Part shown: positions 1-64,000 of the stretch, piece after piece | Position numbering within the stretch: position 1 is the stretch's first letter | How the letters are laid out: every line of letters begins with the position of its first letter | Made by a program: the position numbers and the translations under genes | DNA from: a virus | Virus record (IMG/VR): IMGVR_UViG_3300045988_174665 | DNA: 64,000 nucleotides | Strand: one strand, 5' to 3' | Notes under the pieces: generated by a model | The model's input: only the letters and a program-made list of their open reading frames with translations | Databases searched by the model: none | Told to the model about the DNA's origin: nothing

Positions 1-1593
1 TTGAGCAAGAAAGGCTGTAGTTGTCTCAAATTCCATATTCGCTGAGTGAGCAATTGAAGCAGTCCTTGTCATAGCAGAAGCTAATTCATTAGTATCAGAT
101 GCAGTAACTGCGGCTAATTCAGAATAAACATCATTAACTCTTTGAGCCGAAGTTTCATCTAATTCCATGTTAAAACCACGTAAGGCAGCTGTCATAAGGT
201 CGGTAGCTTTTGCGTTATCCAAATTAGCAATACGAGCCATCTTCATCGTTTCAGTACCAATCTGGGTAGCCTCATTTACATCAAGACCTTGCTGGTAATA
301 AAGAGTTAATGTTTCATATGCCCCTTTAATTGTAGTGCCTAAATCCTCTGCCATTCGAGTATATTGTGGTAATTTATCCCACATATCGCTGACATTAAAG
401 TCGGTAACTACAGCAGTTTCTGTCATAGCCTCATCTAGGTCTTGAACAGTTGTAAAAGCTGACCTTACTGCTCTTTGGAATAAATTAATTGTATTTTGTA
501 GACCGAAGAAATATTTAACTTGTTGTCCTAATTGTTCGACTTCTTGTCTAGCATTTTTTAAAGTTTCAGCTGAACGACTAACTTGATTAATTGTAGTCCC
601 CATATTTCGAATGGGCTCTTTAGTTTGTTCAGAAGCTGTACCAATTGATTTAATTGCAGAGCTAACTTTTTCTAAATCTTGCTCAGGCAAATTTAATATA
701 GCACTTTTAATTTCTTCAATTCCTTTTCCAGAAAAATCTAAAGAGGTTATCTCAGTTAATTTTTGTCTTAAATTATTTAAATGAGTTTCAGAAGTAGAAA
801 GGTTATCTATTTCTGTTTTTAATTCACTAATTTTATTTTCCCAAGCAGATATTCTTGCTGTAACACTAGTAATACTACTATTATTATTATTAATTTGAGT
901 ATTAAGAGAGGTAAGATTTTGTTTTGCGATTTTAAGCTCTGCTCCTACTTTCTCTAAACTAGCACTTAAATCAGTATATTCTGATTTATTGTAGGCTTTT
1001 TGTCCACTTTCGTCACGAAGTTTTTGCTGTTGTTTTTTAATGTTGGTTTGCTCGTTTAATAGTTTATTATACTTATCGCTGGCTTGAACTTGTTGTTGAG
1101 CTAAAGCAGCACCCGACTTTTTTAAAGACTCTTCTTGAACTTTCGCATCTTCTAATTTCTTCTCATAGCTCTTTATAGAATTGATTTTATTTTCTATTGC
1201 TGTTTTTGTGTTATTAACAGCATTATAATATTTTTTTAATTCAGTTGTAGCTTTACTTGTTTTTTCGATAGTATCTTTAGAAATTAAACTTCTTATAGGT
1301 TTTCCATTTAATTCGTCAGTGTATCCATTAATTATTTTAAGCAAGGCTTCTACTTTCTTATAAGAAGAAGTTATTTTATTAACATCAGAAGGTCCTTTTA
1401 TTTCCATATTAGAAGCTTCTGTTAATTTTTGTATTTCATTATTAATTTTTTTAAAGGTGCTATTAATTTCTGTAGTTAGACCTTTAGATAAATTAATTTT
1501 AGAAAAAGAATCTTGCATTGTTTGAACGCTAGTTTTTAAGTTAGATAAATCTACTTTTGCGTCAAACACTATATTTACTCTTTTATCTCCCAT
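1..1593 (-). CDS. tail tape measure protein, N-terminal part (ORF runs off window start)
   Basis: ATG at 1593 (MGDKRVNIVFDAKV...) with GGAGGAC RBS at 1598-1604. Open to base 1. Coiled-coil N-terminus followed by a ...MTAALRGFNM... TMP-like core. Lies downstream of the tube genes. Confidence 0.8.
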   Translation of the reverse strand, partial: MGDKRVNIVFDAKVDLSNLKTSVQTMQDSFSKINLSKGLTTEINSTFKKINNEIQKLTEASNMEIKGPSDVNKITSSYKKVEALLKIINGYTDELNGKPIRSLISKDTIEKTSKATTELKKYYNAVNNTKTAIENKINSIKSYEKKLEDAKVQEESLKKSGAALAQQQVQASDKYNKLLNEQTNIKKQQQKLRDESGQKAYNKSEYTDLSASLEKVGAELKIAKQNLTSLNTQINNNNSSITSVTARISAWENKISELKTEIDNLSTSETHLNNLRQKLTEITSLDFSGKGIEEIKSAILNLPEQDLEKVSSAIKSIGTASEQTKEPIRNMGTTINQVSRSAETLKNARQEVEQLGQQVKYFFGLQNTINLFQRAVRSAFTTVQDLDEAMTETAVVTDFNVSDMWDKLPQYTRMAEDLGTTIKGAYETLTLYYQQGLDVNEATQIGTETMKMARIANLDNAKATDLMTAALRGFNMELDETSAQRVNDVYSELAAVTASDTNELASAMTRTASIAHSANMEFETTTAFLAQ

Positions 1594-1646
1594 TTTGTCC
1601 TCCTAATAAAAAAATCGACATTAACCAGTAAGTTAATGTCGATTTA

Positions 1647-2432
1647 TTATAAATCACTATCTATATCATCATTTAAAAAATATTGTTCAAGAACAATTTT
1701 ATTACCTCTTGAACCAACGGGAATTCCAACTAATGAAAAATTAGCTACCATTGGTGAAGCATTCTCTCCCAGAGTCATAGATAAATCAGACATCAACTTT
1801 ACTTTAGGAATTTTTATTATTCCTGTTTTTATATGTCCAGTAACATCATCCTGAGTCTTTGTCTTAGCTTCTAAGCTTAAAAACCCAGAAATTAATTGTT
1901 GTCCAATTACTACTTTTTCTCCACCATTAGTATAGTTAAAGTTATAAATTGCCCTAATATTTGTGAAAGGGGTATTAATTTTATAGACTTTATCTTCTAC
2001 TTTGCTATAATTAATTTTTTCTTGCGTTTCTTTATCATAAAGAAATAATTTATCAGCTGGAATATATTTTAAAGTAACCAATCCGTTTTCATCACTTTCA
2101 AGATTATTTTCAGTTTGTGTTACCTTTATTGGAGTTTTTGTGTATTTTAAAATTTTAGAGTTACTTAATAGAGCAAACTGTTCTTTAGAAAAAATTCCGT
2201 TTGAAAAATTAACAGTAACTTCCTTAGTTTCTTCCCAAAAAACTCTATCTTGGTTGTTATATCCGCCTGATGCACGAACTTTATTTTTAATTTCATTAAA
2301 GTTAGAAATGGTGATTTTATCAAAAAGAGCAATTGTTTCTCCTTCCTCAAATACTTTTCCAAGTATCTCTATAGGATAAGTAAGTTTTAAATGCATATCA
2401 TACAACTCTTTGAAACCTAATTCTTTCTCCAT
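1647..2432 (-). CDS. tail tube-like protein, paralog of 2477..3253
   Basis: ORF track. Start moved to MEKELGF (AGGAGG RBS at 2434-2443). Shares the pattern ...GG.N....W...KE.TV......FS......A... with the neighbouring gene. Confidence 0.5.
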   Translation of the reverse strand: MEKELGFKELYDMHLKLTYPIEILGKVFEEGETIALFDKITISNFNEIKNKVRASGGYNNQDRVFWEETKEVTVNFSNGIFSKEQFALLSNSKILKYTKTPIKVTQTENNLESDENGLVTLKYIPADKLFLYDKETQEKINYSKVEDKVYKINTPFTNIRAIYNFNYTNGGEKVVIGQQLISGFLSLEAKTKTQDDVTGHIKTGIIKIPKVKLMSDLSMTLGENASPMVANFSLVGIPVGSRGNKIVLEQYFLNDDIDSDL

Positions 2433-2476
2433 AATTCCTCCTAAAAAAATAAACGGCAAAAGCCGTTTATTTTATA

Positions 2477-3253
2477 TTAGATTTGTGTGTCTTCAGTAGC
2501 TCCTGTTATACTATACTTAACAAGCTTCATCATCTTACCGTCTGATGGACGCATAACACGAAGATTCATATTAAATACTGAGGGGTCTCCTTCAGCCTCA
2601 AGAGTAATTGTGTTCTCTGACTGAACCTTAGCCTTTTGTATTATGAATTGGAAAAATTCATCCTTACCTGTTACTTCAGAACGAGCATAAGTATCTCCTG
2701 TTACATAATAAGTGCCAGGGAAAGAATTAGCTGAAATTTCAATCTCTTGACCATCTACTGCTAATTCAGAAACTAAGAAATAAGTTTCACCGGCTGTTAA
2801 AGTTGTTGAAGCTGTTGAATCTGCGAGAGTTTTCTTAGTACCCTTTTCTACTCCCTTCGCATCATAAACCTTTGCGTCATCCGGAACTGCTACTACCTTT
2901 CCGCCCGGAAGTTCAATATTTGTAGGAACTGTTTTTCCTTTAAAAGTGATTGTTTTAGTGATTTTTGTAGCTGATGAAAGAGTAGAATCACCAAACATAA
3001 TAGCTAAAGATTTAGCAGAGAATAGAGCATCTTCTAGAGTAACTGTAATTTCCTTACCATAGTCCCAAATAATAAGTGGCGGATTACCTTTACCACCTCT
3101 AGCTTCAGCTTCTTCTGCTGTTTGTTCTATTGTTGATACTTTTAAGGTATCTAAATAGAGAACTGCAGCACCACGAGTACCATCGGAATTAATATCATAA
3201 AAAGTTACATCAGCGACTTCTTTGATACCATATCTTTCTAGTATGTTAGCCAT
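2477..3253 (-). CDS. major tail (tube) protein candidate
   Basis: ORF track, 258 aa, GGAGG RBS. Position between connector genes and the tape measure gene. Confidence 0.55.
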   Translation of the reverse strand: MANILERYGIKEVADVTFYDINSDGTRGAAVLYLDTLKVSTIEQTAEEAEARGGKGNPPLIIWDYGKEITVTLEDALFSAKSLAIMFGDSTLSSATKITKTITFKGKTVPTNIELPGGKVVAVPDDAKVYDAKGVEKGTKKTLADSTASTTLTAGETYFLVSELAVDGQEIEISANSFPGTYYVTGDTYARSEVTGKDEFFQFIIQKAKVQSENTITLEAEGDPSVFNMNLRVMRPSDGKMMKLVKYSITGATEDTQI

Positions 3254-3264
3254 ATTATAGCCTC

Positions 3265-4029
3265 CTATTCATTTAAATTTTCTATCCAATATTTAGGTTT
3301 AACTTTTTTGGAGTCGGCGCCGGCTAATAAACTCTGGATATCTAAGTTATAAGCCTCTTGATGTCTTTTTCTATCCATAAGTCGGACTCCTGCGACATAT
3401 GGTATCTGCCTAATATTAAGTGGATTAATACCCAAATCCATACAGCAAATTGACTCCATTACAGTATTTAAAGAAATTCCCTTTCCAGATTTTGCTTTAA
3501 TTTTATCTCTATAACGAGCTTTTGCTTTAATACGAGCAATACGTGGGTCTTCATCTGCAACATATTCTTCAACCATTTCAGCCCCAGAAGCAAGTCTGAT
3601 TAAGTTTTGAAAGTCAAAAAAGTCTTCTTTGTTTATCAATCGTAACTCATCTAAAGAGGAGATTGAGATTATAGTTTTATTAAAATCGCCAACCATAATT
3701 GCGTTAGCATTAAATAAAAGAGTTACTGGTTCTTTAATAAAAAATTCTATACCTTTTTGAACTTTTTGGGCATAATCTTCATTGCTGGCTGCAGTAGCCA
3801 TTATATACTCAAACGGAGTTGGCATTTTCTCCACTTTATCAAATAAGTTTTGTTCATTAAACATATCTAATATATCTTCTTGTTGAAGGAACAAAATTGA
3901 ACGATACAAAGGAAAAAATTTATCTTTTATATCTAAAAAAGTTGGAGGATAAATAAAAATATCTTTTTTTTTAAATTCAACAGGTAAATTTAAAAAAAAT
4001 AAAGATAAAGCTTCAGATTTATTAATCAT
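3265..4029 (-). CDS. hypothetical structural protein (tail completion region)
   Basis: ORF track; tightly packed in the late operon. Confidence 0.5.
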   Translation of the reverse strand: MINKSEALSLFFLNLPVEFKKKDIFIYPPTFLDIKDKFFPLYRSILFLQQEDILDMFNEQNLFDKVEKMPTPFEYIMATAASNEDYAQKVQKGIEFFIKEPVTLLFNANAIMVGDFNKTIISISSLDELRLINKEDFFDFQNLIRLASGAEMVEEYVADEDPRIARIKAKARYRDKIKAKSGKGISLNTVMESICCMDLGINPLNIRQIPYVAGVRLMDRKRHQEAYNLDIQSLLAGADSKKVKPKYWIENLNE

Positions 4030-4510
4030 AGCTAGTTATTTTAAAAACCTGCTGATAACAGGATACTTCTGTAGTTAAAAAATTTAAAGAAAAATCTCCT
4101 CCACTAATTTTTCCTAACCCATTTACACTTTTATCTTTTAAGCTTTTTTGAATTTCACCCATTATAGCAAATGGGCGTAAATTACTATCTTTTATAGTCC
4201 ATTCGGTAAAAGGAACAAAATTTTCTACTACAATTGTAATATCTTTAAATTCAGAATTAATTAAATTAATATCGCCGCCCTCAACTCTAATTGCAACAAT
4301 AGAGTTAGCGGTTTCTTTAGTATCTACATAAGGAACTATTTTAATTAATTTACTTTTTATTTCTTTATTTACTATATCTAAAGGAATATCATTCTCAGCT
4401 AAAGGATTTTTATTATTATAATATAATAATTTAATAAGATTTTGATTAGCTAAAAGCCTCTGCATAATTTTTTGTAGGTTAAGACCTATTTCCATACAAT
4501 TTCTAACCAT
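4022..4510 (-). CDS. hypothetical head-tail joining protein
   Basis: ORF track; overlapping stop/start with neighbours. Confidence 0.5.
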   Translation of the reverse strand: MVRNCMEIGLNLQKIMQRLLANQNLIKLLYYNNKNPLAENDIPLDIVNKEIKSKLIKIVPYVDTKETANSIVAIRVEGGDINLINSEFKDITIVVENFVPFTEWTIKDSNLRPFAIMGEIQKSLKDKSVNGLGKISGGDFSLNFLTTEVSCYQQVFKITSYD

Positions 4511-5254
4511 TTATTCACCCTCCTCTAACCAATAAATGTCCTCTTTTTTATCTTCTTCATTGATTTCAGGTAAAGGACTCTTATCCATTATATAAATAGG
4601 GTCAACTGTAACATATTCAACACCTGGGGTTGAAATAATATCATATCCAGTTACTCGATAGCCTTGTTTAATATTTTTAATCGTAATTTCAAAATAGCTT
4701 TGTTTTTGGAGATTTTCGTTTAATGGTAGGATTAAAAAATTAGAATTACTATCTTCTAAATATATTACATTAGCACTACTTGATTTAATAGTATCTGTAA
4801 TGGCTGCTGTACCTTTACCGTGAAAATATGCCCAACTTTTTACTATTGTACCTTCTTTATTTTTCCACATAATCTTATGTGTCATTTTTAATACTACATA
4901 ACGGTTATAGCCGCTGGTTCGCATATTTTCTAACCAATATACCATCCATTTCTCTTCTTCTTTTGTTTCTTCATTGGTAATTTCTAAAATTGTTCCATTA
5001 GGAATAATCAATTTTCTTCTGGTCAATAGATAATGTAAAGTTTCTGTGGAATCTTGTTTATAAGGTTCTAAACTACCTACCTGCTCTTCTTCTCCAAGTA
5101 AAAAAGTTACTCGATAAATTGTCTTCTTCAAATAGTATTCAAACTGATGTTCTCTCTCCCCTTGAATCCTTGTTTGATAAGTAGAACCAAATTTATTTAA
5201 TCTTTTTCTATAAATATCATTATAATACATTATTTTTCGACCAAAGACATACAA
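4511..5254 (-). CDS. hypothetical head-tail joining protein (start may be the internal MYYNDIY)
   Basis: ORF track; the first 8 codons overlap the upstream gene. Confidence 0.5.
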   Translation of the reverse strand: MYVFGRKIMYYNDIYRKRLNKFGSTYQTRIQGEREHQFEYYLKKTIYRVTFLLGEEEQVGSLEPYKQDSTETLHYLLTRRKLIIPNGTILEITNEETKEEEKWMVYWLENMRTSGYNRYVVLKMTHKIMWKNKEGTIVKSWAYFHGKGTAAITDTIKSSSANVIYLEDSNSNFLILPLNENLQKQSYFEITIKNIKQGYRVTGYDIISTPGVEYVTVDPIYIMDKSPLPEINEEDKKEDIYWLEEGE

Positions 5255-5502
5255 TCAAAGATTGTACTTCTAAAATATTTATATTTTAAATATCGGAGAG
5301 AAGATAATTTATAAAATAATATATAATAATTTATTGTTTTTTGCTCATTAGAATATCCTAATAATTCGCAGAGAATAGAATCTAAAAAAGTTTCCCATTC
5401 CCCATTTTTTTCAAACTCGCATAATAAACCATATAATTTACTTTTAAATTTATTAGTATACCCCTCTTTCATATCTGCCACATAGTCACTCATCTTTACC
5501 AC
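5230..5502 (-). CDS. hypothetical protein
   Basis: ORF track; operon context. Confidence 0.45.
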   Translation of the reverse strand: MVKMSDYVADMKEGYTNKFKSKLYGLLCEFEKNGEWETFLDSILCELLGYSNEQKTINYYILFYKLSSLRYLKYKYFRSTIFDCMSLVEK

Positions 5503-5920
5503 CTGCCAATTTCTGATATGGAAAAGGTTTATTATCTATTGCTCGATAATAAATACTTTCATAATCTTTCGCATTTTTCTTTTCTTGTAATAGTAAATTA
5601 CTAAATTTATCAATTAAATTAGCCTGAGAAAAATCCCTTTCATCGTATAAAGGTTTAACATTTTTCCAATCCATTATTACTCGATTTAACCACTCAACTT
5701 TCATATAAGTAGCTAAAATCTGAATTTCTCTATTGTTTAAGCTTGAAACAAAATTATTTTCCTCAATTTCTAAACTTTTTTTAGGGAATTTAAACCATGG
5801 TATGGCGGCGTCAAGAATAATTCTCCAATCTTCATTAACCTCGTTGCTTGTCCAAAGTTCCCATTCGTCTTCTGTCATTCTCCCTAAAAAAGCATCATAC
5901 ACTTTTTTTAAAGGAGTCAT
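5486..5920 (-). CDS. head-tail connector/adaptor candidate
   Basis: ORF track; position just after the capsid genes. Confidence 0.45.
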   Translation of the reverse strand: MTPLKKVYDAFLGRMTEDEWELWTSNEVNEDWRIILDAAIPWFKFPKKSLEIEENNFVSSLNNREIQILATYMKVEWLNRVIMDWKNVKPLYDERDFSQANLIDKFSNLLLQEKKNAKDYESIYYRAIDNKPFPYQKLAGGKDE

Positions 5921-5921
5921 A

Positions 5922-6395
5922 TTAGTCCTCCTTACTATCTCGGCTTAGTTTAATAGCAGAAATTATATCTATATCCGTATATTTTTTAAGTAGGTCACAT
6001 CTGTTTAAGTCAGAAATTTCGTGTTCGATAGCATAATCAACTAATTGAAAAATCTGCTCTCTGGGAAGTTTCTTTAAAAGTTCTCTTAGCTCTTGAACTG
6101 GGGCAAGAGTTAAGTACCTTTTTTTCTGAGAATCAGTTAAAACAATAATATGAGGTTCTTCACCCTCTTCCTCTAAGCCTAAATCAATTTTATCTCTTAA
6201 TTCATCAATTCCAAGTATGCCTTGCTTGAACATATATTCTACACCATCTTCATAAAGAAGTTGCTGTAAAGTTTCAAAAGGAATAGCTTTTACTGCTCCT
6301 TTCTTTTCCCAAGTCCTTGAAAATCTTAAATCATTGCTCTTAATACCAACTCTACCGTTGGTTAAATTTTTAACCTTTACAATTCTATTTTCCAT
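5922..6395 (-). CDS. hypothetical protein downstream of MCP
   Basis: ORF track. Confidence 0.45.
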   Translation of the reverse strand: MENRIVKVKNLTNGRVGIKSNDLRFSRTWEKKGAVKAIPFETLQQLLYEDGVEYMFKQGILGIDELRDKIDLGLEEEGEEPHIIVLTDSQKKRYLTLAPVQELRELLKKLPREQIFQLVDYAIEHEISDLNRCDLLKKYTDIDIISAIKLSRDSKED

Positions 6396-6462
6396 TCTAA
6401 TTACTCCTTTTACTCTTTATTTTTTAAAAGGAGGAGAGAACCTCTCCTCCCTTTCTTATATA

Positions 6463-7506
6463 TTAAAGGTCATAAACCTCTGAATATGTTTGTGCGATAC
6501 CAGTATTCTGATAAATTGCCCAATCATGATGACTATGAATAGCAGCACCAATTTTTCTATATACATGCATTTCTAAAGAATTATCTCTATTCTTAAAGTC
6601 ATTGATTTGAGTACCACCCTCAAGAACAAGTTTAACTACCTTTTCCTTACCTGTTGGTAAAATATAAGCGATTTGAGGGTCAATTTGAGTCTTTGTGTTA
6701 GTTTCATCAATGAAAGACTGAGGAATCTGAACAATTGTTGTACCACGGAAAATATTAATGTATCCAGTCTTATGAATTGCATCAATATCATCTGGATGGT
6801 ATACACCTTGATAATTTGTTCCTACAGGAACGATTGCATCAGGACCCATTGCCGCAATGAACTCAGGCGGTGCAAAAATAATTGCATTGCTACCATAAGC
6901 TCTAACTACATTAATAAGCTTAACCATTTCTTCTCCATTAAACGAAGAACCTGTAAACTTATTTGCTGCCGGACGACCCTTAGCATTAATTGCTGCACGA
7001 AGAGCCTTTTGTACTTCTCCGAACATAGAATCAGTAAGTCCTTCAGTAATAATTTCCATTACATCTGACATTACTTCAGCACCATCTAACAGTCTTTCAA
7101 AATCAACTGTTACAGCACCACCTACTGCGTAAGCAGATACTTCATAGCTACCTCTGTCAAGTCTAAAGGTTTCGTATACACCAGAAAGACCAACTTGAGT
7201 AAGGAACTGTTTTGCTCTATTTTTACCAAGTCTTGTCTTAAAGATAGCTTTTTGATTTTGTCCAACTACCTGAATATCAGCAAAACCACCCATTGCAGAA
7301 ATAACATTATTAGGAACGATTTCATCAGCAGTATCAATTATAATCTGATAAATGTCGTATCTGTTTTTCATAAACATATTTACTGAGCCAGCTAATTCTT
7401 TTAATCCATCTTGTATAGCTTGGTTAACCGAATTAACAGAAAAGTTTGCCGGAGCAGTCTTTTTTGCAGAGTACATAGCTAACTCTTTTAATTTTTCTAA
7501 AGTCAT
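6463..7506 (-). CDS. major capsid protein candidate
   Basis: 347 aa, GGAGG RBS. Gene order portal / scaffold-like / small protein / this ORF resembles the lambda B-C-D-E arrangement. Confidence 0.7.
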   Translation of the reverse strand: MTLEKLKELAMYSAKKTAPANFSVNSVNQAIQDGLKELAGSVNMFMKNRYDIYQIIIDTADEIVPNNVISAMGGFADIQVVGQNQKAIFKTRLGKNRAKQFLTQVGLSGVYETFRLDRGSYEVSAYAVGGAVTVDFERLLDGAEVMSDVMEIITEGLTDSMFGEVQKALRAAINAKGRPAANKFTGSSFNGEEMVKLINVVRAYGSNAIIFAPPEFIAAMGPDAIVPVGTNYQGVYHPDDIDAIHKTGYINIFRGTTIVQIPQSFIDETNTKTQIDPQIAYILPTGKEKVVKLVLEGGTQINDFKNRDNSLEMHVYRKIGAAIHSHHDWAIYQNTGIAQTYSEVYDL

Positions 7507-7524
7507 AATCTATTTTCCTCCTTA

Positions 7525-8085
7525 TTAACCAATACACTGGAATTTTATACCAAATTGTCCATCTGGCATTGTAGTACCTTTTACTACCTTGAGAATTGGA
7601 GAAGTTGTAGGTTTAGTATCACTAACTACATGAGTACCATCTGTATGATAAGTAGCATAAAGTGGTGTAGTCTTTAACTTTTCTACGGTACAAGCTTCTT
7701 TAAGTTTATCATCATCTGTAAATTTTTCAGCATCATAACTAATTGTATTAACCGTATAAGTATCTCCTAAAGTAAGGTAACCCATACGAGGTAAAAAAGT
7801 GCCGGGTACTAGACAGAAATTTTTTAAACCGTCTTCTCTCTCGTCATACATATGTTCCGATGAATAGTTTAATGCAATTGGTAAAACAGTGGCAGCTGTA
7901 GGTAAGCCAATAGTACGAGTAGTTTTATCAACTGTATAAAGCATGCCATTTTCAGCCGGCTTAGCTTTTGTAAAAGAAGCTGAATCTAATTTACATTGAG
8001 CTTCAATTCTGCCATCTCTACGAAAAGTTACATTATTTAATTCAACTTGTCCATAGCCATCAATTGCTAGTCTTTGAATTGCCAT
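7525..8085 (-). CDS. head decoration or scaffold-associated protein candidate
   Basis: ORF track; position immediately upstream of MCP. Confidence 0.35.
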   Translation of the reverse strand: MAIQRLAIDGYGQVELNNVTFRRDGRIEAQCKLDSASFTKAKPAENGMLYTVDKTTRTIGLPTAATVLPIALNYSSEHMYDEREDGLKNFCLVPGTFLPRMGYLTLGDTYTVNTISYDAEKFTDDDKLKEACTVEKLKTTPLYATYHTDGTHVVSDTKPTTSPILKVVKGTTMPDGQFGIKFQCIG

Positions 8086-8101
8086 TATTATTTCCTCCTA
8101 T

Positions 8102-9493
8102 TTACTTGTGTTCATAACGAGATAAGATTTCTTCAATTCCTGTAGTAGGCTCATATTTTGGGATTTTAAATCCCGGCTGTGTTTCAAGAGCAAAAACAGA
8201 AGGATTTTCTTTAACTGCGGCATAAGCCAGCTCTTTATCTAAGTCTTCTACAGTATACTTATCTTTGTTTTCTTTGAAATTAACTAAAACATCTTCTGAA
8301 ATAGTTTTAGAATACTTTTGAAGTAAATTATCTTTTTCAGAATTTTCTATATTAGTTTTGTAAGTTACAAGCTCTTGGTTGTTTTGTTTTAATGTTTCAA
8401 TTTCTCCTTGAGCCTGAGTAAGTTTTCCCTCAACAGCTTCTTTTTCTTCCGTTAAAGTACTTTTCTCTATTTCTAAAGTAGAAATAGTATCTTCTTTCTC
8501 TTTAATTTTGATTTCAAAATTAGAAATTTTTTCTTTTGAATCTTTAGCCTCTTGTAAAGTATTACTAAAGTTTTCATCTACTTTTTCCAAAGTATTGTTA
8601 TTTAAAGTGCGTAAAGTTTCAACAGCAGATTTTTCTGATTCGCTAAGATATTCTACATATACTAATGTAATATCTCCTAATTGAACTGCATCGTTATCTT
8701 TTGTATAACAAACTTTATAGGTTTTCTCATCCTCATACTTTTTTACAATAGCATAATCGTCATACACATCTAAAATACTATATTCTACGATATGGTCGTT
8801 TTCTTCATTGTACTTAGTATTTAATGCATACCAAATTTGCTCATACTTTTGAGAATCTGATAAATTAAATTTAAATTTCATAAATTTCTTTCCTCCGTCA
8901 TTCTGTTTTTTTGTTTCGAGTTGTTGAATAAATTTTGTCATTTTATCATATAAAGTAAAGAACGCCGCCCCTTCAAAACAAGGCTCTACATCCTCTCCTA
9001 ATACTTGTAAACCTAAAAAACAAGCATCTTGATAAACAAAATATCTACCGCCATCAATAATTGACCATTCCCCTTTTATAGAGGGAACATATAATTCCAT
9101 AGATTGCGGTTTTCCAACAATCTCTGACGCTTCTTTATATAAACTTGTAAATAATAAAACATCCACACAAGCATAAGTCCGTTCTATTCCGTCTTCATCT
9201 AAAAAGTTTTCCCATTTTAGATTAGGATTTTCCGGAACTATACCATAAATTTTTCCAATATCATTCGCCGCACCGTGGTCAGTAAAATCTTCATCAGACT
9301 GACTATAAATACCCTTGATTGGTACATAACTAATGGTTGATAAAAGTTTGTCAGCAAATTCATCAGTAATATATCCACCATTACGATTAGCTTTTTTATA
9401 AAAAATTCTGCATCTAGCTTTAGATAAAACTTCATTATATCTTTCCAGTTGACTATAGACAACCACTTGGAAATTATTAATATTTTGATTCAT
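8102..9493 (-). CDS. scaffold / prohead protease-like protein with C-terminal coiled coil
   Basis: 463 aa. The C-terminal half is rich in E/K heptads. Lies between portal and capsid genes. Confidence 0.4.
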   Translation of the reverse strand: MNQNINNFQVVVYSQLERYNEVLSKARCRIFYKKANRNGGYITDEFADKLLSTISYVPIKGIYSQSDEDFTDHGAANDIGKIYGIVPENPNLKWENFLDEDGIERTYACVDVLLFTSLYKEASEIVGKPQSMELYVPSIKGEWSIIDGGRYFVYQDACFLGLQVLGEDVEPCFEGAAFFTLYDKMTKFIQQLETKKQNDGGKKFMKFKFNLSDSQKYEQIWYALNTKYNEENDHIVEYSILDVYDDYAIVKKYEDEKTYKVCYTKDNDAVQLGDITLVYVEYLSESEKSAVETLRTLNNNTLEKVDENFSNTLQEAKDSKEKISNFEIKIKEKEDTISTLEIEKSTLTEEKEAVEGKLTQAQGEIETLKQNNQELVTYKTNIENSEKDNLLQKYSKTISEDVLVNFKENKDKYTVEDLDKELAYAAVKENPSVFALETQPGFKIPKYEPTTGIEEILSRYEHK

Positions 9494-10998
9494 TAGCTGC
9501 CTCCTTGATTATCTGAAGATTTTTCATTATCAATGGTTCGTGGTGACTTCTCATCTTCTTCTTTTTTAGGAGCACCACCGACATCGCCACTTTGAGTGTA
9601 TGCAGTAGATAGAGGGATTAATAAATCAGATAGTTTTAAAACATCATTTTCTAAAGTTTTTATATTACACAAATCACTTTGAGAAAGTCCTGCCGCAATC
9701 GCTGGCAGAATAAAGCTATATCCAGAATTAGCTAAAGATAAAGAAGATTTTAAATAGTCTTGATAATTATAATTAGTAATTGGTAATATGTTATATTTAA
9801 ATTCTATAATATTATTAGCAAAAACAATATTAACAATATTAGTTAAATAATTAGAAAATTTATCAATTAAGGGACTCATAAAAGCTGTATCATTAGTAAT
9901 CGAATTTTCTAAAGATAAATTACCGGTGGCCGCAAATAGTTGACTACTAGCACCAGCTTCATAATAAATATTATTAACCATTTTTTCTAAATTACTAATA
10001 TTATTATCATTGGTAGTTTTTGAAGTAGCTATTTCTGCATCGGTATAAGTTGTTAAAATATCAACATTCTTATTCTTTCTGAGCATCTGTACTGCACCAT
10101 TATGCATAACTTCTGCTTCTTCTGGTTCAAATAATAATGTTCCGTCATTTGTGTGAGGAACTTTTTGGATAAGAATTTTTTTAATTTCATCCTTATCTCT
10201 TTCCATATCAAGTTGTACAGCTTCGTCATAAAGAATCGTAGCCGGAATCAATGATAAAAATAAAGGTCTACCATCATACATAGAAAAACAAATAGTTTTT
10301 TCAACTGGAAGCATTACCCATTTATTTGCTGTTTTTCCGTCACGAAATCTTTTATAAGCCCTTTGAACATTTTTCGGATAGGCGGCAAGAGCACTGGCTC
10401 TATCACCCTCATCATTAATTCTACTAAAATAAGTTACATCAAATTCTATTAAATCATTATTATTTGCATCTTTAAAATTAGAAGAACAATATCTTATTGG
10501 CAGGTCTAAAACTGAAAAATTTTTATTATCTAAATTAACTACCAATCCATAATAAGCTCCATTAATTAAAGCTTTTAAGGCACAATTATTTAAAAAACTA
10601 GGAATACCAATTTTCTCGCAAAAAGATAAAGCTTTATAATACCTATCCTGTAAACTGTCTTCTGTTAATTTTCTTTTTCTCTTTAATATCTTTGGAATTA
10701 ATATTCCTTCATATTTAAAAATGGTTGCATAATAAATTAAAATTCTGCGATAAAAACCGTTTTTATAAAAATAATTTTGAGATAAAGCTCTCTGTTCAGT
10801 TAGAGAGCCTGACTCAATAATCTTCTTTATTTCATCTAAACTATAATCTTTACAAGGCTGCCTTAAATTTCGATTACTCCATATTCCATTGGAATAACTG
10901 TTATCATTCGTGGCAATCATATCTGTAAAAGCTTTTTTAAAAGTTTCTAATGTAAAATGTTTTATTTGTTCAGGTTTATTTACTTGACTTTCATCCAT
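9493..10998 (-). CDS. portal protein
   Basis: 501 aa directly downstream of the large terminase; acidic C-terminal tail. Confidence 0.7.
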   Translation of the reverse strand: MDESQVNKPEQIKHFTLETFKKAFTDMIATNDNSYSNGIWSNRNLRQPCKDYSLDEIKKIIESGSLTEQRALSQNYFYKNGFYRRILIYYATIFKYEGILIPKILKRKRKLTEDSLQDRYYKALSFCEKIGIPSFLNNCALKALINGAYYGLVVNLDNKNFSVLDLPIRYCSSNFKDANNNDLIEFDVTYFSRINDEGDRASALAAYPKNVQRAYKRFRDGKTANKWVMLPVEKTICFSMYDGRPLFLSLIPATILYDEAVQLDMERDKDEIKKILIQKVPHTNDGTLLFEPEEAEVMHNGAVQMLRKNKNVDILTTYTDAEIATSKTTNDNNISNLEKMVNNIYYEAGASSQLFAATGNLSLENSITNDTAFMSPLIDKFSNYLTNIVNIVFANNIIEFKYNILPITNYNYQDYLKSSLSLANSGYSFILPAIAAGLSQSDLCNIKTLENDVLKLSDLLIPLSTAYTQSGDVGGAPKKEEDEKSPRTIDNEKSSDNQGGS

Positions 10999-11001
10999 AA
11001 A

Positions 11002-12834
11002 TTAACCTCCCGAAAAGAAAATAAGTTTACGAGTACCAGAACCGTTTCCAAATCTTCTTCTACGCTTATAACTTTCTTCTTCAAGTTCCTTAATTCTCCA
11101 TAAGCCATAAGCAAATGAATAATACTTATCATCTGGAAAACGAGTATTAATTGATTCTAAAACAATGTCCATTCCTGTTCTTTTTAAGCGTAAATTAGCC
11201 ATTTCCTCAAAAAGTTTTGTTGTCATTTCGTGAGGTAAAAGTCTTTTTATACGCTGCTCAGGTTTCATTTTTTGACCAATCTTTGTTTCAAGTAAGGCAT
11301 TTTTTGCTGATTGTTCAGTAATCAAAAAACGAACCGTGCCGCCGTTTAAACGAGAATAGGCATTACCATTAATTTGAGATTTTAAACTACCGCTAGCCTT
11401 AATTCCATACAAAATTTGTGGAGCTTCTTTTGGTTGAACTTTCTTATAAGTATCATCATTATGAAAACCATATGCAGGATAAGATTCTCCGAACTCATCT
11501 ATTTGTGTTCTAATCATCTCATCTGCAAAGCCAACACCTAAGCCATTTGTATCAATAACTACTTCTTTTGGCTTAAAATCTCTAATAATTCTTTTTAATT
11601 CAATTGCTTGTTGATAGAAAGTTTTTGCCTTTATGTTTTTACCCAATACAAAAATATTAACCAAAGAACAGTAATATTTTCCACCTTGAATTTTAACTTT
11701 AAAGACACTACAAACTGTTTGGTCGTGAATTCTACCTACGTCTACTGATAATAAGTAAAATTGTGAAGTTCCTCGTCTAACAGAAAAGTGCGTTTCTGGA
11801 TTTTTTAATTTTCGATATTTTTGTAATTTATCAAAATTAAACCAAGAATCTTCTCCTCCGCCAGTCCAGACCGACATATACTCACGAGCAAAAGTCTCTT
11901 CATTATAAGAAGGTGACATTTGCAATTCTTTAATAAAAGAACGGTCTAGTAAACCGTGCATTACAGGAACTCGATAATCACAACCCCAAACAAAGGCTTC
12001 TTTAGGATTAATAATTTGCATTTCTAGTAAATCAATAAGCTTCATATAGGCATATGAAGACTTAACGCCCGCCGAAGTCATATAAAGTTGTTGTTGGTTG
12101 GGTTCATTTGGATTAACTTTTCCCAGTGCAGTTCTTCTTGAAACATTCATTAAAGGAAGGACTACTGAATTTAAAATTTCGCCATCGTGGTCACGGACCT
12201 CGTCAATGAGTCCTCCCTGACGTCTTCCTCCACGTTCCGAGTCTAAAGCACCAACTACATCAAAGATAGACTTATTACGAAAAAGTAAACTAATATAATC
12301 TTTTCCAAAAGAACCCTCCCCAATAATTTCTTTTTTAAGAAGAGGATATTTATCCCAGATTTCAAAAATTTTATCTTTAGCTATTTTCGCAGATTGATTT
12401 TTACCAGGGGCGCAAATGAATCTTTTTGTTCCGGGCAAAAAAATACATTGCAAATAAATTGCTAAAATAGAAAGAAAAGTTTTAGAAAAAGCACGACAAG
12501 CTGTAACATAATGATATCTATATCTAAAGCACGCCCGCAAGAAAATTCTTTGGTAAAAGAATAAATGGAAATTTGAATCCGATGGGGCAATGATATCAAG
12601 AAAAATATCTGGATAGGCAATAAATAAATCCATATAACGCTCAAAAAGCTCAATATGTTCTAAAAGATAACTTTCAGTTAAAATAAAACCTTTGTCAATT
12701 TCAATTCCATCTTTCTTTTCTTTTATGACCGTTTCTTCTAATTTATCTAATGTTGATTGGGAGAAAAGACTAAATTCTTCCACCGTCTTCCACCTCCGCA
12801 ACAAAGCCATCATCGTCATCAAAGACTTCATCAA
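11002..12834 (-). CDS. terL: terminase large subunit (exact start uncertain, several Met in first 10 codons)
   Basis: 610 aa. Deviant Walker A (ACRAFSKTF) and Walker B-like LIDEVRD. C-terminal nuclease-like VIDTNGLG. Lies upstream of portal. Confidence 0.8.
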   Translation of the reverse strand: MMKSLMTMMALLRRWKTVEEFSLFSQSTLDKLEETVIKEKKDGIEIDKGFILTESYLLEHIELFERYMDLFIAYPDIFLDIIAPSDSNFHLFFYQRIFLRACFRYRYHYVTACRAFSKTFLSILAIYLQCIFLPGTKRFICAPGKNQSAKIAKDKIFEIWDKYPLLKKEIIGEGSFGKDYISLLFRNKSIFDVVGALDSERGGRRQGGLIDEVRDHDGEILNSVVLPLMNVSRRTALGKVNPNEPNQQQLYMTSAGVKSSYAYMKLIDLLEMQIINPKEAFVWGCDYRVPVMHGLLDRSFIKELQMSPSYNEETFAREYMSVWTGGGEDSWFNFDKLQKYRKLKNPETHFSVRRGTSQFYLLSVDVGRIHDQTVCSVFKVKIQGGKYYCSLVNIFVLGKNIKAKTFYQQAIELKRIIRDFKPKEVVIDTNGLGVGFADEMIRTQIDEFGESYPAYGFHNDDTYKKVQPKEAPQILYGIKASGSLKSQINGNAYSRLNGGTVRFLITEQSAKNALLETKIGQKMKPEQRIKRLLPHEMTTKLFEEMANLRLKRTGMDIVLESINTRFPDDKYYSFAYGLWRIKELEEESYKRRRRFGNGSGTRKLIFFSGG

Positions 12835-13762
12835 AGCCGGCCTTTTCGTACATATCTAAATCATATTCTTTGTTAGTGTTATAATAATCTTCTGATTGTT
12901 TAGCTTCTTTTAATTGCTTAACTCTCCGTTCAATATCTTCTGAAATTCCACTTTCATTAGTATAAAGTCTTCGATTAAAAGTTTCAATATTTTGCATAGT
13001 TTCATCAACTATATCTTTACTAACATCATCATAAAATTTAGGTTGCCATCCTTTCTTTTCCAACCAGCGGCAAAGTTCTCCAACCGATTCAAAGTCACTA
13101 GCACTTTTTACATTCTTAGGAGTAAAATCAGCCAGTTTAACCAATTTATCATATGAAGCTAATAATTTATCGAAATCTGTTCCAGACCTTATTCGGCTAT
13201 CAATTAAAAGAGAAATCTTACAAATTTTCTTAGCTTGGTCCATTGAAATTTTTCCATTAACATTTTGAGTATTTAGAATACCTTGTAATAAGTCTTCCAA
13301 ATATTCGAGTTCTTCTTCACAATAGTCTGGACCCCACTTAGCCTGAAGTTCTTTTAAGTGTTTTTCCCTAATTTCGGGTAATTCGCTTTCGATGACCTTG
13401 GCGTCCTGTAACTCTTTGAATTTTCGGAAATAATCTCCCCATCCTAAACTTTCGTATTCTTGAGCCTTAAAGACATTACAATAAACAGGAAAAACATCAT
13501 CCCCGTTATCTTTATGAAGTCTCTCAAACTCTTGAGGAACAAAAGGTATATCTAAATATTGACAAAGTTTATCGACATAAGTCCAATTAAAATCGTTTTC
13601 TCTTAATAAATTTTTAAGACAACTTGTACAAAAAGGAATAACCCCGTCTGGATAAAAAAGTGACCGTGTCGGCAGAAATTCCTCTATTGATAAGGTACTG
13701 CCGCAATGCTCACATTTTTTAAACAAAACTTTTTTAACTTTAACTTTAGGCTGAAGGCTCAT
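12770..13762 (-). CDS. zinc-ribbon protein, possible small terminase/DNA-recognition subunit
   Basis: CEHCGS...CTSC motif at the N-terminus; overlaps the terL start. Confidence 0.3.
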   Translation of the reverse strand: MSLQPKVKVKKVLFKKCEHCGSTLSIEEFLPTRSLFYPDGVIPFCTSCLKNLLRENDFNWTYVDKLCQYLDIPFVPQEFERLHKDNGDDVFPVYCNVFKAQEYESLGWGDYFRKFKELQDAKVIESELPEIREKHLKELQAKWGPDYCEEELEYLEDLLQGILNTQNVNGKISMDQAKKICKISLLIDSRIRSGTDFDKLLASYDKLVKLADFTPKNVKSASDFESVGELCRWLEKKGWQPKFYDDVSKDIVDETMQNIETFNRRLYTNESGISEDIERRVKQLKEAKQSEDYYNTNKEYDLDMYEKAGFDEVFDDDDGFVAEVEDGGRI

Positions 13763-14159
13763 TTTCTTTGCCCCCTTTTTTAACCCCTTTTTCCGTTATC
13801 TTTTTGTTAATTAAATTGGTTTTTTTTCTTTTTGAAGAGTCAACCGCTTGTTTTAGAACTTTAATTGTATCTCTTCTTTTCTTTTTACTCGAAAGGCAAA
13901 ATTGTTCTGTGGTGTCTGCTAAAATTTCATAAAAGTCTTTGGGAATTGATTTACCTTCTTTGTCCTTTTCTTTCTTAACCATTTCAACTTTAAAGAATCT
14001 AACCAACCCCAGAAATTCAATTTCTGAAAGTTTAGAAACTAAAAGAAGAAAATTAGTAATTTCTTTTTCGGGAATCTTAATTTGCTTTTGTTGAGAATTT
14101 GAGTTTTTTTCGATTACGCTCATCTCTATCACACTCCTTACATCTATTAGAAAATCCAT
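13746..14159 (-). CDS. hypothetical basic protein (start uncertain)
   Basis: ORF track; overlaps the upstream ORF by 83 nt. Confidence 0.35.
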   Translation of the reverse strand: MDFLIDVRSVIEMSVIEKNSNSQQKQIKIPEKEITNFLLLVSKLSEIEFLGLVRFFKVEMVKKEKDKEGKSIPKDFYEILADTTEQFCLSSKKKRRDTIKVLKQAVDSSKRKKTNLINKKITEKGVKKGGKENEPSA

Positions 14160-15420
14160 CTTTAGAACGACTTTTTCTACAATAATTTTTGGTGGAAATT
14201 AAAAAGGTGCGGCCGCATACTCTGCAATTTTTAAAGTTCTCTGGAAAAAATAAATTCTTAATAAGCTCTTCGTGGTAAGCGGCGGCGGCGTTAATTTCCC
14301 CTATAATTTTTTGTTTGAAAAGTGTTGAAATATAATTTGCAGTATAAGTTTTTTGAAATTTTTGATTAATAAAATCCGCTATTTTTTGGTTTGGAACTTT
14401 CTTTAATTTTAAGTCTAAAATTTGTTGTAGGTAATCTGGTAAATTGGCTTCCTTTATGTAAAATTTTAAAGTTTTAAAAAGAAAAGGAGAGGTTTCTTCT
14501 ATATCTTCTAAAATAATTGAATCATAAACTTCGTAAAAGTGAGTAAAAAATCCGTAAAGGTGGTCTGGATTTTTAAAGTCAAAAAAGTTTTGGTTTTTTC
14601 TTTGGTCTTGAAGTTTCCAATAAAGAGAAGAAATTAATTCGAGTTCTTCCTCTGAATAAAGCGACGGCCGCAATTCAGAAAAGGGTTTAAAAATCAATTG
14701 AGAGAAAGAAGAATTATCTTGAAATCCTAAAGGGAAAACGGGAATTTCAACTCCAAATTTGGGAATCTCTTCTGGGGTTATAACCAAATTAAAACTCTCA
14801 ACCAAAACTGGCGTTGAATAGTTATCTCTAAGTGTGTATTGCTCCGTTCTAAGTTCAACAAGACGATGGCGAAGTTTTAGGTAAGAAAATTGGTTGAGAG
14901 AAGTGGCTTTTTCTTTAAGAGAAAGCTGTTTTTCCTCATCAATGCGGGAAAGAAGTTCTGGTCGAGGTGGTAACTTTCTTTTCCCCGTTTTTAAATCGTA
15001 AAAGTTAAGGAGAAGTTCAAGCTCATCAATTTGTTTAAAAAGGGAAGTGAAAGCTTTTTGAAGTTCAGGAGAGGCTTCTTTTAAGGCTTCTTCTCGAGAA
15101 AATTTTTCCTTCTTAACTTTAAGAGGGGTAGAGTTAATGTGGCGAACTTGGTTTTCGTTAAAGGTCGGGGATTCAATTAAGGCATTAAGGCTTTCTTCTG
15201 GTCGCCGAGTCCAAGTTTTATTCTTTGTTTCAATTTGAATTTCTTTTTTTTGATTACAATTTAAACCATCTTTATCTTTTCCCCACAAGAGGTAGTTAGA
15301 AATCGTTTCTAATTCTGTAGGGGTTAGGTTTTGTAACTTTGGGTTAGTGAGATATTTTTGTAAAAATTTTGACCTTTCTTCTCCAGATTCGAGAGAGAAG
15401 TCAAGGTTTAGTCTGTTCAT
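14077..15420 (-). CDS. hypothetical protein with C-terminal zinc ribbon and HTH-like segment
   Basis: CRVCG...CKECD at the C-terminus. NQKIADFINQ...YISTLFKQ resembles an HTH. First gene of the late block. Confidence 0.4.
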   Translation of the reverse strand: MNRLNLDFSLESGEERSKFLQKYLTNPKLQNLTPTELETISNYLLWGKDKDGLNCNQKKEIQIETKNKTWTRRPEESLNALIESPTFNENQVRHINSTPLKVKKEKFSREEALKEASPELQKAFTSLFKQIDELELLLNFYDLKTGKRKLPPRPELLSRIDEEKQLSLKEKATSLNQFSYLKLRHRLVELRTEQYTLRDNYSTPVLVESFNLVITPEEIPKFGVEIPVFPLGFQDNSSFSQLIFKPFSELRPSLYSEEELELISSLYWKLQDQRKNQNFFDFKNPDHLYGFFTHFYEVYDSIILEDIEETSPFLFKTLKFYIKEANLPDYLQQILDLKLKKVPNQKIADFINQKFQKTYTANYISTLFKQKIIGEINAAAAYHEELIKNLFFPENFKNCRVCGRTFLISTKNYCRKSRSKDGFSNRCKECDRDERNRKKLKFSTKAN

Positions 15421-15675
15421 TTTATTCCTCCATTTTAGATTAAAGTTATCCTTTAAGTTAATTATACACTAAAAAAGTTCCAAAGTCAAATTTTAGAAAT
15501 TGTGGATTTTAGATAAAATGTATAATTTTAAAGGTAGAATTTTAGAAAAAATTGCTAAAGAAATGAAAATTGAGTTCAGTGGGATTTTTTGCCAGGCCAT
15601 TTCTGAACCGTCCAAAAAAAGTAGGTTATTTCATAAAACATACCCGCCCTTTATAAATTTTATAAATATATAAGT

Positions 15676-15705
15676 AAAAAAATAAAGAGGCTATATAGCC
15701 TCTTT
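15676..15705 (-). terminator. intrinsic terminator
   Basis: AAAGAGGC-TATATA-GCCTCTTT hairpin followed by a U-run in the minus sense. Confidence 0.6.
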
Positions 15706-15958
15706 ACTTTATATTTATTATTGTATATTTTTCTGGACTATTTGTAAAGCCTTTATAAAAAGTAACTGTTAATTCATCACCATTTACAAAATTATTAGTA
15801 TCATTATAAAAACTATAAACATCGCTATTTGTACTAATATAAATTATATTTTTATCTACATTAACAACTGTTGCGGTTTTAGTTTCTGTAGTTGTTGCAA
15901 AAAGTGCAACAACTACAACAAATATTAAACTTAAAATAATTATAATTTTTCTTTTCAT
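15704..15958 (-). CDS. small secreted/membrane-anchored protein
   Basis: N-terminal MKRKIIIILSLIFVVVVALFA signal/TM segment. Confidence 0.5.
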   Translation of the reverse strand: MKRKIIIILSLIFVVVVALFATTTETKTATVVNVDKNIIYISTNSDVYSFYNDTNNFVNGDELTVTFYKGFTNSPEKYTIINIK

Positions 15959-15972
15959 TTTTTAAACTCCTT

Positions 15973-16656
15973 TTACTTTTCGCAAGTCAAGTTGTACTCT
16001 TGTACAAATTCTTCAAGCGTTGGAAAAGTTTTGAACAATTCCATAATTTTATTAACGCTTTTAAAACTGTTAATGTTTTGTATGCTTTTCTTTAAAGTTT
16101 TTGCATTTGTTTTTTTTGTTCTTAATAAATTGTTTTCTTTTAAAAACATTAGAAATAAACCCGTAGGAATAACTACACTTGCCCTCATTACTGGAAGGTT
16201 CGGACTATATATGGGACAATAAATTATGAAGTTAGTCTTTATCATTTTAAAGTCTTGTAAATCTATACTGTAATAACCCAAATCGGCGGAATTTTGTTTA
16301 CAGTCTAAATTAATTTTAGTTTTTTTACCTTCCATATTTTTATAATATTTAATAATATCATCTTGGTTTTTTGGTGAAACTCTGACTTTATTTTTTAAAT
16401 AACGACTAACCGCCAACTCAAACTCTTCACCCCTTTTTCCGTTCTGATTACCGCCCACGCTCACGCAGTCAACAGAGCCAAAATCAAAAAAAATGTTGCC
16501 CGTAAGCTTGCACATTTTAAGAGCAAGTAAAGCCCTTGACCTTTGTGTGCTTATGGTTTTAGTATCGTTTATAACCTCTTGCAAATCTTCAAGAGTATAT
16601 AAACCGTTTAAATTATAATCGTGCTTATTATTTGTTGTGATTTCAAAATTCGTCAT
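15973..16656 (-). CDS. hypothetical protein, possible PD-(D/E)xK-like nuclease
   Basis: GEEFE ... NLDCKQ spacing is reminiscent of an E...D-x-K nuclease core. Has its own promoter at 16713-16741. Confidence 0.35.
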   Translation of the reverse strand: MTNFEITTNNKHDYNLNGLYTLEDLQEVINDTKTISTQRSRALLALKMCKLTGNIFFDFGSVDCVSVGGNQNGKRGEEFELAVSRYLKNKVRVSPKNQDDIIKYYKNMEGKKTKINLDCKQNSADLGYYSIDLQDFKMIKTNFIIYCPIYSPNLPVMRASVVIPTGLFLMFLKENNLLRTKKTNAKTLKKSIQNINSFKSVNKIMELFKTFPTLEEFVQEYNLTCEK

Positions 16657-16712
16657 TGTTAGTTACCTCTTTTTTAAATTGTCAAAGGATTTCTTGTTCC
16701 CTTGCAAGTCCT

Positions 16713-16741
16713 ATTATATAGCCGTTTCAAGTAATTGTCAA
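16713..16741 (-). promoter_or_regulatory. sigma70-type promoter
   Basis: Minus sense TTGACA-17 nt-TATAAT upstream of 15973..16656. Confidence 0.6.
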
Positions 16742-16777
16742 TACTTATTTAGAATATTTTTTCAAAAACTTGCAACC

Positions 16778-16870
16778 TTGTACAATATATACAATACAAA
16801 AAAATTGTACTATTTAAAAACTGTACAATTTATCTAAAAAAATCAATCTTCTAACAATCTTTTTGTACAA
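16778..16870. promoter_or_regulatory. cluster of TTGTACAA palindromic boxes
   Basis: TTGTACAA at 16778 and 16863, TTGTACT at 16805, TGTACAA at 22 (16822). They lie between divergent promoters. Two more copies at 15992-16007. Confidence 0.4.
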
Positions 16871-16885
16871 TATCACTAATCGTAC

Positions 16886-16897
16886 TTTAGACGCAAA
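16886..16897 (+). repeat. isolated TTTAGACGCAAA half-site
   Basis: Same 12-mer as the outer arm of the tripartite elements; lies 8 nt upstream of a promoter. Confidence 0.6.
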
Positions 16898-16904
16898 GTG
16901 CATA

Positions 16905-16933
16905 TTGCACAAAAGCCTATTTTATAGTATAAT
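16905..16933 (+). promoter_or_regulatory. sigma70-type promoter
   Basis: TTGCAC-17 nt-TATAAT. Confidence 0.5.
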
Positions 16934-16939
16934 AGAGTG

Positions 16940-17175
16940 GTAAAAGGTTAGATAAAATTAAAATAAACATATTTATAATTTTATAATCTATTCTAATAAT
17001 GCAATGAATAATTATATAAAATATTAGAATATATAGAAAGAAAATAATAGATAATAAATTATATAAATATATCAATAAAATATAAATATATACCATCTTT
17101 TTATCAGTAGTTCAGGTGGCAAGGTGTGTATAAAAATAATGGCGAGGGAGGTAAAAATTACCTCTTTTTGTTTTT
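16940..17175 (+). ncRNA. candidate ~240-nt AT-rich non-coding transcript
   Basis: Bounded by the 16905 promoter and the 17148 terminator; no ORF longer than about 19 codons. Confidence 0.3.
17148..17175 (+). terminator. intrinsic terminator
   Basis: GAGGTAA-AAA-TTACCTC hairpin followed by TTTTTGTTTTTG. Confidence 0.55.
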
Positions 17176-17290
17176 GTTTTCTTATTTTTATTTTTTAAAA
17201 AGTTCAAAAAAGCTGCGTTTCGGTTTTGAATGAGCTGCGTCGCCGCTGCAAAAAATTTTTTAAATTTTTAAAATTTTTTTTAAAAAACTA

Positions 17291-17319
17291 TTGACTTTTT
17301 AAAAAAGTTATGTTATAAT
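17291..17319 (+). promoter_or_regulatory. early promoter
   Basis: TTGACT-17-TATAAT preceded by an A/T UP-like tract. Confidence 0.65.
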
Positions 17320-17351
17320 ATAGTTACAAAATAAAGAAAGGAATTTTAAAA

Positions 17352-17561
17352 ATGAAAGCTACAAAAAAAATTACAATGACAAAAAAAGAAAAGAACGCTA
17401 TTATTAACGGCTTAAATCTACTTATTGAATACGGCTATGCCTATGAAGAGATTTTCGGGTGTAATTTGACTGATGATTATGCGGTATGTTTACCAGATGA
17501 AATGTTAGAGGCTTTTAAAGCCTCTTTAGATAGTTCTTATATTAATATTATTAAAGACTAA
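17352..17561 (+). CDS. small acidic hypothetical protein
   Basis: ORF track; AAAGAAAGGA RBS. Confidence 0.55.
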   Translation: MKATKKITMTKKEKNAIINGLNLLIEYGYAYEEIFGCNLTDDYAVCLPDEMLEAFKASLDSSYINIIKD

Positions 17562-17602
17562 AATAAAATATTCATAAGATAAAGAAAAGAGGTGAAAAAC
17601 AA

Positions 17603-17812
17603 ATGGCTACAATTGTTATTTCAGTTTTTGCAACTTGGTTTATAATTAGTATTTTAATTGCAATAGGTGATACTTTTTTAAAACAAGATGTATTGTGGGA
17701 CGATTGGTTTATTATAATTGTATGTTTCCCATATATTATCATATCCATACCGTTTGAATTGATTGTGAAAACAATAAAAAAATTAAAAAAGAAAAGAGGT
17801 AAAAAACAATGA
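17603..17812 (+). CDS. small two-TM membrane protein (family with 18235..18483)
   Basis: Shared W(D/E)DW(F/Y)..IV.FPY motif with the paralog. Confidence 0.55.
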   Translation: MATIVISVFATWFIISILIAIGDTFLKQDVLWDDWFIIIVCFPYIIISIPFELIVKTIKKLKKKRGKKQ

Positions 17813-18030
17813 AAATAGCTACCGTTACGGCTCTTCACGGGCGAGACTCGGACGAATATTCAAAAATTGAAAATGCTATTAATACTCTAACAGATTTTCA
17901 GGAGTTTTTAAAAAATAATAGCGTTGATATGAGCAAAATTGATGAAAATACACTTTGTGTTTTCCGTAGGCAATTACAAAGATTATTCTCTCCAAAAGGT
18001 TTGGTTATTGATTGGGTAGATAATGATTGA
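17809..18030 (+). CDS. small hypothetical protein
   Basis: ORF track; ATGA overlap with the upstream gene. Confidence 0.5.
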   Translation: MKIATVTALHGRDSDEYSKIENAINTLTDFQEFLKNNSVDMSKIDENTLCVFRRQLQRLFSPKGLVIDWVDND

Positions 18031-18040
18031 TATAATAAGA

Positions 18041-18070
18041 AAATAAACGGTTTATATAACCGTTTATTTT
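18041..18070 (+). terminator. intrinsic terminator
   Basis: AAATAAACGG-loop-CCGTTTATTT hairpin followed by a T-run. Confidence 0.6.
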
Positions 18071-18080
18071 TTAACTAAAA

Positions 18081-18157
18081 TTGCGTCTAAACTTTGGATT
18101 GTTCTTTAGACGACAACCGTCTAAAACTTAAAAACTAAAATCATTTTAGACGCAAAA
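18081..18157. repeat. tripartite TTTAGACG element 1
   Basis: TTGCGTCTAAAC ... TTTAGACGACAACCGTCTAAA ... TTTAGACGCAAAA. Confidence 0.85.
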
Positions 18158-18173
18158 TTAATTATAAATTCTA

Positions 18174-18202
18174 TTGACAAATTCAAATTTATAGTGTATA
18201 AT
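18174..18202 (+). promoter_or_regulatory. early promoter
   Basis: TTGACA-17-TATAAT with an extended TG. Confidence 0.7.
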
Positions 18203-18234
18203 ATATTCATAAGATAAGGAAAGAGGTGAAAGCA

Positions 18235-18483
18235 ATGACAATCGCAGTAATGATAATTTTAACAAGTTTGATAACTTGGCTTCTTCTTGACATAATCCTT
18301 GCTATTTATGACTATAATAAAAATCAATTTTATATGTGGGAAGATTGGTACACTTTTATAGTATTTTTCCCTTATTTGATTTTTATTTGCCCATTTGGTA
18401 TGGCAATTTGTACAATAAAGAAAATTCTTCGTAACTACAGAAAAGAAAGAAAATATAATTCAAAACATAGAAAGGATAGATAA
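18235..18483 (+). CDS. small two-TM membrane protein
   Basis: ATG at 18235 after a GAAAGAGG RBS; paralog of 17603..17812. Confidence 0.55.
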   Translation: MTIAVMIILTSLITWLLLDIILAIYDYNKNQFYMWEDWYTFIVFFPYLIFICPFGMAICTIKKILRNYRKERKYNSKHRKDR

Positions 18484-18485
18484 TA

Positions 18486-18625
18486 ATGACCGCTGGAGCA
18501 TTTGTACTTGTAATATATTTTGGGTTCTTATTTCTTTTTACCCTCGCAAATCGTTAATTTGTGCAATAAAGAAAACCATTCATAAGTATAAGAAAAATAA
18601 TTCAAAACATAGGAAGGATTGATAA
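18486..18625 (+). pseudogene. truncated, frameshifted third copy of the membrane-protein gene
   Basis: 23-codon TM stub followed out of frame by LICAIKKTIHKYKKNNSKHRKD. This matches the tail AICTIKKILRNYRKERKYNSKHRKDR of 18235..18483. Confidence 0.55.
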
Positions 18626-18627
18626 TA

Positions 18628-18849
18628 ATGAAAGCAACTTATATTAGAGAATTAGTAATCACCACAGAAGAAATCGAAACAATTACAAGAGGTCTTGAAA
18701 AACTTGAAGAATTTATAGATAGTGCTAACGAGTTGGAACTTGACCTTTTTGACATTTACGAAATGGATACTATTTCAAGCTTACGCAACAGGGCGGAAGA
18801 TAACGACTTATTTCTTGATGATAATATTACAATTAAAGAAACGGAGTAA
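18628..18849 (+). CDS. small acidic hypothetical protein
   Basis: ATG at 18628 after an AGGAAGGA RBS. Confidence 0.5.
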   Translation: MKATYIRELVITTEEIETITRGLEKLEEFIDSANELELDLFDIYEMDTISSLRNRAEDNDLFLDDNITIKETE

Positions 18850-18866
18850 TCCGTTTCTTTTTTTTA
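18836..18866 (+). terminator. intrinsic terminator
   Basis: GAAACGG-AGTAAT-CCGTTTC hairpin followed by a T-run. Confidence 0.6.
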
Positions 18867-18873
18867 CCTTGTT

Positions 18874-18951
18874 TTGCGTCTAAACTTTTAATTTACTTCT
18901 TAGACGGCAACCGTCTAAAGTTATTTAATCAAAATCAATTTAGACGCAAAA
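18874..18951. repeat. tripartite TTTAGACG element 2
   Basis: TTGCGTCTAAAC ... TTAGACGGCAACCGTCTAAA ... TTTAGACGCAAAA. Confidence 0.85.
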
Positions 18952-18988
18952 TCACTAAAAATTTTTTAAAATTTTTTTTAAAAAACTA

Positions 18989-19017
18989 TTGACAAATTCA
19001 ATTTTATAATGTATAAT
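18989..19017 (+). promoter_or_regulatory. early promoter
   Basis: TTGACA-17-TATAAT. Confidence 0.7.
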
Positions 19018-19049
19018 TAGTATATCAAATAAAGAAAGAGGTTTTCACT

Positions 19050-19502
19050 ATGACAACTATCGCAACAATTTTAACTACCTTAATTATATGTGCCGTGACA
19101 GGACTTTTACCTTTAATAATAGTCAAAACTTATTTGGCTATTGAAAGTCATTTCATCAAGAAAGATATTTTAAATAATAAGTTCCTTTATCTGGCTTATT
19201 TAAATAAAGCCGAGGAAAGGGAAAAATACGGTAGAAGAGCTTGGTACATTGGGAAAAGAAAAAAAGCTTTAAAAAATAAGGTTGATAACTATTACAATGA
19301 GATTCATTATTTACCAAAATATATGGTATCTTGTAAAGAAACAGAAATCGAACAGACTAAAATTTATATTAGTGAATGGGAAACTATCCGTCAACGCAAC
19401 TGGGAAAAATTAGATAAAATTGATACAGAATTAAATAAATGGAAAAAATTCCATTCATTAAAAACTTATGACGAGGAAAAAATCAGGCAGATACTTGCCT
19501 GA
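19050..19502 (+). CDS. N-terminally membrane-anchored hypothetical protein
   Basis: ORF track; TM segment followed by a charged helical region. Confidence 0.55.
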   Translation: MTTIATILTTLIICAVTGLLPLIIVKTYLAIESHFIKKDILNNKFLYLAYLNKAEEREKYGRRAWYIGKRKKALKNKVDNYYNEIHYLPKYMVSCKETEIEQTKIYISEWETIRQRNWEKLDKIDTELNKWKKFHSLKTYDEEKIRQILA

Positions 19503-19510
19503 TTTTTTTT
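19481..19510 (+). terminator. intrinsic terminator
   Basis: AATCAGGCA-loop-TGCCTGATT hairpin followed by T8. Confidence 0.65.
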
Positions 19511-19518
19511 ATTGTAAA

Positions 19519-19594
19519 TTGCGTCTAAACTTTAAGAAATTAAGACTTAGACGGCAACCGTCTAAAATAAAGAATTGAAAGTTTAGACGCAAAA
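19519..19594. repeat. tripartite TTTAGACG element 3
   Basis: TTGCGTCTAAAC ... TTAGACGGCAACCGTCTAAA ... GTTTAGACGCAAAA. Confidence 0.85.
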
Positions 19595-19632
19595 TTACTC
19601 AAAAAATTTTTAAAAAATTTTTTAAAAAACTA

Positions 19633-19661
19633 TTGACTTTTAAAAGTTTTTGCTATATAAT
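19633..19661 (+). promoter_or_regulatory. orphan early promoter with RBS-like leader but no ORF
   Basis: TTGACT-17-TATAAT followed by ATATACATAAGATAAAGAAAGGAAAG with no start codon or ORF. Confidence 0.55.
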
Positions 19662-19739
19662 ATATACATAAGATAAAGAAAGGAAAGACAAAAACTTAAA
19701 AAACTTTTAAAAAAATTTTTAAAAAATTTTAAAAAACTA

Positions 19740-19768
19740 TTGACAAATAAAAAATTCTATGATATAAT
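19740..19768 (+). promoter_or_regulatory. early promoter
   Basis: TTGACA-17-TATAAT. Confidence 0.65.
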
Positions 19769-19845
19769 AAGTACAGAAAGTTAAGAGATTAACTTTTAAA
19801 TAAAAATAGGGTTGCGACCTAACGCTAAAAAAGAAAGGATATATT

Positions 19846-20235
19846 ATGACAAACAGAGAATTTTTGAACAGCGTAATTAACAACAACATTGACACTGCCG
19901 TTATTGATTTTGCCGAAAATCAGCTTGCAAAGCTTGATGAACGCAATAAAAAGCGTTCAAGCACAATGAACGCAAGACAGAAAGAGAACGAAAGCATCAA
20001 GGCTGAAATTATTGATTTTATCAAGGAAAACGGTCAGAGTGTTGTCGCAAGTGAAATCGGCGAACAGTTCGGCTTTTCTACTCAGAAAGCAAGTGCATTG
20101 CTCAGACAGCTTGCTGAAAGTGGTACGCTTGCCGTTGACACCGTAAAAATTCCAAAGAAAGGAAAGGTAAAGGCTTATAGCCTTGCGGGCAATGAAATGA
20201 CTGCGGACACCGAAAACGATACCGAAAATGAATAA
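19846..20235 (+). CDS. winged-helix DNA-binding protein (paralog of 27382..27741)
   Basis: Shared ...REF.N.......DFA.NQ...LD.RN.KR ... STQKASALLRQL...G.L......IPKKGK.K.Y. Confidence 0.6.
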   Translation: MTNREFLNSVINNNIDTAVIDFAENQLAKLDERNKKRSSTMNARQKENESIKAEIIDFIKENGQSVVASEIGEQFGFSTQKASALLRQLAESGTLAVDTVKIPKKGKVKAYSLAGNEMTADTENDTENE

Positions 20236-20237
20236 GT

Positions 20238-20271
20238 AAAAATAAGGTGGGCAACAGTCCACCTTATTTTT
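20238..20271 (+). terminator. intrinsic terminator
   Basis: AATAAGGTGG-loop-CCACCTTATT hairpin followed by TTT. Confidence 0.65.
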
Positions 20272-20278
20272 ACCCAAA

Positions 20279-20362
20279 TTTGCGTCTAAACTATTAGTTA
20301 AAAAATTTAGACGACAACCGTCTAAAGGTTATTTTATCGAAAAATAAACTTTAGACGCAAAA
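20279..20362. repeat. tripartite TTTAGACG element 4
   Basis: TTGCGTCTAAAC ... TTTAGACGACAACCGTCTAAA ... TTTAGACGCAAAA. Confidence 0.85.
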
Positions 20363-20378
20363 TTAACTTAAAAAACTA

Positions 20379-20407
20379 TTGATTTTTTAAAAAATTTATT
20401 GTATAAT
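20379..20407 (+). promoter_or_regulatory. early promoter
   Basis: TTGATT-17-TATAAT. Confidence 0.6.
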
Positions 20408-20442
20408 TATTATAGAAAATAAAAGAAAGGAGTTTATCAAAA

Positions 20443-20880
20443 ATGAATATTATGGTAAAATCACAAATTGAACTTGACAAAATTCCACTCGATACAAAAG
20501 CACAAATTTCTATTAAATTTGGAACTATTAAAAATCCCGCTGTTGTAAAAAATAAATATTTTTACAATATTTTAGTATATGGTAAAAGCGTGGTAAAAGT
20601 ATATGGCAATAGCAATATTGTAGCATTTGATAATAGTACTATTCTAACATATGATAATAGTATTGTTGAGGCATTTGGCAATAGTACTGTTATAGCTTGT
20701 AACAATAGTTTTGTTAGAACATATGATAATAGCACTATTACAGCATATGATAATAGTATTGTTGAAGCATTTGATAATAGTACAGTTGAAGCATTTGACA
20801 ATAGTACTATTATAGCTTGTCATAATAGTTTTGTTAAAACATATGATAATAGTACTATTAAAGTATATAATAATGCTTAA
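20443..20880 (+). CDS. decapeptide-repeat (DNSxVxAx) beta-solenoid-like protein
   Basis: About 10 tandem 10-aa repeats. The N-terminus is homologous to 54036..55004. Confidence 0.6.
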   Translation: MNIMVKSQIELDKIPLDTKAQISIKFGTIKNPAVVKNKYFYNILVYGKSVVKVYGNSNIVAFDNSTILTYDNSIVEAFGNSTVIACNNSFVRTYDNSTITAYDNSIVEAFDNSTVEAFDNSTIIACHNSFVKTYDNSTIKVYNNA

Positions 20881-20928
20881 AAAAATATTAAAAAAGTAAT
20901 ATAATTTTAATAAATAAATTAATTTTAA

Positions 20929-20963
20929 AAATAAACGATTTATCTAAAATCGTTTATTTTTTT
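20929..20963 (+). terminator. intrinsic terminator
   Basis: ATAAACGATT-loop-AATCGTTTAT hairpin followed by a T-run. Confidence 0.6.
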
Positions 20964-20971
20964 AACTTAAA

Positions 20972-21050
20972 TTGCGTCTAAACTATTAGTTAAGAATTTA
21001 GACGCTAACCGTCTAAAGCCATTTAATTGAGATAGAGTTTAGACGCAAAA
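20972..21050. repeat. tripartite TTTAGACG element 5
   Basis: TTGCGTCTAAAC ... TTTAGACGCTAACCGTCTAAA ... GTTTAGACGCAAAA. Confidence 0.85.
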
Positions 21051-21089
21051 TTTGCCCTAAAAATTTTTTAAAAATTTTTTAAAAAGCTA

Positions 21090-21118
21090 TTGACAAAATC
21101 AATTTTATAATGTATAAT
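21090..21118 (+). promoter_or_regulatory. orphan early promoter with RBS-like leader but no ORF
   Basis: TTGACA-17-TATAAT followed by ATATACATAAGATAAAGAAAGGAAAAAC with no ORF. Confidence 0.55.
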
Positions 21119-21171
21119 ATATACATAAGATAAAGAAAGGAAAAACAAGAAACTTAAAAAATTAAAAACTA

Positions 21172-21199
21172 TTGATAAATAAAAAATCTATAATATAAT
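21172..21199 (+). promoter_or_regulatory. early promoter
   Basis: TTGATA-16-TATAAT. Confidence 0.5.
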
Positions 21200-21220
21200 A
21201 AATACAAAGGTGGAATTACA

Positions 21221-21514
21221 ATGAAAAAATTTGAGATTGAAACTATGCAAATAAACGAAACTATATATACAGAAAGTGTATTTGTGGGTACAGGTAGAGA
21301 AATATTAAATCTATACAAAAATTTAATGAAGCACACCGAAAGAGTGTGTAATAAATGGGAAAACAATAACGGACTCCCATATGTTGATATAAGAGGAATC
21401 CAAGGTATAGAATTGTATCTCACACAAGAATATTCCATAAACTGGACACCTCGTGTTCGGATTATGGGAAAGAATGAAACGGCAAAATTCCTATTAGAGA
21501 GATGTGAAATGTAG
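21221..21514 (+). CDS. hypothetical protein
   Basis: ORF track; AAAGGTGG RBS. Confidence 0.5.
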   Translation: MKKFEIETMQINETIYTESVFVGTGREILNLYKNLMKHTERVCNKWENNNGLPYVDIRGIQGIELYLTQEYSINWTPRVRIMGKNETAKFLLERCEM

Positions 21515-21558
21515 GAATCAGCCTATTCTTTCAAAAAATAAAATAACAAAAATATAAT

Positions 21559-21591
21559 CAAAGGGTGGGTAATAACTCACCTTTTATTTTT
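21559..21591 (+). terminator. intrinsic terminator
   Basis: AAAGGGTG...CACCTTT hairpin followed by a T-run. Confidence 0.55.
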
Positions 21592-21600
21592 TATTATAAT

Positions 21601-21680
21601 TTGCGTCTAAACTATTAATTAGACAAAGTTTAGACGATAGCCGTCTAAAGATTATTTTATTAAAACAACTTTAGACGAAA
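21601..21680. repeat. tripartite TTTAGACG element 6 (degenerate last arm)
   Basis: TTGCGTCTAAAC ... TTTAGACGATAGCCGTCTAAA ... TTTAGACGAAAAA. Confidence 0.8.
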
Positions 21681-21688
21681 AAAAAGTC

Positions 21689-21717
21689 TTGACTTTTAAA
21701 AGAAAATATATTATAAT
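21689..21717 (+). promoter_or_regulatory. early promoter
   Basis: TTGACT-17-TATAAT. Confidence 0.65.
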
Positions 21718-21739
21718 ATAGTTACAGAATAAAGAAAGG

Positions 21740-22186
21740 GTGCTTATTGTGACAGATGAAAGTTTAATGTTATTAGTATATTTTGGTGTTACCGCTTTTA
21801 TACTTTTTGGAGTGCTATTTGAATTACTATATAGCAAATTAAAATATATTAAAAAAATTAAAAAACAGCCACATAAATTCACGCAATTGTTGTATTATTA
21901 TAATACAATACAAAAATACACTAAAATGTGTATAGATTCACATAATATACTAATTAAAAAAATAACAGAACTAAATAATATATATAAAGCATTATTAACA
22001 GCAAGTAAAATAGAAGATATTGATAAAGTGACTTTATCAAAAAAAGTAGAAATTCAAAAACTTGTCATAAAAGACAACCTTTTGGAAACCTTGTTAAAAG
22101 AACAGGAAAATGCTTTTGAAGAATTAAAAAAAGAATTAAAAGTTGATAATTGTGATGAAAAACTAATTAAAAGGCTTACTAAATAA
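21740..22186 (+). CDS. membrane-anchored coiled-coil protein (start uncertain; a GTG at 21749 is possible)
   Basis: ORF track; N-terminal TM segment. Confidence 0.5.
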   Translation: MLIVTDESLMLLVYFGVTAFILFGVLFELLYSKLKYIKKIKKQPHKFTQLLYYYNTIQKYTKMCIDSHNILIKKITELNNIYKALLTASKIEDIDKVTLSKKVEIQKLVIKDNLLETLLKEQENAFEELKKELKVDNCDEKLIKRLTK

Positions 22187-22200
22187 GCCTTTTATTTTTT
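22170..22200 (+). terminator. intrinsic terminator
   Basis: AAAGGCTTA-CTAAA-TAAGCCTTT hairpin followed by a T-run. Confidence 0.65.
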
Positions 22201-22208
22201 GAAGAAAA

Positions 22209-22283
22209 GCGTCTAAACTATTATAACCTTTAGACGGCAACCGTCTAAATCAGCTTTAAAATAAAAAAGTTTAGACGCAAAAA
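22209..22283. repeat. tripartite TTTAGACG element 7
   Basis: GCGTCTAAAC ... TTTAGACGGCAACCGTCTAAA ... GTTTAGACGCAAAAA. Confidence 0.85.
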
Positions 22284-22288
22284 TTATC

Positions 22289-22317
22289 TTGACTTTTTTA
22301 AAAAAATATATTATAAT
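22289..22317 (+). promoter_or_regulatory. early promoter
   Basis: TTGACT-17-TATAAT. Confidence 0.65.
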
Positions 22318-22353
22318 TACTATAGAAAATAAAAGAAAAGAGGAAATTCAAAA

Positions 22354-22782
22354 ATGATTTATTTCGATATGGACGGAACAATCGCAGACTTTTATGGTGT
22401 TAATGGTTGGCTTGATTGCTTAAACAATGAGGACACAATGCCTTATAAAAGGGCTAAACCGTTAATAAAAATGAATGTTCTTGCAAGGGTATTAAACAAT
22501 TTACAGAAAAGAGGTTTTGAAATCGGTATAATTTCTTGGACTGCTAAAGACAGTTCTGAAAGCTATCATAAAGCTGTCGCAAGAGAAAAAGAACAATGGT
22601 TGCATACTCATTTGAAAAGTGTAAAATTTAATGAAATTAATATTCTTAAATATGGTGTTCCAAAAAGCACCGTAGCAACCGAAAACGATATTCTTTTTGA
22701 TGACGACAAAAGAGTTAGAAAAGAATTTTGCGGGCGGGCATTTGATGAAACAAAAATATTTGAAATCTTAAAGGCTCTTTAA
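22354..22782 (+). CDS. HAD-superfamily 5'(3')-deoxyribonucleotidase-like protein
   Basis: FDMDGTIADF (DxDGT motif I) and LFDDD motif. Confidence 0.65.
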   Translation: MIYFDMDGTIADFYGVNGWLDCLNNEDTMPYKRAKPLIKMNVLARVLNNLQKRGFEIGIISWTAKDSSESYHKAVAREKEQWLHTHLKSVKFNEINILKYGVPKSTVATENDILFDDDKRVRKEFCGRAFDETKIFEILKAL

Positions 22783-22797
22783 AGAGCCTTTAATTTT
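22768..22797 (+). terminator. intrinsic terminator
   Basis: TTAAAGGCTCTTTAAAGAGCCTTTAA palindrome followed by TTTT. Confidence 0.6.
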
Positions 22798-22805
22798 GCT
22801 ATAAT

Positions 22806-22877
22806 TTGCGTCTAAACTGCCGCTGCGACTTAGACGCTAACCGTCTAAAATAAAGAATTAAAAGTTTAGACGCAAAA
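22806..22877. repeat. tripartite TTTAGACG element 8
   Basis: TTGCGTCTAAAC ... TTAGACGCTAACCGTCTAAA ... GTTTAGACGCAAAA. Confidence 0.85.
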
Positions 22878-22914
22878 TTCATTTTTAAAATTTTAAAAAA
22901 TTTTCAAAAAACTA

Positions 22915-22943
22915 TTGACTTTTTAAAGTTTTTACTATATAAT
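22915..22943 (+). promoter_or_regulatory. early promoter
   Basis: TTGACT-17-TATAAT. Confidence 0.65.
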
Positions 22944-22974
22944 ATATACATAAGATAAAGAAAGGAAAATAACA

Positions 22975-23208
22975 ATGAAAAAGAAAAAGATATTTTGGGA
23001 ACTTATGGGGTATATAACCTTAACAGGTTTAATTATCGGACAAATTACTGTAGGCTACTGGTATTTATTTGCACAGCTTATTTATTTATTTTGTAATGCA
23101 GTTAATGTGCTTAGGGATTTCTCAGAGCATATGCCATATTCTTATAGAGTAAAGGATATTTGTTTTACTGCTATTACAATTGGTTTAATTTGTCTTTGGA
23201 TTTTTTAA
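22975..23208 (+). CDS. small multi-TM membrane protein
   Basis: ORF track; hydrophobic throughout. Confidence 0.5.
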   Translation: MKKKKIFWELMGYITLTGLIIGQITVGYWYLFAQLIYLFCNAVNVLRDFSEHMPYSYRVKDICFTAITIGLICLWIF

Positions 23209-23222
23209 AGGGGAGAAAATAA

Positions 23223-23642
23223 ATGTTAAATAATATTTTATATATCGCTATTGCCGCACTTATTACAATAATTATGGTATGGATTATTGAAATTTTTATT
23301 TATATTTCTAAAGTAAAAAAGAATAAAAATATTTTCAAAAGAATTGTAAGGTTGGAAAGAAGAATTTCAATTTACAACAAAAAATTAAAAAAATTGCATA
23401 CAAGTTATATTGCAGTTAAAGAGTTTGAAAAAATTACAGCCAATAGCTATTATAATAAAAAGTCCTCTTTCGCTGAATATAGTAGAGATATGGACAAAAC
23501 ATTAGATATTATGGAATTGATACAAATTACTATAAAAACTATTACAATAAGAAAACAAGAGGCAGAGAGAGAACGAAAAAGATTACAAGGCATTATAAAG
23601 GTTGATAAATTAAGATTTAAAATAATTGCAAGGTTCATTTGA
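23223..23642 (+). CDS. membrane-anchored coiled-coil protein
   Basis: ORF track; GGGGAG RBS. Confidence 0.5.
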   Translation: MLNNILYIAIAALITIIMVWIIEIFIYISKVKKNKNIFKRIVRLERRISIYNKKLKKLHTSYIAVKEFEKITANSYYNKKSSFAEYSRDMDKTLDIMELIQITIKTITIRKQEAERERKRLQGIIKVDKLRFKIIARFI

Positions 23643-23668
23643 GCCTTGCTTTTTATTTTCGTCAAAAA

Positions 23669-23742
23669 GCGTCTAAATCTTTAAGTTTCAGGGTTTAGAC
23701 GCTAACCGTCTAAATTTTATTTTAAGATTTTAGACGCAAAAA
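23669..23742. repeat. tripartite TTTAGACG element 9
   Basis: GCGTCTAAAT ... TTTAGACGCTAACCGTCTAAA ... TTTAGACGCAAAAA. An extra half-site lies at 23793-23804. Confidence 0.85.
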
Positions 23743-23840
23743 TTTGCTTTCTTTATAAAATTTTATTATAATTATCTTAAAGAAAAAGAAATTTTAGACG
23801 CAAATTTTTTAGAAATTCTAAAATTATTTTTAAAAAACTA

Positions 23841-23869
23841 TTGACAAACTAAAATTTCTAATGTATAAT
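23841..23869 (+). promoter_or_regulatory. early promoter
   Basis: TTGACA-17-TATAAT; overlaps the spurious N-terminal extension in the ORF track. Confidence 0.65.
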
Positions 23870-23902
23870 ATAATTGAAATTAAAAGAAAGGTGGCTACTT
23901 TT

Positions 23903-24262
23903 ATGGCAACACGCAAACAATTGAGAGAAGAAATCAAAAAGCATTATATGGAAAAATTCATTGACTTTTTGGATAAAAGTGGTGAAGATGTTTTGATTGT
24001 AGGTTCAAACAAGCTGGCTTTCCCTGTTACTGACAGCGAAAACAATGAAGATTTTATCGAGCTTACAATTAAAATTCCGATAGGTGCTAATAAAGGCACT
24101 GAACCATATGATGGATATGCAATGGCGGAAGACTACGAAATCCATCAGCGTGAAATGGCTGAAAAGAAAGAGAAAGCTAAGAAACTCAAAGAAGAAAAAA
24201 TCAAAAGAGATAAGTTGTACAGAGAAAACAAAAAAAGACAGAAAGAAGGAAGAGCGGTTTAA
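23903..24262 (+). CDS. hypothetical protein, paralog of 25394..25756
   Basis: Shared ...VGSN..AFP..D.E.NEDFI...K.P.GANKGTEPYDGYAMAEDYE.H... plus a K/E-rich tail. Confidence 0.55.
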   Translation: MATRKQLREEIKKHYMEKFIDFLDKSGEDVLIVGSNKLAFPVTDSENNEDFIELTIKIPIGANKGTEPYDGYAMAEDYEIHQREMAEKKEKAKKLKEEKIKRDKLYRENKKRQKEGRAV

Positions 24263-24276
24263 CCGCTCTTTTTTTA
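24249..24276 (+). terminator. intrinsic terminator
   Basis: AGAGCGG-TTTAA-CCGCTCT hairpin followed by T6. Confidence 0.65.
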
Positions 24277-24290
24277 AAACCTTTTTAAAT

Positions 24291-24368
24291 TTGCGTCTAA
24301 ACTATTAATTAGACAAAGTTTAGACGGTTGCCGTCTAAAGGTTAAAGATTAGAACTTTAGACGCAAAA
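24291..24368. repeat. tripartite TTTAGACG element 10
   Basis: TTGCGTCTAAAC ... TTTAGACGGTTGCCGTCTAAA ... TTTAGACGCAAAA. Confidence 0.85.
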
Positions 24369-24408
24369 TTTGCCTTAAAAAAATTTTTAAAAAACTTTTA
24401 AAAAACTA

Positions 24409-24437
24409 TTGACAAAATCAATTTTATAGTGTATAAT
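24409..24437 (+). promoter_or_regulatory. early promoter
   Basis: TTGACA-17-TATAAT. Confidence 0.7.
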
Positions 24438-24469
24438 AAGTACATAAATTAAAGAAAGGGTGTTCAAAA

Positions 24470-25147
24470 ATGAACGAGATAAAAATTGATAAACGAAAAA
24501 ATTATTATATGGTGTTTGATACGGAAACATCAAATTCACTTGATGACCCGATTATGTATGACTTGGGCGGTGCTATCATTGATAAAAAAGGTCAAGTATA
24601 TGAAACATTTTCTTTTGTAATATGGGATACTTTCTGTAATATGCGAGAGCTGATGAAAACTGCTTATTATTACGAAAAAGTACCGCAATACTGGGACGAA
24701 ATCAAAAGCGGTCAGCGTAAAATCGTATCACTTTTTACTGCAAAAAAATATTTTTATGACTTATGCAAAAAGTATAATGTAACGGCTATTATGGCACATA
24801 ACGCAAGGTTTGATTATAAGTCAACTAATGGTACTTTACGCTACTTGACAAAATCAAAATACCGCTATTTTTTGCCGTATGGCATACCACTATGGGACAC
24901 TTTAAGAATGGCAAAAAGTACGGTGTGCAAACAAAAGTCATATATAAAGTGGTGCAATAAATACGGTTATGTACAAAAAAACGGTCAGGTCAGGGCAACG
25001 GCTGAAATTTTATACCGTTATATGGTAGGTAATAACAATTATACAGAGTGCCACACTGGACTTGAAGATGTGTTAATTGAAAAAGAAATTTTTGTGTGGT
25101 GTATGCGACAGCACAAAAAAATGAATAAAAATTGTTTTAAGAAATAA
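24470..25147 (+). CDS. DEDDh (DnaQ-like) 3'-5' exonuclease
   Basis: Exo I FDTETS, Exo II AHNARFD, Exo III H.GLEDV. Confidence 0.75.
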   Translation: MNEIKIDKRKNYYMVFDTETSNSLDDPIMYDLGGAIIDKKGQVYETFSFVIWDTFCNMRELMKTAYYYEKVPQYWDEIKSGQRKIVSLFTAKKYFYDLCKKYNVTAIMAHNARFDYKSTNGTLRYLTKSKYRYFLPYGIPLWDTLRMAKSTVCKQKSYIKWCNKYGYVQKNGQVRATAEILYRYMVGNNNYTECHTGLEDVLIEKEIFVWCMRQHKKMNKNCFKK

Positions 25148-25170
25148 GGGCAATCGCCCTTATTTTTTTA
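25144..25170 (+). terminator. intrinsic terminator
   Basis: AAGGGC-AATC-GCCCTT hairpin followed by T7. Confidence 0.65.
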
Positions 25171-25210
25171 CTTTAATACTTTAACACTTTAAAGCATTAA
25201 AATCTCAAAT

Positions 25211-25291
25211 TCCGTCTAAACCGCAACGCCTAAGTTGAATTTTAGACGACAACCGTCTAAGTTTTTAACTGCTCAAAGTTTAGACGCAAAA
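25211..25291. repeat. tripartite TTTAGACG element 11
   Basis: TCCGTCTAAAC ... TTTAGACGACAACCGTCTAA ... GTTTAGACGCAAAA. Confidence 0.85.
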
Positions 25292-25332
25292 CTCCTTTTA
25301 AAAAATTTTTTAAAAAAACTTTTAAAAAACTA

Positions 25333-25361
25333 TTGACAAAATAGGCTTTATAGTATATAAT
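25333..25361 (+). promoter_or_regulatory. early promoter
   Basis: TTGACA-17-TATAAT. Confidence 0.7.
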
Positions 25362-25393
25362 ATATACATAAGATAAAGAGAGGAGTTAATCTA

Positions 25394-25756
25394 ATGAAAG
25401 TTTCAAGAAAGGTATTGCGTGACAAAAAGCGTAATGAATATGTCGAATTACTAACCGAGTTATTAAAACCCCGTGAAGATGTTTTGCGAGTCGGCAGTAA
25501 TGAGATTGCCTTTCCGATTGTTGATGACGAGGGCAACGAGGATTTTATTGTAATCACCGTCAAAGTACCGACTGGAGCAAATAAGGGAACAGAACCCTAT
25601 GACGGCTATGCAATGGCGGAGGACTATGAAATGCACCTCAAAGAAAAAGCCGAGAAAAAAGCAAAAGCCGAAAAAGCAAAGGCTGAAAAAATTGCCCGTG
25701 ATAAGGCATATCGAGAGGCAAAAAAGAAGCAAAAAGAAAAAAGAGTAGAGCAGTAA
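25394..25756 (+). CDS. hypothetical protein, paralog of 23903..24262
   Basis: See 23903..24262. Confidence 0.55.
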   Translation: MKVSRKVLRDKKRNEYVELLTELLKPREDVLRVGSNEIAFPIVDDEGNEDFIVITVKVPTGANKGTEPYDGYAMAEDYEMHLKEKAEKKAKAEKAKAEKIARDKAYREAKKKQKEKRVEQ

Positions 25757-25770
25757 TGCTCTACTTTTTT
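25743..25770 (+). terminator. intrinsic terminator
   Basis: AGTAGAGCA-GTAA-TGCTCTACT hairpin followed by T6. Confidence 0.65.
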
Positions 25771-25811
25771 AGCCTATTACTTTAGTGCTTTAAAGCGTTG
25801 AAGTCTAAAAC

Positions 25812-25898
25812 CCGTCTAAACTGCCGTAACGATAAAGATTAAAGTTTAGACGACAACCGTCTAAAGTTAACCCATATTGAAAGAGTTTAGACGCAAAA
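25812..25898. repeat. tripartite TTTAGACG element 12
   Basis: CCGTCTAAAC ... GTTTAGACGACAACCGTCTAAA ... GTTTAGACGCAAAA. Confidence 0.85.
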
Positions 25899-25928
25899 TT
25901 TATTTTAAAAAAAATTTTCTAAAAAGAC

Positions 25929-25957
25929 TTGACAAAATTTTCATTCTATGGTATAAT
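25929..25957 (+). promoter_or_regulatory. early promoter
   Basis: TTGACA-17-TATAAT. Confidence 0.7.
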
Positions 25958-25992
25958 TTATAAAGAATTAAAGAAAGGCGGTTTGATAACCA

Positions 25993-26364
25993 ATGCAACA
26001 AATTTATACAAGTAAATACGGCTCTATTTTTTCACGCACTAAAATTCCGAAAAAAGAGGGCGACTATGTTTATTTTATTCAAATCGGAACAACAAACGAA
26101 CGGCTTTTCAAAGTTGGCACAACAAATAATGTACTGCGGAGAATGAAAGAACATAACAAATACTATAAAAAAGATATTTATATTTTGTGGGTATCGCCCT
26201 GTTACTCAAAATATACCACTTTAAGGGTAGAGGATAACACAAAAAAAATATGGTCAACATTAACGGGATTTACCTATAAAAGAAATGACCGTTTTATAAT
26301 AAGTCCTGTTATAACCAAAGTACAAATAAAAGTCAGAAAAATTTATGAGATTGCACTTGAATAA
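25993..26364 (+). CDS. GIY-YIG / T5orf172-like domain protein
   Basis: YVYFIQIG ... FKVGTTNNVLRRMKEH resembles the GIY...YIG...R..E core. Confidence 0.45.
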   Translation: MQQIYTSKYGSIFSRTKIPKKEGDYVYFIQIGTTNERLFKVGTTNNVLRRMKEHNKYYKKDIYILWVSPCYSKYTTLRVEDNTKKIWSTLTGFTYKRNDRFIISPVITKVQIKVRKIYEIALE

Positions 26365-26380
26365 AGTGCAATCTTTTTTT
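26348..26380 (+). terminator. intrinsic terminator
   Basis: GATTGCACTT-GAATA-AAGTGCAATC hairpin followed by T7. Confidence 0.65.
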
Positions 26381-26388
26381 ATTAATAG

Positions 26389-26500
26389 TTTAGACGGGTT
26401 TTTAAGTTTAGACGCAAAGATGTTTAGACGGGTGCCGTCTAAACTCGTCAAAATTTAAGGGGTGTCAAAATTCTTCTCTTGTCAATTTTTAGACGCAAAA
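26389..26500. repeat. TTTAGACG element 13 (rearranged: two extra direct half-sites)
   Basis: TTTAGACGG at 26389, TTTAGACGCAAA at 26407, TTTAGACGGGTGCCGTCTAAA at 26423-26443, TTTAGACGCAAAA at 26488. Confidence 0.8.
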
Positions 26501-27068
26501 TTTTTTATTTCAAATTCCCAGCTCTGTCAAATTTTAAGTTAAAATAAGCTGCGTTCAAATTTTCTTTATAATCACTGCCGCTGCAAATTTTTTTAATTGA
26601 AAAAAAGCTACGATTAAGACAAATTTTTTCTTCTTTAAAATTTCAGCAGGGAACTCTTTTTTTAGAGAAGTTGCTTTCATTTTTAACTTAAGAAAAAAAC
26701 GCAAATTTTTTTGAAGGTCAAATTAATTTTAAAGTCAAATTTCAGCTAGCGGCCCTAAGCTTTCTCTTCGATTAAGTCTAAATCCTTCCTCAGTTAGAAC
26801 TCTAAAAATTTTTTAGGAGAAAAGGAAAAGAAAAAGATAACCAAATTAGCGTCAAATTTACGCTAAATTGACTATCTAAACTAAATTAATTATACTCTTT
26901 ACTTTATTTATAAAGTTAAAGCCAAATTAGCGTTAACTTTAAATTAAGATTAGATTATTTTTAAAGACTCAGCGGCCACAGTCAAATTCTTAAAGAAATC
27001 AACTTTTCAATATCGGAAAGTTTAGTCAACTTTTCTAAAGCGTCAAACTTCTTATCGTGTCAAATTTT
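26447..27068 (+). repeat. iteron-like array of GTCAAAWTT motifs (putative replication origin)
   Basis: GTCAA(A/T/C)WTT at about 26447, 26464, 26481, 26526, 26718, 26743, 26851, 26981, 27025, 27042 and 27058, plus relaxed nCAAATT copies. Nearly all are in the same orientation and no ORF is present. Confidence 0.5.
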
Positions 27069-27182
27069 AAGCCCGCAGCGGCAACTAATTTTAACTTTAA
27101 TCTTAATTTGAAAGAAAAGAAAATTTGACTTGGCGGCTTCACCTTTAAATTAAATTAATTCTTAAATTTTAGAAATTAAATT

Positions 27183-27211
27183 TTGATTTTTCTTTAAAAA
27201 ACCACTATAAT
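27183..27211 (+). promoter_or_regulatory. promoter P1 of the winged-helix gene
   Basis: TTGATT-17-TATAAT followed by a purine-rich leader. Confidence 0.55.
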
Positions 27212-27274
27212 ATATATAGAAAATAAAGAGAGAAGAAAGGAGAAAAGAAAAGGGAAAAAGAGGAGAAAGAAAAT

Positions 27275-27303
27275 TTGAAAAAACCTCAAAAACCTTATAT
27301 AAT
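27275..27303 (+). promoter_or_regulatory. promoter P2 of the winged-helix gene
   Basis: TTGAAA-17-TATAAT. Confidence 0.5.
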
Positions 27304-27381
27304 ATAAGTGTAATAAAGAGAAAGAAAAGAAAAACTAATTTTAAAGTTGCCAACTACTAAGTGTTGGAGAAAGAGGTCTAT

Positions 27382-27741
27382 ATGACACAGAGAGAATTTT
27401 TCAACGCAATCGCAGAGAACGAAACTTTGACTGAGGAAATGAGAGATTTCGCAAAGAATCAGATTGTTCTTCTTGATAAGAGAAATGAAAAGAGAAGAGA
27501 GGCAACTTCCCGAAAGGCAAAAGAGAACGCACCTATTATCGCCGCTATTCTTGAAACCCTTACAACAGAACCTCAGACAGCAGCGGAAATCGCCGAAGTT
27601 GTAGAAATCTCTACACAGAAAGCAAGTGCTCTTCTTCGTCAGCTTGAAGAAAAGGGAGAAATTTTGACAACTGAACTCAAAATACCGAAGAAGGGTAAGA
27701 GAAAATCTTACTTTATAGTAGAATCGAAAGAAGCCGATTAA
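27382..27741 (+). CDS. winged-helix DNA-binding protein (candidate origin/iteron binder)
   Basis: ATG at 27382 after a GAGAAAGAGG RBS; paralog of 19846..20235. Confidence 0.6.
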   Translation: MTQREFFNAIAENETLTEEMRDFAKNQIVLLDKRNEKRREATSRKAKENAPIIAAILETLTTEPQTAAEIAEVVEISTQKASALLRQLEEKGEILTTELKIPKKGKRKSYFIVESKEAD

Positions 27742-27901
27742 GGCTTCTTTTCTTTTACGCTTTAAACGCTCCTTTGCGTTTTAAACGCTCTTATTATTAT
27801 ATTATTATTATAATATTATTATAATATTATTATACTATTTATTTTTTTATTTATTTTTTTATTTATTTTTAAAATTTGATTTTCTGCGATTTTTGAGCCA
27901 G

Positions 27902-28041
27902 ACACTCATACCTATAAAATAACACAACTATCTATCAAATAACCCCTATTCCTATAAATCAATACTCATACTTATAAAATAATACTCATACCTATAAATC
28001 AACACAATTATCTATAAATCATTGTTAACTTCTATAAAGAA
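27902..28041 (+). repeat. seven tandem ~20-bp repeats ending in CTATAAA(T/A)(C/A)A
   Basis: Units: acactcatacctataaaata / acacaactatctatcaaata / acccctattcctataaatca / atactcatacttataaaata / atactcatacctataaatca / acacaattatctataaatca / ttgttaacttctataaagaa. Confidence 0.75.
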
Positions 28042-28130
28042 ACTAATCTTAATTTTTCTAGCCTCTTGCCGTGCCTCTTTATTGCTATGGGAAGGACTCT
28101 TACTCTAATAACTACCGAGGAATCGCCTAA

Positions 28131-28620
28131 GATTTCTCTTTTTTTTTATTCTTTTTTCCTCTTTCATTTTCTTTTTATTCCTTTATTCTTTTATCTTTAT
28201 TCTTCTTTATTATTATTCCTCTTATTTATTATTATTATTATTATTATACTATTATTAACCTTCTCTCTCTCTTTTCCTTCCTTTTCTTTCCTTTTCTTTA
28301 TTATTACTATTAAATTAATTTTCCTTATACCTTCTCCTTCTTTTCCTTATACCTTCTTCTTTTCTTTTCTTATTATTATACTATTATTATATTATACTAT
28401 TTCTTCTTCTTTCCTCTTTCTTTCTTCTTTTTATTTTTATACTTATATTAATCCTTCTTTTTTATTTATTATTATTATATTATTATACTAATTTCTTTTC
28501 CTTTCTTTTTCCTTTTCTTCTCTTCCCTCTTTTATCTTATTATACTATTATTATATTATTATTATACTATTATTATAATTAATCTTATACTATTATTATA
28601 ATAATATAATAATAAGATAA
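28131..28620. repeat. strand-asymmetric low-complexity tract (T/C on plus strand) with ATTATTATACTATTATTAT reiterations
   Basis: Almost no purines other than A on the plus strand. The minus sense reads as reiterated TAGTATAATAATAA + GAAAAGGAA-like units. The ORF-track entry 28066..28491 is a translation artefact. Confidence 0.7.
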
Positions 28621-28801
28621 ATTCCTCCTTAATTCTCCTATAAGTAATCTTTTTCTAATAATCTCTCTAAAATTTTAAGAAATTTTATTCTGAGAAATTT
28701 TCTCTTCCTTTACCTTTTCTAACCTTAATCTTTTAATCCTAATCTTTAACTAAGTCGCCGCAAGTCTTTATAAATTTTATTATATAAAAAAGATAGACTA
28801 C

Positions 28802-29098
28802 TTAAAAGCCTATCTTTTTAACCTCTTTAGGAGTTGACGAGAGGAAGCTTTCCATTTTTAGCTCCCAATCATCTTCGTCAAAACTATAAAATTTTCTTTC
28901 CGTAATTGCCGCCATCGCTGTAAAAAAGCTACACTTAGGAAAGTCCCGTCTTACCTTATCCATTTCTCTTACCTCAACAGAATTTCCATTCCGAAAAGTT
29001 AAAACAAGCTCTTCCTTTCCGGCAACAGAATGACTACCAAAATTTTTAATTCCTTCTGTTGAATATACCATTCCATTTACTTTAATAAACATTAGCAT
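28802..29098 (-). CDS. hypothetical protein
   Basis: ORF track; AAAGAAAGGAAG RBS. Confidence 0.5.
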   Translation of the reverse strand: MLMFIKVNGMVYSTEGIKNFGSHSVAGKEELVLTFRNGNSVEVREMDKVRRDFPKCSFFTAMAAITERKFYSFDEDDWELKMESFLSSTPKEVKKIGF

Positions 29099-29128
29099 CT
29101 TCCTTTCTTTTTATAACTATATTAATTA

Positions 29129-29476
29129 CTATATATCTTCATCCAAATAAAATGATTGAGGCAGTCTCTTACTATAGTAAGCTCTTTTTCCATAAAGCAC
29201 TTCCATATATCGAGATAAGTCAAAACCTTCCTGACCTAAATTATACAACTTATCTCTAAAATAATGAAGAATTTTCTGCAAGTATTGTTCTCCAATTTCT
29301 TTTGATGCCGCACCGGTCACACCAACTCTCAAACCATTATTTAAGAGAAGAATAATTGCATAAGGTTGTATAGCAATATCAAATCGCTCATAGTCCTCTT
29401 TATTAACTAAAACGACTTCGCCGCCGAGGACATTATCAACATTAAAGAAAACATTCCTTACTTTAACTACATCCAT
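29129..29476 (-). CDS. hypothetical protein
   Basis: ORF track; AAAGGAG RBS. Confidence 0.5.
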   Translation of the reverse strand: MDVVKVRNVFFNVDNVLGGEVVLVNKEDYERFDIAIQPYAIILLLNNGLRVGVTGAASKEIGEQYLQKILHYFRDKLYNLGQEGFDLSRYMEVLYGKRAYYSKRLPQSFYLDEDI

Positions 29477-29531
29477 TTAACTACTCCTTTGAATTTTCGT
29501 TAATTAATTTGTAATAATATTTCATTAAATA

Positions 29532-29697
29532 TCACTTACTATAAAACAATTTCGAATCCTTAATGGGATAATAAAATATTCGTCCATCAGCGGCTGTAAT
29601 AAAGGTAGTTAAACCATAATAACCTTTTTACGACTGTTAAAATACCATTAATATCGTGAATTGTTTCTACAAAGTCTCCTATTGTGATTTCTCCCAT
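29532..29697 (-). pseudogene. small gene interrupted by a 1-nt frameshift in an A5 run
   Basis: MGEITIGDFVETIHDINGILTVVK | KGYYGLTTFITAADGRIFYYPIKDSKLFYSK. The frames join at plus-strand T5 29625-29629. Confidence 0.45.
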
Positions 29698-29711
29698 TCT
29701 ATATTACTCCT

Positions 29712-29918
29712 TTATAAATGCCTTATTGCTTGGCTCTGAAAATTTAATACAACCTCATCCTTTATATCTATTACTTTTTGACAAGCTCTTTCTACCATTT
29801 TATAAGAATCGTAATTAGTGGTTTCAAATTGAATTTTATATTCTCCCTTTTCATTATCAATTTGAACTTTATATGATGTTCCCATTTGTGTCACCCCTAT
29901 CTCAACATACTCCGACAA
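29712..29918 (-). CDS. hypothetical protein
   Basis: ORF track. Confidence 0.5.
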   Translation of the reverse strand: MSEYVEIGVTQMGTSYKVQIDNEKGEYKIQFETTNYDSYKMVERACQKVIDIKDEVVLNFQSQAIRHL

Positions 29919-30280
29919 TGAAAATATATATGTTTTTTATAAATTTTTGCTCCACAAGGTTTGCCAATAACTTTATGGGGTCTTGGTAAAACTTCGTTAT
30001 AATTTTTCTGGGCTTCGTCATAATTTTTCTGGACTTCATAGTACTTTGCCAGAGCTTCGCTATACTTTTCCAGAGCTTCACTACACTTTTTTAGAGCTTC
30101 ACTACACTCTTTTAGAGCTTCATTATACTTTTCTTGTGCAGTGGCGACATCCTGATTTACTTGTATTTTTTCTTTATACAGCTCTTCATATTGGTCAGCC
30201 AATACTTCTGTAGTATCTTTACCACAATATTCCTCGATTTTTATAAAATCTGTAACTCTTATCGAAGTTTGCTCATTCAT
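29897..30280 (-). CDS. coiled-coil protein with EALKKCSEALEKYSEALAKY repeats
   Basis: Start moved to MNEQTS (GGAAAGGAAG RBS). Confidence 0.5.
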   Translation of the reverse strand: MNEQTSIRVTDFIKIEEYCGKDTTEVLADQYEELYKEKIQVNQDVATAQEKYNEALKECSEALKKCSEALEKYSEALAKYYEVQKNYDEAQKNYNEVLPRPHKVIGKPCGAKIYKKHIYFHCRSMLR

Positions 30281-30468
30281 TTTTCTTCCTTTCCATCCAT
30301 TTTTACGCCGCAACCAGGACATTCATTAGGTATTGTCAAATGTGGTAATAATTCATACGGTTCTAAATAATGTCCACATTCAGAGCAATAATAATAATCT
30401 CCATCATAATCATAGTCTTTTATCCATTCAGCCATTTTCATCGTCCTTTTTATCCATTTTTGCACCAC
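30277..30468 (-). CDS. zinc-ribbon mini-protein
   Basis: CSECGH ... CPGCG. Confidence 0.5.
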   Translation of the reverse strand: MVQKWIKRTMKMAEWIKDYDYDGDYYYCSECGHYLEPYELLPHLTIPNECPGCGVKMDGKEEK

Positions 30469-30658
30469 AATAAGGGCAATATGGGTATAACGGATTATTC
30501 TTAGAATCTAAGAATAAGTAATTATCACATTCTGAGCAACGATATTTGGTGTGCCATAAAGTTTTTCCAGTCGGTATCCACTTTCCGTGTTTAACTTGTT
30601 GAATATAGAGCCTGAAAAGTGCCTTATCTGGCTCATTTTTTAACTCTTTTTCAATCAT
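30428..30658 (-). CDS. zinc-ribbon mini-protein
   Basis: CSECDN ... CPYCG; start moved to MIEKELK. Confidence 0.5.
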   Translation of the reverse strand: MIEKELKNEPDKALFRLYIQQVKHGKWIPTGKTLWHTKYRCSECDNYLFLDSKNNPLYPYCPYCGAKMDKKDDENG

Positions 30659-30878
30659 TACCTTTACGCTCTCCCTTTTTCGGCACCAATTCACCAATGA
30701 GGTTTAAACCCTTGTAACACTCATCGCATAGATGTATTTTAACTTTTCTCTTACTTTCGATAGGAAATCGCAACCCGCTAAGACAATCAGTATCAACTCC
30801 TATATAAAATTCTTTCATTTTAACTATGTAAGGATTTTCGATAATTTTGTAACAACTATCGCATTGGTAAATTTTCAT
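30651..30878 (-). CDS. zinc-ribbon mini-protein
   Basis: CDSCYK ... CDECYK. Confidence 0.5.
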   Translation of the reverse strand: MKIYQCDSCYKIIENPYIVKMKEFYIGVDTDCLSGLRFPIESKRKVKIHLCDECYKGLNLIGELVPKKGERKGND

Positions 30879-31076
30879 TTATTTCACTTCACTTTTCTTG
30901 TAGAACTCATATCTATTATCTTTATTATCGTGCTTAAAAACTTTTACAAGGCTATCTACACTCATATTATTTACCCATATAGCATCGTTTGCTGCTCTAT
31001 CGAGCAAAAAGATAGTTTCCCCACTCTTAATTCCATCAAGCACATCAGAATTACAAACATTTTCATACTTTATCAT
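30879..31076 (-). CDS. hypothetical protein
   Basis: ORF track. Confidence 0.45.
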   Translation of the reverse strand: MIKYENVCNSDVLDGIKSGETIFLLDRAANDAIWVNNMSVDSLVKVFKHDNKDNRYEFYKKSEVK

Positions 31077-31330
31077 TTGCTTTCACCGTCCTCGACACGC
31101 TGATTCCATTTTTCAGCGTACTGTCCAATATATCCGGTTTCTTCATCAGCATCTCCTGCAGGGATAGTAAACGGCATATCGAATTTATCAAGTATACAAT
31201 TTTGTTCCGTATCTTCATGTTGGTAGTATTGATGAATAACTGTTTGCCCATATTTATTTACAAAAGAGTCTCTATGAAATTTCATTTCACTGCCGCAGAA
31301 CGGACAAGATTTGAGTTTTAATTCAAACAT
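31073..31330 (-). CDS. Lar-like restriction-alleviation protein candidate
   Basis: N-terminal LKSCPFCGSE zinc knuckle and C-terminal AEKWNQRV, as in Lar-family proteins. Confidence 0.5.
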   Translation of the reverse strand: MFELKLKSCPFCGSEMKFHRDSFVNKYGQTVIHQYYQHEDTEQNCILDKFDMPFTIPAGDADEETGYIGQYAEKWNQRVEDGESK

Positions 31331-31734
31331 TACTTTTCACTACCTCCAACAATCTGATTCCAACATTCAACACATTTGTTAGAATCTTTTTTGCAATCCT
31401 CTACGCTCATCAACCCTAATTTGCAATTCTCTGCACTCATCAACCCTAAGTCATGAGGACACACATAGGAGGGCTTACCGTTGTTATCGAGAGGAATATT
31501 TGGATATTTCTCTAATAAATCCGTAAGATAAGTTTTTTGTGGGTGCGCATCACTCCACTGCTGAACGACTTCGATTGCTTTTTTGGGGTATTGTTCCTCG
31601 AAATCAAAACAAGTCATATTATCAGCACCATTATTGTCTTGACTAAGAGGGCACTTAGTACAACAGATTTGACAATTATTAGTCATCCTGCATTTTTCTT
31701 TTATAAAATTAGCCGTCTTACTACAATCAATCAT
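31330..31734 (-). CDS. Cys-rich hypothetical protein, paralog of 31727..32140
   Basis: Shared C..CPLS...N.....MTC.(D/E)FE...P..AI..VQQWSD.HPQKTYLT... C..CWN. Confidence 0.5.
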   Translation of the reverse strand: MIDCSKTANFIKEKCRMTNNCQICCTKCPLSQDNNGADNMTCFDFEEQYPKKAIEVVQQWSDAHPQKTYLTDLLEKYPNIPLDNNGKPSYVCPHDLGLMSAENCKLGLMSVEDCKKDSNKCVECWNQIVGGSEK

Positions 31735-32140
31735 TTTCTTCACCCTCTTCATTGTTTTTAATAGGCAGATTCCAGCATTTTACGCAGTCACCGCCACAGT
31801 CATTATCTATTTCTTTCACTCCTAAGTCACATGGGATTACACCATCAGGTATTCCTCTTTCATCAAGAATAGCGTTTGGATAATGACTTAGAAATTCAGT
31901 TAAGTAAGTCTTCTGTGGGTGCGTATCGCTCCACTGCTGTACAATTAAAATTGCTTGTTCAGGGCAGAGTACTTCAAACTCCCCACATGTCATCCTATCG
32001 GTTGCATCATTATTCCAACCACTCAGAGGGCAATCATGGCAATCAATTCCGCACTGATATATACCAGCACATACTTTACGCTTTTTTGTCATTCTTCGCT
32101 TCTCATTAAAATAGTTTTTAGCGATATTACAATCAATCAT
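31727..32140 (-). CDS. Cys-rich hypothetical protein
   Basis: See 31330..31734. Confidence 0.5.
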   Translation of the reverse strand: MIDCNIAKNYFNEKRRMTKKRKVCAGIYQCGIDCHDCPLSGWNNDATDRMTCGEFEVLCPEQAILIVQQWSDTHPQKTYLTEFLSHYPNAILDERGIPDGVIPCDLGVKEIDNDCGGDCVKCWNLPIKNNEEGEEND

Positions 32141-32189
32141 TATTAATCTTCCTTTCCCTCAATAGAGCAACTGTCAAAATTTTAAGTAT

Positions 32190-32588
32190 TTATGCTCTAC
32201 GCTTTCCATTCCAATCATATTTAGCAATCATATCTTGTGCCTTTTTAAATCTAACTTGTTGAGCTTTATATGTAGCAATCATATCTTGTGCTTTTTTAAT
32301 TGCGTGTTTCTCATCTGGGGCATAAACATAGACGCTGCAAACTTTACCTTTTCTATGCTTTATAATATTTCCTTTTCTGTTACATTCACTTATTTTTGCC
32401 GTATTATTAACAGGATTATATACCCAATGATAACATTCTTTTTTCCCATCCTCATATATTTCAATACGAGCATCACCCCAATTAGTGGAATAAGCTTCTT
32501 TATATCGTTTTGCTTTTTCGTAATTGGTTGTTGCTGTACAAATATGATAGTCTGAATAGTCTCCTTTTGTAATAATATAAATTTTCAT
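32190..32588 (-). CDS. hypothetical protein
   Basis: ORF track; contains an internal KKAQDMIA duplication. Confidence 0.5.
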   Translation of the reverse strand: MKIYIITKGDYSDYHICTATTNYEKAKRYKEAYSTNWGDARIEIYEDGKKECYHWVYNPVNNTAKISECNRKGNIIKHRKGKVCSVYVYAPDEKHAIKKAQDMIATYKAQQVRFKKAQDMIAKYDWNGKRRA

Positions 32589-33769
32589 ACTGTCCCCTTT
32601 TTGACTAACGATACAATTTTTTCTTTTGCCTCCACAAGCTCACCATATTCAAGCTTATATGGCGTATCTTCTTTAATCTTCTCTCCGTCAACTTGAACAG
32701 CTTTAAAATTAACAATATTCAGATTGCTATCTCTTTCAATTAATACAATTATAGAACCTTTCTTCCCTTTTGCGGTACTATCATTATCACCTACAATTAC
32801 AGCGTTACTACCTCCTGCAAGCGTTGTACCACAATCGCCTAAAAGCTTAGCATTATTGCCGCCTACAAGTGTTGAACCGCAATCACCTACAAGCATAGCA
32901 TTATATCCTCCTGTAAGTTCAGCACAGAACTTACCTATAATTGTTGTATAGTCACCACCTGTAAGTATTGCACCATCGCCTCCTATAAGTTTAGCACCTT
33001 TGCCTCCTATAAGTTTAGCATAATTATTACCCACAAGCTTAGTACGGTCGCCACCCACAAGCTCAGTCCAATCATCACCTACAAGTGTTGAATATTCATC
33101 ACCTATAAGTTTAGCACCTTTGCCTCCTATAAGTTTAGCACTGCACCTGCCTACAATTGTTGCGTGGTCACCACCCACAAGCTTAGTGTTATTGTCTCCT
33201 ACAAGCTTACTATTGTTGCCGCCCATAAGCTTAGCACAATCACCTCCTACAAGGTTAGCGCAACTACCGCCCACAAGCTTGGCACAGGTGCCACCTATAA
33301 GTTTATCATTGTATCCACCTATAAGTTTAGCATAAGAGCCACCTATAAGTGTTTCATCATCTGACGCTTCTACATTAGATTTCATCTTCTGAGAAGCAAA
33401 ATCAAGACTTGCATCAATAAACTGTGATAAACTTAGCTTTGAACCGATTTTTAACTTTTTTGTACAAAACTTTTCATTGTTATCTGTTTCAACACTGGAT
33501 AACGCTTCAACTTCTGTAAATTCTGTAACATTACCTTTATAATCAATAAGATGATAATAGTCAAGTGTATCAATAGGGTTTTTACAAAAGTGCATCCCGC
33601 TTTTGCAAATTTCTGCATTATCTTCTTCAAATACGGTGTTTTCTTTATATACCTTATCCCTGCAAATTAATCCTTTTCTAAACGCTTTATAACCCTTCAT
33701 TGTATATATACACTCCTTTAAACTTTTACTATTCTTTTTGATAAATTTCTTACGGGCGTTACTTTTCAA
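32585..33769 (-). CDS. decapeptide-repeat (xxAKLIGGxx) beta-solenoid-like protein (start uncertain, possibly MKGYKAF)
   Basis: About 22 tandem 10-aa repeats. The N-terminal KGYKAF..GL.CRD..Y......E......CKSGMHFC.NP domain resembles the C-terminal domain of 54036..55004. Confidence 0.6.
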   Translation of the reverse strand: MKSNARKKFIKKNSKSLKECIYTMKGYKAFRKGLICRDKVYKENTVFEEDNAEICKSGMHFCKNPIDTLDYYHLIDYKGNVTEFTEVEALSSVETDNNEKFCTKKLKIGSKLSLSQFIDASLDFASQKMKSNVEASDDETLIGGSYAKLIGGYNDKLIGGTCAKLVGGSCANLVGGDCAKLMGGNNSKLVGDNNTKLVGGDHATIVGRCSAKLIGGKGAKLIGDEYSTLVGDDWTELVGGDRTKLVGNNYAKLIGGKGAKLIGGDGAILTGGDYTTIIGKFCAELTGGYNAMLVGDCGSTLVGGNNAKLLGDCGTTLAGGSNAVIVGDNDSTAKGKKGSIIVLIERDSNLNIVNFKAVQVDGEKIKEDTPYKLEYGELVEAKEKIVSLVKKGTV

Positions 33770-33801
33770 ATAAAATACTTAAATATTATCTTTCTTCCGT
33801 A

Positions 33802-34038
33802 TCACAGTTCAAAAATTCCTTCCATAATAGCAATAACTATACCCAAACCGCCGCAAAGGCAATAAAAACCAACATTAAAAGGAACAATAAAACAAGAAGA
33901 TAGAAATAGCATTATTCCGCCAAAAATCGCCCAAATTACTATAAAGACAATTGTTTCAGCAAAAACCCTCTTAAAGAGTGAATTACTATGTAGTAATTCT
34001 GTTAAAAAATTTGAAATTGTTTTTAAAAAATCTTTCAT
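33802..34038 (-). CDS. small two-TM membrane protein
   Basis: ORF track; hydrophobic. Confidence 0.5.
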   Translation of the reverse strand: MKDFLKTISNFLTELLHSNSLFKRVFAETIVFIVIWAIFGGIMLFLSSCFIVPFNVGFYCLCGGLGIVIAIMEGIFEL

Positions 34039-34048
34039 ATAAATCTCC

Positions 34049-34372
34049 TTAATCTACAAATTGATAACTTACACTATGAACTTTATAACTACTTGGATAA
34101 TTGTCAAGGTCAATTAAATATTCGATATGATGAATAAATTTTTCTAACAATTCTTCTGCGTTATCTTTAACTACTAAAAACATATCCGTTTTTAAAGTTG
34201 TAAAAAATATTGTATCATTAGGAATTTCTTCCATTTCAACGCTAGAAATTTCAATGATTTCTGGATACTTACCTAAATGAAATAAATACTCGATATGATG
34301 AGCAAATTTCTTAAAAGTTTCAATCGAATCTTTGTCAATACCAAGACAAATAGTAAGTTTAACATTCCTCAT
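34049..34372 (-). CDS. hypothetical protein with internal duplication
   Basis: FKKFAHHIEYLFHLGKYP and LEKFIHHIEYLIDLDNYP half-repeats. Confidence 0.5.
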   Translation of the reverse strand: MRNVKLTICLGIDKDSIETFKKFAHHIEYLFHLGKYPEIIEISSVEMEEIPNDTIFFTTLKTDMFLVVKDNAEELLEKFIHHIEYLIDLDNYPSSYKVHSVSYQFVD

Positions 34373-34413
34373 GGACCTTACTCTCACTTTCTTCTATATT
34401 ATAAAAGATTTGC

Positions 34414-34977
34414 TTAAAGGTCGTTAGGAATAAAAGTTTCCTCAACCTCGTCATTGGGGCGGTCAGAATACATAATAATCTCATCCAAGGTTAACGGAGT
34501 ATAATCAAAACCCTCCATCATACAACCACAATTATAAGCATTTTTTAATCCCATTAAATTAAAACATTTTGCAACTCTTTCAGCTTCTTTAGAATTATGC
34601 ACGTGACCATAAAGATGATATCCGCCGTAATGCATTCGGTTATAACTTAAAATTGGATAATGGCAAAGAACAACACTTCTACCATTATCAACCACCTCCA
34701 GATAAGAATGATATTCAACCTTTTCTTTTAACCACTTGCCATCGTGGTTGCCGCAGATTAAGATAATCTTTCCGTTTAATCGAGGAAGATAAGCAAGCAT
34801 ATCTTTTCTTTTCCAGAAGAAATCACCAAGAACATAAACAGTATCTTCGGGACTAACTGCTTTATTCCAGTTCTGAACCAAGGTTTCATTCATTTCTTCT
34901 ACTGAAGAAAAAGGTCTGTTATCAAATTTAATTGCATTTTCGTGTCCAAAATGGAGGTCAGAAATATAAAAATTCAT
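34414..34977 (-). CDS. calcineurin-like metallophosphoesterase
   Basis: DLHFGH, GDFF, GNHD and GHVH motifs. Confidence 0.8.
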   Translation of the reverse strand: MNFYISDLHFGHENAIKFDNRPFSSVEEMNETLVQNWNKAVSPEDTVYVLGDFFWKRKDMLAYLPRLNGKIILICGNHDGKWLKEKVEYHSYLEVVDNGRSVVLCHYPILSYNRMHYGGYHLYGHVHNSKEAERVAKCFNLMGLKNAYNCGCMMEGFDYTPLTLDEIIMYSDRPNDEVEETFIPNDL

Positions 34978-35012
34978 AAGTTTCCTCTTTTCTTTCTTTA
35001 TTTTCTATATAT

Positions 35013-35041
35013 ATTATATAAAAATTTTTTTAAAAAATCAA
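35013..35041 (-). promoter_or_regulatory. sigma70-type promoter
   Basis: Minus sense TTGATT-17-TATAAT with an ATATATAGAAAATAAAGAAAG leader. Confidence 0.65.
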
Positions 35042-35058
35042 GCTTTTTCTTAAAATTT

Positions 35059-35148
35059 TTAGAGGTAGAGAAAGATGCCCAAGAAAATGCCGACCCAAAT
35101 ACCTAAAACAAAAACGCCTGCCATTGTTACCCAGAATAATAAATCCAT
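35059..35148 (-). CDS. 29-aa hydrophobic peptide candidate
   Basis: MDLLFWVTMAGVFVLGIWVGIFLGIFLYL; GGAG RBS; below the ORF-track size cut-off. Confidence 0.3.
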   Translation of the reverse strand: MDLLFWVTMAGVFVLGIWVGIFLGIFLYL

Positions 35149-35230
35149 TTAATCCAACTCCACTTCTTTTAATTCACTTTTTAAACTCATTAAAACTTTA
35201 TTATACTTTTTATTTTAAAATCAATTAAAG

Positions 35231-35314
35231 TTATCTCTGCTTTAAGATGGCACAAATAAAAAAGCCAAACCAAAAGCCTCCCAGAAATAACATTATATTT
35301 ATAAACAAGCCCAT
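35231..35314 (-). CDS. 27-aa hydrophobic peptide candidate
   Basis: MGLFINIMLFLGGFWFGFFICAILKQR; follows 35320..35610 directly. Confidence 0.3.
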   Translation of the reverse strand: MGLFINIMLFLGGFWFGFFICAILKQR

Positions 35315-35319
35315 TTATA

Positions 35320-35610
35320 CTATACCTCCTTCTTCTCTTTTTCTTCAAGATACGGCTTTTCTTTACAGCACTGCCATTTTACACTTGAATAACTTTTGTC
35401 AAGAACCTTCCAAAATTCCCTATAAAGTCGCCGCAGTTCCTTCTTTCTTACTCTATCCTTTTTAGAGTTCATCATTAAATTGAGAGTCCTCCTCATTCCC
35501 TTCTTCTCCATCATTACTAAATATACTATAGGATAAGGGAATTGTAACCAATTGCGAACTCCTAATTTATCTCTTAAAATTTCTGGAGGTAACCATTTCT
35601 CTTTTCCCAT
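35320..35610 (-). CDS. basic hypothetical protein, tandem paralog of 35574..35873
   Basis: Shared SKK.R.RKK.L.R...E..K motif. Confidence 0.45.
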   Translation of the reverse strand: MGKEKWLPPEILRDKLGVRNWLQFPYPIVYLVMMEKKGMRRTLNLMMNSKKDRVRKKELRRLYREFWKVLDKSYSSVKWQCCKEKPYLEEKEKKEV

Positions 35611-35873
35611 TTTATCAACTCCTTCGCTACCCTATGAAGATTTTTCTTACGAGTTCTTTTCTTCTTGGAATGATAGCTTAAATGCAAAATATGTCCTTTT
35701 ACGCCCTTTTCTGCAATAAAAACATCAAGTAACTCATAGAAAGTTTTTAAAGGATGTGCTGGTTTTTCTGTCAATCTTAATTTTTCAATGATATATGACT
35801 GATTAGTATGAAGAAGTAATTCAGTTCTTACTTCATTTAATTTTAAAGGTGTATTTTTGTACCAAGTTATCAT
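35574..35873 (-). CDS. basic hypothetical protein
   Basis: ORF track. Confidence 0.45.
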   Translation of the reverse strand: MITWYKNTPLKLNEVRTELLLHTNQSYIIEKLRLTEKPAHPLKTFYELLDVFIAEKGVKGHILHLSYHSKKKRTRKKNLHRVAKELIKWEKRNGYLQKF

Positions 35874-35917
35874 TTAGCTCTTCCTTTCTTATCAATTTGT
35901 TAAGATTTAAAATTAAT

Positions 35918-36505
35918 TTAATCTTCTTTAACTTTAAAATCAAAACCATAAAGTCTTCGGGAGGGTTTATTACCTAAAGCGGTAATAATTTTTTCAGTCA
36001 CTTCTTTTTTAGACTGGGTGGTTGAAGCAATTCCCTTAATAATTTTTATTGTATATTTTAATGGCATTAAAACTCCATTAAAATAAACAAGAGTATTTTC
36101 ATTTATAACACACTTCTTTTCTTCTCCGTTTGTTGAAAAAGAAGCTTCTTGATAATCCAACTCATATTCTTCAATTTTGGTTAGTCTATCTCTTTTTGCT
36201 CTTTCTAAATTAGTTTCTCTTGTTACCCATTCAAGATTATTCAAACTATTATCCCTTTTATTATGATTTAAATGGTCAACAGTTAAGTCTTCGGCATTTG
36301 GAATAGGGCGAAAAGTTAATAAAACCAATCTATGAGCTAATTTCTTACCCGATTCAGTCTGAATGGCACAGTAGCCACTCTGATTAATTCGATAAGAAAG
36401 ATTTCTTTTTCGGCGGTCTTTAAAATGTCCTAAACTAGATACCCATACACCAAACTCTTTATTAAACTTCCAAGTTTCAAGACTAAAAATAATTTTAGGT
36501 AACAT
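35918..36505 (-). CDS. HNH homing endonuclease
   Basis: AHRLVLLTF...VDHLNHNKRDNSLNNLEWVTRETN (HNH core). Confidence 0.8.
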   Translation of the reverse strand: MLPKIIFSLETWKFNKEFGVWVSSLGHFKDRRKRNLSYRINQSGYCAIQTESGKKLAHRLVLLTFRPIPNAEDLTVDHLNHNKRDNSLNNLEWVTRETNLERAKRDRLTKIEEYELDYQEASFSTNGEEKKCVINENTLVYFNGVLMPLKYTIKIIKGIASTTQSKKEVTEKIITALGNKPSRRLYGFDFKVKED

Positions 36506-36539
36506 AAAATCAACCTTTCTTTTCTTATTTTCTATATAT

Positions 36540-36568
36540 ATTATATAAAAAATTTTTTAAAAAGTCAA
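36540..36568 (-). promoter_or_regulatory. sigma70-type promoter
   Basis: Minus sense TTGACT-17-TATAAT. Confidence 0.65.
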
Positions 36569-36583
36569 ATAAAAAATGGTGTA

Positions 36584-37285
36584 TTAAGATACACCATTTT
36601 CTCTATTCTTATACAATTGTACTTTTTCTTCTTCCCTTAAACCTCTTAAAGCTTCCATAATCTCTTCCTTAATCCCAGAACTATTTATCTTGTCAACAGC
36701 CGCATCTATCATTTCTGTATAACTTGCACCTAATGGCATATCATCAATTGCTTCTCCAACTATCTTATCAAGTTTATCCAAAGCTTCGTGTAAAGAAGGG
36801 GCTTCTTTAGTGGTTTCTTCTTTAGTGGTTTCTTCTTTAGTGGTTTCTTCTTCGGGAGTTTCTTCAAGAGTAGAAAATTCCCAAGAACCTCCATCTCCAT
36901 TTCCCCCAAAAGTTGGAACAGAAATCCACTTATAAAAATTGTCATCTTCTGTCTTATTCTTATCTTTATTCTCGTCCTTACAAGAAGAAAACCGAGAAGT
37001 TAATTCCTTTAAGGCTTTACCAGTGAAATTGGTTTGCACTGTCCAATCTTCTGTTTTTGGAAACTTTTCTTTAATCATCATTTGAGGCAGAGCATCATTC
37101 TTTTTACTATCTACCTTTTTTCTTGGGTTAGTAATAAACTCATAAAACTCTTTTTCACATTCTGGACAAAGCACAGGACTTTCTTTCTCGAATCTTATAA
37201 AAACTTTCCTCATTTCACCATCAAAATCATTAGATGAAATTGTTTCAAACAGGTTGCCGCAACGGTCACAAAAAACTTTAATCAT
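36584..37285 (-). CDS. zinc-ribbon protein with EETTK repeats
   Basis: CDRCG ... CPECE at the N-terminus; three EETTKE repeats. Confidence 0.5.
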   Translation of the reverse strand: MIKVFCDRCGNLFETISSNDFDGEMRKVFIRFEKESPVLCPECEKEFYEFITNPRKKVDSKKNDALPQMMIKEKFPKTEDWTVQTNFTGKALKELTSRFSSCKDENKDKNKTEDDNFYKWISVPTFGGNGDGGSWEFSTLEETPEEETTKEETTKEETTKEAPSLHEALDKLDKIVGEAIDDMPLGASYTEMIDAAVDKINSSGIKEEIMEALRGLREEEKVQLYKNRENGVS

Positions 37286-37300
37286 TATAAACCTCCAAAT

Positions 37301-37960
37301 TTACCAATTTACATAAACATCTAATACGCCCGAGGCACAGCCGCAGTCATAAATTTTTCCCATTTTTCCAAAGGGAGTACTTACAACTGTACCCTTACTT
37401 AAATCTGATGAAGCCAAACAAATATATCCGTCTCCATCACACACAAAACCGTCACCGTCGGTATGACGATAAGGTATATTTAATCCATAACCCGGCAATA
37501 TCCTTTCGGAATACCAAGTCCATTTATAACCTCCCCAATACAATACTCCAGAATATTGTAAATCTGTAGGATTATAATAAGTTTCTATCTTATTGTAATT
37601 TTCTTCTTCAACCTCAACCTCAACAGGCTTAGTTGCCTCAACTTCTTCAACAATCTTTTGTTCTGGAGCTTTTTCTTCGATTTTCTTTTCTTCTTTCTTC
37701 TCTTCTTTCTTTTTTTCTTTCTTTTCTTCTTTCTTCTGAGAAACCTTTGTTGGTTTTTGTGTTGTAGAAATTCCTTGAGTTGTTGGTTGTGTTTTCTCCA
37801 CTTTTTTTGTAGTGGGTTGCGTTACTTTACTTTCTATTACTTTAGTAGAAACGGTGGCATTAGACTCTTCTCCTTTATTTGTTTGAGTACTACAGGCACA
37901 AACAGTAAATAATGTAAAAATTACCATAAGTGCAGTTATAAGTTGAACTATATTTTTCAA
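37301..37960 (-). CDS. lipoprotein with C-terminal 3D/DPBB-like domain (possible cell-wall enzyme)
   Basis: LFTVCAC lipobox, K/E-rich linker, then ...DGDGFVCDGDGYICLASS..SKGTVVSTPFGKMGKIYDCG....LDVYV. Confidence 0.5.
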   Translation of the reverse strand: MKNIVQLITALMVIFTLFTVCACSTQTNKGEESNATVSTKVIESKVTQPTTKKVEKTQPTTQGISTTQKPTKVSQKKEEKKEKKKEEKKEEKKIEEKAPEQKIVEEVEATKPVEVEVEEENYNKIETYYNPTDLQYSGVLYWGGYKWTWYSERILPGYGLNIPYRHTDGDGFVCDGDGYICLASSDLSKGTVVSTPFGKMGKIYDCGCASGVLDVYVNW

Positions 37961-37974
37961 ATAAACACTCCTTA

Positions 37975-38901
37975 TTAATGTGCCAATACATCATAAGTAG
38001 AAATTACACTTAAATCTTTATAAATATTATTACCAATAAGGGCTTTGAATTTCTCTTTAGATGTCTGACTTTTTCTTAATCTTAATTCCATATGAAATTG
38101 AATTAAAACTGTTATATATAAATCTCTTTCGAGAATTGTTTTATACATATCGTGATGATAAGGAACTGTCGTTTTATTAACTAAATATGCGTATGCAGAA
38201 ACAAATTGATGGTTATAATAATGAGATATTCCTTTATCATCTTTAGTTTCCGTAAATATCTTTCCAATATCGTGATACTGTAAAACTTCTACAAGAATGT
38301 CTTTTTCATAATTTTCTTTTGCTAAAGTAGCCGCAGTATCCATATGTAATCCGATTGGAAAAGAATGATGTGGATTGTTATGATTGATTGTTCGTGAAAT
38401 ACTTAATAGACTATCTAAATCCTGTGTTGGCAAAAGGTTATTCTTATTTTGAATGATTCTAATATCATCCCAACCTTCATAGTAATAAGGAACAGTAAAA
38501 TGCTGTAGCTGTTTGTAAATTACTTCAGCTGGAACAACAACCTCTCGGGTTGAATCTGCTTTTCTTTTAAAAATTTCCTTTAAAGATGCAATTGCCACTA
38601 CACATATCTTTTTACACGGTATTTTTTCAATACTTTTTAAAAAGTGAACTCGTCTTTTAAAGCTGAGATTTGTTGCATCATAAATAACATTTTTGCCCTC
38701 TTTTAAATCCGCAATAACACGATTTCCTAACTTTGAAAAAATCTTTTGCGGGTTCGCTTGTATATTGGCATCACCATAAAGCTCCTTTCTAATAGCATCA
38801 GAGGAATGAATGACGCCATTATATTTAATTGCAATTTCTTTTGCTAAAGTTGACTTGCCGCTGTAGCTAAGTCCAACCATCATAATAAAATAATTCGTCA
38901 T
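37975..38901 (-). CDS. P-loop polynucleotide-kinase-like / HD phosphohydrolase fusion
   Basis: Walker A GLSYSGKST at the N-terminus; HHSFP...QYHDIGK HD motif in the C-terminal half. Confidence 0.7.
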   Translation of the reverse strand: MTNYFIMMVGLSYSGKSTLAKEIAIKYNGVIHSSDAIRKELYGDANIQANPQKIFSKLGNRVIADLKEGKNVIYDATNLSFKRRVHFLKSIEKIPCKKICVVAIASLKEIFKRKADSTREVVVPAEVIYKQLQHFTVPYYYEGWDDIRIIQNKNNLLPTQDLDSLLSISRTINHNNPHHSFPIGLHMDTAATLAKENYEKDILVEVLQYHDIGKIFTETKDDKGISHYYNHQFVSAYAYLVNKTTVPYHHDMYKTILERDLYITVLIQFHMELRLRKSQTSKEKFKALIGNNIYKDLSVISTYDVLAH

Positions 38902-38915
38902 TTCTCTTTCTCTCC

Positions 38916-39734
38916 TTAACCAAAATAACCACTATAATCTAAGATTACTGGCTGATTAGTTTTAAAATCAAAACCTACATTACCTGCGTGAATATCATTT
39001 ATATGCATCTCATTAATAAAAATGGACAATTCTTCAAAATCCTGCCAATTCAAGCGGTTCTGAAAAAGATTGTCAATTGCAATATTATCCCCAACCTCTC
39101 CTTTTTCAGATGGAGTTGACCAAGAAACCAGTGATGAGGGAGCCTTAGAACAGGGAGTACAAAAAACATAAGAACCTGTACAATATCCCTCTTCACTATC
39201 GTATCTCTGCTCGTGAGCATAATACTTTTCTACCTCTTCAGTGCAAACCCTTACTCTTTCAGAGATATAAAAAGGATAACCATAAAAATATCCTAAAAAA
39301 TAAGTTCCCGCAAAGCATTGCCTTACTTGTGAAAAATCAGCTTCCAGAATTTGAGTTAAGATAGCTTCTTTTTTACAATAATCAATTGCTTCTTTGTAGT
39401 CATCTTTAGTAAGATTATGATAATCTTTATTAAAGTTACTAATCAAATGAGAAGTATATTCCTCATTTGGAATTGTACAATTTCTTTCATCAGTAAAAGG
39501 AACTTTAATTACATAATCTTTACCAAACTGGTATTTTATAATAATAACCCCTTTTGTTGCCCCACTGTCACTTTCATACCAAGCGTTACCAGTTTCATAT
39601 CTTCCGAAAGCTTTCCTTTGCCAGTTATGAAAACTGGTACTTGTGCCATTAAGTATAAAAGTATCAAAAGAATACTTTTTTACCAAGTCTTCAATTACTT
39701 TTTTAAAAAATAAACGAACTTTATTTTCAATCAT
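38916..39734 (-). CDS. hypothetical protein, possible kinase-like fold
   Basis: C-terminal NDIHAGNVGFD...ILDYSG resembles the catalytic-loop/DxG of small-molecule kinases. Confidence 0.35.
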   Translation of the reverse strand: MIENKVRLFFKKVIEDLVKKYSFDTFILNGTSTSFHNWQRKAFGRYETGNAWYESDSGATKGVIIIKYQFGKDYVIKVPFTDERNCTIPNEEYTSHLISNFNKDYHNLTKDDYKEAIDYCKKEAILTQILEADFSQVRQCFAGTYFLGYFYGYPFYISERVRVCTEEVEKYYAHEQRYDSEEGYCTGSYVFCTPCSKAPSSLVSWSTPSEKGEVGDNIAIDNLFQNRLNWQDFEELSIFINEMHINDIHAGNVGFDFKTNQPVILDYSGYFG

Positions 39735-39766
39735 TCTTTTCTCGCCTTTCTTTATTTTCTATATAT

Positions 39767-39795
39767 ATTATATAAAAAATTTTTTAAAAAAACAA
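39767..39795 (-). promoter_or_regulatory. sigma70-type promoter
   Basis: Minus sense TTGTTT-17-TATAAT. Confidence 0.5.
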
Positions 39796-39798
39796 GTT

Positions 39799-40051
39799 TT
39801 AAAAAATTACCTGATATGAAACACCATAATTAATAATTGAACAAGATAAATCAATTTTATTTTTAAAAGCTATCTTAAATACCTGACATATAGAAGGAGG
39901 GAATAAGGAAAACTCTGGTGAATACTGAATATAGACCTTAAAAAATTTCAAAAATTTTCTGCTGTTTTTTAGGAGTGACTTTAAAGCAATCACCACCAAC
40001 CTCTTGTGTGAATATGTTTTTCTTTAAAAAAATATAATCTCCTATCTTCAT
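39799..40051 (-). pseudogene. small gene interrupted by a 1-nt frameshift in a T6 run
   Basis: MKIGDYIFLKKNIFTQEVGGDCFKVTPKKQQKIFEIF | KVYIQYSPEF...YQVIF. The frames join at plus-strand A6 39940-39945. ATGA overlap with the upstream gene. Confidence 0.4.
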
Positions 40052-40920
40052 TTTAATGCTCCTTTCTCCTTCATTTCTGTTAATCTTACTGCTACTTCTA
40101 CAGTTATAGTATCAAAATACTCAAGAAAAATCTGTTGCAAAAGTCCTGATGCGTTTTTTTCTGACCATTTTTTATCTGTGTCTAAAGTATAGGTTTTATC
40201 GTCTTCAAATAATTCTATCGAAGGAATCTCATAAAATTTTTCTGGCGACAAATCTTCTTTAAATATATTGATTAAATTATTAACATTAGAAAAAGTGATT
40301 GCTTTATATTCTTCTGCATTATATTTATATTCAAGAATCATGCGAGAAGAAAAACCAGAAAAATTTGTGTACATTTCTGAAATTGAGACACCGTCGAAAA
40401 TTGCAAATAACCAATTAATATGGTAAAAAACTCTATACCACTTTTGTTTGCAACGAGAACAACTAGTTATCATTCCCATCACTTGACGATAAAGAACAGA
40501 ATAATTTTGAAAAAATACCTGATTAACTTTTGATTTAAGCTGTTCGTAAAATTCTTTATATAATGGATTAACTCTTATTGTGCTACTTAGAATTGGTTCA
40601 AAATAGGTAAAATTTCCTTTAAAGAAACTTGTAATAAACTTTCTGATATCAACAGTCTTAATCTTTCCATTATTTACTACAAGCTCATGGCAATCAATCT
40701 GTTTGTTTAGACAAAATTCTTCATAGGTTGGAAAAATGACCGCCACAGCATCATAATCACTTAGATTTGTTGCTAATTCATAATTTTGACTGCCAATTAA
40801 AGATATAAAGAAAATTTCTCTGCCACCGTCGCTTAAAATTTTTTCATAACCCCTTAATATTGCATCTACTTTATCTGCATAGTCCTTATTTAACAGACTT
40901 ACCCTATCGTATCTATACAT
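40048..40920 (-). CDS. Pol-beta-superfamily nucleotidyltransferase (RNA-repair-associated type)
   Basis: LIGSQNYELATNLSDYD matches the GS..Y(G/E)....SD.D motif. Confidence 0.6.
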   Translation of the reverse strand: MYRYDRVSLLNKDYADKVDAILRGYEKILSDGGREIFFISLIGSQNYELATNLSDYDAVAVIFPTYEEFCLNKQIDCHELVVNNGKIKTVDIRKFITSFFKGNFTYFEPILSSTIRVNPLYKEFYEQLKSKVNQVFFQNYSVLYRQVMGMITSCSRCKQKWYRVFYHINWLFAIFDGVSISEMYTNFSGFSSRMILEYKYNAEEYKAITFSNVNNLINIFKEDLSPEKFYEIPSIELFEDDKTYTLDTDKKWSEKNASGLLQQIFLEYFDTITVEVAVRLTEMKEKGALK

Positions 40921-40949
40921 TTTTTCGCCCCTTTTTATTTTCTATATAT

Positions 40950-40978
40950 ATTATATAAAAAATTTTTTAAAAAAGCAA
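40950..40978 (-). promoter_or_regulatory. sigma70-type promoter
   Basis: Minus sense TTGCTT-17-TATAAT. Confidence 0.55.
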
Positions 40979-40979
40979 A

Positions 40980-41001
40980 AAAAGAGAGGTTAACCTCTCT
41001 T
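40980..41001. terminator. hairpin terminator
   Basis: AAAGAGAGG-TTAA-CCTCTCTTT. Confidence 0.55.
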
Positions 41002-42194
41002 TAATCGTGATGCTTAAGCAGATATTCTCTCGAAACATTTTTAAAGCTAAAATCAGTCTTTGGATTTCTCAATACAATTCCCTCTCTATATACAGAAGGA
41101 TTAACAACCGACTTCGCAGTCGCAACTTTCTTAAATTCGTCCAAATCTTTAGGAAGCTTATAATGAGCATCGAGAATTGGGACAAATTTCATTCCCATTT
41201 CATTTACCACCAATTGTGCCTCAGTAGAAGGTACTCTACCTCTGTCTGAACGAATAAAATTAAAGATGTATAAATCATCTTCTTTGAGCTTCAAAGGATT
41301 ACCTTGAACGCTGCCTACAGATTCGCCTTGAACACAAACATAATCAAGCTCAGGATTCTGTTTTAAATATGTTTCAAGTTGCTCTCTAATATGGTATTTA
41401 AAAGCCATATCCCAATAAATGTTATGGTCGTGATAGCAATTTTGTTTCTCATCTTTCTGTCTTATATTTCGAGAAAGAACATAAAATTCAAACTTATTTC
41501 TTCTCTTCTTTTTTCTTTCAAGAATATAAGTTGAAGAAGTACCGTCCAACTTCTCAGTTACAATCCAATCATCCTCATTATTAAGAATAAAGGGAATGTT
41601 CTCAACTCTCTCTTCGTCGGTTTTATGAATATAAGGGAAGTGAGTTGGAAAAGCCTTTGGACTATCTTTCTTTTTGCCCAAAAAGACAAAGAGAAGTTTT
41701 CTACCCCACTCCCTCTTCATAAGCCAACGGAATGGCTTCTTTTTCATAATATTTTTATGTCTTGCCGCCATTGACATATATTTAATATCTTTAGCTTTGT
41801 TAGCCTTACGAATATTATCATCTTGAGAAATATAAGTTACTCCAAGCTTCTGTCCAACATCAGAATGAAGTGGTAAATCTTTAAATTCTGGAAAAGCAGA
41901 CAGCGGCATTAGAAGTCCTTGTGAAATAACTTTACACATTCTTTGAGTCTTTACTTTAAAATTACGCTTTGCCATAAAAGTAAATCTCTCATCGTTGTCA
42001 GGAACTTTTGAGTCAATTTCAAAGTAAATACCTTTCTTTTTAGTTTCGTCATTAGGGTCAAAGTCGCCCTTTCCTACTACGCAATGCCAGCCACCAACAG
42101 TTGCTAATTCAACCCTATCGTAACCTTCCAATGGAGTGACCTTATCAACCTCTACAATATAAGCTAACATTCTCTCGCCTTTTTCGTTTAACAT
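41001..42194 (-). CDS. ATP-dependent RNA ligase (DRB0094-like)
   Basis: N-terminal OB-like AYIVEVDKVTPLEGYDRVELATVGGWHCVV; adenylyltransferase motif I TEKLDGTS. Confidence 0.8.
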   Translation of the reverse strand: MLNEKGERMLAYIVEVDKVTPLEGYDRVELATVGGWHCVVGKGDFDPNDETKKKGIYFEIDSKVPDNDERFTFMAKRNFKVKTQRMCKVISQGLLMPLSAFPEFKDLPLHSDVGQKLGVTYISQDDNIRKANKAKDIKYMSMAARHKNIMKKKPFRWLMKREWGRKLLFVFLGKKKDSPKAFPTHFPYIHKTDEERVENIPFILNNEDDWIVTEKLDGTSSTYILERKKKRRNKFEFYVLSRNIRQKDEKQNCYHDHNIYWDMAFKYHIREQLETYLKQNPELDYVCVQGESVGSVQGNPLKLKEDDLYIFNFIRSDRGRVPSTEAQLVVNEMGMKFVPILDAHYKLPKDLDEFKKVATAKSVVNPSVYREGIVLRNPKTDFSFKNVSREYLLKHHD

Positions 42195-42460
42195 TATACA
42201 TCATCCTTCCATTTTTTCGTTCTCATTTCAATAATATAATCTATTACTTTTTCATATTCTGTTTCTGTTAAAGAAAGTAGTGGCACGACTGTCTTATCAA
42301 AATTTGAAAAACCCGCCATTTTCATAAAGTCATTAACAAATTCTCCGATTACCCTATAGGTATCAATTCCCAATTCGGGGTATGTATCTCTTGATACTCT
42401 ACTCACTGTTTTAGAACCAATCTCATTGGTATTTTCATAGCTCATTTTTAACTTAATCAT
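42194..42460 (-). CDS. hypothetical protein
   Basis: ORF track. Confidence 0.45.
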   Translation of the reverse strand: MIKLKMSYENTNEIGSKTVSRVSRDTYPELGIDTYRVIGEFVNDFMKMAGFSNFDKTVVPLLSLTETEYEKVIDYIIEMRTKKWKDDV

Positions 42461-42698
42461 TTTTATAATCCTCCAACTTAACGAGTTTTAAAACTCGATA
42501 GACCTCGGGAGGTACAAAACCAAGTTTTTGCAAATCTTCATCCTTTTCTATTTGGTGGTATACAGAAATTCCATCTTCAAGAAAAACAATACTATCTCCT
42601 ACAATAAGTTCTGACCAATTAACAGCGTCACTTAATTCAAATAACTGACCGTCAATTTTTAAAACTATATTATCAAACTTTATTGGTCTGGTTATCAT
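42453..42698 (-). CDS. hypothetical protein
   Basis: Start moved to MITRPIK because the ORF-track N-terminus overlaps the promoter. Confidence 0.45.
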   Translation of the reverse strand: MITRPIKFDNIVLKIDGQLFELSDAVNWSELIVGDSIVFLEDGISVYHQIEKDEDLQKLGFVPPEVYRVLKLVKLEDYKND

Positions 42699-42729
42699 TT
42701 TAAAACTCCTTTTCTTATTTTCTATAAAT

Positions 42730-42758
42730 ATTATATAGAATTTTTTTAAAAAAAGCAA
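42730..42758 (-). promoter_or_regulatory. sigma70-type promoter
   Basis: Minus sense TTGCTT-17-TATAAT. Confidence 0.55.
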
Positions 42759-42759
42759 A

Positions 42760-44412
42760 TTATAAATATTGTTTAATTAACTCAGAAAAGTTTCTTAAAA
42801 AATGAATCGAAATGGTGTCTTTTTGTAGGGCCGCTGTTCGCTGTATATCCCAAGCATTTTTAATGCCTGCCTGAGATTGCTGCGTTGGATAAAGTATTTC
42901 TGGAGTTGTAATAGTAACTCGAACCAATTTAGATAAATTTTTTTCTTTTGTATAATCTGTAATTGCCCGATAAATTAAATATAAGAAAAAGGACAAGGGA
43001 ATTAATATACCGTTCAAGTTCATAATGTGAATAGCATTTGTGGTTGTTTCTTTAAAATCTCCAATAGAAGAGGCATCGTCAAATAATAAATATGCCACAT
43101 CCTGAGCTAATAAACGGCTTAAATCTTCTTTATAATTTTCTTGATTACCAATTGCCCCTTTTCCTAATTGTAAAATTGCTCCAACCACATAAACAAAATT
43201 TTTATCTATATTAGAGAAAATTTCTTTAAAAGAATCCATTTTAATAGCTGTGCCGGCGGAGTAACCTCTCTTAGAAAAGTTTTCATTTAAGGTATATAAT
43301 TTAGAAGAACTATAAACAATAAAGCCATTATTAATTTTATCTAATCTCTGTCTTAAAATTTCAAATGCTCTATTATTATCCACATAATTACCTAAAGAGT
43401 TTTCTTTTGTAATTTTTTCTATAGCGTCTTTATCTATACCATAAGTATAAATATTATCCGCTTTAATCTTTTTCTCTCCAGAACCAATTCCTTCAATTTT
43501 GTATCCTTGATTTTTATTGTTTTGTAACATAAAGATGAAGTTTTCCAAAAATTCTTGTTCTAAACCGCCTTGACCAGCCGCTGTCTGCATAGCAACTTTG
43601 TTCTTTCTAGTGTTACCCAAAATCGCCTGTTTACAACTCATTAAGCTAACTCCTCTTTTACTTTTACTTTCTTTAATTCTCTTTTTAATTGAATTTTTAA
43701 TTTTATCAACTTGATACACTTGGCACATATTCCGCACGAAGGGGTTGGTGGCAGCCTTGCCTCTATATTTTTCTAAAGCTTCTACAACTTCGGCATAAGC
43801 GTTAGAATAATCTTTCCCAGTTTTATTTAATCCATTTTCTTGATTAGCACTGAATTGTAAAATTAAAGCTTCTTGTACAATTTCTGGCATTACCTCGTCA
43901 ATTACATTTTCAATTGCTGAATTAATTTTTACTCCTTTTTTAATTTGACTAATAATTTTTCGAGAAATTTTTCCCTCATATTTATCCCAAACCTTACCAA
44001 AATAAGTGCCAAAAAAGGCAGTAACTGTTTTTTGTCCCTTGGTATTCTTTATTAAGGCTACATTTCTTTCATAAACTTTTTTTAAGTTCATCGTTTCATT
44101 AAGAAGCTCAATTATTTTCTTTGCTCCATCTGCGGAGGCTGTCGAATCTTTTACTCCCCTTCCTACATTAATACCATAAACTTTTCTTAAAAGGGCTTTT
44201 TCTTTCTTTTCTTCATTTTGAGCTAGTCTTAATAATTGCTTGGCAGCGGTGACGTCTTCTGAACCCAGAGCATTTCTGAATTTACCACCGTCCCTCAAAT
44301 TTCTTTTAATTGTATCGTAAGTTTTTCTATAAGTCGGTCCACTGTCTTTTAATCTTTCGTAAAAAACATACATACTAGACAAAGAGCGACTTTGTATGTC
44401 TAAAGCTGGCAT
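42760..44412 (-). CDS. large hypothetical protein
   Basis: ORF track, 550 aa, GGAGG RBS; no motif recognised. Confidence 0.55.
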   Translation of the reverse strand: MPALDIQSRSLSSMYVFYERLKDSGPTYRKTYDTIKRNLRDGGKFRNALGSEDVTAAKQLLRLAQNEEKKEKALLRKVYGINVGRGVKDSTASADGAKKIIELLNETMNLKKVYERNVALIKNTKGQKTVTAFFGTYFGKVWDKYEGKISRKIISQIKKGVKINSAIENVIDEVMPEIVQEALILQFSANQENGLNKTGKDYSNAYAEVVEALEKYRGKAATNPFVRNMCQVYQVDKIKNSIKKRIKESKSKRGVSLMSCKQAILGNTRKNKVAMQTAAGQGGLEQEFLENFIFMLQNNKNQGYKIEGIGSGEKKIKADNIYTYGIDKDAIEKITKENSLGNYVDNNRAFEILRQRLDKINNGFIVYSSSKLYTLNENFSKRGYSAGTAIKMDSFKEIFSNIDKNFVYVVGAILQLGKGAIGNQENYKEDLSRLLAQDVAYLLFDDASSIGDFKETTTNAIHIMNLNGILIPLSFFLYLIYRAITDYTKEKNLSKLVRVTITTPEILYPTQQSQAGIKNAWDIQRTAALQKDTISIHFLRNFSELIKQYL

Positions 44413-44423
44413 AATTCCTCCTA

Positions 44424-44450
44424 TAAAAAAAGAGCGTTATTCACGCTCTT
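44424..44450 (-). terminator. intrinsic terminator
   Basis: AAGAGCG-loop-CGCTCTT hairpin followed by T7 in the minus sense. Confidence 0.6.
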
Positions 44451-44481
44451 ATGTATATAAAACAGCCTCTATTGAAGCCGA

Positions 44482-45243
44482 TTAGGACAATTGTACAACC
44501 TCGTCCAGTAATAAAGTCATATTGGAAGTTAATGGTTGGTTTGCGTGGAAATGCCCACAATACCAATGTGTGAAAGTAATTTTATCATAAACCTCTTCTA
44601 AAAATTCTTCCATAGAAGTATCCGCTTCTCCATAATTAAAAGGAAGAAATAATTCTGTGGGTTCATATTTAAGTGGACAAGTATGACTAAAAATATAATC
44701 ATATGAGTTATTTTTTGAAATAATTTCAAAAATTTCCTTTTTCTTCTCTTCATCCATTTGTTCATCGGGATACCAATATCCCCTTTTATGAACTACTCTC
44801 CAATATTTATCAATTGAATACGCCCCACCAAGTACAAGACACTTTTTCCCTAAAATTGTAATTACTCCATCATCAGGGAATAAAATATTAGAATACTTTT
44901 TTTCTACCCAACAATTACATTTTAAATCTCCTCTACATTGAATTTTTTGATAAGAAGGAATATGCTCGGGGCGGCAATCGTGATTACCTTGAATACAAAT
45001 TAAAGTAATTGGTAAATTACTAATTTTTTGCTTAATCTTTTCTCTATAAGACTTACTTTTATCTATAAGAGGCTCTCCCCATTTTAAACCAGTATTCATT
45101 TCATCATAAATATATCCATAATTGATTCCAGTATCACCCAAAAGAATTAAATAATCTTCTTTAGTGGTATTATTTTCCCTGCAAAATTGAGGTAAAAAGC
45201 CAAACTGACCGTGAGTATCCCCTCTTACAAAAATTCTTCCCAT
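44482..45243 (-). CDS. Ser/Thr-phosphatase-type metallophosphoesterase
   Basis: GDTHGQ, LGDTG, GNHD and GHFH motifs. Start moved to MGRIFVRGD because the ORF-track N-terminus overlaps tRNA-Gln. Confidence 0.8.
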   Translation of the reverse strand: MGRIFVRGDTHGQFGFLPQFCRENNTTKEDYLILLGDTGINYGYIYDEMNTGLKWGEPLIDKSKSYREKIKQKISNLPITLICIQGNHDCRPEHIPSYQKIQCRGDLKCNCWVEKKYSNILFPDDGVITILGKKCLVLGGAYSIDKYWRVVHKRGYWYPDEQMDEEKKKEIFEIISKNNSYDYIFSHTCPLKYEPTELFLPFNYGEADTSMEEFLEEVYDKITFTHWYCGHFHANQPLTSNMTLLLDEVVQLS

Positions 45244-45261
45244 TCCTTTCTCCTCTCTTAT

Positions 45262-45285
45262 ATACAAAAATCCCTTATAAAGGGA
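45262..45285 (-). terminator. terminator at the end of the tRNA island
   Basis: TCCCTT-TAT-AAGGGA hairpin followed by T5 in the minus sense. Confidence 0.5.
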
Positions 45286-45288
45286 ACT

Positions 45289-45363
45289 TGGCAGCGGAGA
45301 AGAGAATCGAACTCCTACCCGTTGGGTCAAAGCCAACTGTACTAACCGTTATACTACTCCGCT
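45289..45363 (-). tRNA. tRNA-Gln(TTG)
   Basis: Full cloverleaf, anticodon loop CTTTGAC, GGAGTTCGATTCTC T-arm, encoded CCA. Confidence 0.85.
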
Positions 45364-45999
45364 ATATTTAATTTAATAACTTATTTTAGCCATATAAAGA
45401 CCTTCGCCTTACTTTGATTTAGTTTTCTTCTATATTCAGCCACTAAGAAAACATACTTGAGCCTTGGGGAGCTACCCCAAAACGATATGCCCTATACCTC
45501 TTTAGAGGCAACTAAGCTTAGAAGGGAATGATTACCCTTAACTTTCACCCACCATCCAAAAAATATAATATCTTTTTAACATAAAAGGTATTTTCATCAT
45601 TGTTTTTCTATTTACGGTATTGAGCTACTCGCACATTAAACTTGCCTTATAGTTAAGTTACCTTAACATCACTACCACACCCCTTATTTGAGTTACTAAG
45701 GTTTGCTAATTTCTCAGGTTAGCCTAACTTAGCTTATTCTTTCACTGAAAGCGTCTATTACGGAGCGGACAAGAATTTGCCTTTAAAAGCAACTAATCAA
45801 GCACATCTTTCCCACCAAGAAGACCCGTCTTTTATCTCCGCCCTTATTAGGTCACCCTAATAAGTTCTCGTTGATTTAAAGTATCCTTAAAATCCTTACT
45901 AATTGGAATTATTGGAAAGATTCTCGGCACGATGGCATTCGTCTTCACCGAGGTTTATATGATTAAAATAAACTATTAAATTTTCAAGGTACAATTAAA
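45364..45999 (-). ncRNA. 636-nt ORF-free structured spacer (candidate large ncRNA)
   Basis: No ORF in either strand. Many local helices: TTGGGG/CCCCAA, CTTATTAG/CTAATAAG, AAGGG/CCCTT, CTCGG/CCGAG, GTTAAG/CTTAAC. Visibly richer in G+C than the flanking DNA. Confidence 0.35.
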
Positions 46000-46073
46000 T
46001 GGAGTGGATAAAGGGAATCGAACCCTCATCCTCGGTTTGGAAGACCAATGTTTTACCATTAAACTATATCCAC
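46000..46073 (-). tRNA. tRNA-Gly(TCC)
   Basis: Cloverleaf, anticodon loop CTTCCAA, U73, CCA. Confidence 0.85.
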
Positions 46074-46109
46074 ATTTATTACCTTAAATTTTATAAGGCA
46101 AAATAAATT

Positions 46110-46349
46110 TTAATCTTCTTTAATCTCTGGCTCAATAATAATAAAATCTCTTATCTTCATCCAGATATCATTTTCACTTTCTACCCACAGCTCATTAAAT
46201 TCAAGAGCGTGCAAAGCACCTAAAACAGATTTTGCATTAACACAAAAACCATTACTATCCTTTACCACGATTTTACCCTCAAGCTGTGAAGTAATATGAG
46301 CAAAATTAATTGCATCACTTGAAGTATCTAATCTAATCTTTGCTCTCAT
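46110..46349 (-). CDS. HPr-like domain protein lacking the catalytic His
   Basis: ...VNAKSVLGALHALEF... matches the HPr vnaKSimglmsLg core. The GLHARPA site is replaced by TSSDAINFA. Confidence 0.4.
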   Translation of the reverse strand: MRAKIRLDTSSDAINFAHITSQLEGKIVVKDSNGFCVNAKSVLGALHALEFNELWVESENDIWMKIRDFIIIEPEIKED

Positions 46350-46384
46350 TTTTTTTATCCTTCCTTTCTTAACTTTCTATAAAT

Positions 46385-46413
46385 ATTATATAGAAATTTT
46401 AAAAGATTTTCAA
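46385..46413 (-). promoter_or_regulatory. internal promoter
   Basis: Minus sense TTGAAA-17-TATAAT. Confidence 0.55.
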
Positions 46414-46417
46414 ATTT

Positions 46418-46494
46418 TGGTGCTCTTGAAAGGATTCGAACCTTCACTTGATAGAGCCTAAATCTATTGCCTCTTCCAATTGGGCTACAAGAGC
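46418..46494 (-). tRNA. tRNA with anticodon TAG (Leu codon CUA) but a short variable loop
   Basis: GCTCTTG/CAAGAGC acceptor, stem ATAGA/TCTAT, loop TTTAGGC, 5-nt variable loop CAAGT, A73, CCA. Confidence 0.7.
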
Positions 46495-46615
46495 ATATAA
46501 AGCTTTTAATTAAGCGAATACATTTTTCAGTATTACTTTAAATGCGGAGGCTATCAAATCTCACTTCCCTCACATACTTAATTTGGCGATTTGACCTAAC
46601 CATAAGCTTTTTTAA

Positions 46616-46689
46616 TGGAGATACTATTTGGAATTGAACCAAAAATCAAGCTTTTGCAGAGCCTTGCCTTACCATTTGGCTATAGTATC
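46616..46689 (-). tRNA. tRNA-Cys(GCA)
   Basis: Anticodon loop CTGCAAA, U73, CCA. Confidence 0.85.
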
Positions 46690-46692
46690 ATA

Positions 46693-46768
46693 TGGAGCTT
46701 CTAGTCAGATTCGAACTGACGGTCTTTGGATTACTAAACCAATGCTTTACCAACTAAGCTACAGAAGC
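46693..46768 (-). tRNA. tRNA with anticodon AGT (Thr-like) and a U31-U39 mismatch
   Basis: 76 nt in standard register; loop TTAGTAA gives A34-G35-U36. Confidence 0.6.
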
Positions 46769-46953
46769 ATAATCTTATTGTCTAGACTTTGACCACACTT
46801 AATGTTTGGATAAGATACTCAAACTTGGGTTTACCTATATCGTCGCTCCCTCAAACCACGGAGTATTTTTCGATTATACTCAACGCCTTCTTTCATCGCC
46901 CAAATATGGCAGGTATTTATTCCATTATTATAATTTTAAAATTATAATATAAT

Positions 46954-47037
46954 TGGTAGGAGAGGATGGATTCGAACCATCGAAGCGAAACGCAACAGAT
47001 TTACAGTCTGCCCCTTTTACCACTCAGGAACTCTCCT
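46954..47037 (-). tRNA. tRNA-Tyr(GTA)
   Basis: Loop CTGTAAA, long variable arm GCG-TTT-CGC, A73, CCA. Confidence 0.85.
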
Positions 47038-47113
47038 TGGTGTGCCATCGGAGATTCGAACTCCGGACTTCTTGATTAAAAGTCAAGTATTCTACCAACT
47101 GAATTAATGGCAC
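47038..47113 (-). tRNA. tRNA-Lys(TTT)
   Basis: Loop CTTTTAA, perfect cloverleaf, abuts tRNA-Tyr. Confidence 0.9.
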
Positions 47114-47252
47114 AAATTTAATAAGAATGACACTCTTTGCTTGTATATTCGCAATGACCATCTCATTCTTATCTTTAAATTACTTAAAACCAGAGGGTGA
47201 CAATCCTCATTTCCATAAAGGCGATAGATGCCCGTTCTATCCTTGGTTTTAA

Positions 47253-47329
47253 TGGTGCTCTTAGATAGGATTGAACTATCAACCTCTCACTTATAAGGTG
47301 AGTGCTCTAACCAACTGAGCTATAAGAGC
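47253..47329 (-). tRNA. tRNA-Ile(TAT)
   Basis: Stem CTCAC/GTGAG, loop CTTATAA, A73, CCA. Confidence 0.8.
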
Positions 47330-47637
47330 ATTTAAACTAAATAAGACGCATCTTATTTAGTTAGGCTTTATCCGCAGAATCAGCCGCAATTCATCATTTT
47401 AGTCTTACAAACCCACTTACTAAGACTTGCTTTGATTTCGTTCAAAGGTTTTTCTAAAGCGGTTACGCCAATTTTTTAAAATTGGAAAAACTAATTAAAT
47501 TAATTAGACAGAGAATCTTCTCTTTTTTAAGAATAGATATAATACTGGTAATTTACATCCGCTTTTAGTTATTTCTTCTTTTAAAGAAATCCCTTCAATT
47601 ACAGTCCTATTGCGGCAAGGGCTAACAGTATTTTTAG

Positions 47638-47705
47638 GGGAAGCAACGAGGCTTGAACTCGTACCAATCCTAGGAATTATTCTAACCAATTGAAACTATA
47701 CTTCC
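47638..47705 (-). ncRNA. 68-nt tRNA-like RNA with a 13-nt mini anticodon arm
   Basis: Acceptor GGAAGTA/TGCTTCC, D-arm with AATTGGTTA loop, T-arm ACGAG-TTCAAGC-CTCGT. Only AATTC-CTA-GGATT sits where the anticodon arm should be. No encoded CCA. Confidence 0.5.
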
Positions 47706-47734
47706 CTTAACAGTCAACTTAATCATTGACTTAA

Positions 47735-47810
47735 TGGCTCTTACAGCAGGACTCGAACCTGCAACTCTCTGATTAACAGTCAGATGCTCTACCGATTGAA
47801 CTATGTAAGA
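47735..47810 (-). tRNA. tRNA-Asn(GTT)
   Basis: Loop CTGTTAA, U1-A72, G73, CCA. Confidence 0.9.
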
Positions 47811-48192
47811 ATATTTAAAGGTGCAGGGATAGCCTAACCCCACATCGAGCAGGAAAACACCAAGAATTTTTCTGCTCATTGTTTAAGCATCCCGACCAGT
47901 TTCTCGGTAACTGCGGCCAAGGCTTCCTTTTCGTTATATCCCGTTAGTAGAAACCATCAATTTTTCTTCTAAGGCAGATAACTCCAGTACTGCACTAACT
48001 TCTGGATATACGTTCAAGCAAGTATCACTTACCAAGTTTAACGACATTGACAAGTCGGCTAGATTAGATATAGAATTTTAATCTATACCCTACATATGGG
48101 AAGGACAATGACCTGGCTGTTTTTACTCTATAGGTTTCAGCCTAACTATTAGAGTAAGGAATCTCATCTTTCTGAGGCGTCACATTGTCCTC
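47811..48192 (-). ncRNA. 382-nt ORF-free structured spacer (candidate ncRNA)
   Basis: Long nested helices in the minus sense, e.g. GGACAATG..AC / GT..CATTGTCC, TTACTCTA.TAG / CTATAGAGTAA, TATAGA/TCTATA. Confidence 0.35.
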
Positions 48193-48273
48193 TGGAGCAG
48201 ATGAAGAGAATCGAACTCCTGCTATCAGTTTCAGTTCGGAGAACTGATGTACTAACCACTATACTACATCTGC
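48193..48273 (-). tRNA. aberrant tRNA (loop TCTCCGA, C33; 10-nt variable region)
   Basis: Good acceptor, D- and T-arms (body paralogous to tRNA-Gln). Anticodon stem TCAGT/ACTGA, with the ACTGA strand duplicated. Confidence 0.55.
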
Positions 48274-48285
48274 ATATAAGATAAT

Positions 48286-48361
48286 TGGCTGTTCATTGGA
48301 GATTCGAACTCCAGACCACCGTGTACACCAGTAGCTCTTCCTAACTGAGACTTAATGAACA
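48286..48361 (-). tRNA. aberrant tRNA-like gene without a regular anticodon arm
   Basis: TGTTCAT/ATGAACA acceptor, G73, CCA, T-arm TGGAG-TTCGAAT-CTCCA. The central ACTGGTGTACACGGTGG gives only a weak TACTG/CGGTG stem with loop GTGTACA. Confidence 0.5.
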
Positions 48362-48729
48362 ATATATTATAAATACTAGATTCAGATAAGCAAGACTTTA
48401 CAAATCTCTAGAATATCCGTGAAATAATCGTTATGTCTGCAGAACATATAATTATTTCATCCTACTTATCTGGTAAGCTTTCTTGGGCGAGATGAACTTA
48501 CTAACTCTACCTTAGAATAAAAATAGCATCTAACATCATTTTATCCCTCTATAGAGATTTACTTAAATTTTAGTTATACAAGCAGCCCGTGTTTACCGTT
48601 ACACTAACAACCGCATATATTGCCTTGCTTGTGATATAAGCTCTGCAAAGCATAGAGTTTGTATCGTACCACTCAATCCCTTATTTATTCGCTTTATTTT
48701 AGGTATCTAATAATTGCGATTAGATTTAC

Positions 48730-48820
48730 TGGCGGCGAGGGTGAGATTCGAACTCACACACCTCTTTCCAGCTACTAACAGTTTAGCAAACTGCTTCCTT
48801 ACCATTAGGATTACCTCGCC
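48730..48820 (-). tRNA. tRNA-Ser(GCT)
   Basis: Loop TTGCTAA, long variable arm, G73, CCA. Confidence 0.9.
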
Positions 48821-48822
48821 AT

Positions 48823-48950
48823 ATGGCTAGAGTGGTTGGACTCGAACCAACTTATATTCGGAAATTTAAAGTTCTTATAATATAGATTAAAAGTCTATTC
48901 CTAATGGGTAGAAGGATGAACCTCAACAGCCGAATATTTATTTAACTTAC
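48823..48950 (-). ncRNA. signature hairpin RNA unit A (followed by an orphan T-arm and ..GCCA tail)
   Basis: P1 ATATTCGG/CCGAATAT, GGCU, UUCAUCCUUCUA, then GTTGG-TTCGAGT-CCAAC-CACTCTAGCCA. Own promoter upstream. Confidence 0.5.
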
Positions 48951-48957
48951 ATTAAAT

Positions 48958-48986
48958 ATTATAGCATATATTTTATTATTTGTCAA
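48958..48986 (-). promoter_or_regulatory. internal promoter for unit A
   Basis: Minus sense TTGACA-17-TATAAT with an extended TGC. Confidence 0.6.
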
Positions 48987-49014
48987 ATATTTTTTATTAT
49001 TTAAAATTTGTTCG

Positions 49015-49148
49015 ATGCGGTAATTTTAACATCTACATAATACTATTGCACTACCAACTGTGCTACATCCCGCTTTAATGGGATGGTGGGAATCGAACCC
49101 ACATCACATAGTCCCCTGATATAGAAGGATGATGTTAGTCAGCCGCAT
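49015..49148 (-). ncRNA. signature hairpin RNA unit B carrying a permuted tRNA-like domain (YrlA-like architecture)
   Basis: P1 ATGCGG/CCGCAT and P2 TAACATC/GATGTTA, with GGCU and AUCAUCCUUCUA. The inner module at 49042-49112 has a T-arm, a capped 6-bp acceptor helix, U8-A9 and a D-arm with GG, closed by ACTAT/ATAGT. Confidence 0.6.
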
Positions 49149-49197
49149 ATTTTTTATATTGTGGAAATTTGTTTCTCTAAAATCTTAATCCCAAATC

Positions 49198-49240
49198 AAG
49201 TGCTTGTTAGCGTAGAAGGATGAAAAACAATAGCCACTTT
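49198..49240 (-). ncRNA. signature hairpin RNA unit C
   Basis: AAGTG/CACTT and UGUU/AACA helices; loop UUUCAUCCUUCUACGCU. Confidence 0.45.
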
Positions 49241-49250
49241 GAGAAAGAGA

Positions 49251-49313
49251 TGTGGGAATTTAATGCTCTTTTAAAACCGTTTATTATATAGAAGGATGAG
49301 CATTACAGCCACA
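49251..49313 (-). ncRNA. signature hairpin RNA unit D
   Basis: P1 TGTGG/CCACA, P2 TAATGCTC/GAGCATTA; the loop starts AUCCUUCUA. Confidence 0.5.
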
Positions 49314-49324
49314 AATTATAAATA

Positions 49325-49418
49325 GTGGAAATCGGACTTTCTATCTTATTATTATGGAGGTGGCTAAACCACCGAAATTCTTTTTTTTTCTTAGAAGGAA
49401 GAAAGTCCATAGCCACAA
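49325..49418 (-). ncRNA. signature hairpin RNA unit E
   Basis: P1 GTGG/CCAC, P2 GGACTTTCT/AGAAAGTCC, variant UUCCUUCUA, inner hairpin GGTGG-TTTAG-CCACC. Confidence 0.5.
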
Positions 49419-49440
49419 TAACTTCATTTTATTTCACAAA

Positions 49441-51720
49441 TTATAACAAAGCAAATAGTTCATCGGTATCAAAAGCTGTGACAATCGGAACTTCTGGCTT
49501 TTCCTTTATAACGGGTTTTGTGGTACCCGTAACCTCGTCAAACTCTTTTGCAATTTCATAAGGTACTGTTGTATCATTACTAAAAATGATATCCGCTTCA
49601 TTTCTATTTGTAACAATACTACCTCTTGCAATAGCGTTCATCATTACAAGGTCATAAATATTTGCCTTATTAAGATGTGTTAAACCATAGCAGGTTGCAG
49701 TTACACCCTGTAAATTACTTTCAAGATTATTGCCATAAAACCTCGGACTTCCATTCTGAAGGTTCATATCACACCAGATGAACTTACGCTCAACACAATC
49801 AAATATAACAGGTATAGCAACAGTACTATCAGCAGTTAAGTCAATCTTCATTTCAACTGTTTTCGGCTCGAATATCTCACCGCTATTTACATCTTCTCTT
49901 TCCATCCATCCGAAACGGCAATTGGGAAGCGTAGAAAAATGCTGTCGTGTAAAACTATAAACCTGAAATGCAATGTATCTACCAGCGTTTTTAGCAACTG
50001 CATCAATGTCCACATCAATAAACTCTGCTACACCATCACCGTTAATATTTCCGCCATTGGTAATGTCACCCGAATGATATGCTCTATATTTTGCAGAGCG
50101 AAGTTGTGTATATGATACACGGTCAACATACTGCCAATTTTCGTCATAAATGGTTGCAGAAAGGTCAATATCAACCCTGTCTTCACCCCAACCATTTCTC
50201 GCCTTATCGGTATTAGTCCACCAGATAAAACCACGAACAGCTGTAGCGTCTTTCTTAATGGGCAACTTACTACCACGAACAATGGTCTTAACAGCCTTAC
50301 TTGCACTTCTCTGACTAAACGGAACAAGATAATTTTTGAAATCCTCATCAATATAAACTTTTCCGAGGAAATCTTTTTCCTTATACTGTTCAATTAAAGC
50401 ATCACGGCAAATCGTTGCAATATTGTTACATACATTGCTATTGATTTTAGGAAGTTCATTTTTGATAACCATAGCTTTTGCAAGATTTCCCTTAGGAAAG
50501 AATACTCTTACAGGCTGATTATCATTCTCCATTCTTCCTATAAAATGCTGTCTTACCTGAAGAAGTACAGGAGTTGAAATTTTTGTTGCAACTTCTTTAA
50601 AACAGTTGACAATATAATTCGGATTATCTGCATCACGAATAAGTTTATCAAGTTGTCTTGCAAACTCTCCCGGTCTTGCCTTTAACAAGGTAGCGGCTTC
50701 ACGCATATCTTTTGCGGTAATTGCTGCCTGAACCTTTCCCGCAAACATAAGAGGCTTTTTCTCATTTCTTAAAGTATTAAATGCAGCGTTAACATTATGA
50801 TACTTTGCTTTTTTATATTCAAACGGATGAAGAATTTCTGCTACTCTAATCCATTCATACTGATAACGGAACAAATCCTCTGTTATATTACTACAACCAG
50901 CAAGCAAATCCATAATCATACGGCGTTCAACCCTACGAAGGTTTCTGTATTTAGTCCTTGAAGCAAGACTAATGTCGCCATTAGAAAGTGCTGTTACAAG
51001 TCGTAAAACATCTGTTGTAGTCTTGAAATATTTACTTATTGAATCAGCACTTTTGATTGGTGCTTTTTCAATAATAAGCTTTCCAATAAATGCAACATTC
51101 TCTTTAAGAGGAATTGTATTAGGAAGATATGTAGTATAATCGGGACAAGCAAGAATAATAGCTTCAATGTCCTCTTTATCCTGCTCCGAAATTGATGTCT
51201 TACTCTCAACAAGATTTGTGAAAATAGTCATCAAATCATCGTGACTTCCCATTGACAAAACAGTCATTTTATTGTCATCAATAAGTGGGAAACGCTCATC
51301 TTTTTCGTATTCGGGAATTAATGTACCAAATGACCAGTAATGAACGATTGCATTAACAAACAACTCGATATCACTTGCTTCTGCAACCTGCTGCGGGAAG
51401 TTCGGATACATTGGATTATATGTAACATCCGCACCAACAAGTTCTTTAAGTGCAGGAATAAGGGAACTATAAAAAGCAATAAAATTATCTCTTGTAAGAT
51501 GGAATACTTTTTCAAGAAGTTCCCTTGAAAATGTAAAGCCAAGAGCCTGAATATTTTTCAAGCCAGAAATAACAAGTGCCTTTTCTGCCTTATCCTGCTC
51601 ATAAGTCATATCGGCACTGCCAAAGTTAATCGTTACGAAATTGGCGGCAGGTTCAAACATTACCAAATGCTTACGGCGTAACAAAATCTTATCAAGTTCT
51701 GTTAATTTGAAATTCTTCAT
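49441..51720 (-). CDS. 759-aa protein: helical N-terminal domain (possible distant TROVE/Ro60-like) plus C-terminal TerD-like domain
   Basis: The C-terminus reads ...DIDLSATIYDENW..VSY......YRAYHSGDITNGG..GDGVAEFIDVDIDAV....RYIAFQVYSF, matching the TerD pattern (DLD...hSGDn.tG.gdgDdE.i.vdL). N-terminal strings INFGSADMTY, TKYRNLRRVERRMIMDLL...ILHP and FARQLDKLIR are colinear with TROVE landmarks as I recall them. Confidence 0.6.
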   Translation of the reverse strand: MKNFKLTELDKILLRRKHLVMFEPAANFVTINFGSADMTYEQDKAEKALVISGLKNIQALGFTFSRELLEKVFHLTRDNFIAFYSSLIPALKELVGADVTYNPMYPNFPQQVAEASDIELFVNAIVHYWSFGTLIPEYEKDERFPLIDDNKMTVLSMGSHDDLMTIFTNLVESKTSISEQDKEDIEAIILACPDYTTYLPNTIPLKENVAFIGKLIIEKAPIKSADSISKYFKTTTDVLRLVTALSNGDISLASRTKYRNLRRVERRMIMDLLAGCSNITEDLFRYQYEWIRVAEILHPFEYKKAKYHNVNAAFNTLRNEKKPLMFAGKVQAAITAKDMREAATLLKARPGEFARQLDKLIRDADNPNYIVNCFKEVATKISTPVLLQVRQHFIGRMENDNQPVRVFFPKGNLAKAMVIKNELPKINSNVCNNIATICRDALIEQYKEKDFLGKVYIDEDFKNYLVPFSQRSASKAVKTIVRGSKLPIKKDATAVRGFIWWTNTDKARNGWGEDRVDIDLSATIYDENWQYVDRVSYTQLRSAKYRAYHSGDITNGGNINGDGVAEFIDVDIDAVAKNAGRYIAFQVYSFTRQHFSTLPNCRFGWMEREDVNSGEIFEPKTVEMKIDLTADSTVAIPVIFDCVERKFIWCDMNLQNGSPRFYGNNLESNLQGVTATCYGLTHLNKANIYDLVMMNAIARGSIVTNRNEADIIFSNDTTVPYEIAKEFDEVTGTTKPVIKEKPEVPIVTAFDTDELFALL

Positions 51721-51748
51721 TATAATTAATCTCCTTTATTTTAATTTG

Positions 51749-51820
51749 TCGGTAATAATTGAAACTATTTTTAAGACTTAAATTTTCTTTTTATAGAAGG
51801 AAGTTTCAATATAGCCGTTA
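51749..51820 (-). ncRNA. signature hairpin RNA unit F (in the 5' leader of the 759-aa ORF)
   Basis: GGCU, P2 ATTGAAACT/AGTTTCAAT, variant CUUCCUUCUA. Ends about 12 nt before the ORF's RBS. Confidence 0.45.
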
Positions 51821-51897
51821 GGAAAAATTGATGGGAATTTTACACTCTATTCTTATAGCAAAAAGTTTTAGAAGGATGAATATTTTCAGCCACCAAC
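51821..51897 (-). ncRNA. signature hairpin RNA unit G
   Basis: TTGGTGG/CCATCAA pairing, GGCU, UUCAUCCUUCUA. Confidence 0.45.
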
Positions 51898-51940
51898 TTG
51901 AATGAAGGTTGAGTTATTGTCATTATACCTACAATATGAC

Positions 51941-52017
51941 TGGTAACACCGCCGAGGCTCGAACTCGGAATATTCGCCGTGAAAGAGCGATGTGTTAGCC
52001 AATTCCACTACGGTGTC
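51941..52017 (-). tRNA. tRNA-Glu(TTC)
   Basis: Loop CTTTCAC, G1-U72 wobble, A73, CCA. Confidence 0.8.
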
Positions 52018-52020
52018 ATA

Positions 52021-52096
52021 TGGAGCTGGTGGACGGACTTGAACCCTCAACCTACTGATTACAAATCAGTTACTCTACCAATTGAGCTACACCAGC
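52021..52096 (-). tRNA. tRNA-Thr(TGT)
   Basis: Loop TTTGTAA, U73, CCA; one T-stem mismatch. Confidence 0.85.
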
Positions 52097-52308
52097 ATAT
52101 ATGTTATCTGGATTACCCTAGTTCCTAACTTTTTAAACCCTCACGAGTTTAAACAAATGCACGATAACAATACATTTAGAGATTCTTAATAATAACGCAG
52201 CTCTCTCCCTCACTACGAATAGTTTTTCGTTAGCTATTAACGCATAGCTTATCGTTCGCTACGGACGCCTTCTTTTTCTTGGGTAAAGCGGGCAGGAATA
52301 TTTCCCGA

Positions 52309-52383
52309 TGGGTGCGGAGAAGGGATTCGAACCCTTAACCTTCAGAATATGAGTCTGCTGAGCTACCGTTGCTCCACTCCGCA
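52309..52383 (-). tRNA. tRNA with anticodon CAT (elongator Met or Ile2-type)
   Basis: Loop CTCATAT. The anticodon stem GCAGA/TCTGA lacks the three G-C pairs typical of an initiator. Confidence 0.8.
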
Positions 52384-52604
52384 ATATCTTCCCTCATCCA
52401 GTTCCTAGGTAGAGGGAATTTTCATAAAAAAATACGGTTTCTTTGCCTTTAAGACATAGTTGTAAATAGGTTTACCGAAAACCCCTCAGCACCTCCACAT
52501 CAACTCATACAACGAAGAAGAATGCTTCAACGATGGCGTTACAAGGATAAAATACTTGCCTTGTATATCTTCCCTTATCTAATTCTTAGATAGAAGGGAA
52601 AGCG

Positions 52605-52675
52605 TTTTTTAGAAGATAAACTTCTCGGACGCAATATTCGCCCTGTTTTTTTAGAAGATAAACTTCTCGGACGCA
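52605..52675. repeat. direct repeat, 2 x ~29 nt
   Basis: TTTTTTAGAAGATAAACTTCTCGGACGCA at 52605 and 52646; each contains an AGAAG-ATAAA-CTTCT hairpin. Confidence 0.7.
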
Positions 52676-52717
52676 CACTCGCCGCTTTTGCTAAAACTTA
52701 AACCTAAGAAGATATAA

Positions 52718-52840
52718 TTAGGTTTTATTCAAAAGACGAATTCGTCTTTCAAGTTTCTTAATGATACGAGCATTTGCTACCGCATCTCGTGACTTGAGTT
52801 TATGAATACGATTTGAATAATAAAGTTTAGTTCTTGTCAT
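52718..52840 (-). CDS. 40-aa basic peptide candidate
   Basis: MTRTKLYYSNRIHKLKSRDAVANARIIKKLERRIRLLNKT with a GAAAGGAAG RBS; below the ORF-track cut-off. Confidence 0.35.
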   Translation of the reverse strand: MTRTKLYYSNRIHKLKSRDAVANARIIKKLERRIRLLNKT

Positions 52841-52863
52841 AAAATCTTCCTTTCATTTTAAAT

Positions 52864-52938
52864 TGGTACAAGAGAAGAGATTCGAACTCTTAGCTACAAA
52901 GTCCCAAACTTTGCCGTCTACCATTGACTTACTCCTGT
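52864..52938 (-). tRNA. tRNA-Pro(TGG)
   Basis: Loop TTTGGGA, A73, CCA. Confidence 0.85.
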
Positions 52939-53014
52939 ATATGTGAGGATTGCTTTCGTTATTTTATTCAGCGTTCACATAAAGATTACCCTCTAATCCA
53001 AAACTTAACGCTTC

Positions 53015-53090
53015 TGGTGGGACAAGAGGGATTCGAACCCTCACTAAATGGATTTTAAGTCCATTGCCTCTGCCGTTGGGCTACTGTCCC
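53015..53090 (-). tRNA. tRNA with anticodon TAA (Leu codon UUA) but a short variable loop
   Basis: GGGACAG/TTGTCCC acceptor, stem ATGGA/TCCAT, loop CTTAAAA, 5-nt variable loop TTAGT, A73, CCA. The D-arm GCCC..GAGGC is shared with 46418..46494. Confidence 0.7.
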
Positions 53091-53480
53091 ATGGCACAAC
53101 TTATTTATGTAAAGATGGAGTTGCCAACCACCGTTAAATAATCAACAAAAGAAATTTCCTCACCTTTATTTTACTAAACGCTTTTTATTGTTTTACGCCC
53201 TTATTTGTTCAGAGTAGCTAACCTCCTACTTTATTCAGAAGCTCATCGAAATCTTAACTAAGTATACCTCATCAAGAAACTGTTTAACCACCATCTTTTT
53301 CTTCAAAAAGATTTAAAAGCATTTAAACTTTTGTCGATTCATTGCCCTCTCAATTCTACCAACTAGTATAGTATCCTCAGGCTTGGGACTGAGCATCGGC
53401 TGATTACAATAAAGCCTTAGAGAGGGAAGTCTTTTGAAAAGAGGTTTTTAGGGAAATTAAAGAAAGGATTGCTTCCCTCT
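53091..53480 (-). ncRNA. ~390-nt structured leader between the island promoter and the first tRNA
   Basis: Starts with an 11-bp helix AGAGAGGGAAG/CTTCCCTCTCT; no ORF. Confidence 0.35.
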
Positions 53481-53488
53481 CTATAAAT

Positions 53489-53517
53489 ATTATATCATAT
53501 TTTTAATTAAAAGTCAA
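53489..53517 (-). promoter_or_regulatory. promoter of the tRNA/ncRNA island
   Basis: Minus sense TTGACT-17-TATAAT. Confidence 0.65.
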
Positions 53518-53534
53518 AATTTTTATTTCTAAAT

Positions 53535-53651
53535 TTATTCAAAAAGAGAATCATCATAATTTTCAATCTCTTCGATTAGTAAGAAATAATCCTCTTCCAA
53601 CTCCTCTTCTGGAGTCACGCCTAAATCAAAAGAATCAAAGAAATCAATCAT
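53535..53651 (-). CDS. 38-aa acidic peptide candidate
   Basis: MIDFFDSFDLGVTPEEELEEDYFLLIEEIENYDDSLFE with an AAGAAAGGAG RBS. Confidence 0.4.
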   Translation of the reverse strand: MIDFFDSFDLGVTPEEELEEDYFLLIEEIENYDDSLFE

Positions 53652-53685
53652 TTTTTTATTCTCCTTTCTTAACTTTTCTATAAAT

Positions 53686-53714
53686 ATTATAACAAATATT
53701 TATTTTAAAATCAA
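53686..53714 (-). promoter_or_regulatory. promoter (first of three tandem copies)
   Basis: Minus sense TTGATT-17-TATAAT. Confidence 0.6.
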
Positions 53715-53769
53715 ATTTTTTGTTCTTAACTTTCTCTTAAAAAGTTTTTTTCTTAACTTTTCTATAAAT

Positions 53770-53798
53770 ATTATAGAAAAAATTTAAAAGAAAATCAA
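53770..53798 (-). promoter_or_regulatory. promoter (second tandem copy, no ORF of its own)
   Basis: Minus sense TTGATT-17-TATAAT; part of an ~85-bp direct repeat. Confidence 0.5.
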
Positions 53799-53856
53799 AA
53801 TTTTTAGGAGAAACTTTCTAAAAAAATTTTTTTTCTTTCTTAATTTTTCTATAAAT

Positions 53857-53885
53857 ATTATAGAAAAAATTTAAAAGAAAATCAA
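53857..53885 (-). promoter_or_regulatory. promoter (third tandem copy, no ORF of its own)
   Basis: Minus sense TTGATT-17-TATAAT; near-identical to the second copy. Confidence 0.5.
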
Positions 53886-53889
53886 AAAC

Positions 53890-54036
53890 TTATTCGTAAT
53901 TTTCATAACTATTTTTATGTTTATGTTTACGAGTATATTTAGTTTTATCTGGAATCACTCTGGTAATTGGTTTTACACCATTCCAAGAACCTCTTAGTCC
54001 ATAAGTATATTTAAGCACTTCACTTTTCCTCTTCAT
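53890..54036 (-). CDS. 48-aa basic peptide candidate
   Basis: MKRKSEVLKYTYGLRGSWNGVKPITRVIPDKTKYTRKHKHKNSYENYE; TAATG overlap with the upstream gene. Confidence 0.4.
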   Translation of the reverse strand: MKRKSEVLKYTYGLRGSWNGVKPITRVIPDKTKYTRKHKHKNSYENYE

Positions 54037-55004
54037 TATTTTCTACTTCCTTCCTTTCTTTTTAGCCACATTTTCCCATAAATTCCACATTCTAATAAAG
54101 GTACTTCACGAATAACTTTTACTTTTGATGCTCTGACTTTTCCGTCGGAATTAATTGGCGTTACAATATCCTTAATTTTTACTTCAAGTTCAAGTATCGC
54201 AAGATTTTCCCAAGTTCTGCCAAAATTAAGCGCCCAATTAAGATGTGAAATGTGTATACCGCTTCCACAACTATTACATATATCTGTACTACAATTAGGC
54301 TCAGTTATTAACTTTCCTATTTTATATTTGAAGTTTATATTATAATCTGACACATACTCATTATCCTGTTTATGCACCGCCTTGTAAAATGTAGCTGTGG
54401 TGTTGTTGTGCTTAATGTTATAGTAATCCATAAATTCTTCAATATTTTTAGGCGTACAAACTTTTCGAGCATTTCCTAATAACTGAATATTACCTTCTCC
54501 AGTTTGTTTATCAGAGACCTGAACATTTTCATACGCTATAATAGAACTATTATCATGTGCTTTAATAAAACTATTACCATATGCTTCAACAGAACTATTA
54601 ACACTTGCCATAACGAAACTGGTATCCCATGCTACAGCAACACTATTACCAAACATTAAAACAGAACTTTTATCATACGCTATAATAGAACTATTATCAT
54701 ATGCTCTAATGGTACTACAACCATATGCTAAAACGGAACTACAATTTGTTGCCCTAACATAACTATTATCCCATGCTACAACATGACTATTTTCACACGC
54801 TATAACATGACTATTCCCATCTACCCTAACGGAACTTTCTCCTTTTGTTATAATGTGGCTACCATTTGTTACAATAACATCACGAAGATATTTATTTTTT
54901 ATAATAGCAGGATTTCTACAAGTTCCAAAATTAATAAAAATTTGTTCATTAGTATCAACCGGAATCAAGTCAAGTTCTGCTTGTGATTTTACTGTAATAC
55001 TCAT
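54036..55004 (-). CDS. decapeptide-repeat protein with C-terminal Cys-rich domain
   Basis: N-terminus and DNSxVxAx repeats are homologous to 20443..20880. The C-terminus ...FYKAV......Y.......F.Y..G......C......C.SGIH.S resembles the N-terminal domain of 32585..33769. Confidence 0.6.
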   Translation of the reverse strand: MSITVKSQAELDLIPVDTNEQIFINFGTCRNPAIIKNKYLRDVIVTNGSHIITKGESSVRVDGNSHVIACENSHVVAWDNSYVRATNCSSVLAYGCSTIRAYDNSSIIAYDKSSVLMFGNSVAVAWDTSFVMASVNSSVEAYGNSFIKAHDNSSIIAYENVQVSDKQTGEGNIQLLGNARKVCTPKNIEEFMDYYNIKHNNTTATFYKAVHKQDNEYVSDYNINFKYKIGKLITEPNCSTDICNSCGSGIHISHLNWALNFGRTWENLAILELEVKIKDIVTPINSDGKVRASKVKVIREVPLLECGIYGKMWLKRKEGSRK

Positions 55005-55235
55005 TTTCTACCTCTTTCTTTTAAACCAATACATTACATTTTAGACAATAAAGTAAATAATTATTCACTATTCACTATTATCACCTTTCTTTGCTAAAAA
55101 TTTAGCTCTACGACGGCAACTTCTTGTTAGATATCTCTTAGCCCAATGCTTCCATTCGGTTGAAAGACAAATCCATTTTTCGCCGCTAAATCATATTTTA
55201 TACAATCTTCTTTTGAATTAACGGTCTTTTTATAG

Positions 55236-55850
55236 TCACTTTTTTTCATTGAATAAATTTGCCACCTGACTTTCTATGTCCCTTAAAAAGATTTCATCTT
55301 TTTCTAAATTAGATTGTATTTTAAGGTGAGTGTTTTCTTCTGAACTAAGCCTAGATATTACTCTTTCAAGTTCTTTGGCTTTATATTCATAAGTAGCATT
55401 TATACTTCTATCAAATTCTTTTTTGAGTTTTTTCTCACAAAAAATTTCTCCCTGATATAATTCATCTAAATACTCATCTATTTCTTTTAGCAGGTAGTTT
55501 TTAAAATCAACATAGTTAGTGTCCCATTTCTCCATATCATAAGAAAATTGTGTTAATTTACCTTGTAATTTAAGATTCTTTTCGAGAGCTTTTTTATATA
55601 CTTTTTTATCGTCAAGAAATTCTCTTCTTCTTTTTTTAAAAAAGAAAGAAAGTGGCTGTAAGAGCATTTCATCAACTACCGCTCTTTGGTGGTTGATTCT
55701 ATTTTTCCACATTATAGATTCTCCTTGAAGAAAATTTTGATAAGAAGTATCAAAAGGAATATCTGCTTTTACATAAACAGATTTTAATATAAAGTCCTCG
55801 GTGGAATTAATTTCTCCTTTTTCAATTGCTGAAATAATCTTACTATCCAT
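55236..55850 (-). CDS. hypothetical coiled-coil protein
   Basis: ORF track. Confidence 0.5.
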   Translation of the reverse strand: MDSKIISAIEKGEINSTEDFILKSVYVKADIPFDTSYQNFLQGESIMWKNRINHQRAVVDEMLLQPLSFFFKKRRREFLDDKKVYKKALEKNLKLQGKLTQFSYDMEKWDTNYVDFKNYLLKEIDEYLDELYQGEIFCEKKLKKEFDRSINATYEYKAKELERVISRLSSEENTHLKIQSNLEKDEIFLRDIESQVANLFNEKK

Positions 55851-55912
55851 ATTTCCTCCTTTTTTAATTGTTTATAAGTATTATAAATAAAATTTTTCTC
55901 AAAATCAAAATT

Positions 55913-56128
55913 CTATTTTCCCCATTCATTCTTCGTAATAGTATTATTCCAATATAAAGTATATGATGTTTTGATATCTTCAAAAATTAAAGTTAAAGTA
56001 TATCCATTATCTGTTATAATTAATCTTACATTATCCTTTCTAAAAACGGTAGAAAATAGTCCATCAGAAACCATATTTTCCTTTTTATTAAGTATTTTAA
56101 CCCACTCTCTAAAATCTTTTTCTGTCAT
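55913..56128 (-). CDS. hypothetical protein
   Basis: ORF track; AAAGGAG RBS. Confidence 0.5.
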   Translation of the reverse strand: MTEKDFREWVKILNKKENMVSDGLFSTVFRKDNVRLIITDNGYTLTLIFEDIKTSYTLYWNNTITKNEWGK

Positions 56129-56275
56129 TTTTAATTCTCCTTTCTTTTTATAATAAAATTATAAAGAAAATTCTTTAAAAAATCAAAAAAAAGATAGCAC
56201 CTTGCGATGCTATCTTTAGGTTAAAAATTAAGATACTTACTATTTATAAAAATAATACTATTAAATTTTGATATA

Positions 56276-57070
56276 CTATGCAAGAGCTTTTTTAGCGTTG
56301 GCAATTTTCTTATCCTTAGCCCTGATACCGTCATTGATAAGATAATAGATAGCATTGATTGTCTTTTCTTTAACAATTCCATCAACTGTAACATTACCTG
56401 CTCTTTGGGCCTCTTTGACTGCTTTTAAAGTGCCATCTCCGAAGCCGTCCGAATTATCAACCTTTGTCTTAATAATACCCATATTATATAAAGTAATCAG
56501 TTGCTTTTTAAAAGCAAGTATAGCCGTGTTATGTAAACCATATTTAATCATTTCTTCTTCCTCCTTATTTGTTGTGCTTGAGCCCGATGAAACATAATCA
56601 GGTCTGCACGCATAGCTGATGCAGCTTGCCCATCTTTTTTGTCTAAGCACAGAACCATTGCCGCCTCCAGTGTTACCTTCAATCGTGGTGTAGGAGCCAT
56701 CTGAATTAGCTTTCTCAATAATACCTACATGGTCAACGGCATAAGCGCCCGGAACAATTGTACTTGCTTCATTACTCCAATGAAATAATACAACATCACC
56801 AGCTCTATAACCACTGCGAACAATTTTTCCTTTATTATAGAAAGTCTGAGCAAGAACACCGCAGCCGGCAGTTTTACAAAATAGCATATCATCTGCACCT
56901 GCCTGTTTGAATACCCACCAAACAAATGCAGCACACCAATCATAGCAATCGCCGGATACTTCCGCTCCATAAAATGCCGTGTTATATTTACAGCGTTTTA
57001 CATTTGTGGCTCTTGTGCCAACTTCAACACGAGCAATTTTTAAAATTTTATCTACTGTTGTTTTTGCCAT
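56276..57070 (-). CDS. endolysin: CHAP domain plus peptidoglycan-binding domain
   Basis: CYDWCAAFVWW (Cys), VDHVGII (His), TIEGNTG; C-terminal GFGDGTLKAVKEAQRAGNVTVDGIV repeat. Confidence 0.8.
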   Translation of the reverse strand: MAKTTVDKILKIARVEVGTRATNVKRCKYNTAFYGAEVSGDCYDWCAAFVWWVFKQAGADDMLFCKTAGCGVLAQTFYNKGKIVRSGYRAGDVVLFHWSNEASTIVPGAYAVDHVGIIEKANSDGSYTTIEGNTGGGNGSVLRQKRWASCISYACRPDYVSSGSSTTNKEEEEMIKYGLHNTAILAFKKQLITLYNMGIIKTKVDNSDGFGDGTLKAVKEAQRAGNVTVDGIVKEKTINAIYYLINDGIRAKDKKIANAKKALA

Positions 57071-57072
57071 AA

Positions 57073-57600
57073 TTATTCCTCACTTTCTGTAAATGATTTT
57101 TTCAAATCAATATCTTTCATTTTTTGTATTACAAGATTTGCAATCTCATCCTTATCTTCTTCAGTTAAATTATATGGTTGCTGTTCTACTTTTTTAATAG
57201 CTTCCAATAGCATACTGAATTTTTCACTAGCCACTATTTCGTGTCCATCTGTGGCTGGCTCGACTACTAAATTAATACCGCCAACTTTTAAAATATTTCC
57301 TTCGTTTAATATATTTAAATTACCTTTAGCAATTCCACATATATTACTCATAGAAGCAACTATACCAAATTCTATTATACCAAATTTTGCATCTAAAATT
57401 TCACCATTAACCACTTCTTCAGAATTGTCTGGAAGAGTTATGGTATAAGTTAAAGTAGAATTTGATAGGTCAATTGCTCCATTTTTATCTATAATTTGAA
57501 GTCGTGGGTATTTAATTCCACCTTCTCCTTGAATTATTGTATAAAATAATTCATTATCCTTCCATGGGGATACTTTATAAATTTTATTGTAAATTTTCAT
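57073..57600 (-). CDS. BppU-like / tail-fibre-associated protein candidate
   Basis: Start at MKIYNK; position between the fibre genes and the endolysin. Confidence 0.4.
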   Translation of the reverse strand: MKIYNKIYKVSPWKDNELFYTIIQGEGGIKYPRLQIIDKNGAIDLSNSTLTYTITLPDNSEEVVNGEILDAKFGIIEFGIVASMSNICGIAKGNLNILNEGNILKVGGINLVVEPATDGHEIVASEKFSMLLEAIKKVEQQPYNLTEEDKDEIANLVIQKMKDIDLKKSFTESEE

Positions 57601-57724
57601 ATTTATCACTCTTTAGAATTAAATTATATTCTTGTTGAGAAATTAAATTTTTATCAACGGCTTTAATTAAGCTTTCTTTATTAAGTAGACCAAAGATATA
57701 CCATCTTTGTATTTTTTCAAACAT
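57584..57724 (-). CDS. XkdX-like small protein
   Basis: MFEKIQRWYIFGLLNKESLIKAVDKNLISQQEYNLILKSD resembles the XkdX family pattern; below the ORF-track cut-off. Confidence 0.5.
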   Translation of the reverse strand: MFEKIQRWYIFGLLNKESLIKAVDKNLISQQEYNLILKSDKYENLQ

Positions 57725-57865
57725 TTATATTTTCTCCTTTTAAATCTTTCAATTTACTGTCATTCCATCCTGTTACTATTTTTTGTTTATCATGGAAAAA
57801 TAACTTTTTCTATCTACGGATGATGGTTAAACAATTACTAATAGTCTAAACCTACTGAAAAGTCA

Positions 57866-59770
57866 CTATCCGATAAAATCCTTAAAATAATCATAATTAT
57901 CAACTACGCAACGACAAAAAAGTCTTTCATTTGCTTGTGCCATACCAGCGTATAAAGGTGCAGTTGGGTGATTATAAGACTGCCCCGTTTTATAAATACT
58001 GTTTTTAGCATAAAAAGCGTCATCCTTAATGTTTATAAAGGGTATATTGTAATGATTTGCAATATTTTTTATTGCCATAGTAAAACTATCCTCTGTTGCG
58101 TTATAAAGATATGCCATAGACATTAACACAATTTTGGATTTTGGGGCGTGGGTTTTGATTTGTTCGATAATTTTTCCATAATTTCCGTAAAAAGTATCGG
58201 AATAATCGGAATAAGATTTATAATTTGTGATATCTTCAATTGTGCCTAAGTACGAAGTTCCGAGAGAAATTTCATCGTTAATACCTAAAGCACACAGATA
58301 TAATTCTTGTGGTTTCTCTGCAAGCATTTTGACCAGTCCGTGAGAATTGGTAAGCCATGTTCGGGTTGTAAGACCACCTACAGAAAGATTTATGCAGGAG
58401 GCACCGTATTTTCTCGCTAAAATCTGACCCCACGATTTTTGGTAATAATCTGCTACAGTATAACCTTTACTCTGTGAAGCATCAGCAACATAAATTTCGC
58501 CGCTTGAATATGAATCACCTATTACCGCAAATCTCTCGAAAAATCCAAAATCAATTGGAATTTTTTCCTCTACAGTTTCAAGATTGTAGCAATTCTTCTT
58601 AACAAGGAATCCTGTGCCTGTGCCTTGTAGCCTTGTGCCATCAGCAATCCCTGAAAAATCATAATCAAACCGTATAATAGCACCAGATACAACTTTAGAT
58701 AAATCAACAGTTATAGTACCAGTTTCCTCGGTAACTCTTACGCCTTTGATAAGATTTGCTGTTGAGCCTGTATCGTCTGTTGTATAGATGTACAATAAAT
58801 CGGTATCATCACCATTATAATGTCGGTTGAAATTGCTGATGAGTAAACGCGCATCGGTGTGATTCATACCAACTATCTGTACATTGGAAACGATTTTATC
58901 AGCTTTTCCAGTTGATTCAAAATTCGAAACCGCATCTCCTTTGACTTTATTAATTAAATAATTAAGTCTTGTACCACCATAGCACCACTCAGAACAAAGT
59001 ACATACTTATTATTAAATTGCACCTCAGTATCATAAGGAATTTCGTCCCAATTTACTGCCATAGTGATAGTTTTGGCTGAATTGGAGTAAGTTGCGTAAC
59101 CTGTTATATCAGAATCAGCATTAGCATACAGTTGAACAGTCGTTAATGCACCGTTTTCAACTAGGTAAAGGGCAATGAGATTTTTTGAGTGTGTTCGCTT
59201 GATGTAACCTATAGCAATAGCACGTCCATCTGTAACACGAATGTCTTTAATTGCATACATCCATTCATAAGGGTATGTTTCAAAAACCTGTAAACCAAGC
59301 TTTGCTCCATTAGTACCTTCAGCTCCGCCGGTAACAGAAATAACATTATCTTCAATCTTAGTGCCATCACCTGCAATTAATTTATCTTGTTTACCCTCAA
59401 TCTTTTTTGACAGCTCTGACCAAATGGTAGAAGAAGGCTCTAAAGGTTCATTTCCATTTCTATATCCAGAATTTTCAAAACTAAAAGCAACTGATGTGGC
59501 GGTATGGAGGTCGCCGCACACAGCAGAAACCTCCACTTTATTACCATATTGTAAAACTTCCCAAGGGACTTTACACATATTATCATCATCTAAAGTAACC
59601 GAAAAAGGAACTTTTTCTTCAGAAATGAAAATAGCAATAATGGGCTTAACCCAATCATCAGATTCTAGTTCAAAAGAAGCATATAGATAGTCTTTTGAAT
59701 TACTGGCAATAATAGGACAATCTATCAAACTAATTTTTTGTTTATTTAAGCTAAATTTAATTACTTCCAT
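57866..59770 (-). CDS. tail fibre / receptor-binding protein with C-terminal SGNH (GDSL) esterase domain
   Basis: FAVIGDSYSSG (block I), LGINDE (block III), SYNHPT (block V). Confidence 0.65.
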   Translation of the reverse strand: MEVIKFSLNKQKISLIDCPIIASNSKDYLYASFELESDDWVKPIIAIFISEEKVPFSVTLDDDNMCKVPWEVLQYGNKVEVSAVCGDLHTATSVAFSFENSGYRNGNEPLEPSSTIWSELSKKIEGKQDKLIAGDGTKIEDNVISVTGGAEGTNGAKLGLQVFETYPYEWMYAIKDIRVTDGRAIAIGYIKRTHSKNLIALYLVENGALTTVQLYANADSDITGYATYSNSAKTITMAVNWDEIPYDTEVQFNNKYVLCSEWCYGGTRLNYLINKVKGDAVSNFESTGKADKIVSNVQIVGMNHTDARLLISNFNRHYNGDDTDLLYIYTTDDTGSTANLIKGVRVTEETGTITVDLSKVVSGAIIRFDYDFSGIADGTRLQGTGTGFLVKKNCYNLETVEEKIPIDFGFFERFAVIGDSYSSGEIYVADASQSKGYTVADYYQKSWGQILARKYGASCINLSVGGLTTRTWLTNSHGLVKMLAEKPQELYLCALGINDEISLGTSYLGTIEDITNYKSYSDYSDTFYGNYGKIIEQIKTHAPKSKIVLMSMAYLYNATEDSFTMAIKNIANHYNIPFINIKDDAFYAKNSIYKTGQSYNHPTAPLYAGMAQANERLFCRCVVDNYDYFKDFIG

Positions 59771-59781
59771 TCTCCCACCTC

Positions 59782-62700
59782 TTAACTAAATTCATTTATT
59801 TTTCCTTCGGTCTTTTCAACTAACTTATAAGAAAAATCCTTAATTACAAAAGAACAATCCTCATTTGTTGTTAATGGAACAAAACCAACCAATGGTTGTA
59901 TTCTATATAGCTTTAAATCTGGGGCAGACTTACCAAAATCTACTACAAACTTTCTTGTTTCAAATTCCGTTCCTAAAATTGTAGTAGATTTAATTCCTTC
60001 TAGAGTCATTTCTTGGGGCCAACTATAATCACCACTGGTTTTACTATATAAACAGCCCAAGAACATTCCCCATTTCTTAAACTGCTCACTCTTTGCAGTT
60101 AATTGTAGATATAGAACTAAATTACTTTTTTCTTTAAAATGTTCTATATCATCTGAAATTGTTGCTACTAATCTATAGGGGAACTTTTTATATTGTAATT
60201 TACCAACTGTATCTCCACCAGAGAATAAATCATCAATAGTTGCTACACTAGCAGTACAATTAGTTAAATTAATTTTTAATCCCTCGGCAGTGGTTTCTTT
60301 TGAAACGGTGACCGCTCCGGCAACAGGTAAATTATCTTTTAAATTACCACAAGTCTTCATAGAATTATCAATTAAATTACTCCCATTAACAAAAATCTGA
60401 TTAAATGGATTAAATGTATCATATTTTATAATCGAATATTCATTATTATCAGTTGATGCCATTATAGCCCCATAATAGCTGCCTCTATAATCTCTTTGTA
60501 CTAAAAGGTCAGCTTTATTACCTATAGCATAAATGTCTTCAATTTTTACTGATGCATCTTCTACACAATTCCAATCACTACTACTATGAGATGGCATTAA
60601 AGTTCCCTGTATATAATTATTTTTTCCGCCTAAAATTATGCCGTAAGATTTTGAAGTGGTATTGTTATATTTATTGCCAAAAGATTGAAGTCCTGTTATT
60701 ACATTACCAATGCAAGTTGAAGATAAAATAGAGAAGCCACTTCCACCATTTTGTTGGGTTTCTATATTATTAAAAACACCCACATTGGTTTTGTTGTCTA
60801 AGCTTAAACCATCACCTTTATTGCTCCAAGTTTTTAGTCCATTAACTAAAATTCCTCCAGTATTGGTTAAAAAACCTGCTAAATCGTTTTGGCTTGTTTG
60901 AATATTACTAAAAGAACAACCATAACCCCAGTAGTTAATTCCATTGCCACCATTCATACGAGAAGAAAAATTACTAATTTTTTCATCACAGCCGCCTTTA
61001 ATGTAAAGACCATCAGATGGCATCGTTCTTATATCTACATTTTCAATAATACTATTATTACTACTAATTAGGGAAATTCCACGATATTTATAACTACCAG
61101 TCTTAACTCCACTAATCATTAAATCTTTAATAGTAACAAAATTAGCAAAATCATCCCCTGTTGCAGGTTTTACATCAATACAAGCACTTTCTACATCTGG
61201 GCTGCCGCCTCTGGCTAAAATTTTGGTGTTGTTAATACCGTCACCATAAATAATACAAGAGTCAGTAATAGGAATTGAAGTTACTGTATAAGTACCAGAA
61301 GGAAGATAAGCCTTTCCACAACTTTTAATTGCTCTTAATATAGAATTGGTGTCATCTACATCATTAATAGATTTATAACATCTGACATTACCTTCTTCTA
61401 AAATTGGCTTCCAATAAGGTTCAAATTTGGGAATATCTCCGATTTGAGTTATCTTTTGAGATAAAATTGAGAAATTAAAAGATAAATCATATTCACCACG
61501 TGCGGCAACTTGTAATTTTAATTCAATTGGTCTAGTGGATGTAGTATCTATATTAGCTAATCTATTAGCACCAGATTGTGGAACTTGAATCAATTGATAA
61601 GTAATCGGATTAGTAGAAGTACTATATTGTCCCCATAAATAGATATTAATTGTTGCAGGTATTTTATTATTAATAATATTTTGACAAACTACTGTATAAT
61701 CTACGCCTTCTTCAAAAACTTTTATTCCCTCACTAACCGGCAAATAAAAAGTAGTTTGTTTTGAAGGTGTTCCTTTTAAAGAAATGCTGTTATTATTAAC
61801 TTGTAAAGTTACATCATTTACTGTTTGTTTTAAATCTTCTAATCTTACTAAATTACTTGTATTCTTAAAATTATTATAAAATTCTACATTTCTTTCAAGT
61901 TTAAATAATCTTTCTTCAATATTATTTTTTAAAACTTTAGTTTTATCAACAAAAACAATTTTACAGCTAGTATCTATAGTCGCATCAGCAACCAATTTAA
62001 AGCGTAAATATGCCGCCATACCAGTTAGATTACTAATAACTGCGGTCTTAGGGTCTTTATTTAAAGCCAATTCCAAAGAAGATGATATAGTTCCTTTTTT
62101 ATTATTAACTAAAGAAACGGTAACCTTATCGGTAATAATTGGCATATTAGAAATTACATAATTAAAAGTTTTAGAAGCTAAATCTATTGCTTCAATTGGT
62201 ACGAAGACAGAAGTCGTTGAGGTTGCTGCCGTATCGCATTGAATATGAAAAGTATCATTTTCTATTGTTACAGAAAAATTTGGATTAGTAGCACTAAAAT
62301 ATTTACCTTCTACATATCTTAAATCATTACTCTTTTCTTCCAAAACTAAAGATTCTATAGCTTTAGGCTCTCCAAAATCAACTTCATTAAAACTATAAGT
62401 ACTAAAAAGCTTATTATAATCATCACTTAAATTATTTATATAAATAAACTTATTAGGAATTAGAGCGTTTTTCCCAACTCCTAAATTAACAGTATTACCA
62501 CTATTATTTAAGGTGAAATAAGAATTATTACTATTTTGAACTTCTTCTTCAGAAGTTCCATAATTATAATTTATATCTTTAAGCTCTAACTTTCCTACTT
62601 TTGTAATCATTGTAGGGTCAAGAATAATAGCCGAACCAGCTCTAAAATGTCCAATTTGAATATTTTTAAAAGAGATATCTTGATATTCATAAGTCATATT

Positions 62701-64000
62701 ATTAGCATAACCAGACCTTAAAGGACTAGTAACATTATTAATTGTACAATTTTCTATAATAACACTACAAGGTTCGTCTGTATAATAGCTATCGGTTGAA
62801 GATAATCTCTGATTTAAAACTATTCCATTTCCAGTGTAACTTCCATATACAGAAGTTTCTGTTTTATCTAAACCAGATAATTTACAATTATCAATATAAT
62901 TAACTCCATTATCCCAATCTAAAGTTACACAAGAAGTCCCTTTATTTTTTATATTAGAGTCTTTAAGCGTCATATCGCCGTATTGAGCTTCGATTGCCGA
63001 ACCCCGCGCATCAATATCAAGTTGGCATCCTACAATAGTAGTATTTCGTGTTGAGTTCTTAATTCCTCGTTTCGCACAATTACTTATAATACAATTAGAA
63101 ATAATAGTATAAGTTCTTCCATCAAAATTGCCGGTAGTAAGAGGCTTCTGAATTAAATATATTCCATCACCATCTGGTTTTGTATTTCCAGAATTAGTAC
63201 CATTAATGTCTGTAATTATATTTCCTTCAATAATACCATATTTACTCGCTTCTGTGCCACTACTAGATGTACCAATACCTATGGAATGGATATAATTATC
63301 AGTTCCAATAGTACCTGCCGTTACACCCATAATCTGACAATTTCTTACAGAAAAATAAGAACAATCTCGTATAAACATAATACCGGCAGCGAGTTTTGAA
63401 GAAACATTACCCATATTTTCGACTTTAGATTTTTCAACGCTGACATTTTTACAATTAATAAAACTTAATCCTTGAGAAACCTTATGTTTTCCATCAAAAA
63501 TACCGCCTATAATTTTTAAATTGTTACAATTTGTAAATTTAAAAAAGGTAGACTGAACTGTAGTTCCCGTAGAATCAGTCGAATCGGTAGGACTATTATA
63601 ATATATAAATTTTGCATTATTACAAACAATAGTTAAATCATCTACATTTGTTAAAGCAAATCCATTACATTTATATGTTCCCGATGGAAAATAAAGAGTT
63701 TTTCCAGTTAAATTTTTTTCTAAAGATTTAATTGGAGCTAAACTAGTAGCTTTTCCTGTGCCATCTATATTTAAAGCTTTTGTATTATATGGGGTTAAAA
63801 TATTACCATTTAAATCCAATTTAACAGAATTAATCTGAGTATTAACTGTTTCAGCGTCAGCCTTTCCACTAATGCTCGCAGCTAACTCATCAATTCTTTC
63901 AAGTATGTCACTCTTTGCTTCAGGAGGGACAACAGTCTCTCCATTAATGGTTTCTCCGAATTTTATAATAGAAATTGGACTTTTAGCAACTATGACATCA
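59782..64000 (-). CDS. giant tail fibre / depolymerase with two right-handed beta-helix regions (5' end outside the window)
   Basis: The ORF-track M at 63819 is a TTG. The frame stays open to base 64000 (…DVIVAKSPISIIKFGETINGE…). Repeated NC.I.N / I.GN beta-helix-like rungs. Confidence 0.65.
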   Translation of the reverse strand, partial: DVIVAKSPISIIKFGETINGETVVPPEAKSDILERIDELAASISGKADAETVNTQINSVKLDLNGNILTPYNTKALNIDGTGKATSLAPIKSLEKNLTGKTLYFPSGTYKCNGFALTNVDDLTIVCNNAKFIYYNSPTDSTDSTGTTVQSTFFKFTNCNNLKIIGGIFDGKHKVSQGLSFINCKNVSVEKSKVENMGNVSSKLAAGIMFIRDCSYFSVRNCQIMGVTAGTIGTDNYIHSIGIGTSSSGTEASKYGIIEGNIITDINGTNSGNTKPDGDGIYLIQKPLTTGNFDGRTYTIISNCIISNCAKRGIKNSTRNTTIVGCQLDIDARGSAIEAQYGDMTLKDSNIKNKGTSCVTLDWDNGVNYIDNCKLSGLDKTETSVYGSYTGNGIVLNQRLSSTDSYYTDEPCSVIIENCTINNVTSPLRSGYANNMTYEYQDISFKNIQIGHFRAGSAIILDPTMITKVGKLELKDINYNYGTSEEEVQNSNNSYFTLNNSGNTVNLGVGKNALIPNKFIYINNLSDDYNKLFSTYSFNEVDFGEPKAIESLVLEEKSNDLRYVEGKYFSATNPNFSVTIENDTFHIQCDTAATSTTSVFVPIEAIDLASKTFNYVISNMPIITDKVTVSLVNNKKGTISSSLELALNKDPKTAVISNLTGMAAYLRFKLVADATIDTSCKIVFVDKTKVLKNNIEERLFKLERNVEFYNNFKNTSNLVRLEDLKQTVNDVTLQVNNNSISLKGTPSKQTTFYLPVSEGIKVFEEGVDYTVVCQNIINNKIPATINIYLWGQYSTSTNPITYQLIQVPQSGANRLANIDTTSTRPIELKLQVAARGEYDLSFNFSILSQKITQIGDIPKFEPYWKPILEEGNVRCYKSINDVDDTNSILRAIKSCGKAYLPSGTYTVTSIPITDSCIIYGDGINNTKILARGGSPDVESACIDVKPATGDDFANFVTIKDLMISGVKTGSYKYRGISLISSNNSIIENVDIRTMPSDGLYIKGGCDEKISNFSSRMNGGNGINYWGYGCSFSNIQTSQNDLAGFLTNTGGILVNGLKTWSNKGDGLSLDNKTNVGVFNNIETQQNGGSGFSILSSTCIGNVITGLQSFGNKYNNTTSKSYGIILGGKNNYIQGTLMPSHSSSDWNCVEDASVKIEDIYAIGNKADLLVQRDYRGSYYGAIMASTDNNEYSIIKYDTFNPFNQIFVNGSNLIDNSMKTCGNLKDNLPVAGAVTVSKETTAEGLKINLTNCTASVATIDDLFSGGDTVGKLQYKKFPYRLVATISDDIEHFKEKSNLVLYLQLTAKSEQFKKWGMFLGCLYSKTSGDYSWPQEMTLEGIKSTTILGTEFETRKFVVDFGKSAPDLKLYRIQPLVGFVPLTTNEDCSFVIKDFSYKLVEKTEGKINEFS

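Follow-up and report, generated by a model that had tools for sequence, protein, structure and literature searches.

Our main new result is that a TerD-family gene is accompanied, in many bacteria and phages, by a small structured RNA unit. In the 64,000-nt stretch of DNA studied here (the window), a 759-aa TerD-family open reading frame (ORF) is flanked by seven such units, two upstream and five downstream (Table 1). The surrounding region, with its 16 tRNA genes, is a tRNA island of mosaic build and several promoters from a human-gut phage of roughly 110–136 kb. It also encodes structured noncoding RNAs of four or more kinds. The unit matches none of the Rfam 15 families and is apparently an undescribed small RNA.

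Units are about 65–135 nt long and comprise two covarying helices and a variable insert. The 5′ half runs from P1 (6 bp, ending in GG) through CUR and P2 (7–9 bp) to C(U/A)UCCUUCU(A/U), and the 3′ half resumes after the insert with AG, followed by P2′, AUU(U/A/C) and P1′ (starting with CC). Invariant in each unit are GGCUR, C(U/A)UCCUUCUA and AUUNCC, the core reading GGCUR / CUUCCUUCUA / AUUNCC. The exact decamer CATCCTTCTA occurs five times in the window, always on the minus strand and between 48909 and 51878; of four one-mismatch matches, two fall within that interval and are unit cores, and two lie elsewhere.

Table 1. Features of the island in order of transcription (R1, covariance model of the unit; z, folding energy relative to dinucleotide shuffles; L011, L014 and L015, related phage contigs)
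Feature	Position	Strand	Description
Head promoter of island	53489..53517	-	TTGACT-17-TATAAT with TG; 1 of 6 copies of a stereotyped promoter cassette
Gap A, 390-nt leader	53091..53480	-	z = +0.5; no IMG/VR relatives
Mini-ORF, 40 aa, basic	52718..52840	-	AAAGGAAG ahead of it; called as gene in L015
Drum-like RNA	52430..52535	-	RF02958, 33.3 bits, below threshold 43; E = 1.4e-4; model 1-112 of 112
Gap C, 212 nt	52097..52308	-	z = -0.6
Unit 1	51829..51895	-	R1, 31.8 bits, E = 1.2e-7
Unit 2	51747..51820	-	R1, 39.4 bits, E = 4.3e-10; in ORF 5′ UTR, closes ~27 nt before start codon
759-aa TerD-family protein	49441..51720	-	Alpha-helical-repeat N-terminal part, TerD beta-sandwich, small C-terminal domain
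Unit 3	49323..49417	-	R1, 40.2 bits, E = 2.4e-10; insert is a GC hairpin
Unit 4	49250..49314	-	R1, 34.2 bits, E = 2e-8
Unit 5	49159..49239	-	R1, 43.0 bits, E = 2.8e-11; anticodon stem-loop mimic, loop UUUGGGA (Pro UGG)
Unit 6	49015..49148	-	Located from motif and pairing; permuted tRNA-like domain as insert
Internal promoter cassette	48937..48993	-	Perfect TTGACA-17-TATAAT, TG; upstream of unit 7 and downstream tRNAs
Unit 7	48856..48935	-	R1, 33.7 bits, E = 2.9e-8; anticodon stem-loop mimic, loop CUUUUAA (Lys UUU)
tRNA-Gln 3′ remnant	48822..48851	-	Matches tRNA-Gln 3′ end of related phages
Gap D	48363..48729	-	5′ half of tRNA-His gene at 48612-48587; z = -2.8; absent from sister phage L011
tRNA-like sequence	48285..48362	-	Acceptor stem, T arm, CCA, GUA loop on 6-bp stem; not called as tRNA
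Gap E, 382 nt	47811..48192	-	z = -2.2; lineage-specific; absent from L011
Pseudo-tRNA	47637..47706	-	Intact acceptor stem and T arm; degenerate D and anticodon arms
Gap F, 307 nt	47330..47636	-	z = -3.1
Skipping-rope RNA	47185..47251	-	RF02924, 44.3 bits (threshold 36.7), model 1-80 of 80
Gap G, 185 nt	46769..46953	-	z = -0.6
Third promoter cassette	46364..46420	-	Precedes 79-aa ORF, tRNA-Gly, ROOL, tRNA-Gln
79-aa ORF	46110..46349	-	Called as gene in L011 and L014
ROOL RNA, full length	45379..45976	-	RF03087, 301.6 bits (threshold 99.1), E = 2.4e-68, model 1-574 of 574
Intrinsic terminator	45271..45285	-	3′ of tRNA-Gln

Both helices are borne out by compensatory change. Among the 41 of 46 units with good P2 pairing, the variable positions of P1 are paired in 93% and 85% of cases, against 68% and 46% with shuffled partners, and none of 2,000 shuffles rose above 80% and 66%. 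The 3′ strand of P1 pairs with its own 5′ strand at 0.93 and with that of the next unit at 0.61. For P2 the corresponding values are 88% and, after swapping of P2 segments among units, 60%, figures that are somewhat inflated because the 3′ halves were located by best complementarity, a selection not applied to P1. For 43 non-redundant bacterial units, pairing reaches 96.2% of cells versus 63.6% after shuffling (a value of this size was reached by 0 of 500 shuffles), the covariation score is 0.883 versus 0.213 and no more than 0.14 with a slid partner, and 11 of 14 pairs change on both sides. G·U pairs outnumber A·C combinations in the units by 136 to 24, a bias that indicates an RNA transcribed from the sense strand. 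Model R1, built from bacterial units only, recovers six units from the 64-kb window with E values from 3e-11 to 1e-7 and finds nothing better than E = 0.07 elsewhere in it; unit 6 is missed because of its 89-nt insert.

The arrangement of units and gene recurs in 10 related phage loci with protein identities of 51–91%, two of which contain no tRNAs at all, and the ORF with its flanks is the sole part of the island conserved among them. The protein is encoded at 276 genome loci; of the best 80, the bacterial loci examined for motif adjacency, about 79 have the motif next to the gene and on its strand. All 58 R1 matches at 25 loci lie on the ORF strand, and each of 13 IMG/VR stretches with a multicopy motif encodes the TerD-family protein. 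In Bacillales, where copies sit on either side of the gene or at a distance of 1.9 kb, a −10 box precedes P1 by 4–8 nt and a U-run directly follows P1′, signals that read as those of a free-standing sRNA.

Homologues of the 759-aa protein are annotated at source as 'TerD family protein'. The protein matches phrog_33734 and, below cut-off, NCBIfam NF041916 (E = 6e-122), and its AF2 model retrieves TerD (3ibz) in Foldseek with E = 6e-5. At 700–760 aa, the family matches no Pfam or solved-structure family except TerD; a Pfam search detected no known RNA-binding domain, and the N-terminal part shows generic alpha-solenoid similarity only and no Ro60/TROVE match.

Variable inserts can resemble parts of tRNA. 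A hairpin scan found anticodon-arm-like hairpins in 27 of 146 inserts, where 1.7 were expected. The fold of the long inserts has a T arm and a D arm together with an acceptor hairpin of 7 bp; the insert of unit 6 is ordered as variable loop, T arm, closed acceptor hairpin and D arm, and in the consensus fold of 14 homologous units 20 of 27 pairs are compensatory. Soil Bacillales carry instead a 15–25-nt loop, and since this minimal bacterial form contains no tRNA mimic, the basic function cannot require mimicry.

We weighed three other accounts of the units. They might form a cis-regulatory leader of the TerD-family gene (a protein-binding attenuator, riboswitch or anti-Shine–Dalgarno element) instead of acting in trans, given that most Bacillales loci have one or two units directly upstream of the ORF, that window unit 2 sits within the 5′ UTR, and that ribosome-binding sites of the sequence AGAAGG or AGGAGG could pair with the complementary CCUUCU, which is invariant and single-stranded. 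Many Bacillales have the units in the 5′ leader with a U-run behind them (terminator-like and placed between P1 and the ORF in L085 and L076), a position that also fits a cis-acting attenuator. However, all units of Niallia, Heyndrickxia and many Lachnospiraceae follow the ORF, phages carry up to 6–8 copies with the majority past the stop codon, related phage contigs have extra copies far from the gene, and the Brevibacillus copy 1.9 kb off stands alone beside unrelated genes with its own −10 box and U-run; tRNA-like domains in the inserts would also be unexpected of a leader, which we therefore regard as unlikely. Tandem units immediately upstream of a protein gene, in some Bacillales separated from it by a terminator-like U-run, together with the strict same-strand association and the expanded phage arrays, recall a type III toxin–antitoxin pair in which RNA repeats sequester a harmful protein and the phage copy serves as antidote or anti-defence. 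This is improbable: Pfam and solved-structure comparisons detect no nuclease domain in the helical and TerD parts of the protein, the units of an array differ in helix sequence where near-identical repeats cut at a fixed site would be expected, and they often follow the gene. Least probable is that the repeats act as DNA, be it as iterons, tRNA-gene cassette recombination sites or operators. Direct repeats spaced by 65–135 bp on both sides of one gene in a visibly recombining region would suit such a role, but the two helices covary by Watson–Crick and G·U logic, the motif always lies on the gene's strand, single Bacillales units are framed by promoter and U-run signals, and the helix sequences lack the conservation that a protein-binding DNA site would need.

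The island spans 8,229 nt, of which tRNAs take up 1,240 nt and ORFs (759, 79 and 40 aa) 2,643 nt; the remaining 4,346 nt, or 53%, bear out the description of more than half as spacer. ARAGORN and Rfam find 16 minus-strand tRNA genes from 45289 to 53090. The initial annotation counted 18 because it added two tRNA-like sequences (48362-48285 and 47706-47637) that neither tool calls; acceptor pairing of the latter, a pseudo-tRNA, is further decayed in sister phage L011. The tRNA-Gln 3′ remnant is a recombination scar. Neither small ORF has a match in Pfam or PHROG, nor the 79-aa one in NCBIfam. Near the island lie phage structural and lysis genes, a Metallophos phosphoesterase gene and an RNA ligase gene. 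Promoter and terminator scans recovered both proposed ends (53517-53489 and 45285-45271). Yet the island is not the single transcription unit initially drawn between them, since the 57–69-nt promoter cassette (repeat family D1–D3) is present three times and recurs internally at 48993-48937 and 46420-46364. The former copy, conserved in related phages, is predicted to drive unit 7 and the tRNAs 3′ of it. These internal promoters weaken the case for RNAs released from one tRNA precursor.

The expectation of a ROOL- or GOLLD-type RNA among the tRNAs was exactly right for one gap, that of 636 nt, which is a ROOL of full length (301.6 bits). The Rfam search proposed for the island also returned skipping-rope RNA above threshold and a drum-like RNA below it, both in gaps absent from the initial list. 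The drum-like sequence matches the conserved CGUUGAA, GGAG, GGGUU and AACC elements and lies between two copies of a 33-nt hairpin repeat (family D9); it is probably a drum RNA. The expectation that several spacers are noncoding RNAs is supported for the ROOL gap, for unlisted gaps and for the ORF flanks with their seven units.

For the other six of the seven listed gaps, all present at the lengths reported, conserved structured RNA is not supported, and the outcome named beforehand as refuting, namely poor conservation and decayed tRNA genes, describes them better. The gaps are ORF-free only in part, their sole ORFs being short (up to 65 aa, starting with TTG, GTG or ATG) and lacking convincing ribosome-binding sites. 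G+C content exceeds the window mean of 0.31 in E (0.40), C (0.38), A (0.35) and ROOL (0.34), and not in D, F, G, H and J, which are at the genome average. Similarly, local helices exceed dinucleotide shuffles in skipping-rope (z = −4.8), B and J (−3.8 each), ROOL (−3.4), F, D and E, whereas A, C and G fold as shuffled sequence does; coding controls gave −1.5 to +1.1. The only hit in gap A is a weak one to twister-P1 (25.7 bits, threshold 67.2). Gap C, with 8% substitutions and 18 indel columns, is the block most divergent from the sister phage and is probably under no constraint. An IMG/VR search found no relatives of A and F and a single near-identical copy (95%) of E; none of these three has homologues detectable beyond this phage lineage, and comparison of the island gaps with GenBank phages returned tRNA matches only. 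Comparison with related phages shows D and E replaced by a compact His-Asn-Ser array in the 98%-related sister phage, where a PDDEXK_5 (nuclease) ORF occupies the position of G, and in the most closely related contig (L013) the entire ROOL end is replaced. It is an even call whether every long spacer except ROOL is non-functional, composed of decayed tRNA genes, recombination scars and promoter cassettes whose tRNA-derived helices give a structured impression, debris accumulating because tRNA islands recombine often. The tRNA-His half in D, the tRNA-Gln remnant at the end of J and the two pseudo-tRNAs speak for this account, which leaves unexplained the skipping-rope and drum-like matches, the z-scores of B, D, E and F (−2.2 to −3.8) and seven strongly covarying units linked to one gene across phyla. 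The roughly 2.6 kb of leftover spacer is best read as lineage-specific filler that includes tRNA gene debris, no sign of a function having been found. For A, C, D, E, F and G this is a call from absence of evidence, as their relatives may simply be missing from IMG/VR and GenBank phages.

Our preferred reading, which we hold to be somewhat more likely than not, is a multi-promoter island with structured RNAs in which the unit partners the TerD-family protein and its tRNA mimics act as bait or tether. From the co-occurrence of gene and unit we infer binding, and the protein would contact the invariant internal loop and junction of its RNA partner. The insert would be a display module that can be exchanged: gut Clostridia and their phages appear to have, in place of the 15–25-nt loop, either a whole tRNA-like domain without anticodon loop or a mimic of an anticodon stem-loop (mostly Lys UUU, also Pro, Tyr, Asp and others). 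To judge by loop identity, the most plausible role of the phage mimics would be to bait or tether enzymes that recognise tRNA, for instance anticodon nucleases or factors of tRNA repair and processing. Phage tRNAs are known to counter anticodon nucleases (PMC10264068, PMC11555353); a bait role would complement them and the adjacent phosphoesterase and RNA-ligase genes. On these sequence grounds we propose a partnership of protein and unit RNA like that of Y RNAs. As in Y RNAs, the ends of the unit are paired, P1 with P1′, and the long phage inserts, which match YrlA weakly (37 bits at 49044-49110 in unit 6), present a permuted tRNA-like domain, as YrlA does.

A conserved, covarying RNA fold recurs seven times in the window beside a large ORF encoding a 759-aa TerD-family protein. 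The exact decamer CATCCTTCTA of its core occurs five times, and of four one-mismatch matches two are further cores of the same unit and two lie elsewhere in the window; a genome-wide phage promoter was rejected on the grounds that all seven cores stand beside the ORF. Units 1 and 2 lie upstream and units 3–7 downstream of the gene. Their 5' parts all read NNNNGG-CUR-P2-C(U/A)UCCUUCUA, and the complete layout is P1 (..NNNNGG), CUR, P2 (7–9 nt), C(U/A)UCCUUCU(A/U), a variable insert, ..AG, P2', AUUN and P1' (CCNNNN), where P1' and P2' are the 3' strands of helices P1 and P2. Among the 41 phage units, out of 46, whose P2 pairs well, the variable positions of P1 are paired in 93% and 85%, versus 68% and 46% with shuffled partners, none of 2,000 shuffles rising above 80% and 66%, and P2 has 88% of its cells paired versus 60% when segments are swapped among units. 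P1' is complementary to the upstream strand of its own unit and not to that of the next, and a hairpin joining neighbouring units (CCRC...GYGG) was rejected on this ground. Likewise discarded was a third helix in which the core CUA would pair with the conserved UAG: it shows no covariation, its positions pairing in 2–41% of units.

The same fold was retrieved from bacteria. A protein-alignment scan yielded 276 genome loci, and the best 80 of these provided 43 non-redundant, unambiguous minimal units, in the alignment of which 96.2% of cells are paired versus 63.6% after shuffling (reached by 0 of 500 shuffles), with a covariation score of 0.883 versus 0.213 shuffled and at most 0.14 when the partner strand is slid, and with changes on both sides in 11 of the 14 pairs. 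G.U pairs outnumber A.C pairs by 136 to 24, identifying the sense strand as the strand that folds. A covariance model built from the bacterial units alone recovers six window units at E values of 3e-11 to 1e-7 and gives no other match in the 64 kb better than E = 0.07, while unit 6, with its 89-nt insert, was recognised solely from its motif and pairing. Searches of the window and of nine representative loci gave the unit no match among Rfam 15 families.

The unit and the TerD-family gene share a strand and are near-obligately associated. With a strict pattern and the covariance model combined, it adjoins such a gene in this orientation in about 79 of the 80 best loci; all 58 covariance-model hits, in 25 loci, fall on the ORF strand; and in the reverse direction each of 13 IMG/VR stretches with at least two motif matches encodes a TerD-family protein. 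ORF and unit occur together in every related phage locus, two of them without tRNAs, and the ORF with its non-coding flanks is all that the window island shares with ten IMG/VR loci (51–91% protein identity). Hosts comprise Ruminococcus, Lachnospiraceae, Coprococcus, Paenibacillus, Brevibacillus, Bacillus, Niallia, Heyndrickxia, Priestia, Neobacillus and Tepidibacter, with single assemblies of Bacteroidota, Acidobacteriota, Chloroflexota and Gammaproteobacteria also carrying the locus. Besides gut phages, the range takes in Bacillales, Clostridia and a small number of other phyla. Its position varies: upstream of the gene, downstream, on both sides or 1.9 kb away. Bacillales units have a -10 box 4–8 nt before P1 and a U-run directly after P1', and look like free-standing sRNAs of about 70 nt with paired termini. 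A conserved bacterial operon around the gene was considered and dismissed, its neighbours in Bacillales being unrelated housekeeping genes. The minimal unit, at about 65–70 nt, is present in culturable Paenibacillus, Brevibacillus and Bacillus.

Several related loci show further features. Brevibacillus loci (L084, L086–L089, L093 and L094) have a second, stand-alone unit at about position 540–700, some 1.9 kb upstream of the gene, which follows a glutamate-synthase-like ORF, faces convergent peroxiredoxin genes and has its own -10 box and U-run. Well-paired single units are also found at second sites (L101, L133, L140 and L146) on IMG/VR phage contigs that encode the protein elsewhere and include loci L006, L123, L002 and L001; such copies indicate that the unit RNA can be dispersed in a genome. 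Among the phage relatives, all those that bear tRNAs (L001, L003, L005, L006 and L010) have a tRNA-Lys(UUU) ending 4–45 nt before the first unit, where the window has tRNA-Thr and tRNA-Glu; Lys is also the commonest anticodon-loop mimic among the inserts. A tmRNA gene lies inside the same tRNA island in L010 (7463-7862, on the contig of locus L021) and in Ruminococcus sp. YE282.

The 759-aa protein has no Pfam match. Source records of its homologues name a 'TerD family protein', and its AF2 model contains a TerD beta-sandwich that matches 3ibz (TerD, S. coelicolor; Foldseek E = 6e-5, target TM 0.61), with phrog_5698 matching residues 510–603. NCBIfam NF041916, the MXAN_6230/SCO0854 RING-domain family, scores strongly, at 408.4 bits, yet below its cut-off of 600, and aligns residues 325–708 to profile positions 388–762 of 842 only; given this partial, sub-cut-off match the protein is, judged by its sequence, of a family related to but distinct from NF041916. 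The N-terminal 450 residues are modelled as alpha-helical repeats with generic solenoid similarity only. A Ro60/TROVE identity for this domain is unsupported by Pfam and by PDB sequence and profile searches, and the listed Foldseek matches of the whole model and of the isolated N-terminal domain include no Ro60. Literature searches for SCO0854/MXAN_6230, or for TerD with RNA motifs, returned nothing relevant. A protein family of unknown function could become approachable through its putative RNA partner.

Inserts are modular, and some mimic parts of tRNAs. Bacillales inserts measure 15–25 nt. Among 146 inserts from Clostridia and phages, 27 have a 7-nt Y-U-NNN-R-N loop closed by a perfect 5-bp stem, where 1.7 are expected. 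With T loops left out, these anticodon-arm mimics are led by Lys (CUUUUAA, seven cases) and Pro (three), with Tyr, Asp, Asn, Cys, Ser, Thr and Ile seen once each; looser mimics with a 4-bp stem, picked out by eye, include one His loop. The loop of unit 5 is that of the phage's own tRNA-Pro and the loop of unit 7 that of its tRNA-Lys. A second kind of insert, the long one of unit 6 and 13 homologues (n = 14), folds into a T arm and a D arm with a 7-bp closed acceptor hairpin between them, and 20 of its 27 pairs show compensatory changes; by eye, the equivalent of the anticodon stem covaries too and runs into P2. The related locus L001 has an extra permuted tRNA-like unit (9800-9870) between its two upstream units, which is lost in the window.

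The surroundings of the units were compared with what the initial annotation had claimed from the sequence (see the table for coordinates). Every feature of the island is on the minus strand. From promoter to terminator the island measures 8,229 nt, divided into 1,240 nt of tRNA, 2,643 nt of ORFs (759, 79 and 40 aa) and 4,346 nt (53%) of neither, and the gap coordinates of that annotation agree with the tRNA and ORF calls. Its overall observation, an island of long, structured, ORF-free and G+C-richer spacers, is largely correct, with the composition and folding claims true for some gaps only: gaps E (0.40) and C (0.38) exceed the window mean G+C of 0.31 and D, F, G and regions H and J lie at the mean, and B, D, E, F, J, ROOL and skipping-rope fold with MFE z-scores between -2.2 and -4.8, where A, C and G give values near 0 (coding controls, -1.5 to +1.1). 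Transcription of the whole as a single unit, which it had assumed, is contradicted by promoter cassettes inside the island. These cassettes, of about 57–69 nt, follow the stereotyped pattern TTGAnn-17-TATAATATTTATAGAAA... and occur six times in the window; the three upstream copies stand in tandem at a spacing of about 85 bp, within a stretch of 14–20% G+C just before the island. They appear to be strong promoters of a class peculiar to the phage, and may be early ones. The contig itself belongs to a human-gut phage of about 110–136 kb with tail, XkdX and endolysin genes. Directly downstream of the island, the stretch from phosphoesterase to RNA ligase looks like an RNA-repair cassette; its counterpart in the related locus L014 lies at 16478-20720.

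Features of the tRNA island and its surroundings
Feature	Coordinates	Strand	Details
tRNA genes	45289-53090	-	16 genes, ARAGORN and Rfam in agreement; include Lys, Tyr, Asn, Glu, Gln
tRNA-shaped sequence	48362-48285	-	degenerate-looking; uncalled by ARAGORN or Rfam
tRNA-shaped sequence	47706-47637	-	degenerate-looking; uncalled by ARAGORN or Rfam
Island promoter	53517-53489	-
Island terminator	45285-45271	-
Promoter cassette	46364-46420		island
Promoter cassette	48937-48993		island; perfect TTGACA-17-TATAAT
Promoter cassette	53468-53524		island
Promoter cassette	53665-53721		upstream
Promoter cassette	53749-53805		upstream
Promoter cassette	53836-53892		upstream
TerD-family ORF	49441-51720	-	759 aa
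Unit cores 1–7	48909-51878	-	all seven within this range
Unit 6	49148-49015	-	89-nt insert
ROOL (RF03087)	45379-45976	-	301.6 bits, threshold 99.1; model positions 1-574 of 574
Skipping-rope (RF02924)	47185-47251	-	44.3 bits, threshold 36.7; model positions 1-80 of 80
Drum-like element (RF02958)	52535-52430	-	33.3 bits, below threshold of 43
Twister-P1 match (RF03160)	53341-53410	-	gap A; 25.7 bits, threshold 67.2; E = 0.05
tRNA-Gly(UCC)	48193-48273	-	81 nt, extended variable region
Mini-ORF	52718-52840	-	40 aa, highly basic (MTRTKLYYSNRIHKLKSRDAVANARIIKKLERRIRLLNKT); strong ribosome-binding site; between tRNA-Pro and drum-like RNA
Direct repeat, 29 nt	52605-52633, 52647-52675		perfect, two copies 42 nt apart
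Hairpin repeat, 33 nt	52384-52416, 52565-52597		82% identical, on both sides of drum-like element
Phosphoesterase to RNA ligase	~42760-45250 and beyond	-	Metallophos phosphoesterase, 550-aa protein, two small ORFs, RNA ligase (PF09414 + PF21189)
Gap A	53091-53480	-
Gap C	52097-52308	-
Gap D	48363-48729	-
Gap E	47811-48192	-
Gap F	47330-47636	-
Gap G	46769-46953	-

Known structured RNAs account for part of the spacer, and the suspicion of a ROOL RNA proved right: in an Rfam covariance search the 636-nt gap between tRNA-Gly and tRNA-Gln is filled by a full-length ROOL, on a contig whose phage genes include those for tail and lysis. It shares a promoter cassette with the 79-aa ORF and two tRNAs. 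ROOL RNAs occur near tRNAs, often in phages or prophages (PMC5737381), and form RNA-only homo-oligomeric complexes (PMC12286853); nothing notable separates the window copy from the family. The block that holds it is absent from a 99.97% identical contig (L013), where everything downstream of 46355 is replaced and the RNA-repair cassette is missing too. Skipping-rope is also matched over its full model. The motif is described as preceding a Rho-independent terminator (PMC5737381); a minus-strand terminator scan from 47185 to tRNA-Lys detected none, and visual inspection shows no more than a hairpin with a long loop, after which comes AUUAAAUUU. The drum-like element is matched over its full length, conserved blocks included, at an E value of 1.4e-4 that refers to a search of 480 nt, and is probably a drum RNA. 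All three motifs stem from the survey of Weinberg et al. 2017 (PMC5737381). The twister-P1 match is probably noise. Together with the unit, an unrecorded fourth class, the ROOL, skipping-rope and drum-like RNAs of this one island support the idea that such islands are collectors of structured RNAs. Each 29-nt repeat copy forms, on the transcribed strand, a small hairpin followed by an A-run, and the block of the neighbouring 40-aa mini-ORF is 8% diverged in the sister phage L011 (98% related), where no such gene is called.

The initial annotation had proposed that several spacers are stable ncRNAs; this is borne out by ROOL and skipping-rope, by the seven units and probably by drum, and is unsupported for six of the seven gaps that it listed. 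The 5' half of a tRNA-His gene lies inside gap D and a 3' remnant of tRNA-Gln at the end of region J, and when every spacer was compared by blastn with 171 tRNA genes of related loci, nothing beyond these two fragments matched. In the sister phage, whose large protein is 98% identical, a compact His-Asn-Ser array replaces gap D, a pseudo-tRNA, tRNA-Gly and gap E, and a PDDEXK_5 ORF occupies the position of gap G. Near and distant searches of GenBank phages with the island's non-coding regions returned tRNA matches only; pseudo-protein pattern scans of IMG/VR retrieved one near-identical contig (95%) for gap E and no relatives for gaps A and F; and gaps A, C, D, E, F and G are absent from all ten related phage loci compared. 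Divergence between the window and its 95–98% sister phage is patchy, 0–8% per block, which points to mosaic recombination and is uninformative for constraint. On the strength of the tRNA fragments, the replacements in the sister phage and the missing homologues, about 2.6 kb of spacer would be lineage-specific filler and tRNA debris, an argument from absence. About 60% of the non-coding length bears no sign of conservation, a caution to annotators that spacer length is in itself no evidence of ncRNA. The tRNA-Gly(UCC) next to gap E, absent in the sister phage, has, as read by eye, C for U at position 33 of its anticodon loop.

As for the function of the unit, the favoured reading is that the TerD-family protein would bind the invariant core and that the inserts would bait or tether tRNA-recognising factors, in phages beside tRNA supply and RNA repair. 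It is further conceivable, if on balance unlikely, that the unit represents a new, widespread class of protein-partnered sRNA, the scaffold of which gut phages have adapted into a modular bait platform. Such a platform would present Lys, Pro, Tyr, Asp and other anticodon stem-loops as well as anticodon-less tRNA bodies, on a scaffold that would include the 16S-3'-end-like CUUCCUUCUA strand, and its targets would be host tRNA-targeting defences or tRNA-processing enzymes. Such a system, RNA-based and serving anti-defence or tRNA surveillance, would, if real, have no described counterpart.

The main rival reading takes the unit for an anti-Shine-Dalgarno element or a leader acting in cis. AGAAGG and AGGAGG ribosome-binding sites, the phage's own AAAGGAAGGA sites among them, are complementary to the invariant CCUUCU, and GCGGCUG...C(U/A)UCCUUCUA of the units (e.g., 49222-49213) resembles the Firmicute 16S rRNA 3' end, GCGGCUGGAUCACCUCCUUUCUA. 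This likeness may be coincidence or may reflect a functional anti-Shine-Dalgarno mimic. A leader fits the upstream copies and does not fit the downstream or stand-alone ones: riboswitches and leaders keep a constant 5' UTR position, and the placement of the unit relative to the gene is variable. The class is undescribed in Rfam 15 and the open literature searched, while automated microbiome-motif catalogues may hold it unnamed.

Compared with known systems, the unit resembles skipping-rope and drum RNAs, for which particular protein genes lie nearby on either side and sophisticated functions are described as likely (PMC5737381), in that it too accompanies one protein family, and differs in structure and partner. 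Type III toxin–antitoxin loci (ToxI and similar) likewise have tandem structured RNAs adjoining one protein gene, sometimes with a terminator between RNA units and gene, and can be phage-borne. They are nevertheless an unlikely match: where these systems combine near-identical tandem repeats with a ToxN-type endoribonuclease, the present units diverge in P1, P2 and insert, fold independently and vary in position relative to the gene, and the TerD-family protein shows no nuclease domain by Pfam or structure search, TerD being the only match. Phage tRNA arrays counter anticodon nucleases (PMC10264068, PMC11555353), and 16 tRNAs followed by a phosphoesterase and an RNA ligase fit this theme of tRNA protection or repair. 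The difference is that here RNAs other than tRNAs display isolated anticodon stem-loops, and a tRNA body that lacks the anticodon, on a conserved scaffold of their own, an arrangement of which no description was found in the literature searched; the phage mimics could possibly tie in with the conflict between anticodon nucleases and phages over tRNAs.

The closest likeness is to Y RNAs and YrlA: a small RNA closed by pairing of its two ends into a stem that bears conserved unpaired nucleotides, several paralogous RNAs per locus, and an RNA gene adjoining one particular protein gene on the same strand. Some copies moreover have the YrlA order of variable loop, T arm, closed acceptor-like hairpin and D arm, and this shared architecture accounts for weak hits to YrlA (RF02553) of 37 bits in the window (unit 6, a partial match to model positions 23-85), 44.3 in L021 and 29.6 in the related locus L052, all below the threshold of 69. 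Membership of YrlA was rejected on this score and on two further counts. YrlA RNAs have a Ro60/TROVE gene no more than about 4 kb away and in the same orientation, whereas the partner gene of the unit is of the TerD family with no TROVE domain detected; and Y RNAs have a GNCGAAN0-1G Ro60-binding motif near the 5' end (PMC4201824), in place of which the unit conserves GGCUR / CUUCCUUCUA / AUUNCC without GNCGAA. Most unit copies, furthermore, lack the tRNA-like domain, and others have anticodon-arm mimics, undescribed for YrlA in PMC4201824. A tRNA-like module carried by a stem that binds a protein, the idea drawn from Y RNA/YrlA, would extend to a second, unrelated protein.

What the first reader, a model, noticed from the sequence alone, without database searches (positions are those of the whole stretch)
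48823..51897. Seven covarying hairpin RNAs with a GGCU...UCAUCCUUCUA signature flank a 759-aa ORF: candidate phage Ro60/Y-RNA-like RNP
What the sequence shows:
- The plus strand carries TAGAAGGATGA, or the variant AGAAGGAAG(A), at 48909, 49122, 49213, 49289, 49392, 51794 and 51869.
- Each copy is followed 7-10 nt later by AGCC.
- Read in the minus sense (the sense of the tRNAs and the ORF) this is YGGCU-N7-10-(U)CAUCCUUCUA.
- Five units lie just downstream of ORF 49441..51720. Two lie just upstream, and one of those is in its 5' leader.

Stems that enclose the signature:
- Unit D: TGTGG/CCACA plus TAATGCTC/GAGCATTA.
- Unit E: GTGG/CCAC plus GGACTTTCT/AGAAAGTCC.
- Unit F: ATTGAAACT/AGTTTCAAT.
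- Unit B: ATGCGG/CCGCAT plus TAACATC/GATGTTA.
- Unit A: ATATTCGG/CCGAATAT.

The stem sequences differ completely between units while pairing is kept, and the single-stranded signature stays constant. That is the hallmark of a structured RNA family rather than a coding or promoter repeat.

Established knowledge: bacterial Y RNAs are stem-based RNAs encoded in one or several copies next to the Ro60 ortholog. The YrlA type carries a tRNA-like module, and unit B does exactly that.

Inference: these are Y-RNA-like partners of the adjacent protein. Alternatively, the pyrimidine loop CCUUCU resembles the 16S anti-SD tail, so the units could act as SD-sequestering sRNAs.
Basis: partly seen in the sequence, partly recalled or inferred. 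Interest (0 to 1): 0.9.

Follow-up and report, generated by a model that had tools for sequence, protein, structure and literature searches.

The report
New partner RNAs of TerD-family protein
The seven repeats are real, strongly covarying small structured RNAs that are encoded next to one uncharacterised TerD-domain protein in many bacteria and phages. This looks like a previously unlisted RNA-protein pair that resembles the Ro60/Y-RNA system but does not belong to it.

Summary
Seven units sit on the minus strand at the stated positions, against 0 expected by chance. Each unit is built as P1(..GG)-CUR-P2(5-10 bp)-(C)WUCCUUCUA-variable insert-P2'-AUUY-CC..P1'.

The helices covary strongly. On a structure-blind alignment 83% of cells pair, against 34-50% when partners are slid. 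Across 88 bacterial copies 96% pair.

The RNA is not specific to this phage. A model built from the phage units finds 1-6 copies in nearly all of 80 bacterial loci that encode a homologue of the 759-aa ORF. All 137 matches at E<0.01 lie on the gene's strand, upstream or downstream. A protein-blind scan of viral contigs recovers the protein in 84 of 118 stretches, and some copies lie 10-140 kb from the gene.

Units with long inserts, including unit B, carry a permuted tRNA-like module. It matches Rfam YrlA below threshold (29-51 bits; gathering score 69).

The protein is not demonstrably Ro60: there is no TROVE/vWA hit, hhalign probability is 0.5%, and no solved Ro60 appears in the listed fold matches. 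It combines a helical N-terminal domain with a TerD-like domain.

Best reading: Y-RNA-like partner RNAs of a TerD-family protein, with a possible role in autoregulation. No Rfam 15 family matches the units.

The parts
51828..51896 (-). Unit G (69 nt). P1 UUGGUGG/CCAUCAA, weak P2 UAUUC/GAAUA, loop CAUCCUUCUA. Its orthologue in L001 carries a ~100-nt tRNA-like insert.
   Evidence: (46 bits, E 2e-8); L001 3785-3894 matches YrlA with 34.6 bits.
51750..51817 (-). Unit F (68 nt), in the 5' leader of the ORF. P1 CGG/CCG, P2 AUUGAAACU/AGUUUCAAU, loop UUCCUUCUA (the bacterial-type signature). It ends 29 nt before the ATG; the AAGGAG Shine-Dalgarno sequence lies between.
   Evidence: (60.7 bits).
49441..51720 (-). 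759-aa TerD-family protein: a mostly helical N-terminal region (~1-450), a TerD-like beta domain (~480-660) and a small C-terminal alpha/beta region. Proposed protein partner of the RNAs.
   Evidence: PHROG 33734; NF041916 408 bits, below its cutoff of 600; sources name close homologues 'TerD family protein'; AF2 pLDDT 93.4, pTM 0.92; Pfam TerD in 16 of 63 relatives; BFVD matches to standalone TerD proteins.
49325..49416 (-). Unit E (92 nt), starting 25 nt after the stop codon. P1 GUGG/CCAC, P2 UGGACUUUCU/AGAAAGUCCG, loop UUCCUUCUA. The insert contains a GC-rich hairpin GGUGG..CCACC.
   Evidence: (68.1 bits).
49251..49313 (-). Unit D (63 nt, the minimal form). P1 UGUGG/CCACA, P2 UAAUGCUC/GAGCAUUA.
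   Evidence: (57 bits).
49161..49237 (-). Unit C (77 nt). P1 GUGG/CCAC, P2 UUGUUUUUC/GAGAAACAA.
   Evidence: (70.7 bits).
49015..49148 (-). Unit B (134 nt). P1 AUGCGG/CCGCAU, P2 UAACAUC/GAUGUUA, with an 87-nt tRNA-like insert.
   Evidence: the R1 model covers only the 5' part (23 bits) because of the long insert.
49047..49102 (-). Permuted tRNA-like module inside unit B. T arm at 49086-49102 (GUGGG-UUCGAUU-CCCAC), closed acceptor-like hairpin at 49066-49085, D arm at 49047-49065 with a GG in its loop.
   Evidence: Rfam YrlA RF02553 positions 23-85, 37 bits, E 8.9e-6, gathering score 69; coordinates.
48854..48937 (-). Unit A (84 nt). P1 AUAUUCGG/CCGAAUAU, P2 UUGAGGUUC/GAACUUUAA.
   Evidence: z -2.9; 70.6 bits.
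48958..48986 (-). Consensus sigma-70 promoter, TTGACA-17 nt-TATAAT, about 20 nt upstream of unit A. It is conserved in related phage L001. Its presence suggests units can be transcribed independently of the ORF.
   Evidence: Read directly from the sequence.
48824..48851 (-). Orphan tRNA 3' half (T arm, 3' acceptor strand, GCCA) between unit A and tRNA-Ser. It is probably the remnant of an eighth, tRNA-like unit that is intact in L001 (6861-~7007).

Best explanation
The seven units are genes for small, stable, trans-acting structured RNAs (63-134 nt). They are the dedicated RNA partners of the adjacent TerD-family protein.

Proposed protein-recognition element (inferred):
- the terminal stem P1;
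- the asymmetric internal loop, 5' GG-CUR opposite 3' AUUY-CC;
- helix P2, closed by an invariant C-G pair;
- the single-stranded WUCCUUCUA at the 5' side of the apical loop.

The rest of the apical loop is a free module. It is short in most units. In some it is a YrlA-like tRNA mimic that could recruit or decoy tRNA-handling factors (inferred). This is the same logic as Ro60 and its Y RNAs.

A unit often sits right in front of the start codon, so binding probably also feeds back on the protein's own expression (inferred).

In this phage the pair has been expanded to 7-8 paralogous RNAs inside a tRNA/ROOL/skipping-rope island, next to RNA heal-and-seal genes. This suggests a role in RNA or tRNA damage conflicts during infection (speculative).

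What is shown: the RNA structure, its conservation, its genetic linkage to the protein, and the tRNA-like module. What is inferred: physical binding, and the function.
For: 1. Structure.
- Covariation on a structure-blind alignment.
- Covariation on 88 bacterial copies: 96.1% of cells paired against 41-55% with slid partners; score 0.815 against about 0.15.

2. Linkage.
- All 10 viral relatives (51-91% protein identity) keep 1-2 units upstream and 1-6 downstream.
- Model R1, built only from phage units, gives 137 matches at E<0.01 in 80 bacterial loci. All are on the gene's strand. The hosts include Paenibacillus, Brevibacillus, Priestia, Niallia, Chloroflexaceae, Armatimonadota, Pyrinomonadaceae and cyanobacteria.
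- A regex scan of 706 kb finds only 2 matches on the opposite strand.
- A protein-blind DNA pattern scan of viral contigs gives 118 stretches. 81 encode a homologue on the motif's strand, down to about 23% identity, and 3 more are found by HMM.

3. Trans action rather than cis action.
- The units are downstream-only in Niallia, Heyndrickxia and Lachnospiraceae, starting about 3 nt after the stop codon.
- Verified copies lie 10-140 kb from the protein gene in large phage contigs.
- Unit A has its own consensus promoter.

4. Modularity.
- YrlA-type modules sit in the long-insert units of L001, L003, L004, L006, L010, L012, L015, L016, L021 and L022.

5. Protein.
- The family is large and conserved: 2862 representatives at 50% clustering.
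- The AF2 model is confident.
- Many Arg positions are invariant or nearly invariant.

6. Context.
- RNA ligase, an RlaP-like nucleotidyltransferase, a metallophosphoesterase and a PNK-like gene lie on the same strand at 37975-45336.
Against: - No experiment or structure shows that the protein binds RNA. No known RNA-binding domain is detected in it.
- In most bacterial loci the units sit 5' of the gene, sometimes abutting the ATG or followed by a terminator-like hairpin. A purely cis-regulatory leader would look the same there.
- TerD domains are usually discussed as Ca2+- or ligand-binding stress proteins, not as RNP components (PMC7824862, PMC7159879).
- The RNA-repair neighbourhood was not found to be conserved in the short stretches held for other phages.
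- All matches to YrlA are below Rfam's gathering score.
Confidence: 0.6

Rival explanations
1. The units are a cis-regulatory leader, either protein-autoregulatory or a riboswitch. On this view they control transcription termination or translation initiation of the TerD-family gene, and the extra phage copies are duplications with no trans role.
For: - 75 of 90 loci have at least one unit upstream of the gene.
- In L051, L056, L057, L071 and L083 the last unit ends 2-14 nt before a start codon that lacks a Shine-Dalgarno sequence.
- In Bacillus and Priestia loci a terminator-like hairpin lies between the unit and the gene.
- Tandem aptamers are known for riboswitches (established knowledge).
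Against: - The arrangement is downstream-only in L015-L024, L043 and L085.
- This window has five units 3' of the ORF.
- Copies lie tens of kb away in jumbo-phage contigs.
- Unit A has its own promoter.
- The apical loop is mostly unconserved and tolerates 16-100-nt inserts, including tRNA mimics. That is atypical for a ligand pocket.

Autoregulation can coexist with the RNP model. As the sole function it fails.
Confidence: 0.2
2. The units are anti-Shine-Dalgarno or 16S-tail mimic sRNAs. The pyrimidine loop (C)WUCCUUCUA would pair with purine-rich ribosome-binding sites, or mimic the 16S 3' end, to sequester mRNAs or a factor that binds the 16S tail.
For: - 5'-CUUCCUU-3' can pair with AAGGAGG through one G-U pair (seen directly in the sequence).
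- The motif resembles the Firmicute 16S 3' end ...CACCUCCUUUCUA (recalled from memory, not tested).
- The motif is single-stranded in the predicted folds.
Against: - The CCUCC core is never present.
- The exact complement GAAGGA precedes only 1 of 54 ORFs in the window, while GGAGG/AGGAG dominate.
- The idea does not explain the invariant GG-CUAU/CUUU-CC internal loop, nor the strict linkage to one protein family across phyla whose anti-SD sequences are identical anyway.
Confidence: 0.08
3. The repeats act at the DNA level or are selfish. They would be repeated promoters or operators, recombination sites, a MITE-like mobile repeat, or tRNA-derived spacers that serve only as processing signals in the tRNA array.
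For: The units are tandemly packed inside a tRNA array. One neighbouring fragment (48824-48851) is a tRNA remnant.
Against: - Helix sequences differ completely between copies while pairing is kept, with G-U pairs allowed. That is selection at the RNA level.
- Orientation is strictly relative to one gene.
- The units occur as single copies in bacterial chromosomes with no tRNA array.
- No terminal inverted repeats or target duplications were noted.
Confidence: 0.03

Closest known systems
Bacterial Ro60 (Rsr) with Y RNAs YrlA/YrlB (Rfam RF02553; Chen et al. 2014, PMC4201824)
   Same: - One to several small RNAs are encoded on the same strand within a few kb of the protein gene.
- The 5' and 3' ends pair into a stem that carries a conserved asymmetric loop.
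- A variable apical module is present.
- There is a short form and a form with a circularly permuted tRNA-like module (T arm, closed acceptor-like hairpin, D arm) at the same topological position.
- Both occur in bacteria and in phages with tRNA clusters, near RNA-repair genes.
   Different: - The protein has no detectable TROVE or vWA domain and carries a TerD-like domain instead.
- The Ro60-binding motif GNCGAAN0-1G is replaced by GG-CUAU ... CUUCCUUCUA ... UAG ... CUUU-CC.
- All units score below the YrlA gathering threshold, and only through the tRNA-like part.
- Up to 8 copies occur per locus.
TerD domain proteins of tellurite-resistance (ter) systems (Pfam PF02342; PDB 2kxt)
   Same: - The beta domain at about 480-660 carries TerD-like conserved Asp/Gly motifs (D517, D519, S550-G551-D552, E566, D569).
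- Pfam TerD is matched in 16 of 63 relatives.
- Standalone phage TerD models align with target-normalised TM 0.53-0.76.
   Different: - Canonical TerD proteins are about 190-aa single-domain proteins in ter operons with TerB/C/Y, and no RNA partner is known for them.
- This family adds a ~450-aa helical N-terminal region.
- It is a standalone gene flanked by structured RNAs.
NCBIfam NF041916, MXAN_6230/SCO0854 family RING domain-containing protein
   Same: Clear homology over residues 325-708, which align to profile positions 388-762 (408 bits in total).
   Different: The score is below the equivalog cutoff of 600. The N-terminal RING-bearing part of that profile is not matched. No publication on that family was found.
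Protein-associated orphan RNA motifs of phage ncRNA islands (skipping-rope, drum, DUF3800-I; Weinberg et al. 2017, PMC5737381)
   Same: They are structured RNAs of unknown function with a compelling association to one neighbouring protein family. They are found in phage and prophage regions rich in tRNAs; skipping-rope and ROOL lie in this same island.
   Different: The sequence and structure are different. No Rfam 15 family matches the units. Here the orientation is strictly the same strand as the protein gene.

Membership tests
YrlA / bacterial Y RNA (Rfam RF02553) | Score at or above the Rfam gathering threshold (69 bits). | tested here: not met
   Unit B scores 37 bits. The best related unit scores 51 bits (L006). 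The other six window units give no match at E<=10.
YrlA / bacterial Y RNA (Rfam RF02553) | tRNA-like module: T arm, closed acceptor-like stem and D arm in permuted order. | tested here: met
   Met for unit B only. Model positions 23-85 align with a UUCGA T loop and a GG D loop. The same is seen in long-insert units of 10 other loci.
YrlA / bacterial Y RNA (Rfam RF02553) | Conserved 5' motif GNCGAAN0-1G, the likely Ro60 contact (PMC4201824). | tested here: not met
   The units have GG-CUR/CUAU instead. The stem part of the YrlA model does not align.
YrlA / bacterial Y RNA (Rfam RF02553) | Encoded within about 4 kb of, and on the same strand as, a TROVE-domain Ro60 orthologue. | tested here: not met
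   A TROVE profile HMM against all window ORFs finds nothing at E<=10. The weak tblastn hits to ORF 42760-44412 were dismissed by profile-profile comparison, probability 0.05%.
Ro60 / TROVE protein | Pfam TROVE (PF05731) and vWA_Ro60 (PF25045) domains. | tested here: not met
   No hit in the ORF at E<=0.1 or in 63 family members at E<=0.01. As a positive control, human Ro60 gives E 3e-50 and 1e-76.
Ro60 / TROVE protein | Detectable sequence-profile homology to Ro60. | tested here: not met
   hhalign of the family profile A1 against 66 Ro60 sequences (A7): probability 0.5%, E 0.11. Against the 7-sequence profile: probability 0.6%.
Ro60 / TROVE protein | Ring of HEAT-like repeats closed by a second domain (fold similarity). 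| tested here: inconclusive
   PDB Foldseek with the full model and with the N-terminal model gives no match at E<0.001 and no Ro60 in the 50 matches listed. Only generic alpha-solenoids appear, with TM<0.22. BFVD gives one predicted phage 'TROVE domain-containing protein' at E 1.9e-4, TM 0.26/0.34.
TerD domain (PF02342) | TerD beta-sandwich with acidic Ca2+-binding motifs. | tested here: met
   Pfam TerD in 16 of 63 relatives, best E 2.8e-7. PDB 2kxt at E 0.05 with the profile. BFVD standalone TerD matches at E 1e-7 to 6e-5. The window protein alone does not reach a Pfam hit.
NF041916 MXAN_6230/SCO0854 RING family (equivalog) | Whole-protein score of at least 600 bits, including the N-terminal RING region. 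| tested here: not met
   408 bits. The best-matching stretch covers profile positions 388-762 of 842.
Riboswitch / 5'-UTR cis-regulator | Located consistently in the 5' UTR of the regulated gene. | tested here: not met
   Downstream-only loci, five 3' copies in this window, and distant copies in large phage contigs.

The most novel reading that the evidence does not exclude
This would be a second Y-RNA-type ribonucleoprotein system that is independent of Ro60, or derived from TROVE beyond recognition. In it, a widespread TerD-domain protein uses dedicated modular RNAs, including tRNA mimics. The system would be conserved from Bacillota to Chloroflexota, Armatimonadota, cyanobacteria and many large phages. 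Phages would have amplified it inside tRNA and RNA-repair islands to act on damaged or targeted tRNA or rRNA during infection. It would also be the first RNA-linked function for a TerD-family domain.
Probability: 0.45. Interest if true: 0.85.

Novelty: new variant of a known kind. Interest (0 to 1): 0.8.

Why it matters
If the RNAs do bind this protein, three things follow.

1. A large protein family of unknown function gets a concrete molecular partner and an easy experimental handle. The family has more than 2800 clusters at 50% identity and is present in tractable Bacillus, Priestia, Paenibacillus and Brevibacillus strains.
2. A new, broadly distributed structured RNA class can be added to RNA family catalogues. 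Its consensus is GG-CUAU...CUUCCUUCUA...UAG...CUUU-CC.
3. The tRNA-mimicking Y-RNA design would be shown not to be exclusive to Ro60. That bears on the open question of what the tRNA-like module of YrlA is for. It also bears on why phages pack tRNA islands with orphan structured RNAs such as ROOL and skipping-rope next to RNA-repair enzymes.

Tried and rejected
- Rfam 15, at gathering and at E<=10, on the window and on 19 loci. No family covers the units; only sub-threshold YrlA, tmRNA and tRNA-like pieces appear.
- My first fixed-spacing motif search gave 0 hits because the spacing was wrong. It was repeated with a variable gap.
- A crude 'own versus other downstream region' helix test discriminated poorly in AT-rich sequence: mean helix 8.2 against 6.5. 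It was replaced by column-wise pair counts.
- Ro60 homology of the 759-aa protein was tested by Pfam, PDB sequence profile, hhalign against two Ro60 profiles, and PDB Foldseek with the full and N-terminal models. All were negative. One BFVD TROVE match at E 1.9e-4 is left as inconclusive.
- A possible hidden Ro60 in the window: tblastn of 66 Ro60 proteins weakly hit ORF 42760-44412 (best E 5e-4). Its 48-member family profile shows no similarity to Ro60 (probability 0.05%), to any Pfam family or to any PDB sequence. Rejected as chance.
- Conserved linkage of the pair to the RNA-repair genes: not seen in the short stretches held for other phages, so it is left as a local observation.
- Literature searches for SCO0854/MXAN_6230, TerD with RNA motif, tRNA-like or RING, and new Y-RNA classes found no prior description. 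Subscription journals are not covered, so prior description cannot be excluded.
- Additional domains in longer family members: only ankyrin repeats in one protein.

Full report
**Setting.** The finding lies in a minus-strand tRNA/ncRNA island of what is evidently a large phage genome.
- There are 16 tRNA genes between 45289 and 53090.
- A ROOL RNA lies at 45379-45976 (301 bits) and a skipping-rope RNA at 47185-47251.
- The only long ORF in the island is 49441-51720(-), 759 aa.
- Close relatives of this ORF (90-98% identity) lie on IMG/VR and metagenome contigs of 100-150 kb.

**Observation.**
- The signature AGAAGGAWG-N6-10-AGCC occurs seven times. All copies are on the + strand and all lie in 48910-51891. 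Shuffles give 0.00 expected.
- Read on the minus strand, each unit is P1(..GG)-CUR-P2-(C)WUCCUUCUA-insert-P2'-AUUY-CC..P1'.
Unit limits are G 51828-51896, F 51750-51817, E 49325-49416, D 49251-49313, C 49161-49237, B 49015-49148 and A 48854-48937.
- Single-sequence folds recover P1 and P2 for A, B, C, D, E and F, but not for G, whose P2 is weak.

**Is it a structured RNA?**
- Ten viral loci encode relatives of the ORF at 51-91% identity. All carry the same signature on the protein's strand, with 1-2 units upstream and 1-6 downstream. The helix sequences are quite different but still pair.
- A MAFFT alignment of 24 short units, not fitted to any structure, aligned cleanly at both ends.
- For the structure I specified on it, 83.3% of cells pair, against 34-50% when the 3' partners are slid by 1-3 columns. 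The covariation score is 0.68 against 0.12-0.20. None of 500 shuffles reaches it. In P2, 9 of 10 pairs change on both sides.
- This is selection at the RNA level. It excludes a coding repeat, a promoter repeat or a DNA site.

**Reach of the family.**
- The ORF belongs to a large family. 2862 representatives at 50% clustering match at E<=1e-3, and most are about 700 aa.
- A scan of one genome per species returned 80 loci. They come from Paenibacillus, Brevibacillus, Priestia, Niallia, Heyndrickxia, Clostridia, Chloroflexaceae, Armatimonadota, Pyrinomonadaceae, cyanobacteria and others.
- Covariance model R1 was built only from phage units. It finds exactly the seven units in the window. In the bacterial loci it gives 137 matches at E<0.01, every one on the gene's strand and next to the gene.
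- The bacterial consensus is P1..aGG-CUAU-P2-CU|UCCUUCUa...uAG-P2'-cUUU-CC..P1'.
- On 88 bacterial copies 96.1% of cells pair, against 41-55% with slid partners. This alignment was fitted to the model, so it leans toward the structure; even so, the covariation score is 0.815 against about 0.15.
- Conversely, a protein-blind scan of viral contigs for GGCTAT-N7-9-CTTCCTTCTA gave 118 stretches. Of these, 81 encode a homologue by tblastn, always on the motif's strand and down to about 23% identity. Three more were found by HMM at stretch edges.
- Of the remaining 34 stretches, 16 hold model-verified units. Several of those are on contigs whose protein gene lies 10-140 kb away: L106/L127 versus L140, L154/L203 versus L125, L175 versus L120, and L099 versus L158.
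- No Rfam 15 family matches the units in the window or in the bacterial loci.

**Cis or trans?**
- Most bacterial loci have one or two units 5' of the gene. In some the last unit ends 2-14 nt before a start codon with no Shine-Dalgarno sequence. In Bacillus and Priestia a terminator-like hairpin follows the unit. A regulatory effect on the gene itself is therefore plausible.
- However, in Niallia, Heyndrickxia, Lachnospiraceae and others the units are only 3' of the gene, starting about 3 nt after the stop codon.
- This phage has five units 3' of the ORF.
- Unit A has its own consensus promoter, TTGACA-17-TATAAT at 48958-48986, conserved in L001.
- Large phages disperse copies far from the gene.
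- The feature common to all arrangements is presence in the same genome as the protein gene, usually beside it on the same strand. This is what a partner RNA would show.

**The tRNA-like module.**
- Unit B's 87-nt insert matches positions 23-85 of Rfam YrlA with 37 bits and E 8.9e-6, against a gathering score of 69. The order is T arm, closed acceptor-like hairpin, D arm, which is the permuted order typical of YrlA.
- Comparable matches (29-51 bits) recur in the long-insert units of L001, L003, L004, L006, L010, L012, L015, L016, L021 and L022.
- Only the tRNA-like part aligns. The YrlA stem, with the GNCGAAN0-1G motif thought to contact Ro60 (PMC4201824), does not.

**The protein.**
- Pfam finds nothing in the window protein. 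PHROG 33734 has unknown function. NCBIfam NF041916 matches over residues 325-708 with 408 bits, below its cutoff of 600. Sources name close homologues 'TerD family protein'.
- AF2 with a 125-sequence alignment gives a confident model, pLDDT 93.4 and pTM 0.92. It has a mainly helical region at 1-450, a beta domain at about 480-660 and a small C-terminal alpha/beta part.
- TerD is supported by Pfam hits in 16 of 63 relatives, by PDB 2kxt at E 0.05 and by BFVD TerD models.
- Ro60 membership was tested directly and failed. No TROVE or vWA appears in 63 members. hhalign against Ro60 profiles gives probability 0.5-0.6%; those profiles were built from a verified human Ro60, six phage Ro-like proteins and 59 database Ro60s. 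PDB Foldseek with the full and N-terminal models finds only generic alpha-solenoids at E>0.02.
- One BFVD match to a predicted phage TROVE protein (E 1.9e-4, TM 0.26/0.34) keeps a very distant relationship open.
- There is no other Ro60 in the window.

**Interpretation.**
- The best-supported model (confidence about 0.6) is a Y-RNA-like RNP. The conserved stem, internal loop and pyrimidine tract would form the protein-binding platform. The apical insert would be an exchangeable module, a tRNA mimic in some paralogues. Leader-positioned units would probably add autoregulation.
- The nearby RNA ligase, RlaP-like nucleotidyltransferase, metallophosphoesterase and PNK-like genes parallel the Ro60-RtcB context. 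They hint at a role in RNA damage conflicts. This linkage was not shown to be conserved and is speculative.
- Rival readings are less likely. A pure cis-regulator gets 0.2; it fails on the 3' and distant copies. An anti-SD or 16S-tail mimic gets 0.08; there is no CCUCC, and GAAGGA precedes only 1 of 54 ORFs. A DNA-level or selfish repeat gets 0.03; it is refuted by the covariation.

**Novelty.** I found no Rfam family and no paper that describes this RNA or links this protein family to RNA. The searchable library omits most subscription journals. I rate it a new variant of a known kind: Ro60/Y-RNA-type logic with a different protein and a different recognition element.

Noticed in passing
window 37975-45336 (-): An RNA heal-and-seal gene set lies on the same strand, directly 3' of the tRNA/ncRNA island. 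It comprises a PNK-like gene (37975-38901), an RlaP-like nucleotidyltransferase (40048-40920), an RNA ligase with PHA02142 OB domain (41001-42194), an orphan 550-aa protein (42760-44412; a 56-member family with no Pfam, PHROG or PDB match) and a calcineurin-like phosphoesterase (44482-45336).
   Followed up: partly
window 45379-45976 (-) and 47185-47251 (-): A full-length ROOL RNA (301.6 bits) and a skipping-rope RNA (44.3 bits) are embedded among the tRNAs of the same island. The phage therefore carries at least three classes of orphan structured RNA side by side.
   Followed up: no
window 48824-48851 (-); L001 6861-~7007: An orphan tRNA 3' half (T arm GUUGG-UUCGAGU-CCAAC, 3' acceptor strand, GCCA) sits between unit A and tRNA-Ser. 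At this position the related phage L001 has an intact eighth unit with a tRNA-like insert, so the window probably carries a deletion remnant.
   Followed up: partly
window 48958-48986 (-); L001 6724-6752: A perfect sigma-70 consensus promoter (TTGACA, 17 nt, TATAAT) lies inside the RNA array just upstream of unit A. It is conserved in the related phage.
   Followed up: partly
L051, L056, L057, L071, L083 (bacterial loci), about 2900-3010: The homologous protein genes start 2-14 nt after the 3' end of the last RNA unit and have no recognisable Shine-Dalgarno sequence. This suggests either unusual initiation or processing that leaves a near-leaderless mRNA.
   Followed up: no
L045/L046 2920-2990, L026 2820-2880, L053 2875-2905: In Bacillaceae a hairpin followed by a U run lies between the unit and the gene. 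In L045/L046 its stem (AUCAGG/CCUGAU) repeats the unit's own P1 sequence, which would allow alternative pairing of the anti-terminator type.
   Followed up: no
L056, L058-L061, L065, L066 at about 1030-1190 (Brevibacillus): An extra unit lies about 1.8 kb upstream of the gene, after a glutamate-synthase-domain ORF and separated from the gene by opposite-strand ORFs. It is an example of a detached copy in a bacterial chromosome.
   Followed up: partly
L010 1463-1862: A related phage carries a full tmRNA gene (76.9 bits, E 4e-28) in the same tRNA island.
   Followed up: no
window 49392-49399 and 51794-51801 versus the other five units: Units E and F, which directly flank the ORF, carry the bacterial-type loop CUUCCUUCUA. 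Units A-D and G carry (U)CAUCCUUCUA. The same split is seen in the closest related phages (L001, L002, L007).
   Followed up: partly
protein residues 431-481 (window about 50278-50430): Both hhalign runs against Ro60 that used the full family profile picked the same short segment. NNIATICRDALIEQYKEKDFLGKVYI...VPFSQRSASKA aligned to the Ro60 TROVE-to-vWA junction (ALDxAFYxxFxxVEPTGKR...PLTPRxASAA). This is not significant (probability 0.3-0.5%), but it recurred.
   Followed up: partly
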